64,000 nt of DNA. Source: Heterodontus francisci. Its lineage: Eukaryota. Positions 1 through 64,000 of the stretch are shown here, in pieces. The first letter of the stretch is position 1, and each line of letters starts with the position of its first letter. The position numbers and the translations under genes are program-made. Where the stretch lies: NCBI RefSeq assembly GCF_036365525.1, contig NC_090382.1, forward strand, positions 107,542,372 through 107,606,371, given 5' to 3'. A model generated the notes under the pieces. The model was not told where the DNA came from. It saw nothing but the letters and a program-made list of their open reading frames with translations, and did not search any database.

Positions 1-596
1 AGAATACCCAACACTTCCTCCCTCCTTATGCCGACTTGACCTAGAGTAATCAAACATCTGTTCCTAATATAGGCCGAGTCGACTCAATCTCTCCTCTTGA
101 TGTAAAGCTAATGTCTGTCATTGCTGTGTGGGTGAAGCGTTGGAGTTGAGGGTGATTGTTAATGGACATTAATCCACAAGGCCATGAAACAGGGCACCAA
201 GAGAAGGCAAGAAAATGAAATTTTTGCTCTACGGAGATTGACAGGGCCTCGATGGGCCGAATGACCACCTTCAGTGTCATAATGGCTCTATGACTCTATA
301 AAAGAAATTACAAGACCTAGGGAGCCAGCATTTGCATACAGCACCCTACATCCAACATTATTCAACAAAAACATGTATTTTATATACCAACGTTAACATG
401 GTAAAACATCCCAAGGCGTCTCACAGGAGCTTTACCGAACAAAATTTGATATTGAGATAGGTGCAGCTCTACCAAGATCTCAGTTAATTCCAGAGCAGAC
501 TAGAAGGTTTGAATGGCCTCCTACTGTCCTTATTTTTTTTTTCAAACATTTATCAGCTTCCCCTACAGTTTCCTGTTGAATATTCCAGGTCATGGT

Positions 597-910
597 TTTG
601 TACAACTGAGTGGCTTGCGAGGCCATTTCAGAGGGCAGTTAAGAGTCAACTAGATTGCTGTGGATCTGGAGTCACAGGTAGGCCAGACCAGGTAAGGATG
701 GCAGATTTCCTTCCCCAAAGGGCATTAGTGAACCAAATGGGATTTTACGACAATCGATGACAGTTTCATGGCATCATTACTGAGACTAGCTTTCAATTCC
801 AGATTTCTCTTAATTAATTGAATTTAACTTCCTCCAGCTGCCATGATGGGATTTGAACCCGTGTCCCCAGAGTATTAGCTGGATTACCAGTCCAGTGACA
901 TTGCCATTGT
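597..910 (-). mobile_element. tRNA-derived SINE (family distinct from HE1 and DeuSINE)
   Basis: Minus strand has B-box-like GGGTTCAAATCCC near its 5' end; related fragments at about 34850-35000 (-) and 35140-35295 (+). Confidence 0.6.
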
Positions 911-912
911 GT

Positions 913-2075
913 CCCTTGATATCAAGGCAGCATTTGACCGTGTGACATCAAGGAGCCCTAGCCAAATTGAAGTCAATGGGAATTAGGGGGGAAAGCTCTC
1001 CACTGGTTTGAGTCATACCTGGCACAAAGGAAGATGGTTGTGGTTGTTGGAGGTCAATCATCTCAGTCCCAGGACATCACTGCAGGAGTTCCTCAGGGTT
1101 GTGTCCTAGGCCCAACCATCTTCAACTGCTTCATCAATGGCCTTCCTTCAATCATAAGGTCAGAAGTGGGGATGTTCATTGATGGTTGTGCGATGTTCAG
1201 TACCATTCACAACTCTTCGTACACTAAAGCAGTCAATGACCATATGCAGCAAGACCTGGACAACATACAGCCTTGAGCTGTTAAGTGACAAGTAACATTT
1301 GCACCACACAAGTGCCAGGCAATGAATATCTCCAAGAAGAGAGAATCTAACCATCTCCCCTTGGCATTCAATGGCATTACCATTGCTGAATCCCCCACTA
1401 TCAACATCCTGGGGGTCACTATCGACCAGAAACTGAACTGGAGCAGCCACATAAATACTGTGGCTACAAGAGCAGGTCAGATGCGGGGAATTCAGCGGCG
1501 AGTAACCCATCTCCTGACTCCCCAAAGCCTGTCCACCATCTACAAGTCAGGAGTGTGATGGAATACTCTCCACTTGCCTGGATGAGTGCAACTCCTACAA
1601 CACTCAAGGTGTTCAACACCATCCAGGACAATGCAGCCCGCTTGATCGGCACCCCATTCATCACCTTAAACATTCACTCCCTTCGCCACCAATACACAGT
1701 GGCAGCAGTGTGTACCATCTACAAGATGCATTGCAGCAATGCACCAAGGCTCCTTAGACAGCACCTTTCAAACCCGCGACCTCTACCAACTAGAAGGACA
1801 AGGGCAGCAGATTCATGGGAACGCCACCACCTGCAAGTTCCCCTCCAAGTCCCACACCATCCTGACTTGGATCTATATCGCCGTTCCTTCACTGTCGATG
1901 GGTCAATATCCTGGCACTCCCTTCCTAACAGCACTGTGGGTGTACCCGCACCAGATGAACTGCAACGGTTCAAGAAGGCAGCTCACCACCACCTTCTCAA
2001 GGGCAATTAGAGATGGGCAATAAATGCTGGCCGAACCAGCGACACTCACATCTTATGAAATGAATTTTTAAAAAT
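913..2075 (+). mobile_element. 5'-truncated CR1/L2-group LINE, family B, copy 1 (degraded RT 3' half)
   Basis: RT motifs GVPQGCVLGPTIF and LGVTIDQKLNW; 3' end AATAAA plus A-rich tail; stop codons. Confidence 0.9.
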
Positions 2076-2299
2076 CCAGGTTCCAAAAACACACAGAGTA
2101 AAAAAACTGTTCTTTTAATCTTGAAGGAATATTCCTTCCATTTACAGACTGGTACCCAGTGTGAATCATTTTCCCTATTCACCTTATCAAAATGCCTTGT
2201 TATTTTGAACCCCACTGTCAGATCTCCTCTCAATTTCCTCTATTGAATGCAAAGAAGTCAAATTTATCTGTTTTCTTCTAATAAATAAAGACCCTCGTT

Positions 2300-2830
2300 C
2301 CTGATCTCCTGGCTGGCCTTGCACTCTCTGAAAACCAGATCTCATCCAAAACTTTCATGCCCTTATCTTAATTTGCACCAAGTCCCGTTCACCCATCACC
2401 GCTAAGTTCGCTGACCTACACTGGCTCCCAATCAGGCAATGCTTCAATTTCAAAATTCTCATCCTTGTTTTCAAATCCCTGCATGGCTTTGCCCCTCCCC
2501 ATCTCTGTAATCTCCGCCACCCGCCAGCTTCTGAGATCGCCGTGCTTCTCCAATTCTGGCCTTTTCAGCACCCCCCAATTTCGATAGCTTCACCATTAGT
2601 GGTCATGCCTTCAGCAGCCTGAGCCCCAAGCTGTGGAATTCCCTTTGCAAACCTCTCCACCTCTCTACCCTATTTGAAGACGATCCTGAAAGCCTTTGGC
2701 CCAGCTTTAGACCTTCTTCCTAGCATCTCATAGTATCTCCTCATAGGTGGTCTGATAACGCTCCTAGGAAGCACCTCGGGATGTTTTACAACATTAAAGG
2801 AGCTAGATGAATGCAAGTTGTTGTTGTTGA
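2300..2830 (+). mobile_element. L2 LINE 3' fragment
   Basis: Shares the ...ttttcaaatccct.catggc... 3' region with other L2 copies; ends in atgcaagttgttgttgtt. Confidence 0.7.
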
Positions 2831-3222
2831 ATTCCTTCTGCACTCTTTCCATTGCCTTGATGTACTTCCTTAATAAAGCAAGACTCACAAAACTCGGTGT
2901 AAGAATGTGAAACTCGCTACCAAGAGCAGTAGTTGAAATGAATTGCATAGATGCATTTAAGGGGAAGTTAGATAAATGCATGAGAGATAAAAGAATCGAA
3001 GATTTTGTTGATAGGGTGAGGCGATGAGGGGTGGGAGCAGGCTTATGTGGAGCATAAACACCGGAAGAGACCTGATGGGCTGAATGGCCTGTTTCTGTGC
3101 TGCATACTTGATGGAATTCTATGTAACTGCACCCTAATCAGTTACAATATCCAGAGCAAAGCTAGAAAACTTGCCATACTGGTTGGACTCGAGTTGATTC
3201 ATGAATTGTCACATGATCTTCC

Positions 3223-3288
3223 AAAACTCAGTCTCAAAAAGCAACCTTTCCTTGGCAACTGGTGACTCTGACACTTGTGACCAACCAG
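3223..3288 (+). promoter_or_regulatory. S-X-X2-Y-like module M1 (degenerate X2 and Y)
   Basis: AAAAC(3223)-N16-ACCT-N7-GCAAC(3255)-N3-TGACTCT(3263)-N11-CCAACCAG. Upstream spacing is identical to M2-M5. Confidence 0.55.
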
Positions 3289-4494
3289 TGCTTTGTATGA
3301 CGGTTTTTGCTGCTGTGGTTTCTTCTGCCCCCTCCTCCTCCTTTAAATGAGAAATCTCCAAGTAAGCTCTGTAGTTTGCTTTTGAGAGAAACTGGGACTT
3401 TCAGAGACGCCTTCCAGAACGGGGAAACAAGAGGTTTTTCCGCCATTCCCAGAGTCTGACATCTCTCACCAGCAGCAGATCTCTGATTGTTAAACAGTTC
3501 GGAAGGGTGGGTGGAAGTGGATGCGGTCAAACTCAAGATTTGGCTGATTTGGAAGGGATGGGTACCGTGCTGAGAATGTGGTGGCGGGGTATCTTGATCA
3601 GCCATTGAGAGGCTGTACGGGCTGGAAGGTTTGAATGGCATCCATTTGCCCTTATGTTCCTGGATCGAAAGAGGCCCAACCAGCCACACTTTGCTGACCA
3701 CCCCCATCCCCCCCACTTCACCCTCCCTTCCCCCCACACCACAGCTAACCCCACCGCAAAGCAAAACAGTCTGCCACAGCTCACTGCCAGACCTCACACA
3801 TGAGGAATGGATGTGTGGGTGAGTCACTCGAGGGCTGATTCTGTCCATGGGGTCCCTTTTAGGGAAGAGTCTAGAACTGAGGGTCCAGAATTTTAAAGAA
3901 ATGGTGCAACATTCAGAAAGCTCGAGTCTAGATTATCCATTGTAGAGGAACAGGATCCACTTGTCTTAAATATGAACAGGCCTCCACCCACCACACCCTG
4001 ACCCTGAGCTAAAATTAAATTAGAGGGTCATTTGCTTTATTCTGGCATGTTTCCCCCATCTCTGCCCAGGGGAGCAGTGGTCAGTGAGCTACTACCGTAG
4101 GCCAAGGAGACCCAGAGCAATCTAGCGTTACCGTAGGTTACTGCACCGATAGAGCAATCCAATAAGCTGCAGGCCTTTGAACATTTCCCAATGAAGTAAA
4201 GAAAGAACTTGCATTTCTATGGCGCCTATCCTCAGGACGTCCAAAGTACTTCACAGCCAAGCAAATAATTTTTTGAAGTGCAGCCAACTTACACACAGAA
4301 AGCTCAAACAGAGCAATGTGTTAAATGACCAAATAATCTGTTTTAGTGATGTTGTTTGAAGGATAAATATTGGTCCATGACTGTGGGGAGAATTCTCCTC
4401 ACTCTTCAAAATAACGCAATGGGGACTTTTACATCCATCGGGGAGAGCAGACGGGGCCTCAGTTTAACATGTCATCCGAAGGACGGTACCGACA

Positions 4495-6007
4495 ACAGTG
4501 CAGCACACCCTCATTACTACCCCTCCAACAGTGCAGCACACCCTCATTACTGCCCCTCCAGCAGTGCAGCACACCCTCATTACTACCCCTCCAACAGTGC
4601 AGCACACCCTCATTACTGCCCCTCCAACAGTGCAGCACACCCTCATTACTACCCCTCCAACAGTGCAGCACACCCTCATTACTGCCCCTCCAACAGTGCA
4701 GCACACCCTCATTACTGCCCCTCCAACAGTGCAGCACACCCTCATTACTGCCCCTCCAACAGTGCAGCACACCCTCATTACTGCCCCTCCAACAGTGCAG
4801 CACACCCTCATTACTACCCCTCCAACAGTGCAGCACACCCTCATTACTACCCCTCCAACAGTGCAGCGCTCCCTCATTACTACCCCTCCAAAAGTGCAGC
4901 ACACCCTCATTACTACCCCTCCAACAGTGCAGCGCTCCCTCATTACTACCCCTCCAAAAGTGCAGCACACCCTCATTACTACCCCTCCAACAGTGCAGCG
5001 CTCCCTCATTACTACCCCTCCGACAGTGCAGCACTCCCTCAGTACTGCCCCTCGGATAGTGCAGCACTACCTCAGTACTGCCCCTCTGACAGTGCAGCAC
5101 TCCCTCAGTACTGCCACTCTGACATTGCAGCACTCCCTCAGTACTGCCCCTCTGACAGTGCAGCACTCTCTCAGTACTGCCTCTCTGACAGTGCAGCACT
5201 CTCTCAGTACTTCCCCTCTGACAGTGCAGCACTCCCTCAGTACTGCCCCTCTGACAGTGCAGCACTCTCTCAGAACTTCCCCTCTGACAGTGCAGCACTC
5301 CCTCAGTACTGCCCCTCCGACAGTGCACCACTCTGTCAGTACTGCCCCTCTGACAGTGCAGCACTCTCTCAGTACTTCCCCTCTGACAGTGCAGCACTCC
5401 CTCAGTACTGCCCCTCTGACAGTGCAGCACTCTCTCAGTACTGCCCCTCTGACAGTGCAGCACTCACTTAGTACTGCCCCTCTGACAGTGCAGCACTCTC
5501 TCAGTACTGCCCCTCAGACAGTGCAGCACTCCCTCAGTACTGCACCTCTGAGTGCACCTTTCCCTCAGTACTGCCCCTCTGACAGTGCAGCACTCTCTCA
5601 GTACTGCCCCTCTGACAGTGCAGCACTCCCTCAGTACTGCCCCTCTGACAGTGCAGCACTCTCTCAGTACTGCCCCTCCGATAGTGCAGTACTCTCTCAG
5701 TACTGCCCCTCCGACAGTGCAGCACTCTCTCAGTACTGCCTCTCTGACAGTGCAGCACTCCCTCAGTACTGCCCCTCCGACATTGCAGCACTCTCTCAGT
5801 ACTGCCCCTCCGACAGTGCAGCACTCTCTCAGTACTGCCCCTCTGACACTGCAGCACTCTCTCAGTACTGCCCTTCCGACAGTGCAGCACTCTCTCAGTA
5901 CTGCCCCTCTGACACTGCAGCACTCTCTCAGTACTGCCCCTCTGACAGTGCAGCACTCTCTCAGTACTGCCCCTCTGACACTGCAGCACTCTCAGTACTG
6001 CCCCTCC
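4495..6007. repeat. 33-bp minisatellite (about 45 units) expanded inside a Deu-domain SINE
   Basis: Unit (a/g)acagtgcagcac(a/t)ccctca(t/g)tact(a/g)cccctc(c/t); 11-aa periodic ORFs in several frames; SINE sequence continues on both sides (4200-4495, 6012-6035). Confidence 0.95.
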
Positions 6008-6032
6008 ATTGTTTGCTCAAGTCTCTGGAGTG

Positions 6033-8402
6033 GGACAAGGGATATAGAGGATAGTACAAGGAAAAAATAGGAGGCTTATGGCAGATTCAAAGTGCTGCAA
6101 ACAGTGGTGGCCCCAGAGGAGTGTCGAAAATGTAGGGGGATTCTTAAAAAAGTAATGAGGTAACGAAGAAGAGACATGAAAAAACACTGGTGGGCAAGAT
6201 AAAGGAAAATCCCAAGGTATTTTATAAGTATATTAAGGGCAAGTGGATAACCTGGGTAAGAGTAGAGCCCATTGGGAACCAAAGTGGCAATCTGTGTGTG
6301 GAGCTGAAGGACATAGGTATGTTTTTAAACGATAACTTTTCATCTGTGTTCACTATCGAGAAGGACGATGTAGGTGTAGAGATCAGGGAGGGTGATTGTG
6401 ATATACTTGAACAAATTCGCATTGAATTGAAGGAGGTATTAGCTGTTTTAACAGGCTTAAAAGTGGATAAATCCCCAGGCCCAGATCTGATGTAACCCAG
6501 GCTGTTATGAGAGGCAAGGGAGGAGATAGCAGGGGCTCTGACACAAATTTTCAAATCCTCTCTGGCCACAAGAGAGGTACCAGAGGATGGGAGGACAGCG
6601 AATGTGGTACCATTATTCAAGAAGGGTAGAAGGGATAAACCAGGTAATTACAGGCCAGTGAAGCCAACATCAGTGGTTGGGAAACTATTGGAAAAATTCT
6701 GAGGGACAGGATTAATCTCCACTTGGAGAGGCAAGGATTAATCAAGGATAGTCAGCATGGCTTTGTCAGGGGGAGATCATGTCAAACAAATTTGATTGAA
6801 TTTTTCGATGAGGTGACTAGGTGTGTAAATGAGGGTAAAGCAGCTGATGTAGTCTACATGGACTTCAGTAAGGCTTTTGATAAGGTCCCACATGGGAGAT
6901 TGGTTAAGAAGGTAAGAGCCCATGGGATCCAGGGCAATTTGGCAAATGGGATCCAAAATTGACTTAGTGGCAGGAGGCAGAGGGTGATTGTCAAGGGTTG
7001 TTTTTGCGAGTGGAAGCCTGTGACCAGTGGTGTACCGCAGGGGTCAGTGCTGGGACCCTTGCTGTTTGTAGTGTACATTAATGATTTAGACGTGAATATA
7101 GGAGGTATGATCAGTAAGTTCACAGATGACACGAAAATTGATGGTGTCGTAAATAATGAGGAGGAAAGCCTTAGATTACAGGATGATATAGATGGGCTTG
7201 TAAGATAGGCGGAGCAGTGGCAAATGGAATTTAATCCTGAGAAATATGAGGTGATGCATTTTAGGAGGACAAACAAGGCAAGAGAATATATAATGGATGG
7301 TAGGACCCTAGGAAGTACAGAGGGTCAGAAGGACCTTGGTGTACTTGTCCATAGATCACTGAAGGCAGCAGCACAGGTAGATAAGGTGGATAGGAAGACA
7401 TATGGGATACTTGCCTTTATTAGCTGAGGCACAGAATATAAGAGCAGGGAGGTTATGATGGAGCTGTATAAAATGCTAGTTAGGCCACAGCTGGAGTACT
7501 GTGTACAGTTCTGGGCACCACACTATAGGAAGGATGAGATAGCACTGGAGAGGGTGCAGAAGAGATTCATCAGGATGTTGCCTGGGCTGGAGCAGTTCAG
7601 CTAGGAAGAGAGACTGGAAAGGCTAAGGTTGTTTTCCTTAGAGCAGAGAAGGCTGAGGGGGGACGTGATTGAGGTATACAAAATTATGATGGGCATTGAT
7701 AGGGTAGAGCGGCACAGTGGCGCAGTGGTTAGCACCGCAGACTCACAGCTCCAGCGACCCGGGTTCAATTCTGGGTACTGCCTGTGTGGAGTTTGCAAGT
7801 TCTCCCTGTGTCTGCGTGGGTTTTCTCCGGGTGCTCCGGTTTCCTCCCACAAGCCAAAAGACTTGCAGGTTGGTAGGTAAATTGGCCATTATAAATTGCC
7901 ACTAGTATCGGTAGGTGGTAGGGAAATATAGGGACAGGTGGGGATGTGGTAGGAATATGGGATTAGTGTAGGATTAGTATAAATGGGTGGTTGATGGTCG
8001 GCACAGACACGGTGGGCCGAAGGGCCTGTTTCAGTGCTGTATCTCTAAAACTAAAAACTTAGATAGGAAGAAGCTTTTTTCTTTAGTGGAGGGGTCAATA
8101 ACCAGGGGGCAGGAGGTTTAGAGGGGATTTAAGGTGAGGGGCAGGAGGTTAAGAGGGGATTTGAGGAAAGATCCTTTCACCCAGAGGGTGGTTGGAATCT
8201 GGAACACACTGCCTGAAGAGGTGGTAGAGGCAGGAACCCTCACATTTAAGAAGTATTCAGATGAGCACTTGAAAGGCCATAGCATACAAAGCTACGGGCC
8301 AAGTGCTGGAAAATGGGATTGGAATAGATTGGCCTGATGGCTTGCATGGACACGGTGGGCCGAAGGGCCTGTTTCTGTGCTGTGTAACTCAATTACTCTA
8401 TG
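6033..8402 (+). mobile_element. CR1 (HER1-like) LINE, 5'-truncated, degraded, with HE1 SINE inserted
   Basis: [33 protein letters not shown] and SKFTDD motifs; stops; microsatellite-like tail. Confidence 0.92.
7709..8060 (+). mobile_element. HE1-like V-SINE
   Basis: A box TGGCGCAGTGG, B box GGTTCAATTC, V-domain GTGGAGTTTGCA.GTTCTCCC, CR1-type 3' tail GGGCCGAAGGGCCTGTT. Confidence 0.9.
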
Positions 8403-8489
8403 AACCCACTACTTGCTGTGTTAATGTGTAATCTGCTACTCCTGCACAATATCAAGGACATCATCTGGCTCACTGTCACGTGACTCAAC

Positions 8490-8552
8490 AAAACACAAGC
8501 TTCGTTGAAAACCTGCCCCTGACAACTAGTGAGTCACTGAACAGCCAATTGG
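8490..8552 (+). promoter_or_regulatory. S-X-X2-Y-like module M2
   Basis: AAAAC-N16-ACCT-N7-ACAAC-TAG-TGAGTCA(8530)-N8-CCAATTGG(8545). Confidence 0.65.
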
Positions 8553-8729
8553 CGTTCTCCTGTTTGGGTTTTCTCCCCTTATTATTGGTTTCACTCACAG
8601 CAGATGTGAAACTGTTGAACACACACAGAAACAAGACGACCTCTGTGTTCTGGCTTTGTGCCAACACTTGGCTCTCAGTTAGTCTCGAACTTTCTTCACC
8701 TCTTGGTCATAAAACAGTGTGGAATCAAA

Positions 8730-9125
8730 TATAGAAACAGAAACATTCAGAATAGTAGGAGGCCATTCATCTCCTTCGAGCTTGTGCCACCATTCTGTAT
8801 CTTAACTCTATTTACCCACCTTAATGTTGTAACCCTTCATCTGTTACCCAACAAAACTCTCAATTTCACTCTTGAAAAAACCAACCTCCAAGCCTCATCA
8901 GCTTTTTCGGGGAGAGAGTTCCCGAGTTCTACTCTCCTTTACATGAAGAAGTGTTTACTGACATCACCCCTGAATGGCCTAGCTCGCATTTTAAGGTTCT
9001 TCCCCCTTGTTCTGGACTCTTCCATCAGGGGAGGTAGTTCCTCTTGATCTATGCTGTCAAATCCTTTAATCATTTTAAACACCTCAATTAGATCATTCCT
9101 TAATCTATACTCAAGGGAACACAAG
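8730..9125 (-). mobile_element. CR1 LINE 3' fragment
   Basis: RLRNDLIEVFKMIKG..TRG..KHFF; CR1 ORF2 C-terminus. Confidence 0.8.
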
Positions 9126-9160
9126 CCAGCGTGGGGGTGAACTATGTAGGAAATTCCATC

Positions 9161-9290
9161 TTAAAAGCAAAATACTGCGGATGCTGGAAATCTGAAATAT
9201 AAACAAAAAATGCTGGAAATATTCAGAAGGTAAGGCAACATCTGTGGAGAGAGGAACAGAGTTAACGTTTCAGGTCGATGACATAGTTCA
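9161..9290 (-). mobile_element. Penelope-like terminal-repeat fragment
   Basis: Reverse complement of the 130-bp element at 19897-20026. Confidence 0.65.
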
Positions 9291-9299
9291 GATGTTGTT

Positions 9300-9760
9300 G
9301 CTTGTGGTTCCCTGGGTAGCCCTCTCATCTCGGAGTCAGACAGTTGTGGGTTTAAGCCCCACTCCAGAGACTTGAGCACAAAATCTAGGCTGACACCCCC
9401 AGTGCAGTACTGAGGAAGTGCTGCACTGTCAGAGGTGCTGTCTTTCAGATGAGATGTTAAACAGAGGTCTGGTCTGCCCTTTCCAGTGGATGTAAAAGAT
9501 CCCATGGCCACTATTTCACAGCAGTGCAGGGGAGTTCTCCCCAGTGTCCTGGGGCCAATACTTATCCCTCAACCAACATCACTAAAACAAATTATCTGGT
9601 CATTTATCACATTGATGTTCATGGGATCATGCTGTGTGCAAACGGGCTGCTGCATTTGCTACATTAAGGCAATGTTTACCCTTTTAAGGAGTACTTCACT
9701 GGCTGTATAGCTCTCTGGGACATCCCGAGGATGTGAAATTCACTACATAAATGCATGTTT
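9300..9760 (+). mobile_element. Deu-domain SINE (SacSINE1-like), near full length
   Basis: tRNA-like head, GATGTAAAAGATCCCATGGC core and L2-like tail. Many other copies (4200-6035, 14560-15815, 16697-16785 + 25770-26135, 41495-41900). Confidence 0.75.
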
Positions 9761-10299
9761 ATTCTGTTTGGTCGCAGGTTTGTGTTGAGTTAGCTGGACT
9801 CAACTAGGGAAGAGTTGGGGTACTGCTTGGCCAGAGAAATTCAGCCAGGGCTCCTACTTTTGATCACCACTTGGTCAAATAGCTTGCCGCCACCACTCAG
9901 GGTGGCAGTACACTGAGAGGGGGGAGGTGGGGGCAGTGGGGTTGGGGGGGAAATGGCGGAGCAGGAGAGTTAGAAAAATCAGCCAATGTTCTCCATCGCT
10001 ATTGGGTGCCACCTGCCAAAGGGGAATTGGTCTCGGGTGGCAATAGCTCCTGAAAACTCACCACCACCAGCCGGTCACACACGTGAAATATGGCCACTCG
10101 ATTCGGGGCCGAGGCATGTGCTCGACAGCTGTGGAATTGCACCCCAACATAGAGTCAGTGCCTTCAGACACTGAAAGAAGAACCTGTGTTATTTTCCAAG
10201 TTTCACATCCACAGGATGTCTCTGAGTGGTTTGCCACAAATGGTTTAATTTTTTTCAAAATGCTGGTCACTGCAGTTTAGTAAGAAAAGGTGACCAGTA

Positions 10300-11220
10300 T
10301 TACAACAACAACGTGCATTTACATAATGCCATTAACGCAGTAAAACATCCCATGGCGCTTCACAGGAGTGTTAGCAAACAAAATAGGACACCGAACCACA
10401 TAAGGAAATATTAGGTCAATTAACCAAAAGCTTGGTCAAAGAGGTAGGTGTTAAGGAGGAAAGCGAGGTAGAGAGGTGGAGAGGTTTAGGGAGGGAATGC
10501 CAGAGCTTAGGGCCCAGGCAGCTGAAGGCTGCCAATGGTGAAGCAATGAAAATCAGGTATGTTCGAGAGGCCAGAATTAGAGGAGCAGAGAAATCTCGGG
10601 GGTTTGTGGGGCTGGAGGAGATTACAGAGATAGGGAGGGAGGGAGGGGTGAGGCCATGGAGGGATTTGAAAACAAGGATGAGAATTTTAAAATCAACATG
10701 TTGCTTGTAGGTCAGTGAGCACATGAGTGATAGCGGAATGGGATTTGTTGCAATTCGAGGGCAGCCAAGTTTTGGATGGCCTTAAGTTTATGGAGATGGG
10801 AAGTCAGACAGGAGAGCACTGGAATAATCAAGGCTTGAGGTAACAAAAGCATGGACAAGGGTTTCTGCAGCGGATGAGCTGAGGCAGAGGCAGAGTCGAG
10901 TGCTGTTACAGAGGTGGAAATAGGCAATCTTGGTGATGGTGCGGATGTATGATCGGAAGCTCATCTCCGGGTCAGATAAGACACCAAGGTTGCGACCAGT
11001 CTGGTTCGGCTCTCAAACAGTTGCCAGGGAGAGGGATGGAGTCGGTGGCTAGAAAACGGAGTTTGGAGCGGGGAGCGAAGACAATGGCTTCAGTCTTCCC
11101 AATATTTAGTTGGATAAAATTCTGCGCATTCAGTACTGGATGTTGGACAAGCGATGTGACAATTCAGAGGCCTTGGAGGGGTCGAGAGATGAGGTACTGA
11201 GGCAGAGCTGAGTGTTGTCA
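10300..11220 (-). mobile_element. L2 LINE 3' fragment (first unit of a local tandem duplication)
   Basis: DFKILILVFKSLHGL L2 C-terminal motif on the minus strand; paralogous to 11400-13670 and 13855-14410. Confidence 0.8.
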
Positions 11221-11263
11221 CATTATGTAGAATGTTGGCTTAGCTTCTGTCACCTGATGCTAT

Positions 11264-11326
11264 AAAACATGATCTCAAGCAGAGACCTCTCCCCAGCAAC
11301 TAGTGAGTCACACAACAGCCAATCAG
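11264..11326 (+). promoter_or_regulatory. S-X-X2-Y-like module M3
   Basis: AAAAC-N16-ACCT-N7-GCAAC(11296)-TAG-TGAGTCA-N8-CCAATCAG. X box CCCAGCAACTAGTG resembles the MHC II X box CCTAGCAACAGATG. Confidence 0.72.
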
Positions 11327-11399
11327 AGTTGACTGGGTTTATCTTGCTAAGATGCTGTGATGGTGCCATCTGTCTGTAGCTGGCAGCACTGCAGCCACA

Positions 11400-13670
11400 A
11401 CAAAAAGAACAACTTGGATTTATATAGCACCTTTAATTCAGCACTGTGTCCCAAGTAGCTTCACAAGAACGTCATACAACAAAATTTGACCCCGAGTCAG
11501 ATAAGGGGATACTAAGACAGGTGACCAAAAACTTGCGCAAAGAAGTTTTAAGGAATGTCTTAAAGGAGAAGAGAGAAATATACAGGCGGAGAGGGTGGGA
11601 ATTCCTGAGCTTCGGGCTCGGGCAGCTGAAGGTACAGCCACCAGTTGTAGACCACTGAAAATCAGGGATTCTCAAGAGGCCAGAATTGGAGGAGCACAGA
11701 GATCCCAGAGGATGGTAGGGCTGGAGAAGATTACAGAGATTGGGAGGGAGCGAGGCCATGGAGGGATTTGAAAACAAGGTTAAGAATTTTATTTTTTTAA
11801 ATTTATTTTTATTGATAAATACAGCACTGAGAGAGACCCTTCGGCCCACCAAGTCTGTGCCGACCAACAACCACCCCATTATACTAATCCTACATTAACC
11901 CCATATTCCTCATTACAGCCTTGGTTCAAACATGGACAAAAGAGCTGAACTCAAGAGGTGAGGTGAGAGTGACTGCCCTTGACATCAAGGCAGCATTTGA
12001 CCGAGTATGGCATCAAGGAGCCCTAGCAAAACTGAGGTCAATGGGAATCAGGGGGAAAACCCTCCGCTGGCTGGAGTCATACCTAGCGCAAAGGAAGATG
12101 GTTGTGGTTGTTGGAGGTCAATCATCTGAGCTCCAGGACATCACTGCAGGAGTTCTTCAGGGTAGTGTCCTAGGCCCAACCATCTTCAGCTGCTTCATCA
12201 ATGACCTTCCTTTAATCAAATGGTCAGAAGTGGGGATGTTCGCTAATGATTGCACGATGTTCAGCACCATTCGTGACTCCTCAGATATTGAAGCAGTCCG
12301 TGTAGAAATGCAGCAAGACCTGGACAATATCCAGGCTTGGGCTGATAAGTGGCAAGTAACATTTGCACCACACAAGTGCCAGGCAATGACCATCTCCAAC
12401 AAGAGAGAATCTAACCATCTCCCCTTGACATTCAACGGCATTACCATCGCTGAATCCCCCACTATCAACATCCTGGGGGCTACCATTGACCAGAAACTGA
12501 ACTGGAGTAGCCATATAAATACCGTGGCTACAAGAGCAGGTCAGAGGCTAGGAATCCTGTGGCGAGTAACTCACCTCCTGACTCCCCAAAGCCTGTCCAC
12601 CATCTAGAAGGCACAAGTCAGGAGTGTGATGGAATACTCTCCACTTGCCTGGATGGGTGCAGCTCCAACAACACTCAAGAAGCTCGACACCATCCAGGAC
12701 AAAGCAGCCCGCTTGATTGGCACACCATCCACAAACATTCACTCCCTCCACCACCGACGCACAGTAGCAGCAGTGTGTACCATCTACAAGATGCACTGCA
12801 GCAATGCACCAAGGCTCCTTAGACAGCACCTTCCAAACCCGTGACCTCTACCAACTAGAAAGACAAGGGCAGTAAATACATGGGAACATCACCACCTGCA
12901 AGTTCCCCTCCAAGTCACACACCATCCTGACTTGGAACTATATCGCCGTTCCTTCACTGTCGCTGGGTCAAAATCCTGGAACTCCCTTCCTAACAGCACT
13001 GTGGGTGTACCTACCCCAAATGGACTGCAGCAGTTCAAGAAGGCAGCTCACCACCACCTTCTCAAGAGCAATTAGGGATGGGCAATAAATGCTGGCATAG
13101 CCAGTGACGCCCACATCCCAAGAAAGAATAAAAAAAGAATTCCCTACCACATCTCCACCATTCACCTAAATCAAGATGTTGCTTGACCGGGAGCCAATGT
13201 AGGTCAGTGAGCACAGGGATGATGGGTGAATGGGACTTGGTGCGAGTTAGGACATGGGCAACAGAGGTTTGGATGACCTTGAGTTTATGGAGGGTGGAAT
13301 GTGGGAGACCAGTTAGGAGTGCATTGGAATAGTCAAGTCTGGAGGTAACAAAGACATGAATGAGGATTTCAGCAGCAGAAGAGCTGAGGCATTGGGCAAT
13401 GTTACAGAGGTGAAAATAGGCAGCCTTGGTGATTGCGGATTATATGGTTAAAAACACAACTCAGGATCAGATAGGGTGTCAAGATTGCAAATAGTCTGGT
13501 TCAGCCTCAGACAGTTGCCAGGGAGAGGGAGTTGGTGGCTCGGAAATGGAGTTTGTGGCGAGACTGAAGACGGCCTTCCCAATATATAATTGGAGGAAAT
13601 TTCTGCTCATCCAGTACTGGATGTTAGACTAGCAGTGCGATAGTGCGATAGAGCTGGGTGTCTTCAGTTT
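11400..13670 (-). mobile_element. L2 fragment interrupted by a truncated HE1 SINE, itself interrupted by a LINE
   Basis: L2 breaks at about 11790 and resumes at about 13168; HE1 tail 11791-11910 resumes at 13139. Confidence 0.75.
11911..13138 (+). mobile_element. 5'-truncated CR1/L2-group LINE, family B, copy 2
   Basis: ALDIKAAFDRVWH, GVLQGSVLGP, MFANDC; AATAAA plus A tail; short attcc duplication at the junctions. Confidence 0.92.
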
Positions 13671-13711
13671 ACATGTGGAATGTTGGCTTTGCTTCTGTCA
13701 CCTGATGCCAT

Positions 13712-13774
13712 AAAACAGAGTATCAGCCAGAGACCTCTACCCGGCAACTAGTGAGTCACACAACAGCCAATCAG
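13712..13774 (+). promoter_or_regulatory. S-X-X2-Y-like module M4
   Basis: AAAAC-N16-ACCT-N7-GCAAC(13744)-TAG-TGAGTCA-N8-CCAATCAG. Confidence 0.72.
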
Positions 13775-14676
13775 TATTTTGATTTTATTCATTTGACTGG
13801 ATTTGTGTTCCTTTGATGATGGTGCCATCTGGCTGTAGCTGCAGCCATAGCAAAAACAACAACAACTTGGATTTATGTAGCACCTTTAACACAGTAATGT
13901 GCCCCAAGCCGTTTCACAAGAACGTAATAAAACAAAATATGATACCGAGTGAGATGAGGAGATATTAGGGCAGGTGATCAAAGCTTGTTCAAAGAAATAG
14001 GTTTTAAGGAGCATCTTAAAGGAGGAGAAGGAGGAACAGAGGTGGAGAGGTTTAGGGAGGGAATTCCAGAGCTTTATACCTCAGGCAGCTGAAAGCACAG
14101 CCGCCAATGGTGGAGCAATTAAAATCAGGGTTACTCAAGAGGCCAGAATTTGGAGGAGCACAGATATCAAGGGGGTTGTCAGGCTGGAGGAGGTTACAGA
14201 GATAGGGAGGGGTGAGGCCATGGAGGGATTTGAAAACAAGGATGTGAATTTTAAAATTGAGGCATTGCTAGACTGGGAGCCAACATGGATCATCAAGCAT
14301 GGGGATGCGGAGCGAATGGGACTTGGTGCGAGTTGGGACATGGGCAGCAGAGTTTTGGATGATCTCAAGTTTATGAAGGGTTGAAGATGGGAAACCGATC
14401 AGGGGAACATTGATTAAAGTAAGGTGTTTATTAAAGCTTATTACCAATCTGTTGAACTAACTCTCTACTCTGGATAACTCCCAACATCTCTATATGCTAC
14501 CTGAATGTGTCAAGATACTTCTGAGCATTTGACACTTCAATCACTTTTCAGCAATAGTAAATGACTTGCATTTATATAGCACCTTTCACCACCTTAGGAT
14601 GTCCCAAAGCACTTTACAATTAATTACTTTTGAAGTATAGTCACTGTTGAAATGTAGGAAATGCAGCAGCCAATAT

Positions 14677-15575
14677 TGTCATGCAGGCTCCCACCTGCCA
14701 AGAATAAGGCACATTGCTTTTGCCATATAAACATTGATTTTGAACTGTTGCTGGAGCAGGGAAATGACTTGTTGAACAGATCAGCTGTGGCTGGATAAAA
14801 TATTAGCATACTAACATGACGGTACTGGTGTGGACAAAGGACCACTCCCTGACATTCAACCCACAATGGATGTTGATCACCGGATAGTGAGGGGGTGGGG
14901 AAGCACATTCCAGGGCCTGCTGGGGTGATGTAATCCACAGGAGCCAGGACTGGTTGGACCAGCTGGTCACGTGACTAACTGGCTGTTCCAGAGTTTTTTG
15001 AACTAGCCACAGCGTGTTTGGTCAAATAAAGAATGTTTGCTCCTGGACAGAGAAGACCTCCCCTGTCTGCTCCCATCTCTTTCTCACAAGCCTCTGAATT
15101 CACTGAAGACACATGAACCCCAAGAGAGAAAAGTCTCCTACAGTGAATAAGGTTTAAGAAGAATACTGGGCCCCAACGAAAAGCAAGATCTACCTACAAT
15201 CAAGGGCTCTACAGTGAGCTCAAAGAACCATTACAAAAACTCTTCAGATATTGCCTCAAACTTTTCCACTTTAGTTTTTTCCTCTGTTCTTTTCTGTCTC
15301 TATTTGCACGTGTATATCGCGTATGCATGCTAGTGTGGGTGCACCATGTAGGCGTCAACCGAATTAGAGTTTAAGTTGAAGTTGAATAAATTTCAACTTT
15401 TCTTCTTTAAACCTAAGAAAGCTTGTTTGTGCTGGTTTCTTTGCCTTATAATTGGAAAACAGTGAACAAGGATTCACCAAGGCGGAGCTAAAAACACGGT
15501 GTGTTTAAAAATTAAACCCAGTTACGGTGAAGGCTGAAAGGGAACCCTAGACACCTTTCTCACCTGGTCGTAACA
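14677..15575 (+). mobile_element. Solo Gypsy LTR (same family as 16786-25769, opposite orientation)
   Basis: TG...CA ends; 4-bp TSD ATAT (14673-14676 / 15576-15579); host SINE rejoins cleanly; internal AATAAA. Confidence 0.9.
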
Positions 15576-15851
15576 ATATGCACACAGCAAGATCCCACAA
15601 TTAGCAATGTGATAATGACCAGATAATCGAGTTTTAGTGATATTGGTTGAAGGATAAATATTGGATGCAGGACACACCGGGGATAATCCCCTCCTCTTTC
15701 TTCGAAATAGGGGCAAGGGATCTTTTACATATAATGTCTCAACCGAAAGATGGCACCTCTGGGGCAGTGCAGCCCTCCCTCAGTACTGCACTGGGATATC
15801 TAGGGAATGGGACTTAAAATAACAGAAGGAGCTTTGTTTACCACCTTCTGC

Positions 15852-15914
15852 AAAACACAATCTCAACCGGAGACCTCTCCCTGGCAACTGTTGAGTCACA
15901 CAGGAACCAATCAG
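15852..15914 (+). promoter_or_regulatory. S-X-X2-Y-like module M5
   Basis: AAAAC-N16-ACCT-N7-GCAAC(15884)-TGT-TGAGTCA-N8-CCAATCAG. Confidence 0.7.
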
Positions 15915-17346
15915 CGTTTATCATTTGGATTAGCAGCATTGCAGATGGCGCCTCAACTCTCAGAGCTTCATTTCACTCCCCCTCTCTGCGTGTGTTTCCT
16001 AAATCCGGGGCATGTCTAAATGTTTATCATGTGTCTAAAACACGGCATTTCTCCAATCAACCTTAATTGTACTTTCTGCTCCATTATCTGTCTGCTTTTC
16101 TATATTCCAGCTGTGTGTCTCTATATGTATAAGTGCCTCTGCGTCCTCTGCTGGCAGTGATTATTGTAGCATAGAAACAATTACCATAAAATCCAGACTG
16201 TGGCACGCACCTTCACATATAAGTCAGCCACTCATTTTCATTGGGGTGTTATGTAACTCCAAGGGTCGGTACAGCATGTATCACAGTACTGAGCCAGAGT
16301 TATAGATTTAATCTATAATCATAGAATCACCCAGCAAATGAGGCCATTCAGCCCATCATGTCATCTTTGGAAAGTCTATCCAATTCGTCTCACTTCCCTG
16401 CTCTTTCCCCATGGCACTGCCAGTTTCTCTCTCTCTATATATCCAAGTATAATCTGTATTGAAGTAACCCTAAAGGGCCTTTAACAGAGTAAAGTGTCCC
16501 AAGACGCTTCATAGCAGTGTAATCAAGGTCAAAAGCTGATGCCAAGCTGGAGGAGATAGTAGGTCAAAAACTTGGTCAAAGCGATTGATTTTAAGGATGA
16601 AGGAGAGGCGGTGAGGTTTAGGGAATGAATTCCAGAGCTGAGGACTTGGGTGGCTAAAGGCACAGCTGCAAATGAAGGGGTGGTAGTAATATGAAAGACT
16701 TGCATTTCTATAGCACCTTTTGCGACTTCAGGATGTCCCCAAGAACTTTACAGCTGATGAACTACTTTTGAAGTGTAGTCACTGTTGTCATGACCAGGTG
16801 AGAAAGAAGTCTAGGGTTCCCTTTCAACCTTCACCTGGTCTTACTGTAACAGGATTTAATTTTAATTTTAGCTCCCCCTTGGTGAATCCTTGTTCACCAC
16901 TTTCCAATTTTCAGGCAAAGAAACCAGCACAAACAGGCTTTCTTAGGTTTAAAGAAGAAAAGTTCAAATTTATTAAACTTAAACTCTAATTCAGTTGATG
17001 CCTACGGATACACAATGCACCCACGCTAGTATGCATATGTGATACACATGCAAATAGAGACAGAAAAGAGCTGAAGAAAAATAAAGTGGAAAGGTGTGAG
17101 GCAATATCTGAGGAGTTTTTGTTACGGTTCTTCGAGCACACTGTAGAATCCTTGATTGTAGGTAGATCTTGCTTTTCGTTGGGGCCCAGTATTCTTCTTA
17201 AACCTTGTTCGCTGTCGGAGACTTTTCTCTTTTGGGGTTCATGTGTCTTCAGTGGATTCAGAGGCTTGTGAGAAAGAGATGGGAGCAGACAGGAGAGAGA
17301 TCTCAGTCCAGGAGCAAACAGACACTCTCCCCAAACTGTTTGTACA

Positions 17347-20300
17347 GGTGAGACCCAAAGTAGTAGTCTCTCAGATGAGATAGTTGAGGCAAATGTAGAG
17401 GTTAAAGCAAGCAAGTCCAGTTGACAGGCCGAGCAGGGGCAGGACAGGGAGCGTGGAAGGTCTGGTAGGCTAAACTGCATTTACTTTAATGCAAGAAGCC
17501 TTACAGGTAAGGCAGATGAACTCAGAGCATGGATCGGTACATGGGATTGTGATATTATAGCTATTACGGAAACGTGGTTGAGGGATGGACAGGACTGGCA
17601 GCTCAATGTTCCGGGGTACTGATCTTTCCAGCGTGACAGAGGTGGAGGTAAGAGAGGAGGGGGAGTTGCACTATTGATTAGGAAGGACATCACAGCAGTA
17701 CTTAGAGAGGATATCCTGGGGGGGAATGTCCAGCGTGGCCAAATAGGTAGAACTTAGAAATAAGAAAGGGGTGATGACTTTGATGAGATTATACTATAGG
17801 CCCCCCAATAGTCAGAGGGAAGTGGAGGAGCATATATGTAGGGAAATCACAGATAGGTTTAGGAATTATAGGGTTGTAATAGTAGGTGATTTTAACTTCC
17901 CTGATATTGACTGGGACTCCCTTAGTGTTAAGGGATCAGATGGGGAAGAATTTGTTAAGTGTGTCCAGGATAGTTTTCTAAATCAGTATGTGGATGGCCC
18001 TACTAGAGAAGGGGCTACACTCGACCTCCTCTTAGGAAATGAGGCTGGGCAGGTGGTTGATGTGTCAGTGGGGGAGTACTTTGGGACCAGTGGGCATAAC
18101 TCTATTAGCTTCAAGATAGTTATGGAAAAGGATGGGATTGGTCCTCAGGTTGAAGTCTTATATTGGGGGAAGGCTAATTTCGATGGCATCAGACAGGAAC
18201 TCTCAAAAGTTGAGTGGGAGAGGCTATTTACAGGTAAAGGGACGTCTGGCAAGTGGAAGGCTTTTAAAAGTGATATAGGAAGAGTTCAGGGCCAGCATGT
18301 TCCTGTTAGATGGAAGGGCAAGGCTGGCAAGTTTAGGGAACCTTGGTTGACGAGGGATATTGAGGGTCTGGTCAGGACAAAGAAGGAGGCATATGTCAGG
18401 TATAGGCAGCTGGGATCAAGCGAGTCCCTCGAGGAGTATAGGGGATGTAGGACTATACTTAAGAAGGAAATTAGGAGGGCGAAAAAGGGCCATGAGATTT
18501 CCCTGGCAGATAAGATAAACGAGCATCCTAAAAGATTCTTTCAGTATATTAAGAGTAAAAGGGTAGCTGGGGAGAGAGTAGGTCCCCTTAAGGATCAGTG
18601 TGGCAATCCATGTGTGGAGCCACGGGAAATGGACGAGGTCTTAAATGAATATTTCTCGCCCGTATTTACCGTGGAGAAGGTCATGGAAGCTAGTGAGTTC
18701 AAGGGAGGGAACACTGATATCCTGGAGCAAATCAACATTACAAAGGAGGAAGTGTTGGAGGTTTTGAAGCGCATTAAGGTGGATAAATCCCCAGGGCCTG
18801 ACCAGGTGTATACTAGGATGCTATGGGAAGCAAGGGAGGAGATTGCTAGGGCCCTGGCAGATATTTTTCTATCATCGTTAGCCACGGGTGAGGTACCGGA
18901 AGACTGGAGGATAGCTAATGTTGTTCCTTTATTTAAGAAGGGCAGCAGGGATAAGCCAGGGAACTACAGGCCAGTGAGCCTTACATCAGTGGTGGGAACG
19001 TTATTGGAAGGGATTCTGAGAGACAGGATTTATATGCATCTGGAAAGGCATGGTCTGATTAGGGATAATCAGCATGGCTTTGTGCGTGGGAAATCATGTC
19101 TCACGAATTTGATTGAGTTTTTCGAGGAGGTAACCAAGAGGATTGACGAGGGCAGGGAGATGGACGTTGTCTACATGGACTTTAGCAAGGCCTTTGACCA
19201 GGTCCCGCATGGTAGGCTGGTCCAGAAGGTTCGAACACATGGGATCCAGGGTGAGCTAGCAAATTGGATGCAAAATTGGCTTGGTGATAGGAGGCAGAGG
19301 GTGGTAGTGGAGGGTTGTTTTTCAGATTGGAGGCCGGTGACCGGTGGTGTGCCGCAGGGATCGGTGCTGGGCGCTCTGTTGTTTGTCATATATGTTAATG
19401 ACTTGGATGTGAATGTAGGAGGCATGATTAGTAAGTTCACAGAGGACACCAAAATTGGTGGTATAGTGGACAGTAAAGAAGGTTGTCTAAGGTTACAACA
19501 GGATAAAGATCAACTGGGAAAGTGGGCAAGGGAGTGGCAAATGGAATTTAATGCAGGCAAGTGTGAAGTGATGCATTTTGGGAAGTTAAACCAGGGCAGG
19601 ACATATACAGTGAATGGCAGGGCACTGGGGAGTGTTGTCGAGCAGAGAGACCTTGGGGTGCAAGTACATAGTTCCCTGAAAGTGGCAACACAGGTAGACA
19701 GGGTGGTGAAGAAGACGTATGGCATGCTTGCCTTCATCGGCCGAGGCATTGAGTACAAGAGTTGGGACGTCATGTTACAGTTGTACATAACGTTGGTTAG
19801 GCCGCATTTGAAGTACTGTGTGACGTTCTGGTCACCCCACTACAGGAAAAATGTGATTAAGCTGGACAGGGTGCAGAAAAGATTCACAAGGATGTTCCGA
19901 AGAAGGGTCACTGACCAGAAACGTTAACTCTGCCTCTCTTTCCACAGATGCTGCCAGACCTGCTGCGTGATTCCAGCATTTTTTGTTTTTGTTTCAGATT
20001 TCCAGCATCCGCAGTATTTTGCTTTTATTCACAAGGATGTTGCCTGGTTTAGAGGGCTTGAGTTATAAAGAGAGATTGGATAGGCTGGGTCTGTTTTCCC
20101 TGGAGCGAAGGAGGCTGAGAGGGGACATGATAGAGGTATCTAAAATTATGGGAGGCATAGATAGGGTAGATAGCCAGATTCTGTTTCCCATGGTAGGGTT
20201 GAGTAAAACTAGAGGGCATAGATTTAAGGTGAGAGGGAGGAGGTTTAAAGGGGATCAAAGGGGTAAATTTTTCACACAAAGAATAGTGGGTATCTCGAAT

Positions 20301-20498
20301 GAGTTGCCTGAGGAGGTGGTGGAGGCAAGAACAATAGCGACATTTAAGAGGCATCTGGACAGGTACTTGAATGAGCAAGGCATTGAGGGATATGGAATTA
20401 ATGCAGGCAGGTGGGATTAGTATAGATAGGCATTATGGTCGGCATGGACGCGGTGGGCTGAAGGGCCTTTTTCTATGCTGTACGACTCTATGACTCTA
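17347..20498 (+). mobile_element. CR1 LINE with nearly complete ORF2 (APE + RT), inserted in the 3' LTR
   Basis: LNCIYFNARSL at about 17470, VGDFNFP, 718-aa ORF 17771-19927; catalytic FADD changed to FTED; (gactctat)n tail; inactive. Confidence 0.95.
19897..20026 (+). mobile_element. 130-bp Penelope-like terminal fragment with 15-bp TSD
   Basis: TSD ATTCACAAGGATGTT (19882-19896 / 20027-20041); begins with a degenerate hammerhead core ccgaagaagggtc..gacc.gaaacgtt. Confidence 0.75.
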
Positions 20499-21540
20499 AG
20501 TTCAAAAAACTCAGGTTGCCCAGCAGGTTAGTCATGTGACTAGTTGGTTTGGCCATGTCCGTTTGTGTATTCGGCCATCTTAGCAATCAACCTGGAATGC
20601 AAGCTGCCCCACTTTCAACGTATATTGATCAAAAGTCCATTGTGGGTTGAACGTCAGGGAATGGCTGCTTTGTCCTTCCAAATACTGTCTGTTAATATGC
20701 AAATGTCTTTTCCAGCCACGGCTGATCTGTTTAACAAGTCCTCTCCTCACTTCAGTAACAGTTCAAAATCAACGTTCATGACAAGTTTAATGTGACTCAT
20801 TCTTGGCAGGTGGGGGCCTTACACGACATCTCCATTCGCCAGCGGAATAAAATGTGACTTGAGAAAAGGCGCATTTCATTAAAAGGGTGGAGAAAAATGT
20901 AAGATACAGAAAAAATCATGCATTGCTCTCATTCATTCCTAAATCTTAAAACTGATTACAGCCTGTCTTCTCTTGGTGCCAGTGCTGCATTATTGCTCCC
21001 TTTTTGGCATCCCAATAAACATGTGGTTCTTTTTTTTTGGAAGTTTCTCTTCGTTTTAACCATTTCCATGGCTGCCTAGTGTCTTTCTTCCTGCTGAGGT
21101 AATTTTTTTTTAAAGAGTAAGTAGTGGGAGGGTCTACCCTGAACTCTCTTTCAGTGCTTTGCTGAGTCATGCAAAGGCTTTTGACTTCACTTTTTATCTG
21201 ACTGTGGAGGAGGATTCTTTGCTAATCTCCCCTTTGTCCCAGAGGACACTCCTGCCTGCAGGTATTTGTGCAGACCCTACTGCACTCCCCTGTGGCACTT
21301 TGACTAGGTGTGATATCACCCTCACGGTTTCTCTGTCCACTAGAGGTCTTTCTTTGTCTCTATAGGTTCCTGTAAATGCTGTTAGCAACTCTGGTTTGGT
21401 GCTTCTCATGTCTGCATTTATGTAGGAGGATGTGGGGTCTAATTTTTCACATTTTTCAGGGTTGGCTGACTGGACAGCATGGGTTTTCATCCGGGATTCC
21501 TCCCAGACTTCCTTTAACCTGCCCTCTTGGTCACTTTCCA

Positions 21541-22675
21541 GCAGTCAGCTTTTAAATGCCCTGCTTTATTACAATGGAAGCACACAGGTCTCCGGTCTCA
21601 CTCTTGCTCACAGCACCTTCATTTTTGGTTAGAGGGGGGCCCCAGTGTCTCCTGCTTTCCTTTTTCTCCCAGGACTGCTTGGACTCCTATCACCTTCCCA
21701 CCTTTGTCCCTTTCGGATTTGTGGAGTTGATCAGGAAAGGTTCTCCCCTGGGAAACCGACTTATAAATTAAAGCAAACTCATCGGCCAGGACGGCCGCTT
21801 GCCAGGCTCTCTGGACCCGCTTTATGGAGAGTGGGACATGGGTCTTTATGGAGAGTGGGAGAGAGTGTTTAACTTCCTCTAACAGAATTACTTCTCTGAG
21901 ACTCTCATAGCTGAGCTGCACTTTAAGAGCCCTCAGCCACTGGTCAAAAGCCAGTTGTTTACTTTTTTCAAACTCCAGATAAGTTTGATTAGCTTGCTTC
22001 TTGAGGGTTCTAAACTTTTGGCGATAGGCTTCAGATACTAATTCATATGCCCCAAGGATAGCATTTTTGGTCAGTTCATAATTTGATGAACTCTCATCTG
22101 GCAACAGGGAATAAACTTCATGGGCTTTTCCAGTTAGCTTGCCTTGTAATAAAAGAGGCCACGTCTCAGCTGGCCATTTTAGCTGCCTTGCCGCTTTCTC
22201 AAAGACACAAAAGAATTTCTACATCCTCCTCATTGAATTTTGGAATTAGTTGAGCTAGTTTTAACAATTTTGTATTCAGCTCTGAATTGTGCTCTCCATA
22301 TTGGCCATGCTTTCACTGGGGTTATTCTGTTTCCCCCTAGTTAACTCAAGCCGCTTCAATTCTCTCTCTTCGCGTGCCTTCTGGAATATTCTTTCTCTCC
22401 CCCTCTTCTCAAATTCAAGTTTCCTCTAGTTCCAATTGTATCTTTGCTAACAATACCCTGTCTGGGTCTGCTTCGAACCCTGTTTTTGCTTCTTCAGATT
22501 CAAGGGAAAAATGGTTGACCACTAGCCTTAGAAGTTCAGATTTCCTAGCCTTGCCACGTACAGTGATCCCACACTGCTCAGCCATTTTTCTCAACTCCTC
22601 CACAGACAGTACTTTTAACTTATCCCAAGTTACTTCACCCTGGCTTGGGGAGCTGCTAACTTCCGTCGCAAACAT
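21541..22675 (-). pseudogene. Degraded Gypsy gag (capsid/SCAN-like region plus CCHC knuckle)
   Basis: AILGAYELVSEAYRQKFR..LREVILLEE..AAVLADEF; CFHCNKAGHLKADC (CX2CX4HX4C) at 21541-21582; frameshifts. Confidence 0.85.
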
Positions 22676-23264
22676 GTTATTATTCTAGCACACACAACCA
22701 CAAGAAAACCTGTACTGAAATCTTGCTCTATTTGATTGGGAACAATTTGGCTTCCCACTTCCAATTTCTCTCGTTTGTCTGGGGTAAAATTCCAGATGCT
22801 GGCACCCAAATTTCTATTACGACCAGGTGAGAAAGAGGTCGAGGGTTCCCTTTCAACCTTCACCCGGTCTTACAGCAACAGGGCTTAATTTTAAACACAT
22901 TGTGTTTTTAGCTCCCCCTCAGTGAATACTTGTTCACCACTTTCCAATTATAAGGCAAAGAAACTAGCACAAACAGACTTTCTTAGGTTTAAAGAAGAAA
23001 GGTTGAAATTTATTAAACTTAAACTATAATTCAGGTGACGCCTACGGATACATGCTAGTATGCATATGTGATACACACATGCAAATAGAGACAGAAAAGA
23101 ACAGAAGAAAAATAAAGTGGAAAGGTTTGAGGCAATATCTGAGGAGTTTTTGTTACGATTCTTTGAACTCACTGTAGAGTCCTTGATTGTAGGTAGATCT
23201 TGCTTTTCGCTGGGGCCCAGTATTCTTCTTAAACCTTGTTCACTGTTGGAGACTTTTCTCTCTT

Positions 23265-24057
23265 CAAAGTGATTCCTGACAACGCAGCCGGCCGCTGATG
23301 TCATCAGGCTGCGCCAAAATGCTCACATGCATAGATGGGCTCCTGCTCTCTGCGTGTGCATTGCGTTCTGACTTGCCAGGACTGGCTAGCGCATACGCTG
23401 ACAACGTCATCACCTAACGTGTAGAACTTCGTGCAACGTGCCTGGTAGGCTCCGCTCCCCCCCACCCCACCCCACCGCTTTCTCCAGCCGCTCTGCTCCC
23501 CCCCTAACCCCGCCACTCTCCCCCTCCCCGCCGCTCTCTTCGGCCACTCTGCTACCCCCCCCCCCACCCCGCCGCTCTCCCCCGCCCGCCACCCGCTGTC
23601 TCTCCCCCCACCACCCGCTCTCTCCCCCCCGCCATCTGCTCTCCCCCGCCCGCCACCCGCTGTCTCTCCCCCCGCCACCCGCTCTCTCCGTCATCCCTCC
23701 AGACGCTAGCTCGAAGCAGCGCCGCTTCCCTCCTCTCTGCCACATGCTCCTACATCGCCTTGCTTCTTACGGCGGCGCGGTGCGGGAAGGAAGGAGGGGG
23801 CAGGGAGTGAGTGGCCAGAGCGGAATGACACTGAAAACAATTAGAATTGTGCAGCACTGTCAGAGGTGCTGTACTTTCGATTTCCATTGCGTGCTGCCAT
23901 AGGTTTACTTTGTCATTCTGTGATTATTTGAGCAGCGCCATCTTTAGCCCTGGCAGCTGCCTTAACGTCACAGACTGACGTTTCAGTGGAACAGCCTGCA
24001 TTTGCGCATGTGCCAGTACAGCGCTACTAGTGGTTGCGTTGTCAGAAAATGCAGCCT
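23265..24057. mobile_element. Non-autonomous DNA transposon (MITE, probably hAT)
   Basis: 8-9 bp TSD (T)TCTCTCTT (23257-23264 / 24058-24065); inverted repeats TTCCTGACAACGCAGCC / GGTTGCGTTGTCAGAAA; C-rich repeat core at 23450-23690. Confidence 0.75.
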
Positions 24058-24490
24058 TCTCTCTTGAGTTTCATGTGTCTTCAGTGGATTCAGAGGCTTG
24101 TGAGAAAGAGATGGGAGCAGACAGGAGAGATCTTCTCAGTCCAGGAGCAAACATACTTTCTGCCCAAACTCAAACCCATAAATTCAAAAAACTCAGGTTG
24201 CCCAGCAGGTTAGTCACGTATCTAGCTCATTTGACCACGTCGTTTGTGTATTTGGCCATCTTAGCAGTCAATGCGAGCTCCTCCACCTTCAATGTCTGGT
24301 GATCAAAAGTCCATTATGGGTTGAATGTCAGGGAATGGCTGCTTTGTCCTTCCAAACACTGTTTGTTAATATGCAAATGCCTTTTCCAGGCACGGCTGAT
24401 CTGTTTAACAAGTCCTCCCCTCACCCCAGTAACTGTTTAAAATCAATGTTCATGACAAAATTAATTTGCCTCATTCTTGGCAGGTGGAGG

Positions 24491-25753
24491 TGTCACGGTC
24501 CTGTAGTTTTTTTGGGAATATGCAGTTTGCCTTTAAGGCTTGCAAGGGATCAGTATTGCTTTAAGAGCCTGCAAGCCTCAGGAGTTATAGAAAGGCGCAT
24601 TTTCGGTTGCCGTTAGAAACAGCCATTTGGAGACTGCAATTCAAAGGGTGCATTCTCGTTACCATAGATATAGCCACTGGGAGTGAGTCTGATGCGATAC
24701 ATTTGTTACAATTCAGTTTTGAACTGGCTCAGTAGTTGAAGACAGTTTGTTCTGACACACAGACAGAAGACACAGACAGCTGTGATGAGCACACCCGAAA
24801 AAGAGCTCTGAACCATTTTAACTGAAGGAATAGGATTCTTAGTCTGTTTAATTATTATCTCTCAAAATTCTAAGGAAAAGTCAAGCCAAAACAGAGATCT
24901 CTAGTAATTTAAATTGAAGAAAGGGAAGTTAGAATCTTTTATCCCTCAAAAACTTTAAACTCAGATTGATTCTGTTGAAAGTTTTGGCAAGTCGTTAATC
25001 GTTGAAATTGGCTGGAGAAGGAAAGCTACATTCTGGGAGGACTTCAAGCAACAGTCCGTGAGGAATTCGAGCAACATCCTGTAAGGGCTTCGATCAACAT
25101 CCTGTGAGGACTTCAAGCAGCATTGGACTGTAAATTTGCAAGGACTCTAATTTGTTTTTATTTAAATGTTGTTTATATCTTCATAGTGTTTAAGAATTTT
25201 TTTATTTTAGAGATACAGCACTGAAACAGGCCCTTCGGCCCACCGAGTCTGTGCCGACCAAGAACCACCCATTTATACTAACCCTACAGTAATCCCATAT
25301 TCCCTACCACCTACCTACACTAGGGGCAATTTACAATGGCCAATTTACCTATCACCTGCAAGTCTTTGGCGGTGGGAGGAAACCAGAGCACCTGGCGAAA
25401 ACCCACATGGTCACAGGAAGAACTTGCAAACTCTGCACAGGCAGTACCCAGAATTGAACCCGGGTCCCTGGAGCTGTGAGGCTGAGGTGCTAACCACTGC
25501 GCCACTGTGCCACCCTAGTTTAGCTCTTCTAATTAAAGAGTTAACTTGTTGATTTAAAGACACCTGGATGGTTAGCCTCATTCGGGGGGTAATAGTACAA
25601 TTCGGTTGGGTCTTTCTTTAAATTGGAAAGTTTTAAATGAAATGTCAGCCGACCTGTGGAGTGACGGGATTGAATTAACAGTGCGTTGGTCCCACTGCAA
25701 TCAGAATCGTATATTTTGATTGGGGGCTTTGACAGGAGCGGTCGGTCGTAACA
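24491..25753 (+). mobile_element. Solo LTR (second family) inserted in the 5' LTR
   Basis: TGTCAC...GTAACA ends; 4-bp TSD gagg/gggg (one mismatch); host LTR resumes afterwards. Confidence 0.8.
25196..25516 (-). mobile_element. HE1-like V-SINE
   Basis: Reverse-complement homologue of 7709-8060. Confidence 0.9.
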
Positions 25754-26979
25754 GGGGCCTAGCATGACACTGTTGTAAAGTAGGAAATGAAGCAGCCGAT
25801 TTGTGCAAAGCAAGCTCCCACAAACAGCAATGTGATAATGACCAGATAATCTGTTTTTGTGATGTTGATTGAAGGGTAAATATTAGCCAGGACACTGGGG
25901 ATAACTCCCCTGCTCGTCTTCAAAATAGTGTCATGAGATCTTTTATAGCCACTTGAGGTGGCTAACGGGATCTTGGCTTAACATCTCGCACAAAAAGCAG
26001 CACCTCCAACAGTGCAGCACTCTCTCAGTAATGGCACTGAGATGTCAGCCTGGATTTTGAGCTCAAGTCTCTGGATGAGGATTTAAACCCACAACTTTTC
26101 TGAGTCAGAGGCAAGAATACTACCCACTGAGCCACAACATAGAATTAGGATGCACAAAAGACCAGAGTCAGAGGAAGGTAGAGTTCAGAAAGGCAATTGT
26201 AGGGTGATAAGTCAGAAGACGACCTTTGGGCTCATCGTACTGAATGTCAGTCAATGGAGGGCAAAATCGGGGTGGGCTGTAAAATGGCCACTTGACCCAC
26301 TCCATCAGTTTCCCGTGGGGCTGTTTGGGTGAGATTACCGCCCCTTGGAATCCACAATTTCAGATAAAATTATTAAATACTTCAATTTACGCCTTTCAAA
26401 TAGCTTCTGGATTCAATTGCCCTCCACACTGGGACAACAATTCATCAATGCAAATCAACTCCACATTATCTCTGTTAACGTTATTTCACTACTGGACCTC
26501 TGACTTTAACTCTGGATTCGCTCCTTTTGTCTCTTGTTCTCCATTTATTACCAGGACATATCTATCCTAATCTTGCTATATAACTAGGCCTATGTAATTT
26601 GAATCTTCCTGTGTCCATATGCGTGCGCATTTTGGCTGCTTCTCCTGTCCCAAGTCCTTCACTTGTATTTGCTTATTTTCTTCTTTTCCCTCTCCTAGAC
26701 CCCTCTCTCCTATTGTCATGCCTCCTTTCATTTCTCCCTTCTCGGGCATTCTGCCCTCCCAAACCCCTACACCAACTCTTCAGTACTCCTCGGCCTTCCT
26801 ACTCTCCTGCTACCGTCCCAAACTTGACTCCCTTTGATAAGCATATAGCTTTCCTCCGTGTCTCTCTTCACATCCTCCAAAGAGCCCAGCACACCGGCTG
26901 AAGGATAATCTTTCAAAACTCCTTCCTGTCCCATTCATTCCTCCAAATGTGCACTCTGCCAGCGGATCAGCTCTCACTG

Positions 26980-28775
26980 CCCCTTCTCACATTGTCCTCT
27001 AGAATGTCTGTTCACTTGTGAGCAAACTCCCTTGTTATCGATGAGCTTATTGTGGATGGTCACATCAACATCCTGATCTTGATGGAAACCTGGCTGAGGG
27101 GTGAAGGCACCTTCCCCTGAAATAAAGCCTCCTCACCTGGCTATACCTTCTACCACTTGCTCTGCCCAGACCGTGGCACTGACAGTGAGGCTCATCTCAC
27201 TGAATCACACTTTGGCCTGTCTCCTTCCTCTGGCACTTTCTGATCCTTTGATCATCACACCTTGTTCCACTCCTTTCACCTCTCATTTAAAATCCTCATT
27301 CTCTACCACCCACCCAACTACCACAGCAAGTTTCTCATTGATAGCCTCACTGCTTTCCTCCCTCAGTCTCTGCTCCGAGCGACTCCGCGTCCTTGGTGAT
27401 TTCAACCTCCATCTCAACTCATCATGCTCTCTCACATCTGGGGTTCACTGCCCTCCTATCCTCCCTTAATCTCACCCTCCAAATAAACTCCCCAACTCAC
27501 ATTCACAGCAGCCCTTGACCTTGCTATCTCACGCAGCCTCTTTACTCATATTGTGTCAGTCTCAGATAAGAACATCTTTGATCATTTCCTTGCTCCACTC
27601 ACATCCTCCTTACCCCTCCCAACTCTACTGCCTTCTGAGTCCACCGCTAGAAAAAACTCTCACAAGTCACTTACAACAGCACTTCCAGATTCCCAACTGT
27701 CTAGCTGTTAGCCCACCATTCACAACATCTCTGCATCTGTTCAATCACACCCTCACCCCATGCCCTTGTCCTCATTAAAGCCATTATTCTCTCTCATCAC
27801 GGTCGCTCCCCCGCTATATCATCTCTGCTCCCTTAAGTTCAAAGGACACAGACTGGAACAGATATGGTGGACAACTGGTTGAGCCATCCACCGCCAGATC
27901 TGGCTGCACCACATAAAGCGCGATCAGGCCCTGCTCTCATCTGCTGAAAATGCTCACTATTCCAGAATCATCCTGGAATGCTAAGATAACCCTGGCTTCT
28001 TTTTTCCACTTCTTAAACCCCTCCCCATCTCCTCCATTCTCATCTCCAAGTGCGAGGAGCTCATTGTCCCTAAGACTGAGACCATCTGCCTTCGTCACTT
28101 CCCTCCCTTCCCGTAGCCCACTGGGTCAAACTTCCTCCTCCCTACCCTGAACTTGCATCTTTCTCTAGTTTCTCTACCTCCCCGAGCTCATCTTATTCAT
28201 GAGACACACCTCCAACTCCCTTTTCCCACCAAACTATTGACCTCCCAACTTCCTTCACTAGTCCTTTAGCTGATATTGATAACTGCTCCCTCTCCTCAGG
28301 TGCTCTCTCCTTAATATCTGCCATCACCCTCTTCTCAAAAAACCATCCTTGATCCTACCATCCTTGCAAAATAATCCCCATCTTCAACCTCTTTCTTCTC
28401 GAAGGTTATTTCCCAAATCCGTTCCCATCTTTCCTTAACTCCTTGTTTTAATCCTATGATTATAGTACACTAAAACAGCCCTCTTTGAAACCACAAATAA
28501 TATCCTATGACCAAACTATACTTCCTTGTCCTTCTCGACCAATCTGGAGCCTTTGACATGGTTAACCACATCATCCTCCTGCAACACCTCCCCTCTTGTT
28601 GTCCAGCTGGATGGGACTGCCCTTGTCTAATTCCAATCCGTCCATGCGGTCATAACCAGACATCACTTGTAATGGCTTCTCTTCCTGCTACCGCATTGTT
28701 ACCTCTGGTGTTCCCCAAGGATCTGGCCTTCGCCCACACCTATTTCTCATCCAAATGCTGTCCCTCAGCAACATT
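26980..28775 (+). mobile_element. Old, degraded L2 LINE (APE and RT remnants)
   Basis: Pyrimidine-rich; LMETWL, VLGDFNLH, LVLLDQSGAFDMVNH and TSGVPQG remnants. Confidence 0.75.
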
Positions 28776-29184
28776 AATAACTTGCATTTATATAATGCCT
28801 TTAGTATAGTAAAACGTCCCAATGCTCTTCACAGGAATATTATTAGAGAAATTTGACACCCAGACACAATTATGACAGGTGATCAAAAGTTTGGTCACAG
28901 CGATGGGTTTTAAGGAATGTTTTAAAGGAGCAGATAAACAGGCAGAGAGGTTTAGGGTGGGAATTCCAGAACTTGAGCAGCTGATTAAATCAAGAATGCT
29001 GAAGAGATCAGAACTGTAGATAGTTCCGAGCGTTAGAGTTGGAGGTTGGCTGTATTTCCAGCTCATCTATGACTGGCAGAGACTGGGCTGCATTGAGGGC
29101 AGTCTCAGTGACAACATTCTCCCTGGAGTACAGTTCTAGGTAGTGCTCAACCCAGCGGTCCATTTGTTTGCGTTGGTCAGTGCT

Positions 29185-31275
29185 AACTCAGTGATGCCAT
29201 TGATTCTCTAGCCAGCGGAAACGCCCCTGGGAAGGACAGCATTACCCCTGAAATAATCAAGAGTGCCAAGCCTGCTATACTCTCAGCACTACATGAACTG
29301 CTATGCTTGTGCTGGGACGAGGGAGCAGTACCCCAGGACATGTGCGATGCCAATATCATCACCCTCTATAAAAACAAAGGTGACCGCGGTGACTGCAACA
29401 ACTACCGTGGAATCTCCCTGCTCAGCATAGTGGGGAAAGTCTTTGCTCGAGTCGCACTGAACAGGCTCCAGAAGCTGGCCGAGAGCGTCTACCCTGAGGC
29501 ACAGTGTGGCTTTCGTGCAGAGATTGACCATTGACATGCTGTTCTCCCTTCGTCAGATACAGGAGAAATGCCGTGAACAACAGATGTCCCTCGACATTGC
29601 TTTCATTGATCTCACCAAAGCCTTTGACCTCGTCAGCAGACGTGGTCTCTTCAGACTACTAGAAAAGGTTGGATGTCCACCAAAGCTACTAAGTATCATC
29701 ACCTCATTCCATGACAATATGAAAGGCACAATTCAACATGGTGGCTCCTCATCAGACCCCTTTCCTATCCTGAGTGGCGTGTGTTCTCGCACCCACACCT
29801 TTTGGGATTTTCTACTCCCTGCTGCTTTCACATGCATTCAAGTCTTCTGAAAAAGGAATTTTCCTCCACACAAGATCAGATGGCAGGTTGTTCAACCTTG
29901 CCCGTCTAAGAGGGAAGTCCAAAGTACGGAAAGTCCTCATCAGGGAACTCCTCTTTGCTGACGATGCTGCTTTAACATCTCACACTGAAGAGTGCCTGCA
30001 GAGACTCATCGACAGGTTTGCGGCTGCCTGCAATGAATTTGGCCTAACCATCAGCCTCAAGAAAACGAACATCATGGGGCAGGACGTCAGAAATGCTCCA
30101 TCCATCAATATTGGCGACCACGCTCTGGAAGTGGTTCAAGAGTTCACCTACCTAGGCTCAACTATCACCAGTAACCTGTCTCTAGATGCAGAAATCAACA
30201 AGTGCATGGGAAAGGCTTCCACTGCTATGTCCAGACTGGCCAAGAGAGTGTGGGAAAATGGCGCACTGACACGGAACACAAAAGTCCGAGTGTATCAAGC
30301 CTGTGTCCTCAGTACCTTGCTCTATGGCAGCGAGGCCTGGACAACGTATGTCAGCCAAGAGCGACGTCTCAATTCATTCCATCTTCGCTGCCTCCGGAGA
30401 ATAGGGGCGGCACAGTGGTTAGCACTGCAGCCTCACAGCTCCAGCGACCCGGGTTCAATTCTGGGTACTGCCTGTGTGGAGTTTGCAAGTTTTCCCTGTG
30501 TCTGCGTGGGTTTCCTCCCACAAGCCAAAAGACTTGCAGGTTGGTAGGTAAATTGGCCATTATAAATTGCCCCTAGTATAGGTAGGTGGTCGGGAAATAT
30601 AGGGACAGGTGGGGATGTGGTAGGGAGTATGGGATTAATGTAGAATTAGTATAATTGAGTGGTTGATGGTCGGCACAGACTCAGTGGGCCAAAGGGCCTG
30701 TTTCAATGCTGTATCTCTAAACATAAACAATACTTGGCATCAGGTGGCAGGACCTTATCTCCAACACAGAAGTCCTCGAGGCGGCCAACATCCCCAGCTT
30801 ATACACACTACTGAGTCAGCGGCGCTTGAGATGGCTTGGCCATGTGAGCCGCATAGAAGATGGCAGGATCCCCAAAGATACATTGGACAGCGAGCTCGCC
30901 ACTGGTATCAGACCCCCCGGCCGTCCATGTCTCCACTTTAAAGACGTCTGCAAACGTGACATGAAATCCTGCGACATGTATCACAAGTCGTGGGAGTCAG
31001 TTGCCAACGTTTGCCAGAGCTGGCAGGCAGCCATAAAGGCGGGGCTAAAGTGTGGCGAGTCAAAGAGACTTAGCAGTTGGCAGGAAAAAAGACAGAGGCG
31101 CAAGGGGAGAGCCAACTGTGTAACAGCCCCGACAAACAAATTTTTCTGCAGCACCTGTGGAAGAGCCTGTCACTCTAGAATTGGCCTTTATAGCCACTCC
31201 AGGCGCGGCTCCACACACCACTGAGCACCTCCAGGCGCTTACCCATTGTCTCTCGAGATAAGGAGGCCAAAGAGA
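29185..31275 (+). mobile_element. RTE-clade LINE (BovB/Expander-like), 5'-truncated, with HE1 insertion
   Basis: NYRGISLLS, AFIDLTKAFD, RELLFADDAAL, LLYGSEAW; C-terminal CSTCGRACHSRIGLYSH zinc finger. Confidence 0.93.
30404..30728 (+). mobile_element. HE1-like V-SINE inserted in the RTE
   Basis: Homologous to 7709-8060; short aata duplication; RTE resumes afterwards. Confidence 0.9.
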
Positions 31276-32488
31276 GAGTTGGAGGTTAGAGTGATGGGGA
31301 AGGGCAAGGTTGAGATTTTAAAATCATGGCATTGCTTAACTGGAAATCAATGAAAAATTCTCATCCTCATTTTCCAATCCCTCCATGGCCTCACCCTTCC
31401 CCCATCTCTAACCTCCTACAGCCCTAAATCCCCTCGAAATCTCTGCGCTCCTCTAATTCTGGCATCTTGCACACTCCCATCTTAATTGTTTCACAATTGC
31501 TAGTTATGCCTTCAGCTGTCCAGCTCAAACTCTGCAATCCCCTCCTTAAACCTCTTCACCTGTAAGACTTTCCATAAAACCTCCCTGAGGAATCTTTGTC
31601 ATCTGCCCCATAATTGCCTGATGTGGCTTAGTGTTGTTCTGTTTGATAGCATACACGTGAAGCACGGAGATGTTTTATTACATTAAATGTGCAATAACTA
31701 AGACAAGTTATTGATTGTAGAATCCTTGCATTTGCATACAAATCAGGTTAACATTTCTCAAAAGATGTTTCACTCCTCTTTTGAAGTGTAATGATTGTCA
31801 TGTTAGGTCTCAGCTGGAGTATTGTGCAGAGACAGTGTTGGCCACTTTAGGAAGGATGTCAAGGCCTTGGAGAGGATGCAGAGATTTAATACAATGGTAT
31901 CAGTAATGAGGGACTTTAGTTATATGGAGAGACTAGAGCAGAGAATGCTAAGTGAAGACGAGACATCCAAAATAATGGATTTTGATGAGTACAATCGGAG
32001 AAACTGATTCCACTGGCAAAATGATTAGGAACCGAGCAAACAGATTGACAAAATAGAGATTAAAAAAAAATTATGACCTGGAATACACTGTCTGTAAGGA
32101 CGGTAGAAGCAGTTTCAATACTAACTTTCAAAAGGGAATTGGATAAGTACTTGATTGTCAGGTAATGTGACTCATCAGATAGCACAGCCATTTTTTTTTA
32201 ATTTGTTCATGGGATGTGGGCGTCACTGGCTAGGCCAGCATTTATTGCCCTTAAGGTGGTGGTGAGCTGCCTTCTTGAACTGCTGCAGTCCATACGGGGC
32301 ATGATGGGCTAAATGGCCTCCTGACCCATAACATTCTATAAAGGTAGACGATCCTGCACCAGCACTGCCCACAAACATCAATGGGATAAATGTAGGGGAT
32401 GCAGCAGCTCCCGGACACCAATGTAATAATGAACAGATTTGGTTTTTAAATATTGCTGTTGGTTGAGGAATAAATCTTGACCGGGGCA

Positions 32489-34195
32489 TTAGATTAGAAT
32501 TAGAACATTACAGCGCAGTACATGCCCTTCGGCCCTCGATGTTGCGCCGACCTGTGAAACCATCTGACCTACACTGTTCCATTTTCATCCATATGTCTAT
32601 CCAATGACCACTTAAATGCCCTTAAAGTTGGAGAGTCTACTACTGTTGCAGGCAGGGCGTTCCACACCCGTACTGCTCTCCGTGAGTAAAGAAACTACCT
32701 CTAACATCTGTCCTATATCTATCTCCCCTCAACTTAAAGCTATGTCCCCTCGTGTTTGCCATCACCATCTGAGGAAAAAGACTCTCACTATCCACCCTAT
32801 CTAACCCTCTGATTATCTTATATGTCTCTATTCAGTCACCTCTCTCCTCCTCCTTCTCTCCAACGAAAACAACCTCAAGTCCCTCAGCCTTTCCTCGTAA
32901 GACCTTCCCCTCCATACCAGGCAACATCCTAGTAAATCTCCTCTGCACCCTTTCCAAAGCTTCCACATCCTTCCGATAATGCGGTGACCAGAACTGCACG
33001 CAATACTCCAGGTGCGGCCTCACCAGAGTTTTGCACAGCTGCAGCATGACCTCGTGGCTCCGAAACCCAATCCCCCTACTAATAAAAGCTAACACACCAT
33101 ATGCCTTCTTAACAGCCCTATTAACCTGGGTAGCAACTTTCAGGGATTTATGTACCTGGACACCAAGATCTCCGTTCATCTACACTACCAAGAATCTTCC
33201 CATTAGCCCAGTACTCTGCATTCCTGTTACTCCTTCCAAAATGAATCACCTCACACTTTTCCACATTAAACTCCATTTGCCATCTCTCAGCCCAGCTCTG
33301 CAGCCTATCTATGTCCCTCTGTAACCTACAACATCCTTTGGCACTATCCACAACTCCACCGACCTTCGTGTCATCCGCAAATTTACTAACCCACCCTTCT
33401 GCACCCTCTTCCAGGTCATTTATAAAAATGACAAACAGCAGTGGCCCCAAAACAGATCGTTGCGGTACACCACTAGTAACTAAACTCCAGGATGAACATT
33501 TGCCATCAACCACCACCCTCTGCCTTCTTTCAGCTAGCCAATTTCTGATCCAAAGCTCTAAATCACCTTCAACCCCATACTTCCGTATTTTCTGCAATAG
33601 CCTACCGTGGGGAACCTATCAAACGCCTTACTGAAATCCATATACACCACATCCACTGCTTTACCCTAATCCACCTGTTTGGTCACCTTCTCGAAAAACT
33701 CAATAAGGTTTGTGAGGCACGACCTACCCTTCACAAAACCGTGCTATCGCTAATGAACTTATTCTTTTCAAGATGATTATAAATCCTGTCTCTTATAACC
33801 TTTTCCAACATTTTACCCACAACCGAAGTAAGGCTCACAGGTCTATAATTACCAGGGCTGTCTCTACTCCCCTTCTTGAACAAGGGGACATCATTTGCTA
33901 TCCTCCAGTCTTCCGGCACTATTCCTGTCGACAATGACGACATAAAGATCAAGGACAAAGGCTCTGCAATCTCCTCCCTGGCTTCCCGGAGAATCCTAGG
34001 ATAAATCCCATCTGGCCCAGGGGACTTATCTATTTTCACACTTTGCAAAATTGCTAACACCTCCTCCTTGTGAACCTCAATCCCATCTAGCCTAGTAGTC
34101 TGAATCTCAGTATTCTCCTCGACAACATTTTCTTTCTCTACTGTAAATACTGACGAAAAATATTCATTTAACGCTTCCCCTATCTCCTCTCCCCA
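32489..34195 (-). mobile_element. CR1 LINE, young subfamily with (attcta)n tail
   Basis: KSPGPDG, NYRPVSLTS, SKFADDTK; ggggca duplicated at the junctions; very similar to 61131-62003. Confidence 0.92.
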
Positions 34196-34515
34196 GGGGC
34201 ACTGGGGAGAATGAGACGCCTCCTTCAAAATTATAGCCGCAGGGCCTTTTATATCCAGAGAGGGCAGGCAGGGCCTTCGTTTTTAACTTCTCATTTGAAA
34301 GATGGAACCTGCGACAGTGCAGTGCTACCTCCAGGTTTTAAGCAGGCTCAGATCAACCCAATTTCAGGCTTATTGGATTTCCATGTGCCAAACAGGGTGC
34401 ACATTTTGGATGTCTCGTCTTTGCTTAGCATTCTCTGCTCTAGTGTCTCCATATAACTAAAGTCCCTCATCAGCCAAGGGAAATGAGAACAAACGGCAGT
34501 GATCAGTAGAACTCT

Positions 34516-34521
34516 TTTATT
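34516..34521 (-). terminator. RPS14 polyadenylation signal AATAAA
   Basis: tttatt on the plus strand, 27 nt after the stop codon; fits the short 3'UTR typical of RP genes. Confidence 0.9.
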
Positions 34522-34548
34522 AGTTGTACTGGTACATACAGAAAACAT

Positions 34549-34616
34549 TTACAAACGACGACCTCTGCGACCTCCCTTTCTGCGAGTGCTGTCCGACGGA
34601 ATGGGAGTAACATCCT
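34549..34616 (-). CDS. RPS14: RPS14 coding exon 4 (gene exon 5, terminal)
   Basis: (E)[24 protein letters not shown] acceptor 34617-34619, TAA at 34549-34551. The four exons total 456 nt = 151 aa + stop. Confidence 0.98.
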
Positions 34617-35589
34617 CTGCCAGAGCAACAAAAACACAGTCAAACAAAGGAGGAAATCAGGCATTGTGCAGGGCAGAAACAACATAGTCAACACTGTCTA
34701 GTTTCTAAATCCAATCACCCTGATTATCTTGGGACACAACATTGACAGGCTATTCAGCCCATCCATCCCTTCCTGCCATTTTATTATGCCCAAATTTCCA
34801 TACCTCTTTATCCCATTATTTCCTCAAATATTTCAAGAGTACAGCAGCCTAGTGGACCAACAATACAGAGACCAGTTCAGTAGTTTCATGCTCACGATTA
34901 CTGATACCAACTTCGTATTTCAGAATCTTAACTGAATTTAAATTTCCCAGCTGCTGTTGTGGTGGGATTTGAACTCTTGTCTCTGTATCATTAGCCCAGG
35001 CCCCTGAGCCTGCAATCTGGGATCTGAAGACATGTTCCTGAACACCTAACCCCTTCTGTTCATCTAAATTCATCACCATTCCCCCATGAAGACAACACTC
35101 CCACATCCAGAGTGAAATACTGCTGAATGACTACTTCTGGCTTTGCCCAGTCTGGCTGTACATTTAAGTCCAGTTCCACACCAGCGTGGCTTGACTCTTA
35201 AGTGGCCTAGAAAGCCACTCAAGTCATATTCAACAAAAGGTGATCCATTTTAACCTTCACAGAGCAATCAAGGATGGGCAATAAATGCTGGCTTTCAATT
35301 ACGATGGTCGGTAACTTGGAGGTGATCGTGTTCTCATTACATTGCCATCCTCACCCCTTTCGATAGTGGAGATGAGGGGGGGGCGGGGGTGGTGGGAAGG
35401 TCTGCTGAAGCAATCTTGGCAAACTGCTGACTAGGTGCCAGCCAGGAGACAGTGTCACCCAAGTACAACCATCATCCCCTCCACAACACATCTCACTCAA
35501 CATACTGACTAATGAAGCACAGAGCATCCCCACTCCTGGGCTCGACACACTTTACACAGAGCCCACATTCCACCAGGTTGTTCAAAAGG

Positions 35590-35721
35590 ATTTGTACGTG
35601 ACCAAGCGTCCCTGTCAGCCGGGGAGTGCTAGACTGACAAGGATAGTATGAAACGTGTTCCTATCTGCAGAGGGAACGACATCAACAGCACTGAGCAGCT
35701 GCGATGTAACTTAACCTGCAC
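35590..35721 (-). ncRNA. SNORA63: H/ACA snoRNA, SNORA63 (E3)-like, RPS14 intron 4 copy
   Basis: Two hairpins, H box ATAGGA and terminal ACA+3 nt, sense to the host. Shares GCTGCTnAGTGCTGT..GTCGTTCCC..CTGC and CAGGGACGCTTGGTC with human E3 as recalled. The 3' pocket is complementary to 28S GGCCAAGCGU-UC-AUAG. Confidence 0.9.
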
Positions 35722-35770
35722 TTAAGCTTTAAGTGCATCACAGGCTTTATATTCTAAAAGTAAATGTTCA

Positions 35771-35884
<114 letters not shown>

Positions 35885-36261
35885 TTAAAAACTTTTCACG
35901 TTAGTGGCAGGGTGGTATATCCCACAAGCCAATGAATTGAACAGAGCAGCAATGTCCAAATTGCAGCTTGCCAGCGCCTGAAACTCGCCTGTGTTTAATA
36001 TTTCTCACTGGCTGGCTTGTTCGGGTTGAAAATGGACGTTCTTAACATCGACATCTCATGGATGGCTAAATCCTAAATCAGAACATGCCCGTGACTAGAA
36101 ATCCACAATCCTTTTTAAATGCAATTTTAAGAAGCTGCATTTATATAGTGACCTCAAGATATCATAAAGAACTTTACAGCCAATCAAAGCACCGTTGACT
36201 CAGACTGTCAGCCTGGATTATGTGCCCCAGTTCCTGGAGTGGGACTTTAAAAACTCACGAG

Positions 36262-36465
36262 TAAAATAATGCAGATGCAGGAAATCTGAAAATAGAAAAT
36301 GCTTGAATTACTCAGCTGCATCTGTGGAAAGAGAAATAGAGATAGCTCGCGTTTTAGGTTAATGGCTGTTTCATCAGTTTTAATGTAAAGTTATCGACTG
36401 AAACGTTAATTCTCTCTCTTCACAGATGCTGCCAGATCAGAGTATTTCCAGCATTTTCTGTTTTT
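36262..36465. mobile_element. Head-to-head pair of Penelope-like terminal fragments (RPS14 intron 3)
   Basis: Minus-strand copy followed by a plus-strand copy of the 130-bp element, forming an imperfect palindrome. Confidence 0.6.
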
Positions 36466-36623
36466 AAGAGGTAAGTGTGCAACCTGCCAAACCATGGCTG
36501 ACACCATTTTGATGTCAAACTAGCAGCATGGGATCTTTTTCGTCCATGTGAGGAGGCAGGCAGGGCCTGGGTTTAAAGCCTCAGCTGAAAGACGACACCT
36601 CTAACGGTGTAGCATTTTAAATC

Positions 36624-36755
36624 GTTTGTACGTGACCAAGCGTCCCTGTCAGCCGAAGAGTGCTAGACTAACAAGGATAGTATGAAACGGGTTCCTTTCT
36701 GCAGGGGGAACGACATCAACAGCACTGAGCAGCTGCGACGTAACTTAACCTGCAC
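36624..36755 (-). ncRNA. SNORA63: H/ACA snoRNA, SNORA63 (E3)-like, RPS14 intron 3 copy
   Basis: Close paralogue of the intron 4 copy; H box AAAGGA, ACA box and both guide pockets intact. Confidence 0.9.
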
Positions 36756-36811
36756 ATAATCCGGAGCTCTTCCTGTAATCTTTGGGATATGATTATTTAC
36801 AGGCTGGGAAA

Positions 36812-37560
36812 AGGTGAACTTGTCCACTTTGGCAGGAAGAATAGAAAAGCAGTATATTATTTAAAGCGCAAGAGACTGCAGAACTCTGCAATAGAGGGAT
36901 CTGGGTGGCCTGGTACATGGACGACAAAAGGTTAGTATGCAGGTATAGCAAGTGATTAGGAAGGCAAATGTTGAAGAATGTTGTCGTTTATCATAAGGAG
37001 AATCAAGCACAAAAGTAGGAAAGTTTTACTACAGTTATACAGGCCGTTGGTGAGACCTCATCTGGAATACGATTTTGGTCTCTTTACTTAAAGGATATAA
37101 TTGCATTAGAAGCAGTTTAGAGAAGGTTCACTCAACTGATTCCTGGGATGAAGGGGTTATCTTACGAGGAAAGGTTGGCCCTGTATCCATTAGAAGAATG
37201 AGAGGTGATCTTATTGAAACATACAAGATCCAGAGGGGATTGGACATGGTGGATGCTTCCCCTCATAAACGAGAATAGAACCAGGGGACACAGGTCTCCC
37301 ATTTAAGGAGATGAGAAATTTTTCTCTCAGAAGGTGGTTAGTCCGTGGAATTCTCTTCCCCAGAGAGCAGTGGAGACAGGGTCATTGATTATTTTTAAGG
37401 CTGAGTTAGATTGACTCTTTTGTCAATCAAGAATCTAAGGTTATAGCAGATAGACAGCAAAGTAAAGCGAAGGCATAATCAGATCAACCATGATCTAACC
37501 AAATGGCGGAGCAGGCTGAGGGGCCGAATGGCCTACGCCTGCTCCAAATTATTATGTTCA
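36812..37560 (+). mobile_element. Degraded CR1 3' fragment (RPS14 intron 3, antisense to host)
   Basis: RRMRGDLIETYKI; CR1 tail gagggccgaatggcctac. Confidence 0.8.
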
Positions 37561-37865
37561 TACAATGTTAAATCTGTTACAGGTTACAACGCTGTTTGGA
37601 AATGCATTTAGCTTGCACCTGTTGTCACCGCATCACAAAAAAAATTAAAGACGGATAAAAAGCATCAATGGGAAAAGAGTTCCAACTTTTAAATCCTTTT
37701 TTGGGTACTACTCATTACTTTTGTCCCACCGTTTCCGATTCCAAAGCATACACGCACTTTCAATCTCCTGCTCCCTCAAAGCAAAACTTTTCATTGCAAG
37801 TTAGATTTAATAAGGCATTAAGAGGCTACACACTGCCCAGAGACTGAAACAGTATCGATATTTCA

Positions 37866-38153
<288 letters not shown>

Positions 38154-38697
38154 TCAACAAATGCATGCATGACAAAAAATAAACACAACCGGCACCAAAC
38201 AGTGATCCTTTCGCTGGGCCATTCACAGGAATCTTGCTCCGTTACCAGAGTTTAAAACCATCTTGATGAGGGAAATCAGGAATAGTTAGTTTATTTGGCA
38301 ATCTTTCTTCACCTCCGGGCTATGATGAACACCTGGTGAGTTGGGACTTCACTGCACATCAGTGCCGTCTTAACTGGATGCATTCCCAAGTCACCAGGTA
38401 ATGATTAGTCACTGGGTGAGGACACTACTTGATTCACCAGGGGCTAATTACAGGGCTCCAGGTTGAGTGAGTGTCAGCAAGCTATTTGATTGGCGAGACC
38501 CTCACAGCCTAACCCCTACCAGACATCCAAAAAAAAAGCACAGGTCAGAGTGTCAACTATGGCTACCTCCGAGACACGCAGGGCAACTGTGGTGCCCAAG
38601 CTGAAGATCAGCTAACAGTGTAAATTAGATTCAGCAGTGCAGAGGACAGTGATTTTACTTTAGGCCACCAGGGCAGTGAGGCAGAGAGTTCTAGATT

Positions 38698-38828
38698 GTT
38701 TGTACGTGACCAAGCGTCCCTGTCAGCCGGGGGTGCTGGACTGACAAGGATAGTATGAAACGGGTTCCTTTCTGCAGGGGGAACGACATCAACAGCACTT
38801 AACAGCTATGACGTAACTTTTCCTGCAC
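38698..38828 (-). ncRNA. SNORA63: H/ACA snoRNA, SNORA63 (E3)-like, RPS14 intron 2 copy
   Basis: Same architecture; substitutions fall mostly in loops or keep pairing through G-U; boxes intact. Confidence 0.88.
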
Positions 38829-39682
38829 TCTGGGGTGCTTTCTGTAATCTATGGGTACTGACGACAGAATCGGTGTGTTAATCTGGTCAATTTTTACATT
38901 AATACTCTGCACAATTCAGCTGGAGAAATCTGCAGATGTGTTCAAGATGTACAGCCCAGCAGTGCTGGCTTGAGGCTGGGGGAGGAGGCGTTTCATGGAC
39001 TCCTCAGTGCATCGCCCAAGTGATCCTTCAACGCAAGTGTCGAGTGGCAGCAGGTGATTCAAATGCAGAAGGACACAGTTCAGCCCTATTCTGTGCTCAC
39101 CTCGCTATTCCCTCACCTACGGACACTGAATCGAGATCAGCATTCAATGTCAACCAATTTTCTCCCTTTAGCTAGCTATTGGTACTGAGACAGCTAACCC
39201 TACAGACCCGTGGCACCTTTTGGTATATACATTTTAGTGGGAAAACACTGAATGATATAGTACATGAGGCCATTCAGCCCATCGTTCCTGCTCTTTGAAA
39301 GAGCTAGCCAATCAGTCCCACCCCTGCACATGTTGCTTTCTCAAGCTATTGATTCAATTCCCTTTTGAAAGTTACTATTATATCTGCTTCCAACATCCTG
39401 TCAGGCAGTGCATTCCAAATCACAACCACTTACTGTGTGAAAAAAAATCCCATGTCCCGTCTGGCTCTTTTGCCAATTATCTTAAATCTCTGCCCTTTGG
39501 TTCCCAAATGCCCTGCACTGCAAACAGTTTCTCCTCATTTACTCTATCAAAACCCTTCAAGAATGATATATAAAAATGCAATTATCCACTGACTCAACCA
39601 GGGAGGCCTTTGCACCCCTTCACTAAGTGTACACAGAAAAGAGAAGACGGAGGGGTGACCTGACAGAGGTCTTTAAAATTAT

Positions 39683-39822
39683 TCTGAAGTTCTGAAGAAG
39701 GGTCTCTGACCTGAAACGTTAACTCTGCTTCTCTCTCCACAGATGCTGCCAGACCTGCTGAGTATTTCCAGCATTTCTTGTTTTTATTTCAGATTTCCAG
39801 CATCTGCAGTATTTTGCTTTCA
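39683..39822 (+). mobile_element. Penelope-like terminal fragment with intact minimal hammerhead core
   Basis: 13-bp TSD tctttaaaat(t/a)at; AGTT-CTGAAGA-AGGGTCtctGACCT-GAAA-CG-TT-AACT at 39688-39724. Confidence 0.7.
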
Positions 39823-39867
39823 TCTTTAAAATAATGATGGGGTTCGATAAGCTAAACATAGAGACGC

Positions 39868-40805
39868 AGTACATTAACGATTTAGATGTGAATATCGGAG
39901 GTATGATCAGTATGTTCGCAGATGATACGAAAATTGGTGATGCCGTAAATAGTGAGGAGGAAAGCCTTAGATTACAGGATGATATAGATGGGCGGAGCAG
40001 TGGCAAATGGAATTTAATCCCGAGAAGTGTGAGGTGATGCATTTTGGGAGGACTAACAAGGCAAGGGAATATACTATGGATCGTAGGACCCGAGGAAGTA
40101 CAGAGGGACCTTGGTGTACTAGACCATAGATCACTGAAAGCGGCAGCACAGGGAGAGGTGGTTAGAAAGACGTATGGGACACTTGCCTTTATTAGCCGAG
40201 GCATAGAATATAAGAGCAGGGCGGTTATGATGGAGATGTCGAAAACGCTAGTTAGGCCACAGCTGGAGTACTGTGTATAGTTCTGGGCACCACACTATAG
40301 GAAGGATATGATTACACTGAAGAGGGTGCAGAGGAGATTCACCAAGATGTTGCCTGGGCTGGAGCATTTCAGCTTTGAAGAGAGACTGAAAAAGCTAGGG
40401 TTGTTTCCCTTAGAGCAGAGAAGGCTGAGGGGGACATAATTGAGATATACAAAATTATGAGGGGCACAGATAGGGCAAATAGGAAGAAACTTTTTCCCTT
40501 AGCGGAGGGGTCAATAACCAGGGGGCATAGATTTAAGGTAAGGGACAAGAGGTTTAGAGGGGATTTGAGGACACTTTTTTTCACCCAGAGGGTGGTTGGA
40601 ATCTGGAACACTGCTTGTAGTGGTGACAGAGGCAGGAACCATCACAATATTTAAGAAGTATTTAGATGAGCACTTGAAACGCCATAGTATACAAGGCTGC
40701 GGGCCAAGTGCTGGAAAATGGGATTAGAATAGTTAGGTGCTTGATAGCCGGCACAGACACAATGGGCCAATGGGCCTGTTCCTGTGCTGTACAACTCTAT
40801 GACGT
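39868..40805 (+). mobile_element. CR1 3' portion (RPS14 intron 2, antisense to host)
   Basis: YINDLD..MFADDTKIG, LVRPQLEYC, TRGHRFK. Confidence 0.9.
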
Positions 40806-41285
40806 TTCCATTTATGAGGGAGACCAGAGCAGGTGGCCATTAACCAAAAGACAGTCACTAATAAATCCAATAGGGAATTCTGGAGAAACTTCTTTATTCA
40901 GTGGTGAGAATGTGGAACTCTCTCACAAGGAGAAGTTGACACAAGTAGCATAAATGTAGTTAAAGCAAAGTGAAATAAACATGAGAAAGGATTAGGACAT
41001 GCTGAAAGGGCAAGTTTTCAGAGGTATGAGGAGGCTCATATGGAACATAACCCAGTTGGCCCAAATGGCCTGTTTCTGTGCTGTAGATTGTACATACGTA
41101 CCGTGAGATTTAATGATTCAAGTATCACTGGGGAAGGTGTCGTACAGAATATTTGAAAACCACCAGCTCACAACACAAAATTTATCGAACCCTTTCAGAT
41201 GCTGCTTCACCTGCTGTGTATTTCCAGTGCTTTCTGTTTTTATTCCATAAATCTCTCCAAGTAGTATTGTTTAAACTCCTACTTA

Positions 41286-41537
<252 letters not shown>

Positions 41538-42039
41538 TCAACATAGGAAATGCAACAGCCAATATGTTCCCACAAACAGCCATTTGATAATGTCCAAATA
41601 ATTCGTGTTTATTAAAGTGATTTTGACTACGCGATAAATATTGGCCAGGACACTGGGGATAACTCTACTGCTCCTCTTAAAAATAGCGGCCGTGGGATCT
41701 TTTACATTCAACTGAGGGGGCAGATGGGGCCTCAGTTTAATATCTCATCTGAAAGACAACACCTCTGACAGTGCAGCACTCCCTAGTACCCCACTGGGAG
41801 CATCAGCCTAGATTTTTGTGCTCAAGTCTCTGGAGTGAGGCTGGAACCCACAATCTTCAGAATCAAAAGGTGATGGTGCTACCCAATAAGCCACAACTGA
41901 CTATTAAGAGAGCACAAAAGGACCAGCTCACTGTGCTATTTACCAGCTCACCTTATGGCCGGTGAGGGAGAGTAGCAGTGGGAGAGAGGGACTAACTCCC
42001 CGCCCAGCATTAACCAGTTTATATGTAAACAATTAACGG

Positions 42040-42171
42040 GTATGTACGTGACAAAGCGTCCCTGTCAGCCGGAGGGTGCTAGACTAACAAGGATAGTATG
42101 AAACGTGTTCCTTTCTGCAGGGGGAACGACATCAACAGCACCGAGCAGCCGTGACGTAACTTAACCTGCAC
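42040..42171 (-). ncRNA. SNORA63: H/ACA snoRNA, SNORA63 (E3)-like, RPS14 intron 1 copy
   Basis: Same architecture and boxes; one change in the 3' guide (CGCTTTGTC vs CGCTTGGTC). Confidence 0.87.
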
Positions 42172-44202
42172 TTAACCCGGAGCAACTATCTGCTTCCAAT
42201 TTGTACAGATTCTCAACTCTGACACACACCTATAAGCAGTGCGCTGCGAGCACGGTGTGAATTAGAGTGTCTGGGACAACTCACCAGTTGCTCCTTTCAC
42301 AAAAATGTAAAAATAAAAAGCTAATGCACAGTGCTGCATATGCAGTTCTCACCAATTTACTCCTGGTATTTTATTCTAAATTAAAGGATTCTGTTTTGAC
42401 CCCCCCCCCCCACCTTAAAACCGTTTTCCGTTGTTGTTGACTATGATGATGCTTCAGAATCCTCCAAACAGTCCAGGCATAGTGTGACCAAGCAACGCAA
42501 TGCACATCTTGCAATGTAACCTGTGTGTGTTTGGTCTGCTTATAGCAAAAATCTGCTATAAAGTGAGCCTACATCCCAACTTCTAAAGTTTTTTTATTAA
42601 AAAAAGCACATGAAACATTAACCAAAAATATCAGCACACAAAACCAAGGATATCAGAATGAATAAAGACATTATTGTTTGGAGCCAATAGTGCCAACTTA
42701 AATGAAGTGTCGAAAACCTGTCATTTGGCTTTCAGGTATGGACAGACTTGCTACGTAATTCCAGACTTTCCTATCACTGTTCTTTATTACTGCAACATTT
42801 GAAGAACATGCTTATTTACAATGTTCATGGTTAGATCTCTCAGCTGTGGCTCAGTGGGTTAACACTCTCCCCTCTGAACCAGGTCGAGTGTCCCACTCCA
42901 GCGATTCAAGTCTGCAATCTAGACTTGACAATAGAGGCATCCTAGAGGAAACCTGAGATAAACAGTATGTGCCAAAAATGGGGCGATGACCTTTTACCAG
43001 AAAAAATGAAAAATCATCGACCTGAAAAATTAACTGTTTCGCTCTCGACAGATGCTACCCGACCTAGAGTGCTTCCAGCACTTTTACTTCAGCAACAACT
43101 TACATCTAGACATTACCTTTAACATAACTGAACAAAAATTAACATAAATCCAAGGGGGATGGCATATGGATAGGTGACCAAAAGCTTAGTCAAAGAGGTA
43201 GGTTTTAAGGAGCATCTTAAAGGAGGGGAGAGGAGTCTCTGGAAGGAATCACAGAGCTTAGGGCATCAATGTGTGATGAAAGTGGGTGATGGACAAGAGG
43301 CCAGAATTGGAAGATTCCAGCACAACATTAAAAAAGGGATTTAATCAACATTTGGAAACGAAAAAACTTGCAGGTATGGCTGCAAGATTGTAGGGATGCT
43401 TCTCGGAGTCCTGTAACAATATTAACACCTCCACCGGGATTGCTAAACGAGATTACCTGGTCATTTTTTTTTTTACAGTGCTGTTTGTGGGAGCTTGCTG
43501 TGTACAAATTGGCTGCCACATTTCCTACATCTCAACACTGACTGCATTTCAACAGAGCCAAAGATCCGAAGAAGGGTCACTGACCCGAAACATTAACTCT
43601 GTTTCTCTTTTCACAGATGCTGCCAGACCTGCTGAGTGGTTCCAGCATTTCTTGTTTTTATAATCAAAGATCTTACAGCACAGGAGGCAGCCATTCAGCC
43701 CATCATGCACATACTGGATCTTTGAAAGACCGATACAACTCGTCCCACACCCCTGCTCTCCCTCACTACCCATAGCCCTATAAAACTTTCCTTTTCAAGT
43801 ATTTATCCAATTCCCTTTTGAAAGTTACTACTGAATCTGCTTCCACTGCCCTTTCAGGCAGCATGTTCCAGATCACAACAACTCGCTGTGTAAAAGCAGA
43901 ATTCGCCCTCACCTTCCCATCTACTTCTTTGGCCAATTATCTCCATTGGCTGTGAAGCGCTTTAGGACGTCCTGAGGCTGTGAAAGGCGCTTTACAAATG
44001 CAAGTCTGTCTGGAAAATTCCAACGTTTTATATTATTTCACTGCGTTTAAACTGAGCGAAGATTACCCCCACCCCGGGCCCTGCTCCAGGCCGGGGATTT
44101 TACCGGGCTCACAGCCCCAGTACCCGGGCTTTCCTCACCGACCTGGTTCCCCACCCCTCCCTTATTACAGAACGGTCGTCCACCTCCCCTCCCTCCTCCA
44201 AT

Positions 44203-44282
44203 GGGGAACAGTTCCGCCTGCGGCCTAGCGCTCCCGCACGGGGAACAGCTCCGCCTGCGGCCTAGCACTCCCGCACGGGAAA
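44203..44282. repeat. 37-bp GC-rich tandem duplication in RPS14 intron 1
   Basis: ggggaacag(t/c)tccgcctgcggcctagc(g/a)ctcccgcac x2 plus a partial unit. Confidence 0.9.
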
Positions 44283-44440
44283 AAGTCCCCACAAAATCCT
44301 CGGCTTAAACATGGCCAGCCCAATTCCACCTGATATCAGCATGCTGGGGTTGGCCGGTGAGGTGGAGGCGGGCGATGCCGCTGCATGAGGTATTTATACT
44401 GGCTGATGGAGTCGGATTGCCGCCGCCACTCAGCTCCTAC

Positions 44441-44477
44441 CTGCCGCTTCCAGCGGAGCCACAACCAGAAAGAGAGG
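44441..44477 (-). other. RPS14: RPS14 non-coding exon 1 with 5'TOP/TCT start
   Basis: Minus strand CCTCTCTTTCTGGTTGTGGCTCCGCTGGAAGCGGCAG|GTAGGA: a pyrimidine tract typical of ribosomal protein TSSs, then a splice donor, inside a CpG-rich patch. Exact TSS is inferred. Confidence 0.85.
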
Positions 44478-45882
44478 TCTGCGTGCTCGCACATGCGCAA
44501 AACCATCTCCCCACCAGCGCGCGCGCACACACACAAAAATTATTTCTGAAAGGAAAACCTGAATATTTTAGACGCCTTGAAATATTTGACTTAAAACTCG
44601 TTTGTATTGTTGTACAATATTAAATTTTATGGATTTTATTCTAAATAGTGGTCTTTTAAACTGCCCCGCAGAAAGATGGCGCCGCTAGCGGGGCAAATCT
44701 GCTCGACGGAATACCAGAAAGGACAAACCTCTCAGCAACGACACCTTCAAAACTGCCATTGAAGGATTTTTTTTTAACATAGGGAAAGTTTTTATTTAGC
44801 TCTGTAAGTTTAAATATATTTAGATGTGCATGTCCACATTGATGTGATGGGAAAAAGCGGGAGGGGTGGCGGTATTGTTTAAGGAGAGCATTGCAGTGCT
44901 GGAGAAAAAGTATGTCCCAGAGGGGTCCAGGACAGAATCAATTTGGCTGGAGTGAAGGAGCAAAAAAGATGCAGTTACATTGCTCGGTGATGTCTATAGG
45001 CCACCAGCCAGGGGGAAGGACATGGAGGAACAAATTTGCAAGGAAATTACAGAGAGGTGCAGAATTATGGTGTAGTTTTAACAGGGGACTTTACTTATCC
45101 AAACATAGACTGAGATGGTAGTAAAAGGCAGTGAGGCGCAAGAGTGTGTTCAGAAAAATTTTCTACAACAGTCTTTTGCAAGGCGAACGAGAAATGAGGC
45201 ACTGCTCGACCTGGTTCTTGGGAGTGAGGTAGATCAAGTGTCAGTCGGAGAGCATTTAGGGGACAGTGATCTTTGTATCATAAGGTTTAGGCTGACTATG
45301 GAGAAGCAATCCAGGGTGAGAATAATTAACTGGGGGAAGGCCAACTTCAATGGGGTAAGAATGGAGCTGGGGCGAATAAATTGGAGTCAAAAGCTGGCAG
45401 GAAAACCGGTAGATGAACAATGGACTACCTTCAAAGAAGAGAAAGTTTGGGCACAGTCAAGGTATGTTCCCTTGAAGGGGAAAAGTAGGGCAAACAAATC
45501 CAGAGCTCCCTGGATGAGAAAAGAGGTAGAAATTAAGATAAAGCAGAAAAAGTGTGCTTCTGACAGATGCCAGGTAGAAAATACTATTGAGAACCAGGCT
45601 GAATATAGAAGGTCCAGAGGGGAAGTGATTTTTCAGTAAATCATAATTTTTCAGTCTTTCTTAGACTCGGGGGTGGTGCCAGAGGACCGGAGAATTGCAA
45701 ACGTTACACCCTTGTTCACAAAAGGGTGTAAAGATAAGCCCAGCAACTACAGGCCAGTCAGTTTAACTTTGGTGGTGGGAAAACTTCTAGAAAAAATAAT
45801 TTGGGTCAAAATTAATAGTCACATGGACAAATATGAGTTAATTAAGGAAAGCCAGCAGGGATTTCTAAAGGGAAAATCATGT

Positions 45883-48738
45883 CATAGAGTCATAGAGTCA
45901 TACAGCACAGAAACAGACCCTTCGGCCCATCGTGCATGTACCGGCCATTGAGCACCTAACCGTTCTAATCCCATTTTCCAGCACTTGGCCCGTAGCCTTG
46001 TTTGCTATGGCGTTTCAAGTGCTCATCTAAATACTTCTTAAATGTTGTGAGGGTTCCTACCTCTACCACCTCTTCAGGCAGTACGTTCCAGATTCCAATC
46101 ACCCTCTGGGTGAAAAAGATTTTCCTCAAATCCCCTTTAAGCCTCCTGCCCCTTACCTTAAAACTATGCCCTCTGGTTATTGACCCCTCCACTAAGGGAA
46201 AAAGTTTCTTCCTATCTAACCTATCAATGCCCCTCATAATTTTGTGTACCTCAATTATATCTCCCCTCAGCCTTCTCTGCTCTAAGGAAAACAATCCTAG
46301 CCTTTCCAGACTCTTTTCATAGCTGAAATTCTCCAGCCCAGACAACATCCTGGTGAATCTCCTCTACACCCTCTCCAGTGCAATCTCATCCTTCCTATAG
46401 TGTGATGCCCAGAACTGTATGCAGTCCTCCAGCTGTGGCCTAACCAGTGTATTATACAGCTCCATCATAACCTCCCTGCTCTGAGATTCTGTGCCTCAGC
46501 TAATAAAGGCGAGTATCCCATATGCCTTCCTAACCACCTTATCTACCTGTGCTGCTGCCTTCAGTGATCTATGGTCAAGTACACCAAGGTCCCTCTGACC
46601 CTCTGTACTTCCTAGGTTCCTACCATCCATTCTATATTCCCTTGCCTTGTTAGTCCTCCCAAAATGCATCACGTCACGTCTTCTCAGGATTAAATTCCAT
46701 TTGCCACAGCTCCACCCATCTTACCAGCCCATCTCTAACATCCTGTAATCTAAGGCTTTCCTCCTCACTATTTATGACAGCACCAATTTTCGTGTCATCT
46801 GTGAACTTACTGATCATACCTCCTGTATTCACGTCTAAATCATTAATGTACACAACAAACAGCAAGGGTCCCAGCACCAATCTCTGCGGTACCCCACTGG
46901 TCACAGGCTTCCACTCGCAAAAACAACCCTCTACCATCACCCTCTGCCTCCTTCCACTAAACCAATTTTGGATCCAGTTTGCCAAATTGCCCTGGATCCC
47001 ATGGGCTCTTACCTTCTTAACCAATCTCCCATGCGGGACCTTATCAAAAGCTTTATTGAAGTCCATGTAGACTACATCAACTGTTTTATCCTCATCTACA
47101 CATCTAGTCACTGCCTCAAAAAATTCAATCAAGTTAGTTAGACACGATCTTCCCCTGAAAAAGCCATGCTGACTATCCCTGATTAATCCCTGCCTCTCCA
47201 AGTGGAGATTAATCCTGTCCCTCAGAATTTTTTCCAATAGTTTCCCAACCACTGATGTTGGCCTCACTGGCCTGTAATTACCTGGTTTATCCCTGATATC
47301 CTTCTTGAATAATGGTACCACATTCACTGTCCTCCAGTCCTCTGGTACCTCTCCTGTGGCCAGAGAGGATTTGAAAATTTGTGTCAGAGCCCCTGCTATC
47401 TCCTCCCTTGACATCAAGGCAACATTTGACCGAGTTTAGCATCAAGGAGCCCTAACAAAACTGAGGTCAATGGGAATCAGGGGGAAAACCCTTCGCTGGC
47501 TGGAGTCATACCTAGCACAAAGGAAGATAGTTGTGGTAGTTGGAGGTCAATCGTCTGAGCTCCAGGACTTCACTGCAGGAGTTCTTCAGGGTAGTGTCAT
47601 AGGCCCAACCATCTTCAGCTGCTTCATTAATGACCTTCCTTCAATCATAAGGTCAGAAGTGGGGATGTTCGCTGATGATTGCACAATGTTCAGCACCATT
47701 CATGACTCCTCAGATACTGAAGCAGTCCATGTTCGAAATGAAGCAAGACCTGGACAATATCCAGGCTTGGGCTGATAAGTGGCAAGTAACATTTGCGCCA
47801 CACAACCATCTCCCCTTGACATTCAATGGCATTACCATCGCTGAATCCCCCATTATCAACATCCTAGGGGCTACCATTGACCAGAAACTGAACTGGAGTG
47901 GTCATATAAATACCATGGCTACAAGAGCAAGTCAAAGGCTAGGAATCCTGTGGCGAGTAACTCACCTCCTGACTCCCCAGAGCCTGTCCACCATCTACAA
48001 GGCACAAGTCAGGAGTGTGATGGAATATTCGCCACTTGCCTGGATGGGTGCAGATCCAACAACACTCAAGAAGCTCGACACCATCCAGGACAAAGTAGCC
48101 CGCTTGATTGGCACCCCATCTACAAACATTCACTCCCTCCACCACTGACACACAGTGGCAGCGGTGTGTACCATCTACAGGATGCACTGCAGCAATGCAC
48201 CAAGGCACCAAGACAGCACCTTCCAAACCAGCGACCTCTACCAACTAGAAGGACAAGGGCAGCAAATACATGGGAACACCACCACCTGCAAATTCCCCTC
48301 CAAGTCACACACCATCCTGACTTTGAACTATATCGCCGTTACTTCACTGTCGCTTGGTCAAAATCCTGGAACTCCCATCCTAACAGCATTGTGGGTGTAC
48401 CTACCCCACCTAGACTGCAGCGGTTCAAGAAGGCAGCTCACCACCGCCTTCTCAAGGGCAATTAGGGATGGGCAATAAATGCTGGCCTGGCCAGTGATGC
48501 CTACATCCCATGAATGAATAAAACAAAAAGTATCCCAGTTAATATTGGGGAAGTTGAAATCCCCTACTAGTAATACCCTATTATTTTTACACCTCTCTGA
48601 GATTTGCCTACATATTTGCTCCTCTATCTCTCCCTGACTGTTTGGAGGTCTGTAGTACATTCCCAGCCAAGTGATTGCCCCCTTTTTGTTTTTAAGTTCT
48701 ACCCATATGGCCTTCTCTTGAGGAACCTTCTAAGATAT
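45883..48738 (-). mobile_element. CR1 LINE nested in opposite orientation
   Basis: ORFs 45965-46348, 46674-47417 and the YYRPPNSQ/VGDFNFP block at 48530-48660 on the minus strand; (gactctat)n tail at 45883. Confidence 0.9.
47405..48528 (+). mobile_element. 5'-truncated CR1/L2-group LINE, family B, copy 3
   Basis: Homologous to 913-2075 and 11911-13138; MFADDC; AATAAA plus A tail. Confidence 0.92.
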
Positions 48739-50429
48739 CATGGTTAACTAACTTGCTGGCATTTTTTGAGGAGGTAATAGAGAGGGTTGATGAGGGCAAT
48801 GCTGTTGATGTGGTGTACAAAAGGTGTTTGATACAACGCCACACAACAGACTTGTGAGCAAACATGTAGCTCATGGAATAAAAGGGACAGTAGCAACATA
48901 GATGCGAAATTGGCTGAGTGACAGGAAACAAAGAGTAGTGGTTAATGGATGTTTTTCAGGCTGGAGGAAGGTTTGTAGTGGAGTTCCCCAGGGATCAGTG
49001 TTGGGACCCTCGCTTTTCCTGATATATATTAATGACCTAGACCATGGTGTACAGGGTACACTTTCAAAATTTGCAGATGATACAAAACTTGGAAGCATTG
49101 TGAACTGTGAGGAGGATAGTGTAGAACTTCAAAAGGACATAGACAAGTTGGTGGAATGGGTGGACAGGTGGCAGATGACATTCAATGCAGAGAAATGTGA
49201 AGTGATTCATTTTGGTAGGACGAACTTGGAGAGACAATATAAAATAAAGGGTACAATTCTAAAGGGGGTGCAGGAGCAGAGGGACCTGGGTGTATATGTG
49301 TGTAAGTCATTGAAGATGGCAGGACAGGTTGAGAGATTGGTTAATAAAGCATACAGTATCCTGGGCTTTATTAATAAGGGCATAGAGTACAAGAGCAAGG
49401 AAGTTATGTTGAACTTGTATAAAACACTAGTTTGGCCTCATCTGGAGTATTGTGTCCAGTTCTGGGCGCTGCAATTGAGGAAAGACGTGAAGACAGTGCA
49501 GAGAGTACAGAAAAGATTCACGAGAATGGTTCCAGGGATGAGGAATTTCAGTTATGAAGATAGATTGGAGAAGTTAGGACTATTTTCCTTGGATAAGAAA
49601 AGGCTGAGAGGTGATTTGATAGAAGTATTAAAAATCATGAGGGGTCTGGATAGGGTAGAAAGAGAGGAACTGTTCCTACCCATGAAAGGATCGAGAACAA
49701 GAGGGCACAGATTTAAAGTATTTAGTAAAAGAAGGAAAAGTGACATGAGCATAAGCTTTTTCACGCAGCGAGTGGTTAAGGTCTGGAATGCGCTGCCTGA
49801 GAACGTGGTGGAGGCAGGTTCAATTGAAGCATTCAAAAGGGAATTAGACAGTTATATGAAAAGGAAGAATGTGCAGGGTTATGGGGAGAAGGCAGGGGAA
49901 TGGAACTGAGGGAGTTGCTCTTTCGGAGAGCCAGTGTGGACACGATGGGCCGAATGGCCTCCTTCTGCACTGTAACAATTCTGTGATTCTCTTCTACTTG
50001 GAGAAAAGCAGCAACAGTTTTGCATTGAAATAAAGTAATGATGTCAGCCTTGGCTCAGTGGGCAGCACTCTCTCTGATGAGTCAGTCCCACTCCAGAGAC
50101 TAGAGCACATAATCCAAGGTGACACTCCCAGTGTAGTACTGAGGAAGTGCTACACTGTTGGAGGGTCAGTACTGAGGGAGTGCTACTTTGTCAGAGCAAC
50201 AGTACTGAGGGAGTGCAATGGTATATGCTCCACCCGAGCCTCCCCTCATCCTTCCTCATGTGATGCTATCAGCATAACCTTAATTCCTTTCTCCCTCATC
50301 CGTTTATCTCAGTTCCTCTTAAATGCATCTATGCTATTCCCCTGATCTACACCATGTAGTAGTGAGTTCCACATTCTAACCAGTCTCTGGGTAAAGAACT
50401 GGCTTCTGAATTCCCTATTGAATTTCTTG

Positions 50430-53400
50430 GTGTTCATCTTATATTGATGGCCTATAGTTTTGCTCTTCCTACAATTGGAAACACACTGTCTATTCTATCA
50501 AAACCTTTCATGATTTTAAAGACCTCTATCAGGATCTAGTCTGTTCCTCGTTTCCTGATGGGTATAACCCTGCTTTTCTGGTATCATCTTTGTAAATCTT
50601 TTTTGCACCTTCCCCAGTGCCTCTATATCCTTTTCATAATAAAGCAACCAGAACTGTGTGCAGTACTTCCAGTGAGGTTTAACCACGGTTCAATACAAGC
50701 TTAGTATAACTTTTCTAATTTTAAATTCTAAAAAAAAAAATTCTCCTTTTTTCAATTCTATCCCTCCAGAAGTTGTCATTCATGGAAGGAGCCGTGATGA
50801 AATAAACAATGAAATGGAAGAATTATGAATTTGAAAAGTCAACTGTTAAACAAAACCACAAGAACATGGACACTTGTTCCACAGTCAAAATGGAGTAGCA
50901 GTTAGGTGACCCCCCCCCCCCCCCACCCCTGTACTGGAAATCCAAAAACCTGTCCACAAGGATGTAACTCATTAATCTCATCTGAAATAGCTCTGGGGAG
51001 AACCTTGTTGAAATTGAAAAGAGCACTATTGGATATTGATGACTCTTATCAACATGAATGAACTAACAAAGAATTCTGGAGACAGACAGGCTCACAACCC
51101 AAACCAAAATGAATAGGTGTGAAATAGCACCATGTTCCCAGAATAGTCCCCATTCAGACATCAATGGATTGCCATGGTTATCATATCCTGGCCCATTGTG
51201 TGGTCACACCAGGGGAGAGGGCCATGTGTCTCCTAACAGAAACGGATTTTTACCTTAAAAGATAACACTTTAGAGAGAGAGAAGAGATGAAAGCAACACC
51301 TTCAGAAAGCAGTCCAGCCAGTAGTTGTGCAAGAGATCCAGCCAAACAAGAACCCTGCTGAACAATAACTGAACAGCTACTACAGCAGAGACATCATAAA
51401 GTGACTTTTAGACTCTCCATCTTTGAAGCTAACCGTATCCATACCACCAGTTTTGTGCTGAGTTGTAACCATTAGAACTCTACAACACCTCAACAAGTTC
51501 AAGACTACAAACACCCAGGCCTGCACCTTTAAAAGAAACCTCCTGAGCAGATCTAACAAATTTACTATAAAGCACAAACACTTGCCTCACTTTAGACTTT
51601 AAACTGCCTACCCTTTTCTCTCTATCTATCTATTCTTGTGTATGAGTGAATGTGTGTGTGGGTGAGGTTGCGACCTTTTTGGGAATTGTGCAAAAATAAA
51701 TAGTTATCTTTTTTAACCCTACGAGAAAACCTATCATTTGTCTGTTTATTTGGCCCAATAAACACTTGGGGACTAACTCGCCATTTTTAACAAAACATGA
51801 TTGCGGTCAGTTGGAAGGTGAAAAGTGGGAGCCATACACACCCTTTTCCACCTGTCGGTAACAAAGTAAACTCTAGTGCTTGGTTTGTTTTTTAATGGCC
51901 TTGTTAACCTGTGTTGCTGCATTTAGTGATTTGTGCATTTGTACTCACAGATCCCTTTGCTCCTTTACCCCATTTAGATTCTTATTTTTCAAGGAGCCTC
52001 CTTATATTTCTTAACAAAATACGATGCCTCATACTTAAGTGTGTTGAAATTCATTTGTCAATTATATGGCCATTCGGCAAGTTTATTAATGTCTTCTTGT
52101 AATTTGTTGCAGTCCTCCTCAGTGTTGACTATTTCTCCCAATTTGGTTTTGTTTGTAAGTATAGAAGTTGTGTTCTTGATTCTGAGGTCCAAATCGTTTA
52201 TATAAATGGTGAACTACAGTGGTCCCAGCATTGATCTTTGTAGGACCCCCACCTCCTACCTCTGCCACTCAGATTAGTTACTTTTAACCCCTACCCTGTG
52301 CCTTCTGTCTTGCAGCATGCTGGATATTTATTCTGCTACTTGTCCCCTGACTACATGCTGTGATGTTATTCATTGGTCTGTTATGCAGCACCTTATCAAA
52401 GGCCTTTTGAAAATTAGATATATTACAACTACTGCATTACCCTTGTTGACTCTTTCTGTTACTTCTTCAAAAAATTCAATGAGGTTGGTCAAGCATGAAC
52501 TTCCCTTTTGAAATCTGCACTATGATGTTTTTAGTTTCTAGATATTTTCCTATTAATCTTCGAGTAAAAATTCCTTATCTTTCCTACCACCGATGTTAAG
52601 ATGACTAGTCTATAGTTCCCTGGACATGTTCTACCTCCCTTCCTAAATATGGATATTATGTTAGCTATCTACCAGTCCTCTAACAGTACACCCTTTTCTA
52701 ATGAATTATTAATTGTGTGCTATACATAAGAAATAGGAGCAGGAATAGGCCATTCAGCCCTTCGAGCCTACTCCACCATTCAATGAGATTGTGGCTGATC
52801 ATCTACTGCAACAACATTTCCCCACACTATCCCCATATCCTTTGGTGTTTTTTAATACGTAGAAATCTATCAATTTCAGCCTTGAACATACTCAGTGACT
52901 GAGCCTCCACAGCCCTCTGGGGCAGAGAATTCCAAAGATTCACCACCCTCTGAGTGAAGAAATTCCTCCTCATCTCAGTCCTAAATGGCCTGCCCCTTAT
53001 TCTGAGACTGTGTCCCCTGGTTCGAGACTCCCCAACCAGGGGAAACATCCTTCCTGCATCTACCCTGTTGAGCCCCTGTAAGAATTCTGTATGTTTGAAT
53101 GAGATCCATAGTGCCTCAGTGATCCCTTGCCTAGATTCTTTTAAAATGCACAGATACAATCCAACTGGGCCAGGTGAGTTTGATTTATTTGTTTAGTATT
53201 TTTCTTTTGATTTTAAATGCGGTTATATCATTTCCAATCTCATCTTCTGATCTGTCTCCCTGTTAAATATTGAAGCAGAGCAATTATTTAATATGTCCAC
53301 CATTCCACTATTCCTGCCTGTGATTTTATCCTGTAATTCCTTAGTGACTCTTTTTCCATCTGGTTTTCTTCTTCATTTATGTGCCTGTAGAATATTTTAT

Positions 53401-53560
53401 TATCTTGTTTTATGCATCTTTCTAATTTAACTTCACAGTTCCTCAATCCCTTCAGCTTGTTTTTTTGACTTCTGTCCTAATCTCTGTATTTTCCCCTTGT
53501 CATATTATACCCTACTGTCCACGCACTTAGCGTATGCCTTTTTCCTGGACTCTGTTGAAC
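50430..53560 (-). mobile_element. Old degraded CR1 with LTR and CR1 3'-end insertions
   Basis: Minus-strand RT remnants (ccagaactgtgtgcagtac, tcaaaaaattcaatgaggttggtcaagcatga); a second CR1 3' end at about 52722-53100. Confidence 0.65.
50774..51863 (+). mobile_element. Solo LTR (third family)
   Basis: TGTCAT...GTAACA; perfect 4-bp TSD AAGT (50770-50773 / 51864-51867); AATAAA in the 3' part. Confidence 0.85.
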
Positions 53561-53723
53561 TTCGTTTACAATGTCTCCCATTGCTGGTCTTACTGCAATG
53601 TTCGCCAATACTTATGTGATGAAAGGACACCGACCTGAAACGTTAACTCTGCTTCTCTCCTCATTGATACTGTCAGACCTGCTGAGTATTTCTAGCACTT
53701 CCAGTTTTTATTTCAGATTTCCA

Positions 53724-54796
53724 ACCGGAAACAAAGGGTAGCAGACAACAGATGTTTTTGTGAATGGAAAGCAGTTTCCAGTGGTGTTCCACAGGGCTCT
53801 GTGTTTGGTCCCTTGCTGTTTGTGGTATATATTAATGATTTGGACTAAAATGTGGGAGGCATGTTTGGGAAATTTGCTGTTGACACAAAAATTGGCCGTG
53901 TAGTTGATAGTGAAGAGGATAGCTGTAGACTCCAGAATGATATCAATGGTTTGGTTGAGTGGGCGGAAAAGTGGCAAATGGAATTCAATCCAGAGAAGTG
54001 TGAGGTAATGCATTTGGGGAGGGCAAACAAAGCAAGAGAATACACGACAAATGGGAGGATATTGAGAGGGGTAGAGGAACTGAGAGACCTTGAAGTGCAT
54101 GTCCACAGGTCCCTGAAGGTGGCAGGACAGGCAGATAGAGTGGTGAAGAAGGCATATGGAATGCTTTCCTTTATTGGCTGAGGTATTGAATACAAAAACA
54201 GGGATGTAATGCTGGACCTGTATAAAACGCTGGTTAGGCCACAGCTGGAGTATTGCGTACAGTTCTGGTCACTGCATTACAGGAAGGACATAATTGCTTT
54301 GGAGAGAGTACAGAGAAGATTTACAAGAATGTTGCCAGGGCTTGAAAGTTGCAGTTATGAGAAAAGATTGGATAGGCTAGGGTTGTTTTCCTTCGAACAG
54401 AGGAGGCTGAGGGGTGACTTAATTGAGGTGTACAAAATTATGAAGGGCCTAGATAGAGTAGACAGGAAGGACCTGTTTCCCTTAGCGGAGAGGTCAATTA
54501 CCAGGGTGCACAGATTTAAGGTGATGGGTAGAAGGATTAGAGAGGACATGAGGAAAAACTTTTTCATCCAGGGGACGGTGGGTGTCTGGAATTCCCTGTC
54601 AGGATCGGTGGTGGAGGCAGAAACCCTCAACTCATTTAAAAGATACCTGGACATGCACCTGAAGTGCTGTAACCCGCAAGGCTATGGACCAGGTGCTGGA
54701 AGGTGGGATTAGATTGGAGGGCTAGTTTTTTCAGCCAGCACGGACACGACGGGCTGAATGGCCTCCTTCTGTGCCATTATTTTTCTATGGTTCTAT
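53724..54796 (+). mobile_element. CR1 3' portion inserted into a Penelope-like fragment
   Basis: RT C-terminal ORFs 53852-54181 and 54209-54712; host fragment 53617-53723 resumes at about 54797 (gtagtattttgctttt). Confidence 0.88.
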
Positions 54797-55024
54797 TTGT
54801 AGTATTTTGCTTTTATGTTAGTAAAACTGGGGTTGTTCTCCTTCAGGCAGAGAAGGTTAAGAGGAGGTATTCACAATCATGAAGAGTTTTGATAGAGTAT
54901 ATATGTAGAAACTGTTACCAGTGGCAGGTAGTGGCAGAGGATACAGGTTTAAGGTGATTGGCAAAAAAAACCAAGGTGGAATGAGAAGATTTTTTTTTAC
55001 AATGATCTGGGAGGCACTGCCTGA

Positions 55025-55550
55025 AACTTGCATTTATATAGCGCCTGTAACCTAATAAAATGTTCCAAGGTGCTTCAGAGTGTAATCAGACAAAAATGTG
55101 ACACAGAACCAGAAAAAGAGATATGAGGAGAGTTGACCAAAAGCTCAGCCAAAGAGGTAGGTTTTCAGGAGCATCTTAAAGGGGGAGAGAGTGGTAGAGA
55201 GACGGAGAGGTTTAGGGAGGGAATTCCAGCACTTAGGGCCGAGGCAGCTGAAGGCACGTCCGGCAATGGTGGAGTGACTAAAATAAGGATGCGCAAAAGG
55301 CTAGAGCACTTGAAGAGCTGTGGGGCTGGAGGAGATTACAGAGATAGGGAGGAGCGAGGCCATGGAGAGATTTGAAAACAAGGGTGAGAATTTTTAAATC
55401 GTAGCATTGCCTAACGGGGAACTGAAGTAGGTCAGCGGGCTCAGGGAGCGATGGGTGAATGGGACTTGGTACAAGTTAAGATATGGGCAGCAGAGTTTTG
55501 TATGAGCTCTGGATTATGGGGGACATAAGGCAGGAGGCCAGCCCGGAGAA
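55025..55550 (-). mobile_element. L2 3' fragment
   Basis: Homologous to 10300-11220. Confidence 0.75.
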
Positions 55551-57044
55551 TTCAAGTCCCGTCTGCTTATACAGCTTGTTGTTAAAGGTCCCACGGGACT
55601 ATCTTAAGAAGAGCAGTCTGTTCTCCCAGTGATTTGGCCAACATTCTTTCTTCGACAAACGCTAACAACACAGATTATTTTGACATTCAGTACATTGCTA
55701 CTTGTGGGATCTTGCTGTTCACAAAAGGCCTGTTGTGTTTGCATACAAAATAAAGATTCCTGTACTTGAAAGCAGCTCATTGGACATAGTGTAACCCGAT
55801 ACAACTGTGGAGGTAACGACAAAAGGTTGGTGTTGTGGGAGATAGCAAGCTACAAAGTTAAGTCCTCTGGTTAGATATCACTAAAACTCTAAACTAACAC
55901 TAGGAGCTATGCTATGGATCGTTAGTGTAAAGAGGAGAAACTGATCTATGGTATGCAAGAAGAAGGAAGTTACTTTAATGAAAAACTTCAATTAACCCAA
56001 ATTAAACTAGGGAAACCCAATGGTTTGGAGTCAAGAGTTGGTAGATGTAATGCCTGACTACATCAGGACCTGCTGAGCGACCAGGAACTGGTATGGGCTA
56101 GGATATGGGCAGGAGGGTATTGCATGAGCTGACAATTGCAGTGGGTGGAATTAAAATGGGCTGAATGGCCTTCCTCATTAACAATCCGGAGGGGGCAGAA
56201 CCTTAAACTCAGAGCTAGGCCATTCAGGAACTATGATGTCAGGAAGCACTTCTTCACACAAAGGGTCGTGGGAATTTGGAACTCTCTCCCCACAAAGCTG
56301 TTGAGACTGGGAGTCAGTTGAAAATGTCAAAACTGAGGTTGATCGATTTTTGTTAAGCAATGGTGTTAAGGGTTATGAAATCAAAGCTGGTAAATGGAGG
56401 TAAGATCTAGATCAGCCATGATCTGATTGAATGGTGGAATCGGCTCGAGGGATGAATCCTGTTACTATGATCTTGTGATCTTATGTGAAGAACTTTGAAT
56501 TGTTTCTGAGATAATAAATCGAATTGTACAACATAGAAGGCCATTTGGCCTGTCGTGTCTACGCTGGAGTGGCACAAAAATGGAATGTTTTCCTTTTCTC
56601 AAGGTTATTAAGTTTAAAAGAGCTTAAAATATCATCCAGTACTTAAAATGAATAATCAATTGCAGACATATTACAATTGTGGGTGTTGCAGCTTCAGTTC
56701 TGTGATCAGCGTCATCTCCCTGTGGCCGGATCTGTGATCAGCAAATTCAGACTTAACTCGCAGTCTTGCTGTGCAGAGCTCCAAAGTGTTTGACGGCCGA
56801 AAGATTTTGATTGACAATGTCTCCCCCTCCAGAGATCTGCGTTAATTAGGAGTAGGGAAGGTTCGGAATATCGGTCAATGCAACACTAGCACTGAGATAA
56901 CTTTATGCAGACACCAGTTGCTATGGTAATCAGGAGTCCTGATCATGTCATTAAGGCTGCAGAAACACAGCAGCCTCTGAGATTGTTGCTTTCTGCCCTC
57001 TCAATGGGAGAGTGCATGACTGCATTTTAAACATACTCCTTCCT

Positions 57045-57610
57045 TAGAATCATACAGCACAGGAGGCCATCATGCTAGCTCTTTGAAGGAGTTATCCAAT
57101 TAGCCCCACTCTTCTTGCTCATTCCCCATAGCCCTGCAAATTTTTCCTTTTCAAAAATTTATCCAATTCCCTTTTGAAAGTTTCTATTGAATCTGTTTCC
57201 ACTGCCCTTTCAGGCAGCGCGTTCCAGATCACAACAAATCACTGTGTAAAAAAAAAATTCTCATCTCTCCTCTGGTTCCTTTGCCAGTTATCTTAAATCT
57301 GTGTCCTCTGGTTACTGAGCCTCCTGCCACAAGAAACAGTTTCTCCTATATACATTATTAAAATCTTTAATAATTTTTTGCACCTCTATTAAATCTTCTC
57401 TTAACCTTCTCTGCTCTAAGGAGAACAACCCCAGCTTCTCCAGTCTCTCCACATAACTGAAGTCCCTCATCCCCATTCTAGTAAATCTTCTCTGCACCTT
57501 CTCTCTAAAACCCTTGAAATCATTCCCAAAGTGTTGTGCACAGAATTGAACACAATAATCCAGTGGAGGCCTAACTAGTGGTTTTAAAGGTTTAGCATAA
57601 CCTCCTCGCT
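57045..57610 (-). mobile_element. CR1 3' fragment
   Basis: ERLEKLGLFSLEQRRLREDLIEV. Confidence 0.8.
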
Positions 57611-57613
57611 CTC

Positions 57614-58737
57614 TGTTGCAAATAATTTTACTACACTTTTTTGTGTCTATCCCTTCGTGATGATGATGAGGCTTGCTGGGATACGATTCTGGAAGGAGAG
57701 CTTCCTGGCTCTACACGAGAAAATGCCCGCAGGATATTCATTGCAGTTGTTATGGAATTTCCATATATTTCTTGTTAAAACTTGGAATCTATATTTTTAA
57801 ATTGAAGAGGCTGACCTTTGGGTGTTTTTTTGAAAGGAAGTTCAACAAAAATTTAAACAGTAAACAAGTTTTTAATGGAAAGCAGGTGACTTCAAGTAAA
57901 CACCACATGGGGTTTGACTTCAGAGCTATTTTGTGTTGTGACAAGAGAGAATTTATGATTAGCATGAGAATTGCCTGGAAAAAAAATTTGGTTTCACTTT
58001 GACCTGTTAAAAGATGCTGGTTTTTGGACTAAAAGCAGGCAGTTGGAATCTGCATATGAGCCTGCCAGGAGATCAGAAGAAAAAACAGATAACTGTATTC
58101 TCTCTTTAAAGAATCCCTGCTATTGAAAAGCAAAAGTCTGTATGTAGTGGTACTCTTTGCCTCCTGCATTTTTAAGAAACACTGAATATTTGCAGAAACC
58201 TTGCATCTTCAAATGAACTTTGCATTGAATATGTAAGTATTGAAACCTCTGTTGCTGCACACCTGATGCGAAGCCTTCTGCAGTTGAATTTCTTTGAATA
58301 CCTACTCAAACACATTGTTCATCAACCTCGCCTGGAAAAATTCCTAGCGGCAGCCAGCTATTCGACTTTGGGACACCTCGCCAGAACAAAGGACTTCCAT
58401 CTCTTCTCTTCAGTATAAGTTATATTTTTAATTCCTTTGTAACAAAAATCCTTTTTTTCTCCTTAGTTAACCAGTTATTGCATGTATGTGCGTGTATGTG
58501 AGGGATAGGATAAAAAAACAGGGCTTTAATATTTCAATTATCGTATATATTTACTTCATCATTGATTAAGACTTGATTTATAATAAACAGTTAATTTTGT
58601 TGGTGTGCTTTATTCTGGGGACAAATAGTGTATCTAATTGGCTGTTTCAGTGAGTGGGAAAATTTATTGATCCTTTGTGACCTGTGGCGTTAATGGGACT
58701 GAATTAACAGTGAACTCCTCCCACCTTGGTCGTAACA
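57614..58737 (+). mobile_element. Probable solo LTR related to 24491-25753
   Basis: Ends gggactgaattaacagtg..ggtcgtaaca like the 24491-25753 LTR; AATAAA present; 5' boundary and TSD uncertain. Confidence 0.6.
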
Positions 58738-59877
58738 CAGTCAGGCCCAATCTTGTCTTCGGCTGATATGCACGCATCTGCGTTGTACAGCAGAGACTGG
58801 GGATGTAGGGGTTGTGACGGGAGCTGAAGCCCATCTCATTTTCCCTCACTGACTGGTACCAATTGTTGGGAGCCTCAGCTTAAGACTCAGGTGGCATCGT
58901 TCTCTCAGCGCAGGCCCGAAATAAAACTTGGGATCTTCTGACCTTGAATTTGATATGGGGAGCGGGCGGGAAAGTGGAGTTGAAGCCCAAGATCAGCCTT
59001 AATCATATTGAATGGAGGAGCAGGTTCAATGGGCCGTATGATCTACTCCGACTCCTTTCTTATCTTATGATTAGCTCTGCCACAAGCACAAGGGGCCAAA
59101 TGGCTGCCTTCGATGCTGTATTAATCTATCATTCGATAGTTTAGTTCTGTATCACATGTATCACTCAGCAAGACAGCAGGGGAGTTGTATAAACTTAGGG
59201 AACATACAAAATGGATGAGCAGGAAAAGTCCAGCTGGCCGATTAAGCCAGCTGATGGCTGGACCATCGTGGCTGGACACTGCCTCTTCCCTCCTAGCCTT
59301 GTCATCTCCTGGGGGAAGCAACAAAAAAAAAACAATAAGGGAAAAAATACATTGGAAAATTGCTGTCCGATCCCCTCAGACAATCGAGAACAGTCCAGGA
59401 GATCACACTGACTACTTAACCTCGATATGAAGCGATCTCTCCCCCAGTCAGGAACTGGTCCAGATCCCTCTTGTAGGTGTGTCGAGAGTAAAAGAAACTT
59501 AAAACAAGCCTTTATGGAAAAAAAAAGTGTGATAATAGAGTGAAATAAAACTCACTGGAAAGAAGCCCAGAGAAACAAAAAGCTCAAAACAGCGAATTAA
59601 GTAAATGCTGCAGACATTTGCCTCAGTATTTTCTCTTTGCTCTAAAATGGACCTTTTCCATATTGATATATTTTGGTGCAAACAGTTCGATGTTTAATGC
59701 ATGATTATCATTTTCAGTCAAGCACTCAGTGCTTAGTGGCCCTTGAAAAAAATGCAAAAGTTGCAAGAGGGCCTCAATTTAAGTAACTGCTTTGCTAACT
59801 GCTCAGTCTCCTTGCCTTTCCATTCCGTCTCCTACCCAAACAGAGTAGAATATCCCTATTCCGTGTATTCTGGCTTG

Positions 59878-60880
59878 TTACGGAAGGTCCTCATCAGGGA
59901 ACTCCTCTTTGCGGACGATGCTGCATTAACATCTCACACTAAAGAGTGTCTGCAGAGACTCATCGACAGGTTTGCGGCTGCCTGCAACGAATTTGGCCCA
60001 ACCATCAGCCTTAAGAAAATGAACATCATGGGACAGGACATCAGAAATGCTTCATCCATCAATATCGGCGACCACGCTCTGGATATGTTTCAAGAGTTCC
60101 CCCACCTAGGCTCAACTATCACCAGTAACCTGTCTCTCGATGCAGAAATCAACAAGCACATGGGAAAGGCTTCCACTGCTATGTCCAGATTGGCCAAGAG
60201 AGTGTAGGAAAATGGCGCACTGACACGGAACACAAAAGTCCGAGTGTATCAAGCCTGTGTCCTCAGTACCTTGCTCTATGGCAGCGAGGCCTGGACAACG
60301 TATGTCAGCCAAGAGCGACGTCTCAAATCATTCTATCTTCGCTGCCTCCGGAGAATCCTTGGCATCAGGTGGCAGGACCGTATCTGCAATGCAGAAGTCC
60401 TCGAGACGGCCAACATCCCCAGCATATACACCCTACTGAGACAGCGGCGCTTGAGATGGCTTGGCCATGTGAGCCGCATGGAAGATGGCAGGATCCCCAA
60501 GAATGCATCGTACAGCAAGCTCGTCACTGGTATCAGACCCACTGACCGTCCATGTCTCCGCCTTAAAGACGTCCTGTGACATTGACCACAAGTCATGAGA
60601 GTCAGTTGCCAGTGATCGCCAGAGCTGGCGGACAGCCATAAAGGCGGGGCTAAAGAGTGGCGAGTCGAAGAGACTTAGCTGTTGGCAGGAAAAAAGACAG
60701 AAGCGCAAGGAGAGAGCCAACTGTGTAACAGCCCGACAACCAATTTTATCTGCAGAGCCTGTGGAAGAGTCTGTCACTCTAGAATTGGCCTTTATAGCCA
60801 CTCCAGGCACTGCTTCACAAACCACTGTCCACCTCCAGGCGCTTACCCATTGCCTCTCGAGACAAGGAGGCCAAAGAAGA
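59878..60880 (+). mobile_element. RTE-clade LINE 3' portion
   Basis: RELLFADDAAL through the zinc finger and gaagaagaa tail; stop codon at about 60205. Confidence 0.92.
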
Positions 60881-61130
60881 AGAACCCACAGTATTCACAA
60901 AGACAGAATGCTGGTAATTCTCAGACTACCCAATGAGGTTAGAAAACTCCGCCTGTTGTCCGGGTTGTCGGAGAATCACCAGCGCCTTTGCTTGTGATGC
61001 ATCGATTTGTGCTTATCTTATATGAGAGAAGGGACTCCCAGGGCCAGCTTGCATTCGACAATTTTAGGAAGACTTCAGATGTTGGAAATATGAAATAGAA
61101 ACAGAAAATGCAGAGTAGAACCAAATCTCA

Positions 61131-62003
61131 CAACTAAGGTCGGTGGAGTTGTGGATAGTGCCGAAGGATGTTGTAGGGTACAGAGGGACATAGATAGGCT
61201 GCAGAGCTGGGCTGAGAGATGGCAAATGGAGTTTAATATGGAAAAGTGCGAGGTGATTCACTTTGGAAGGAGTAACAGGAATGCAGAGTACTGGGCTAAT
61301 GGGAAGATTCTTGGTAGTGTAGATGAACAGAGAGATCTTGGTGTCCAGGTACATAAATCCCTGAAGGTTGCTACCCAGGTTAATAGGGCTGTTAAGAAGG
61401 CATATGGTGTGTTAGCTTTTATTAGTAGGGGGATCGAGTTTCGGAGCCACGAGGTCATGCTGCAGCTGTACAAAACTCTGGTGAGACCGCACCTGGAGTA
61501 TTGCGTGCAGTTCTGGTCACCGCATTATAGGAAGGATGTGGAAGCTTTGGAAAGGGTGCAGAGGAGATTTACTAGGATGTTGCCTGGTATGGAGGGAAGG
61601 TCTTACGAGGAAAGGCTGGGGGACTTGAGGTTGTTTTCGTTGGAGAGAAGGAGGAGGAGTGGTGACAATAGAGCCATATAAGATAATCAGAGGGTTAGAT
61701 AGGGTGGATAGTGAGAGTCTTTTTCCTCGGATGGTGATGGCAAACACGAGGGGACATAGCTTTAAGTTGAGGGGTGATAGATATAGGACAGATGTCAGAG
61801 GTAGTTTCTTTACTCAGAGAGTAGTAAGGGCGTGGAACGCCCTGCCTGCAGCAGTAGTAGACTCACCAACTTTAAGGGCATTTAAGTGGTCATTGGATAG
61901 ACATATGGATGAAAATGGAATAGTGTAGGTCAGATGGTTTCACAGGTCGGTGCAACATCGAGGGCCGAAGGGCCTGTACTGCGCTGTAATGTTCTAATTC
62001 TAA
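61131..62003 (+). mobile_element. CR1 3' portion, young subfamily
   Basis: ORF 61151-61681; (attcta)n tail; near-identical to 32489-33370. Confidence 0.92.
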
Positions 62004-62209
62004 TTCACAGAATTGGAGGCCATTGGGCCCATCATCTCTGTGCTGGTTCTTTGGACAATCTATCCAATTACTCCCACCAACACCTGCCCTCACCAATCTT
62101 TTGAAAGTTTCTCTTGAATCTGCTTCCATCAACCTTTTGGGCAGAGAAATCCAGATCACAACTCACTGCATAAAAGTTTTTTCATGTTGCCTCTGGTTCT
62201 TTTGTTGTG

Positions 62210-63583
62210 ACTGAAAGCATTCTGATAGACCGCATAAGGGATCAAGGAAAGCATGAGACTCCTAAGAGGGAGGGGCAGACTTCAGTTAGAGTCATCAGAA
62301 ATCAAGGCAGGGCTGATAGTCAGGACTTGGAAGCATCTGACTCTCCACAGTGAAGGGCTGGCACTCAGCCAGGGTCTCTTGAATTCCCCGATGCCCTGGC
62401 AACACTGCCCACTGCTGAACAGGTACAGGCACTCTTTGATACAGGAGATGATTACTCATTCACAGATCCTGTAATTATAAAAACTCAGTGGTCAGATTTG
62501 GGAAACCCGCTTTATCAGTTATCAGTAGGGGGATTTAGACAGTGAGGCGCGCATCCATTGTCTCTCGAGATAAGGAGGCCCAAAAGAAAAGAGACACAGC
62601 TGATTGACTTTAATGAAACTCCTGTTACTATTTATGGTTTTACGGCCACCCTGGAGGTGGGTTTAGTAACTGATTTGGTTTACCCTCTTATTATAGGACA
62701 GCCTGATATTAAATACTTCCTTAAGATCACTCCCAGGCCTGTCCTGATCACGGACCAGGATAACCGACAGAAATATATCCAGGCACAGATAGACCACACC
62801 TGTCTAGACGGGGGTGATTAGGGTGTTTTGGAACAGCTCCTCAACAAGTTCTACCCTTATCTACAGCATCATCCGAACCTATGTGGCAAGGTAGATATAG
62901 AACCTCACTCTCATGATGCAGGCTGGCACAAGTCCAGGAAACAGTGGCCTATTCAGGATTATAAAGGGAAATTAGATCTACTCGACACTATTAGGGATTT
63001 AGAGGAACACGGTGTCCTAATAAAAATGCCCCTCTAGAACGAATTCACCATTGTTTGGTGTCCCTAAACCTGATGGCAGGTGGAGATGAGTGGTCGATTA
63101 CACATCCTTTAATAAAGTTTCAGTGCCAAACACTGCTCAGCAGCAGAATTCCACTGCCCTTGCTTCCAGCATAAAAAGAGAAAAATTTAAATCTTGTATT
63201 TATTGGGCTAACGGTTTTTGGTCGCACCCACTTAAAGAATCTGATTGGCGAAAAACTGTGATGACTGCCCCTGACAGCCTTCAACACTGTTGGACTAGAT
63301 TACCCCAGGGATTTCAAAACAGTCACATTCATTTTTCTGCACATATTATCCATCTTTTAAAAGACCTGCCCAATGTTAACTCGTACGTGGATGACATTTA
63401 TATTTCACATAATGATTTCCAGGAACACTTGCAGGCTGTTGATACAGGTTTATCCCAGCTCATTGCTGTTGGATACCTGATCAACATTAAAAAGAGTCAG
63501 TTCATTCGAGAGGAAGTAGATTTCTTCGGCCTCTGTATAACAGTGAATGGTAGGGGATTAACTCAGCCCTATATAGAGACATT
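62210..63583 (+). mobile_element. Endogenous foamy-virus-like (spuma-related) retrovirus, degraded pro-pol
   Basis: Protease ALFDTG (DTG at 62438-62446); NSPLFGVPKPDGRWR*VVDY; ANGFWSHP; CWTRLPQGFQNS; LPNVNSYVDDIYISH; GRGLT. Stops, a frameshift at about 63030 and RTE insertions. Confidence 0.88.
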
Positions 63584-64000
63584 CTAAAAGCGTCAAAGTA
63601 CGGAAAGTCCTCATCAGGGAACTCCTCTTTGCTGACGATGCTGCTTTAACATCTCACACTGAAGAGTGCCTGCAGAGACTCATCGACAGGTTTGCGGCTG
63701 CCTGCAATGAATTTGGCCTAACCATCAGCCTCAAGAAAACGAACATCATGGGGCAGGACGTCAGAAATGCTCCATCCATCAATATTGGCGACCACGCTCT
63801 GGAGATGATTCAAGAGTTCACCTACCTAGGCTCAACTATCACCAGTAACCTGTCTCTAGATGCAGAAATCAACAAGCGCATGGGAAAGGCTTCCACTGCT
63901 ATGTCCAGACTGGCCAAGAGAGTGTGGGAAAATGGCGCACTGACACGGAACACAAAAGTCCGAGTGTATCAAGCCTGTGTCCTCAGTACCTTGCTCTATG
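63584..64000 (+). mobile_element. RTE-clade LINE fragment running off the window end
   Basis: About 4 differences in about 400 nt from the copy at 29920-30326. Confidence 0.93.

Follow-up and report, generated by a model that had tools for sequence, protein, structure and literature searches.

The five spaced motif modules near the left end of the window (the whole 64-kb stretch of DNA analysed) are paralogous copies of a single block of about 100 nt that lies in L2 LINE surroundings, and the geometry of their binding-site-like words is not that of the canonical MHC class II S-Y module. On balance, we think it probable that one intergenic stretch was duplicated locally and that its copies have no dedicated enhanceosome function. 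A specific role of the blocks in a CIITA/RFX enhanceosome is, we infer, absent. Judged by their sequence, the blocks look like ordinary old duplicates, and an MHC-type enhancer array is unproven.

Five copies of one block

The pattern AAAAC-N16-ACCT-N7-RCAAC-N3-TGASTCW occurred exactly five times in the 64-kb window, always on the + strand (at 3223, 8490, 11264, 13712 and 15852), with zero matches in the rest of the 64 kb and 0.00 expected in shuffled sequence. This count agrees with the initial annotation, which had reported five co-oriented motifs at identical spacing. Nevertheless, this excess over chance means little: the copies are homologous, and the pattern was derived from their invariant columns. 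A nhmmer profile of the block of about 100 nt likewise found only the same five copies in 64 kb (E 1e-22 to 1e-27), and the next-best matches had E values of at least 0.06:

3198..3300, + strand, block copy m1 (nhmmer E 2.7e-22)
8465..8564, + strand, block copy m2 (nhmmer E 1.2e-23)
11239..11338, + strand, block copy m3 (nhmmer E 1.6e-27)
13687..13786, + strand, block copy m4 (nhmmer E 2.8e-27)
15827..15926, + strand, block copy m5 (nhmmer E 1.4e-25)

All five blocks are co-oriented and span 12.7 kb, and none is present in the other 51 kb. The extended pattern RCAAC-N3-TGASTCW-N8-CCAAT is found in m2-m5, the four copies for which a CCAAT had been claimed at this distance. The most degenerate copy is m1, which has TGACTCT for TGAGTCA and, after a 3-nt insertion behind the heptamer, CCAAC for CCAAT. 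In m2, the words are a GACAAC half-site, TGAGTCA and CCAATTGG, and a second AP-1-like heptamer (TGACTCA, 8481-8487) pairs with the first as an inverted repeat inside the block.

The copies are related to different degrees. The block m4 is a duplicate of m3 (89% identity over 102 nt, ungapped), and over 63-67 nt m5 matches m3 and m4 at 81-82% of positions. The homology is discrete: to the right of the block, the flanking 240-900 nt of m1, m2 and m5 are mutually unrelated, and m1 and m2 have only the block of about 100 nt in common with the other copies, so that duplication units cannot be traced through all five. The description of the motif sites as short unique islands stands for m1, m2 and m5, by a criterion applied within the window only, and fails for m3 and m4, which lie inside a duplicated unit of about 1.1 kb.

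The modules had been assigned to the intergenic region between CD74 and RPS14. The RPS14 side was recovered in the window:

35860..41420, − strand, RPS14 coding exons (context; recognized by short peptide words, exons unjoined)

The CD74 exons are presumed to lie 16.7-20 kb left of the window. The blocks would then be 20-33 kb from the CD74 CLIP exon and inverted relative to CD74, with m1 as the nearest copy. With CD74 taken to be left of the window, the blocks would be on its upstream side.

Repeat surroundings and origin of the copies

Three L2 fragments, one of them split by a second LINE, surround m3 and m4:

10302..11240, − strand, L2a, 3′ part of an L2-type LINE ORF2 from the YADD-equivalent to the (TTG)n tail, left neighbour of m3 (tblastn with L2 ORF2 proteins, E down to 2e-23)
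11395..11781 (listed extent), − strand, 3′ piece of L2b, directly after the m3 island
11915..13140, + strand, CR1-like LINE fragment inserted into L2b
13167..13713, − strand, 5′ piece of L2b, to FHM*TEDTQLY (YADD-equivalent), left neighbour of m4 (tblastn E down to 4e-29)
13855..14531, − strand, L2c, third L2 3′ fragment, directly after the m4 island

The layout is L2a-m3-L2b-m4-L2c, followed by other repeats and m5, which another repeat abuts about 50 nt to the left. One side of m3 is the 5′-truncated end of L2a and the other the 3′ end of L2b; for both m3 and m4 the left flank is L2 ORF2 on the − strand, and 65-80 nt of right flank separate each of them from the 3′ end of the next L2. The unit of about 1.1 kb that contains them consists for the most part of L2 LINE 3′ sequence, and its copies are 73% identical. 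Because these flanks are shared, m3 and m4 are duplicates at the DNA level.

According to the duplication model, local, tandem-like duplications would have multiplied one intergenic stretch of about 100 nt within the interval between CD74 and RPS14, which is rich in repeats. At least m3 and m4, and probably m5, would have been copied within a unit of about 1.1 kb consisting of a 5′-truncated L2 LINE and an island of about 150 nt, and AAAAC, ACCT, GCAAC, TGAGTCA and CCAAT would be the columns that by chance stayed unmutated in all five copies. Co-oriented copies at a spacing of 2-5 kb and the L2-plus-island unit of m3 and m4 resemble local or segmental duplication of LINE-containing DNA, as do units split later by insertions (the CR1-like LINE, SINE-like pieces). 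In contrast to a simple segmental duplication, m1 and m2 share only the block itself.

Part of the block recurs in the neighbouring L2 elements. An exact match of 18-19 nt links m5 to the sense strand of L2a and L2b. CCTCTCCCTGGCAACTGT, the most specific part of the resemblance to an X1-X2-Y module, also reads identically in the sense sequence of the adjacent L2 ORF2 and may therefore be inherited from the repeat. The block consensus aligned to the L2b sense strand with 41 of 52 positions identical (z 6; 0 of 1000 shuffles reached this score), but a gapped match to a CR1-like 3′ region scored almost as high. tblastn with 17 L2 ORF2 proteins gave no match inside any block, and the blocks had no DNA similarity to the antisense of the true L2 reverse transcriptase (RT) piece at 28662-28787. 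An L2 origin of the blocks is not secure, given the nearly equal CR1-like match and the absence of L2 protein matches within them. The + strand islands of m3 and m4, which match the sense sequence of the adjacent − strand L2 over 18-19 nt and, more weakly, over an alignment of about 60 nt, recall a 5′-inverted LINE (twin priming) or a fold-back. In twin priming, however, the inverted piece would repeat sequence already present in the direct piece; moreover, the L2 match is short and an unrelated CR1-like element does nearly as well.

These similarities bear on another explanation, by which each block would be a fragment of some dispersed repeat (an L2 derivative or a different short element); such fragments would have inserted separately and be common genome-wide. 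A discrete homology of about 100 nt with unrelated flanks in four contexts, the identity with the L2 sense strand, the gapped CR1-like match and the weak inverted repeats inside or beside m2 and m1 would suit such a family, as would the LINE and SINE fragments that fill the region. Yet the genuine repeat families in the window occur dispersed and in both orientations, whereas the blocks are five co-oriented copies within 12.7 kb; the common flanks of m3 and m4 mark these as DNA-level duplicates, and neither the L2 ORF2 protein searches nor the comparison with the antisense of the RT piece found L2 sequence in the blocks. We regard separate insertion as unlikely.

Several other identities were rejected. 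Antisense L2 reverse transcriptase coding was discarded since Pfam was blank, the 17 L2 ORF2 proteins had no match in the blocks, and the RT piece at 28662-28787 was dissimilar; in the − strand block peptides (DWLLCDSLVAGERSLLEIMFY and relatives), a V-x10-F spacing is retained. A small RNA gene was dismissed because Rfam reported nothing in 1-22000 and RNAalifold gave −1.5 and −7.4 kcal/mol for the two strands, with almost no covariation. The blocks are not a SINE head either, as a third SINE-like L2 tail copy at 10297 has no block upstream. A 70-aa + strand ORF over m5 had no match in the protein database, a result that is uninformative on copy number.

Conservation compared with neutral decay

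The kept motifs and distances, with diverged spacers between them, had been taken as a sign of stereospecific constraint, and this interpretation is not upheld. The copies are paralogues with a pairwise identity of 62-83% in the 47-nt pattern, and 21 of its 47 columns are invariant, compared with about 20 expected if each copy kept about 84% of the ancestral bases. Between m3 and m4, the flank is conserved as much as the motifs: identity is 90% in the 40 L2-coded nt to the left and 83% in the pattern region. The 89% identity of this pair over the 102-nt block exceeds the overall value of about 72%, and 50-nt windows elsewhere in the L2 part of the same comparison reach 84-86%. Similarly, the 81-82% identity of m5 with m3 and m4 is not above that of L2b with L2c (82%) and is near that of L2a with L2c (76%), the mutual identity of the three L2 fragments being 72-82%. 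On these measures, the blocks show no clear excess of conservation.

Stereospecific constraint is not needed for the identical spacing either, because the five copies are paralogues of one block of about 100 nt; equal spacing means merely 47 nt free of indels. A set of old paralogous copies will automatically look like words conserved at set distances between diverged spacers, and such words can spell plausible transcription factor sites, especially where a neighbouring gene invites that reading.

The invariant columns are more clustered into blocks than random placement would give, which we counted against the duplicate reading. The clustering is mild (P 0.003 by the number of runs and 0.016-0.03 by other measures), with the start of the region chosen post hoc. 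Selection acting on the block alone would equally yield a discrete block with unrelated flanks.

Binding-site-like words and the S-Y module

In MHC class II promoters, the canonical X2 box is TGCGTCA, and the S (W) box lies about 15-17 nt upstream of the X box, to which it is related in sequence. Some class II genes also have distal and inverted X-Y copies further upstream (HLA-DRA S′-Y′, mouse E-alpha X′-Y′). S-Y modules are defined by a fixed order, orientation and spacing of their boxes (PMC2278383). The Y box, a CCAAT turned round so that the X strand reads ATTGG, keeps a fixed distance of about 18-22 nt from X2 (PMC2278383, PMC4374748, PMC4381081), and the XY box of CIITA-regulated genes is 46-50 bp long (PMC4381081).

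The blocks do contain the individual words. An RFX half-site (RGYAAC) with a preceding pyrimidine tract is present as GGCAAC or AGCAAC with CCTCTCCC-type tracts in m1, m3, m4 and m5, and as GACAAC in m2. In all five copies, a heptamer follows after 3 nt, as in canonical X1-X2; it is TGAGTCA (TRE) in four copies and TGACTCT in m1. Four of the five copies have a consensus NF-Y site, which in m3, m4 and m5 stands in the high-affinity context RRCCAATCAG. With a pyrimidine-tract RFX half-site, a bZIP heptamer at 3 nt and an NF-Y CCAAT, all within about 60 nt, each complete block resembles the MHC class II S-Y module. Several copies per locus are likewise known from S-Y systems (CD74 promoter and intron 1, human distal S′-Y′), of which CD74 is a classical target.

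The arrangement of these words is different. In the blocks, the CCAAT (CCAAC in m1) is on the GCAAC strand, 8 nt after the heptamer, whereas the Y box of S-Y modules is inverted and about 18-20 nt from X2 (PMC2278383, PMC4381081). Their XY length is about 35-40 bp instead of 46-50 bp, and their heptamer is a perfect TRE and not TGCGTCA-like. GCAAC-N3-TGNNTCA-N10-30-ATTGG had no match on either strand of the 64-kb window. An S-like box seems to be lacking as well: AAAAC, proposed as its analogue, is the only invariant word at S-box distance, and it resembles neither the X box nor the S consensus. The orientation and spacing of the Y word depart from the fixed arrangement by which the S-Y module is defined, so membership in this family, as originally claimed, is not sustained. 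The X1-X2-Y resemblance, as far as the sequence can tell, is real in words and not in architecture.

The words could nevertheless mean that the blocks are multiplied distal CD74 enhancers for RFX (GCAAC), AP-1/CREB-type bZIP proteins (TGAGTCA) and NF-Y (CCAAT), with a lineage-specific variant of the S-Y geometry that might recruit CIITA. We consider this fairly unlikely. In its favour are the position upstream of CD74, the presence in every copy of X1 and X2 words 3 nt apart, as is canonical, the high-affinity NF-Y context of three copies, the clustered invariant columns in a discrete block with unrelated flanks, and the precedent of the distal and inverted X-Y copies at class II loci. Spacers also diverge at kept spacing in human MHC-II promoters (PMC4381081). 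On the other hand, the orientation and distance of Y and the XY length are at odds with the defining geometry, the heptamer is a TRE instead of a CRE-like X2, AAAAC looks unlike an S box, and m1, the copy nearest CD74, has neither TGAGTCA nor CCAAT. In addition, the conservation is not clearly above that of the neutral L2 flanks, and the X1 core may be L2 coding sequence.

A more specific version, which we hold to be improbable, is that shark CD74 has here an exapted cluster of locally amplified enhancers with a compact RFX/AP-1-type/NF-Y geometry, in which Y is flipped and one helical turn closer. If so, the enhanceosome would tolerate an alternative arrangement, or a shark paralogue would use one, and the geometry would depart from an S-Y architecture that is otherwise conserved from sharks to mammals. 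Real RFX/NF-Y enhancers of this kind would be a natural test of how strict the MHC enhanceosome is in spacing and orientation and would offer insight into the co-regulation of invariant chain and class II genes in the oldest jawed vertebrates.

The words could also belong to generic AP-1/NF-Y/E-box enhancers, or to core promoters of unannotated + strand non-coding transcripts, unrelated to RFX and CIITA. The + strand order E-box, RFX-like, AP-1, CCAAT and the co-orientation of all copies are consistent with this, as are a TTTAAAT at 3342-3348, about 60 nt past the CCAAC of m1, and a kappaB-like GGGACTTTCA beyond m1 at 3394-3403. Nonetheless, it is very unlikely: no conserved sequence, ORF or RNA structure was seen downstream of the blocks, the core dinucleotide of the E-box varies (CC, CG, CA), and m5 has no E-box.

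Local duplication without dedicated enhanceosome function remains our preferred explanation. The occurrence of RGYAAC-N3-TGASTCA together with a YRRCCAATCAG-type NF-Y site beside the archetypal non-MHC target of RFX and CIITA is a notable coincidence that counts against it.

The spaced pattern and its five copies

Within the 64-kb window, the pattern AAAAC-N16-ACCT-N7-RCAAC-N3-TGASTCW has exactly five matches, all on the plus strand, at 3223 (copy m1), 8490 (m2), 11264 (m3), 13712 (m4) and 15852 (m5), and the chance expectation for this spaced pattern is none. N8-CCAAT extends it in four of the five copies; m1 departs, with a 3-nt insertion, CCAAC and TGACTCT. The coordinates and the spacing reported in the initial annotation are therefore correct. 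Homology among the copies covers ~100 nt, from about position -17 to +66/+80 as counted from AAAAC, with a pairwise identity of 62-83% in the 47-nt pattern. A profile HMM of this ~100-nt block, scanned over the 64 kb, found the five copies only (E 1e-22 to 1e-27), the next-best matches having E values of at least 0.06. We conclude that the five-copy repeat is real. The blocks matched no Rfam family and showed no conserved RNA structure, no conserved ORF or other conserved sequence was found downstream of them, and an ORF over m5 had no match in the protein database.

Several features were seen around individual copies. m2 contains an internal 15-nt inverted repeat (8473-8487, CTGTCACGTGACTCA; 8530-8544, TGAGTCACTGAACAG), so that this copy has an additional AP-1-like TGACTCA at 8481-8487 and also a CACGTG E-box. 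On the plus strand 3' of m1 lie TTTAAAT (3342-3348) and a kappaB-like GGGACTTTCA (3394-3403), with no ORF or conserved sequence beyond, and the m1 island (the non-repeat stretch carrying this copy) holds a low-complexity, 232-codon stop-free frame on the minus strand (3237-3932). Between m1 and m2, a minisatellite (4356-6070; 33-nt period, >43 copies, 83-98% identity) is the source of long spurious ORFs in several frames.

Duplicated L2 units and the origin of the block

The copies m3 and m4 are part of a longer duplication (10706-11791 versus 13198-14253, 73% identity over 1131 columns). The best stop-free minus-strand piece of the duplicated unit, compared with 1.84 billion proteins, gave 11,020 matches, all of them to L2-type LINE ORF2. 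To map the L2 fragments, 17 full-length L2 proteins were searched locally by tblastn; the region is composed as follows.

Repeat fragments around m3 and m4
10485-11127, minus strand: L2a, L2-type LINE 3' fragment (tblastn)
11526-11747 and 13167-13713, minus strand: L2b, L2-type LINE 3' fragment in two pieces (tblastn)
11915-13072 (11915-13140 at its widest), plus strand: CR1-like LINE splitting L2b
13982-14531, minus strand: L2c, L2-type LINE 3' fragment (tblastn)

The order along the window is L2a, m3 island, L2b, m4 island, L2c, other repeats and m5 island. L2a, L2b and L2c are all truncated at one position, which lies a short way upstream of the YADD-equivalent (read as FHM*TEDTQLY in m4). 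Since all are cut at the same point, the unit was copied as DNA, and we conclude that 10302-14531 holds an ~1.1-kb tandemly duplicated unit of L2 plus island, which the CR1-like LINE split later. m1 and m2 have no L2-unit neighbour, and the right flanks of m1 (900 nt), m2 (240 nt) and m5 (400 nt) are related neither to one another nor to those of m3 and m4.

Apart from the five copies themselves, the block profile scored best against L2a and L2b in the reverse orientation. The L2 sense strand contains the m5 core CCTCTCCCTGGCAACTGT(T) as an exact 18-19-mer, which there encodes ..IPLPGNC... The 18-mer is identical in L2a (11017-11034, minus strand), L2b (13511-13528, minus strand) and m5 (15874-15891, plus strand), whose similarity is otherwise just 72-82%; chance, a conversion tract or a partial duplication in inverted orientation could account for it. 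The block consensus aligned to the L2b sense strand with 41/52 identities (z 6), a score reached by none of 1000 shuffles. When every 220-nt window of the locus was scanned, the score was 16 for the L2 arms and 15.5, with a different gapped alignment, for a CR1-like 3' region (12819-12865 and a copy near 48.2 kb); since the CR1-like region comes so close, we take these similarities as only suggestive of a repeat origin. The island would then be an inverted partial copy of the adjoining L2, as produced by twin priming or fold-back, and the 'X1 box' would be inherited coding sequence. In our judgement, the chance that the blocks are ordinary duplicated, repeat-associated DNA is slightly better than even. 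That they are fragments of a dispersed repeat is quite doubtful, being disfavoured by the clustering and co-orientation of the copies within the window.

A derivation of the block from antisense L2 reverse transcriptase just upstream of YADD was rejected: no block had a Pfam or L2 protein match, and there was no DNA similarity to the genuine L2 reverse-transcriptase piece at 28662-28787. The L2 reverse-transcriptase fragment there (28513-28787, plus strand) breaks off at 28763, where the 3' end of a further L2, in antisense orientation, cuts into it.

Conservation among the copies

The retention of motifs and distances had been read as stereospecific constraint, an argument that falls because the copies are recognised as paralogs. 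The mean pairwise identity near 0.72 corresponds to ~84% of ancestral bases kept per copy, so that 42% of columns (0.84^5) are expected to be invariant in all five under neutrality; 21 of 47 were observed. Equal spacing is only the lack of an indel within 47 nt in paralogs of such age, and indels do occur immediately following the heptamer in m1 and CCAATCAG in the other copies. The invariant columns form 7 runs versus ~12 expected (P 0.003; other measures, P 0.016-0.03), but this evidence of clumping is weak, since the start of the region was picked at an invariant run.

Between m3 and m4, identity is 89% over 102 nt of the block and 72% overall. The 40 nt to the left of the block, L2 coding sequence, reach 90%, exceeding the 83% of the pattern itself, and L2 windows elsewhere reach 84-86%. 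The identity of m5 to m3 and to m4 is 81-82%. L2a, L2b and L2c, at 72-82% mutual identity, are no closer among themselves than to the L2 copy at 55 kb (72-73%), which is unrelated to them. Comparing the copies does not demonstrate selection on the motifs, which may nonetheless act, since selection on the block only would also give a discrete block in m1, m2 and m5.

Comparison with the MHC class II S-Y module

The S-Y module spans 65-70 bp and combines S, X, X2 and Y under tight constraints on their order, orientation and spacing (PMC2278383), with distances of ~16 nt for S-X and ~20-22 nt for X-Y (PMC4374748). CIITA-regulated XY boxes measure 46-50 bp, their spacing being kept while the spacers diverge (PMC4381081). 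The blocks resemble this module in having an RGYAAC half-site and a pyrimidine tract in four of the five copies, a heptamer at the canonical 3-nt distance and, in m3, m4 and m5, a CCAAT in the high-affinity NF-Y context RRCCAATCAG (predicted site). They differ in that the heptamer is a TRE (TGAGTCA), the CCAAT lies on the GCAAC strand only 8 nt from the heptamer, and m1, the copy nearest the CD74 side, has neither TRE nor CCAAT. Thus, of the S-X-X2-Y likeness claimed in the initial annotation, the X1/X2 words at N3 and the NF-Y-type CCAAT stand, whereas the orientation and spacing of Y do not; AAAAC, put forward as an S-box analogue and the only invariant word at the S distance, shows no evident likeness to S or to X. 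Since the orientation and spacing of Y, a defining feature, were tested and failed, the blocks are not to be classed as S-Y modules. No module of canonical X-X2-Y geometry was found anywhere in the 64-kb window. The failed Y geometry lowers, without abolishing, the probability that the blocks might act as RFX/bZIP/NF-Y enhancers.

The coding exons of RPS14, placed by short peptide words alone, lie on the minus strand, starting at ~41,420 and ending at ~35,860. We assume that CD74 is likewise on the minus strand with its 5' end toward the window, the arrangement shown by human CD74 and RPS14; the blocks would then lie upstream of CD74, in inverted orientation to it. Word content and neighbourhood are suggestive of a CD74 enhancer cluster of variant X-Y type, but the blocks lack the enhanceosome geometry, and we regard such a cluster as possible though unlikely. 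A role as some other enhancer or promoter would, from the sequence, be improbable.

What the first reader, a model, noticed from the sequence alone, without database searches (positions are those of the whole stretch)
62210..63583. Endogenous foamy-virus-like pol fossil
Seen: reconstructed PR-RT with DTG, LQHHPNLCGKVDIEPH, KQWPI, VPKPDGRWR, QQQNS, ANGFWSHP, CWTRLPQGFQNS, LLKDLPNVNSYVDDIYISH, GYLINIKKS and ITVNGRGLT. These line up with prototype foamy virus Pol as I recall it (WQHWENQVGHRKIRPH, VPKPDGRWRMVLDY, ANGFWAHP, YCWTRLPQGFLNS, IPNVQVYVDDIYLSH, ITKEGRGLT), and better than with Gypsy or gamma/epsilon RTs. Foamy-like ERVs are known from fishes and a chimaera, so this is likely a further lineage relevant to the marine origin of spumaviruses. 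Insertions of the young RTE family postdate it.
Basis: partly seen in the sequence, partly recalled or inferred. Interest (0 to 1): 0.72.

Follow-up and report, generated by a model that had tools for sequence, protein, structure and literature searches.

The report
Coelacanth-like foamy virus fossil in shark
This is a broken 1.4-kb piece of a foamy-virus polymerase gene, buried among jumping genes in what is likely a shark genome; it groups with land-vertebrate foamy viruses rather than with known fish ones and is likely closest to the coelacanth's, which would point to an ancient jump between distant vertebrate hosts.

Summary
Window 62206-63593 (+) is a decayed protease-RT remnant of a foamy-type endogenous retrovirus, interrupted by a 48-bp RTE tail and cut off by a young RTE. 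The RT matches solved foamy PR-RT at E 3e-41, against 3e-12 for Ty3 and 2e-7 for MLV. Five trees place it on the side of mammalian foamy viruses and salamander elements, away from ray-finned fish elements and the chimaera element; four pair it with an unnamed Gag-Pol protein, P0005. Support is moderate and AU tests are borderline (p 0.03-0.09). By eye, the closest published element is coelacanth CoeEFV: about 50% RT identity against 47% for the best mammalian virus, five shared motifs absent from my other references, and apparently the same in-frame gag-stop-pol layout. CoeEFV could not be put in a tree. Related contigs 9-18% divergent in one organism's runs show an old multi-copy family. The shark host rests on recalled repeat families, not on a tool. 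RNase H, integrase, env and LTRs could not be checked. Verdict: a new lineage of a known kind, of specialist interest because it tests the land-to-coelacanth jump hypothesis.

The parts
62010..62205 (-). Old CR1-type LINE 3' remnant forming the left border; no gag or LTR found further left
   Evidence: 62098-62204 is 75% identical to other window copies; CR1-like translation on the minus strand (CR1 label recalled); no significant foamy hits further left
62206..62353 (+). Likely Gag C-terminal tail, in the same frame as the protease, ending in a TGA at 62351-62353 that may be the natural Gag stop
   Evidence: Covered by related contigs from about 62222-62258 on; open frame 62207-62350; length and end resemble the CoeEFV Gag tail by eye; weak score against P0005 Gag, 5 of 200 shuffles as good. 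Inferred.
62354..62818 (+). Aspartic protease domain and PR-RT linker, interrupted; DTG at 62438-62446
   Evidence: Motif and position; residues 118-223 of the read-through frame align to PFV PR-RT 85-188, E 0.09, the five best of six PDB hits being foamy; retropepsin families among weak Atlas leads 0.88-0.91; no Pfam hit
62545..62592 (+). 3' tail of an RTE LINE inserted into the protease
   Evidence: 84-88% identical to the 3' ends of RTE copies at 60837-60881 and 31233-31275; skipped by 2 contigs of run X1 and at least 5 of X4
62822..63037 (+). RT N-terminal (fingers) part, first frame
   Evidence: Profile hit E 7e-12 among 1616 window pieces; 21-26 identities in 63-65 positions to 15 foamy Pols
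63039..63587 (+). RT palm, second frame, one internal stop; YVDD at 63384-63395; ends at the start of the thumb
   Evidence: Pfam RVT_1 E 1.6e-17; PDB 7ksf E 2.9e-41; 43-47% identity to mammalian foamy viruses
63594..64000 (+). Young 5'-truncated RTE LINE that cuts the pol gene and runs off the window
   Evidence: 4 differences in 407 bases to the copy at 29920-30326

Best explanation
This is the dead remnant of a foamy-type retrovirus that likely entered the germ line of a shark ancestor long ago, left many copies, and was then cut up here by CR1 and RTE retroelements; its RT groups with tetrapod foamy viruses and is likely nearest to the coelacanth virus CoeEFV. Shown: RT identity, spuma-like placement, breaks, multi-copy family, RTE insertions younger than the element. 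Inferred: the virus made a protease-RT-RNase H-integrase Pol like other foamy viruses and integrated as an LTR provirus; Pol probably lay in the same frame as Gag behind a stop, as in the CoeEFV consensus, and was made either by read-through or from a spliced message; the lineage reached cartilaginous fishes by a cross-class jump rather than by descent from the chimaera-type elements. This copy makes no working enzyme.
For: Best hits are foamy viruses in every library: PDB, clustered proteins, viral genomes, 17 foamy genomes at 40-46% before any other retrovirus at 25-37%. Trees: window on the mammalian-FV side with SH 0.949, 99/93, 94/87, 94/86, 100/98 after three long rows were left out; sister to P0005 (0.907, 89/85, 94/85, 92/79), unresolved. 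Window held with the 11 fish-type rows: p-AU 0.037. It carries 26 of 67 FV-diagnostic residues and 5 of 27 fish-type ones; the chimaera protein P0021 carries 15 and 8. By eye against the CoeEFV Pol printed in PMC3386198 supplements: about 89 of 178 palm and 28 of 65 fingers positions identical. Five window motifs found there (INIKKS, DIEPH, LQ.H.N, HP..E.DW.K, KS....ANGFWSHP) occur in 0 of 15 FV proteins, 0 of 17 FV genomes and 0 of 23 other spuma-like proteins; INIKKS occurs only in coelacanth rows of two published supplements. All 17 mammalian FV genomes have pol overlapping gag in another frame; the window, CoeEFV (by eye) and P0005 appear to keep one frame. Family: 15 listed contig pieces differ by 9-18%, one 166-bp piece is identical.
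Against: Only about 250 aligned positions from a decayed copy with a long end branch (0.7-0.9). The FV-side clade is below the star threshold in the two longer mixture-model trees. Holding the window with the chimaera element P0021 is not rejected (p-AU 0.09); the other AU values are near 0.03-0.04 and the groups were named after the first trees were seen. CoeEFV, tuatara, caecilian, frog and catshark ERV-Spuma.0-Sca sequences were not in any tree. The CoeEFV comparison is by eye, the margin is only 3-5 points, and the motifs were picked after seeing the match; two further motifs tested (NK.S.P, VDF.G) were not specific. The host class is recalled from the look of its repeats. The gag tail is a weak assignment and no read-through structure stands out (z -0.4). 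The foamy A9 protease family is not detected.
Confidence: 0.72

Rival explanations
1. It is a basal shark foamy-like lineage, kin to the chimaera CmiFLERVs, that co-diverged with cartilaginous fishes and is drawn toward true foamy viruses by slow change or short alignment.
For: AU test does not reject window plus P0021 (p 0.09); published shark elements have unstable positions (PMC5512871).
Against: Only 35% identity to P0021 against 43-47% to mammalian FVs; never joined to P0021 in five trees; FV-diagnostic residues 26 against 15; coelacanth-type motifs.
Confidence: 0.13
2. It is on the true-foamy side but the host is not a shark (for example a coelacanth or another lobe-finned fish), so there is no cross-class story, only a second CoeEFV-like lineage.
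For: No tool named the host (no genome held); the likeness to CoeEFV would fit naturally.
Against: The window holds a tRNA-derived SINE that shares its 3' tail with the CR1 LINE, which I recall as the HE1/HER1 pair of sharks and rays, and its CR1, RTE and L2 proteins read like elasmobranch ones (recalled); a catshark protein, P0010, also falls on the FV side.
Confidence: 0.08
3. It belongs to the ray-finned fish type of foamy-like ERVs, like catshark ERV-Spuma.0-Sca, and is one more member of an already described group.
For: A catshark element of that type is published (PMC10699275) and a catshark protein P0033 sits in that clade here.
Against: 30-41% identity to those rows, 34% to P0033; AU p 0.037; 5 of 27 fish-type residues.
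Confidence: 0.05
4. It is a lokiretrovirus, ERV-L/snakehead-type, gamma/epsilon ERV or Ty3/Gypsy element with chance foamy likeness.
For: The protease has an ordinary DTG motif and no Spuma_A9PTase hit; gag and pol in one frame is the gamma/epsilon/snakehead layout.
Against: E-values differ by about 29 orders of magnitude; all these groups fall outside its clade; AU p 0.032. No named loki reference was on hand; P0028/P0143 are only loki-like by position.
Confidence: 0.02

Closest known systems
CoeEFV, coelacanth endogenous foamy-like virus (Han and Worobey 2012, PMC3386198)
   Same: By eye about 50% RT-palm identity, five shared motifs, similar PR-RT linker, plain DTG protease, and a gag stop in frame with pol 25 codons (window: 28) before the catalytic Asp.
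   Different: Only about half the RT positions match, so a separate lineage; likely a different host class; no in-frame ATG between the stop and the protease motif in this copy; env, LTR and PBS not seen.
Mammalian foamy viruses (Spumaretrovirinae: PFV, SFV, FFV, BFV, EFV)
   Same: 43-47% RT identity, YVDD, NGFW.HP and RLPQGF motifs, same side of the tree.
   Different: No A9 protease hit; no +1 gag/pol overlap seen, where 17 of 17 genomes have one; outside their clade.
P0005, unnamed Logan protein (1687 aa, 10,956-nt contig)
   Same: Sister row in 4 of 5 trees; plain retropepsin; Gag and Pol in one frame.
   Different: 39% identity only; Gag-Pol is open with no stop; lacks the five coelacanth-type motifs; host unknown.
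CmiFLERV (Callorhinchus milii; Aiewsakun and Katzourakis 2017, PMC5512871) and ERV-Spuma.0-Sca (catshark; PMC10699275)
   Same: Foamy-like ERVs of cartilaginous fishes, decayed, several copies.
   Different: Published as basal or as kin of ray-finned fish elements; P0021 (likely the protein of a listed CmiFLERV record) is 35% identical and falls outside the window's group. ERV-Spuma.0-Sca was not compared at sequence level.

Membership tests
Foamy-like ERVs (FLERV / clade Tu / ERV-Spuma) | RT clusters with foamy viruses to the exclusion of other retroviruses and Ty3/Gypsy | tested here: met
   100/99, 99/96; exclusion p-AU 0.032
Foamy-like ERVs (FLERV / clade Tu / ERV-Spuma) | Endogenous and decayed, flanked by host repeats | tested here: met
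   Stops, frame change, LINE insertions; related copies and one identical piece in DNA runs
Foamy-like ERVs (FLERV / clade Tu / ERV-Spuma) | LTRs, PBS, target-site duplication, gag-pol-env order | not testable with these tools
   No genome held; the window ends inside the RTE; nothing found to the left
Tetrapod/coelacanth foamy virus clade | Pol groups with mammal, salamander and coelacanth elements, apart from ray-finned fish and chimaera elements | tested here: inconclusive
   Recovered in 5 of 5 trees, starred in 2 of the 4 IQ-TREE runs; AU 0.037 against fish type, 0.09 against chimaera
Tetrapod/coelacanth foamy virus clade | Foamy-type Env (pfam03408) and group II integrase | not testable with these tools
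   Genes absent from the window
Spumaretrovirinae in the strict (mammalian) sense | A9 protease (PF03539) | tested here: not met
   No hit at E up to 10; P0005 also lacks it; decay and the insertion lower sensitivity
Spumaretrovirinae in the strict (mammalian) sense | pol in a separate frame overlapping gag, expressed apart from Gag | tested here: inconclusive
   The frame that would match the mammalian layout has 10 stops in 62212-62449; the same-frame reading has one; the gag assignment is weak and expression cannot be tested
Spumaretrovirinae in the strict (mammalian) sense | Gag GR boxes, internal promoter, tas/bet | not testable with these tools
   No Y.LR.R motif in + frames of 55001-64000; the region is missing
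CoeEFV lineage | Sister grouping with CoeEFV in a Pol tree | not testable with these tools
   CoeEFV seen only as text in supplements; by-eye comparison and motif counts favour it
Lokiretrovirus | RT sister to all other retroviruses; fusion-protein-like env | tested here: not met
   RT is nested in the spuma-like clade; no named loki row was available and env was not testable

The most novel reading that the evidence does not exclude
Sharks carry an old, multi-copy foamy virus of the coelacanth (CoeEFV) lineage. The coelacanth virus would then not be a lone land-to-sea jump but part of a marine radiation of true foamy viruses passing between lobe-finned and cartilaginous fishes, and this branch kept gag and pol in one frame, which would make the separate Pol frame of mammalian foamy viruses a later invention.
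Probability: 0.45. Interest if true: 0.7.

Novelty: new member of a known kind. Interest (0 to 1): 0.5.

Why it matters
Published trees place shark foamy-like elements at the base or with ray-finned fish elements, and explain CoeEFV by a Permian jump from a land amniote to a lobe-finned fish (PMC5512871; PMC6955096). A shark family on the tetrapod/coelacanth side gives a second marine data point for that hypothesis and makes its direction and date testable. Endogenous foamy viruses are described as rare (PMC8922424). The apparent single-frame gag-pol in this branch also bears on when Gag-independent Pol expression arose. I found no report of such a shark lineage in ten searches, but the library lacks most subscription papers, including Chen et al. 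2021 J Virol.

Tried and rejected
No genome is held, so nothing right of 64000 could be read. Homolog search among proteins of 90-289 aa gave no hit at E 1e-8; no close (over 50%) protein relative was found in any library. Single-protein scan of viral contigs found nothing; the metagenome scan gave 23 loci at 21-38%, the two I placed falling among the Gypsy-type outgroup rows. No gag, LTR, RNase H, integrase or env remnant elsewhere in the window. Pfam does not see the protease; pairwise scores against 15 protease regions were weak, best z 3.2 to a Gypsy-type protein; the single-sequence fold was useless, pLDDT 33; Atlas recognition was below threshold. No unusual RNA structure after the 62351 stop. 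No Rfam family in the window. No RNA holder listed; pieces in X5, whose RNA status is a guess, say nothing on expression. Grouping with catshark P0010 was disfavoured (p-AU 0.038), and P0010's own place among mammalian viruses is a long-branch result I do not trust. Earlier findings of this scan: none in three look-ups. The zebra shark genome paper gave nothing on CR1 or ERVs; the V-SINE paper is not held.

Full report
Observation. The element runs from about 62206 to 63593. A first frame carries a short upstream stretch, a stop at 62351, the DTG motif at 62438, the PR-RT linker and the RT fingers; a second frame from about 63039 carries the RT palm with YVDD at 63384. Further breaks are stops at 62543, 62819, 63087 and 63585, the frame change, and a 48-bp insertion. 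The first catalytic aspartate motif of RT is not intact (alignment). Several breaks lie where nearly all related contigs differ from the window (40 of 220 variable places were shown), so they are decay of this copy. The 62351 stop was not among the rows shown.

Identity. The 165-aa open stretch hits solved foamy PR-RT at E 3e-41 to 6e-38, then Ty3 at 3e-12 and MLV at 2e-7. Among 1.84 billion representatives the best single-domain hits are feline foamy virus Pol and an unnamed Gag-Pol, P0005. In the viral collection 17 of 36 loci are foamy-sized genomes at 40-46% identity and the other 19 are at 25-37%. The upstream frame is the only significant hit among 1616 six-frame pieces to a profile of foamy-type N-terminal regions. 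The protease is not seen by Pfam, folds badly as a single sequence and gets only weak retropepsin leads in the Atlas; I assign it by motif, position and likeness to CoeEFV.

Surroundings and order of events. The window is repeat-rich (55% self-repeat, GC 0.454), and I saw no host gene among ORFs of 110 aa or more. Left of the element lie an old CR1 remnant, a younger CR1 (96% to another copy) and an RTE copy. The 62545-62592 stretch is the 3' tail of that RTE family and is skipped by related contigs. The RTE at 63594 cuts pol at the start of the thumb and differs at 4 of 407 bases from another copy. Both are therefore younger than the element. No genome is held, so RNase H, integrase, env and LTRs could not be sought.

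Family and age. Four runs of one organism from one study hold 21-24% of the stretch's words. Laid at 80% likeness, two DNA runs of one sample show 3-27 contigs at the listed places inside the element; the 15 listed non-identical pieces differ by 9-18% and one 166-bp piece is identical (only the longest of about 15,000 records were shown). This is an old multi-copy family. With the shark rates assumed in PMC4422223 (2.2e-10) and PMC10699275 (5e-10), 13% between copies gives roughly 130-300 million years. That is a rough upper figure, since copies may have differed before they integrated.

Placement. A FastTree of 152 rows and four IQ-TREE runs (59, 37, 41 and 34 rows) all put the window inside the spuma-like clade and on the side of mammalian foamy viruses and, where included, Pleurodeles elements, apart from ray-finned fish elements, catshark P0033 and chimaera P0021. 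Support for that side was 99/93, 94/87, 94/86 and 100/98, the last after leaving out three long rows and with a simpler model. Rows were chosen by me from the proteins and loci fetched; many lack names. AU tests on the 37-row set: window outside the spuma-like clade p 0.032, with fish-type rows p 0.037, with P0010 p 0.038, with P0021 p 0.09. These are borderline and the groups were named after I had seen trees. P0021 is likely the protein of a record listed as a CmiFLERV (the pairing of accession numbers is my inference).

Closest published element. CoeEFV could be read only as text. Against its Pol in the PMC3386198 supplements I count by eye about 89 of 178 palm positions and 28 of 65 fingers positions identical, against 47% and 26 of 65 for the best mammalian virus. 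Five of seven window motifs tested are shared with CoeEFV and with none of 15 foamy proteins, 17 foamy genomes and 23 other spuma-like proteins; they were picked after seeing the match. INIKKS occurs once in the PMC6955096 supplement and twice in the PMC6669660 supplement, each time in a coelacanth row. Published Pol trees put CoeEFV nearer to amniote viruses than salamander elements are, which is the position the window and P0005 take (89/87).

How it worked. From established knowledge, the source virus reverse-transcribed its genome with a PR-RT-RNase H enzyme and integrated into a germ cell; many copies followed by reinfection or copying within the genome. All 17 mammalian foamy genomes have pol overlapping gag in a different frame, while the three non-foamy genomes checked have both in one frame across a stop. 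In the window the frame matching the mammalian layout has 10 stops, whereas the protease frame runs back to 62207 with one stop, 28 codons before the catalytic Asp. In the CoeEFV figure the gag stop and pol start are, by my count, in one frame with 25 codons to the Asp, and P0005 has Gag and Pol in one open frame with a foamy-type Y.LR.R motif. I infer that this branch kept gag and pol in one frame. Read-through and splicing both remain possible; no special RNA structure follows the stop, and the gag assignment is weak.

Host. No tool names it. A tRNA-derived SINE at 30403-30728 shares its 3' tail with the CR1 at 61962; I recall this as the shark HE1/HER1 pair, and the LINE proteins read as elasmobranch ones to me. 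I put a cartilaginous fish at about 90%.

Literature seen. PMC10699275: parts 1-3 of 4 and a supplement search. PMC5512871: part 1 of 8, passages, sections 8 and 10, supplement searches. PMC3386198: part 1 of 4 and supplement passages. PMC4422223: part 1 of 2. Passages only: PMC6001957, PMC12690878, PMC5210030, PMC6955096, PMC7947760, PMC8922424, PMC6669660, PMC10620051, with supplement searches for PMC6955096 and PMC6669660. Gag-independent Pol expression in foamy viruses is from abstracts in listings (PMC8402755; PMC7019881). Foamy-like ERVs are already known from a chimaera and a catshark, placed basally or with ray-finned fish elements. Ten searches showed no shark element on the tetrapod/coelacanth side. 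Chen et al. 2021 was not held, the ERV-Spuma.0-Sca protein was not found by motif in its supplements, and tree figures could not be seen; any of these may bear on novelty.

Verdict. A real, ordinary-looking fossil of a known kind whose place in the tree is not ordinary. Foamy-like identity about 0.97; tetrapod/coelacanth side in a shark about 0.72; CoeEFV lineage with the cross-class story about 0.45. Interest 0.5.

Noticed in passing
P0005 (Logan, 10,956-nt contig; not in the window): An intact-looking foamy-type protein with Gag, protease, RT, RNase H and integrase in one 1687-aa open frame, a Y.LR.R motif at 469 and a foamy integrase SH3 hit; mammalian foamy viruses have no such fusion frame. 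Host unknown.
   Followed up: partly
P0002 (Logan, 10,295-nt contig; not in the window): An unnamed intact 1156-aa foamy Pol with A9 protease, 55% identical to orangutan SFV, branching at or just outside mammalian foamy viruses.
   Followed up: partly
P0010 (Scyliorhinus torazame gene model): A foamy-side RT joined to a PRDM11 PR domain in one gene model, likely a mis-joined ERV; a second catshark protein, P0033, lies in the fish-type clade, so catsharks seem to hold two foamy-like lineages.
   Followed up: partly
window 59879-60881 and 63594-64000: Two RTE copies 3.7 kb apart are 5'-truncated within about 5 bases of the same point, though only 95% identical to each other.
   Followed up: no
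window 30403-30728; 7719-8055; 25201-25503: tRNA-derived SINE copies sharing a 3' tail with the CR1 LINE; one is inserted in the RTE copy around 29187-31273.
   Followed up: partly
window about 4430-6020: Long C-rich tandem array with a unit of about 24 bases, open in several frames.
   Followed up: no
window 21541-22215 (minus): Gag-like remnant of a Gypsy element, 37% identical to a SCAN-bearing Gypsy polyprotein (P0215).
   Followed up: no
window 17747-19927 (plus): A 726-codon open CR1-type ORF2 stretch.
   Followed up: no
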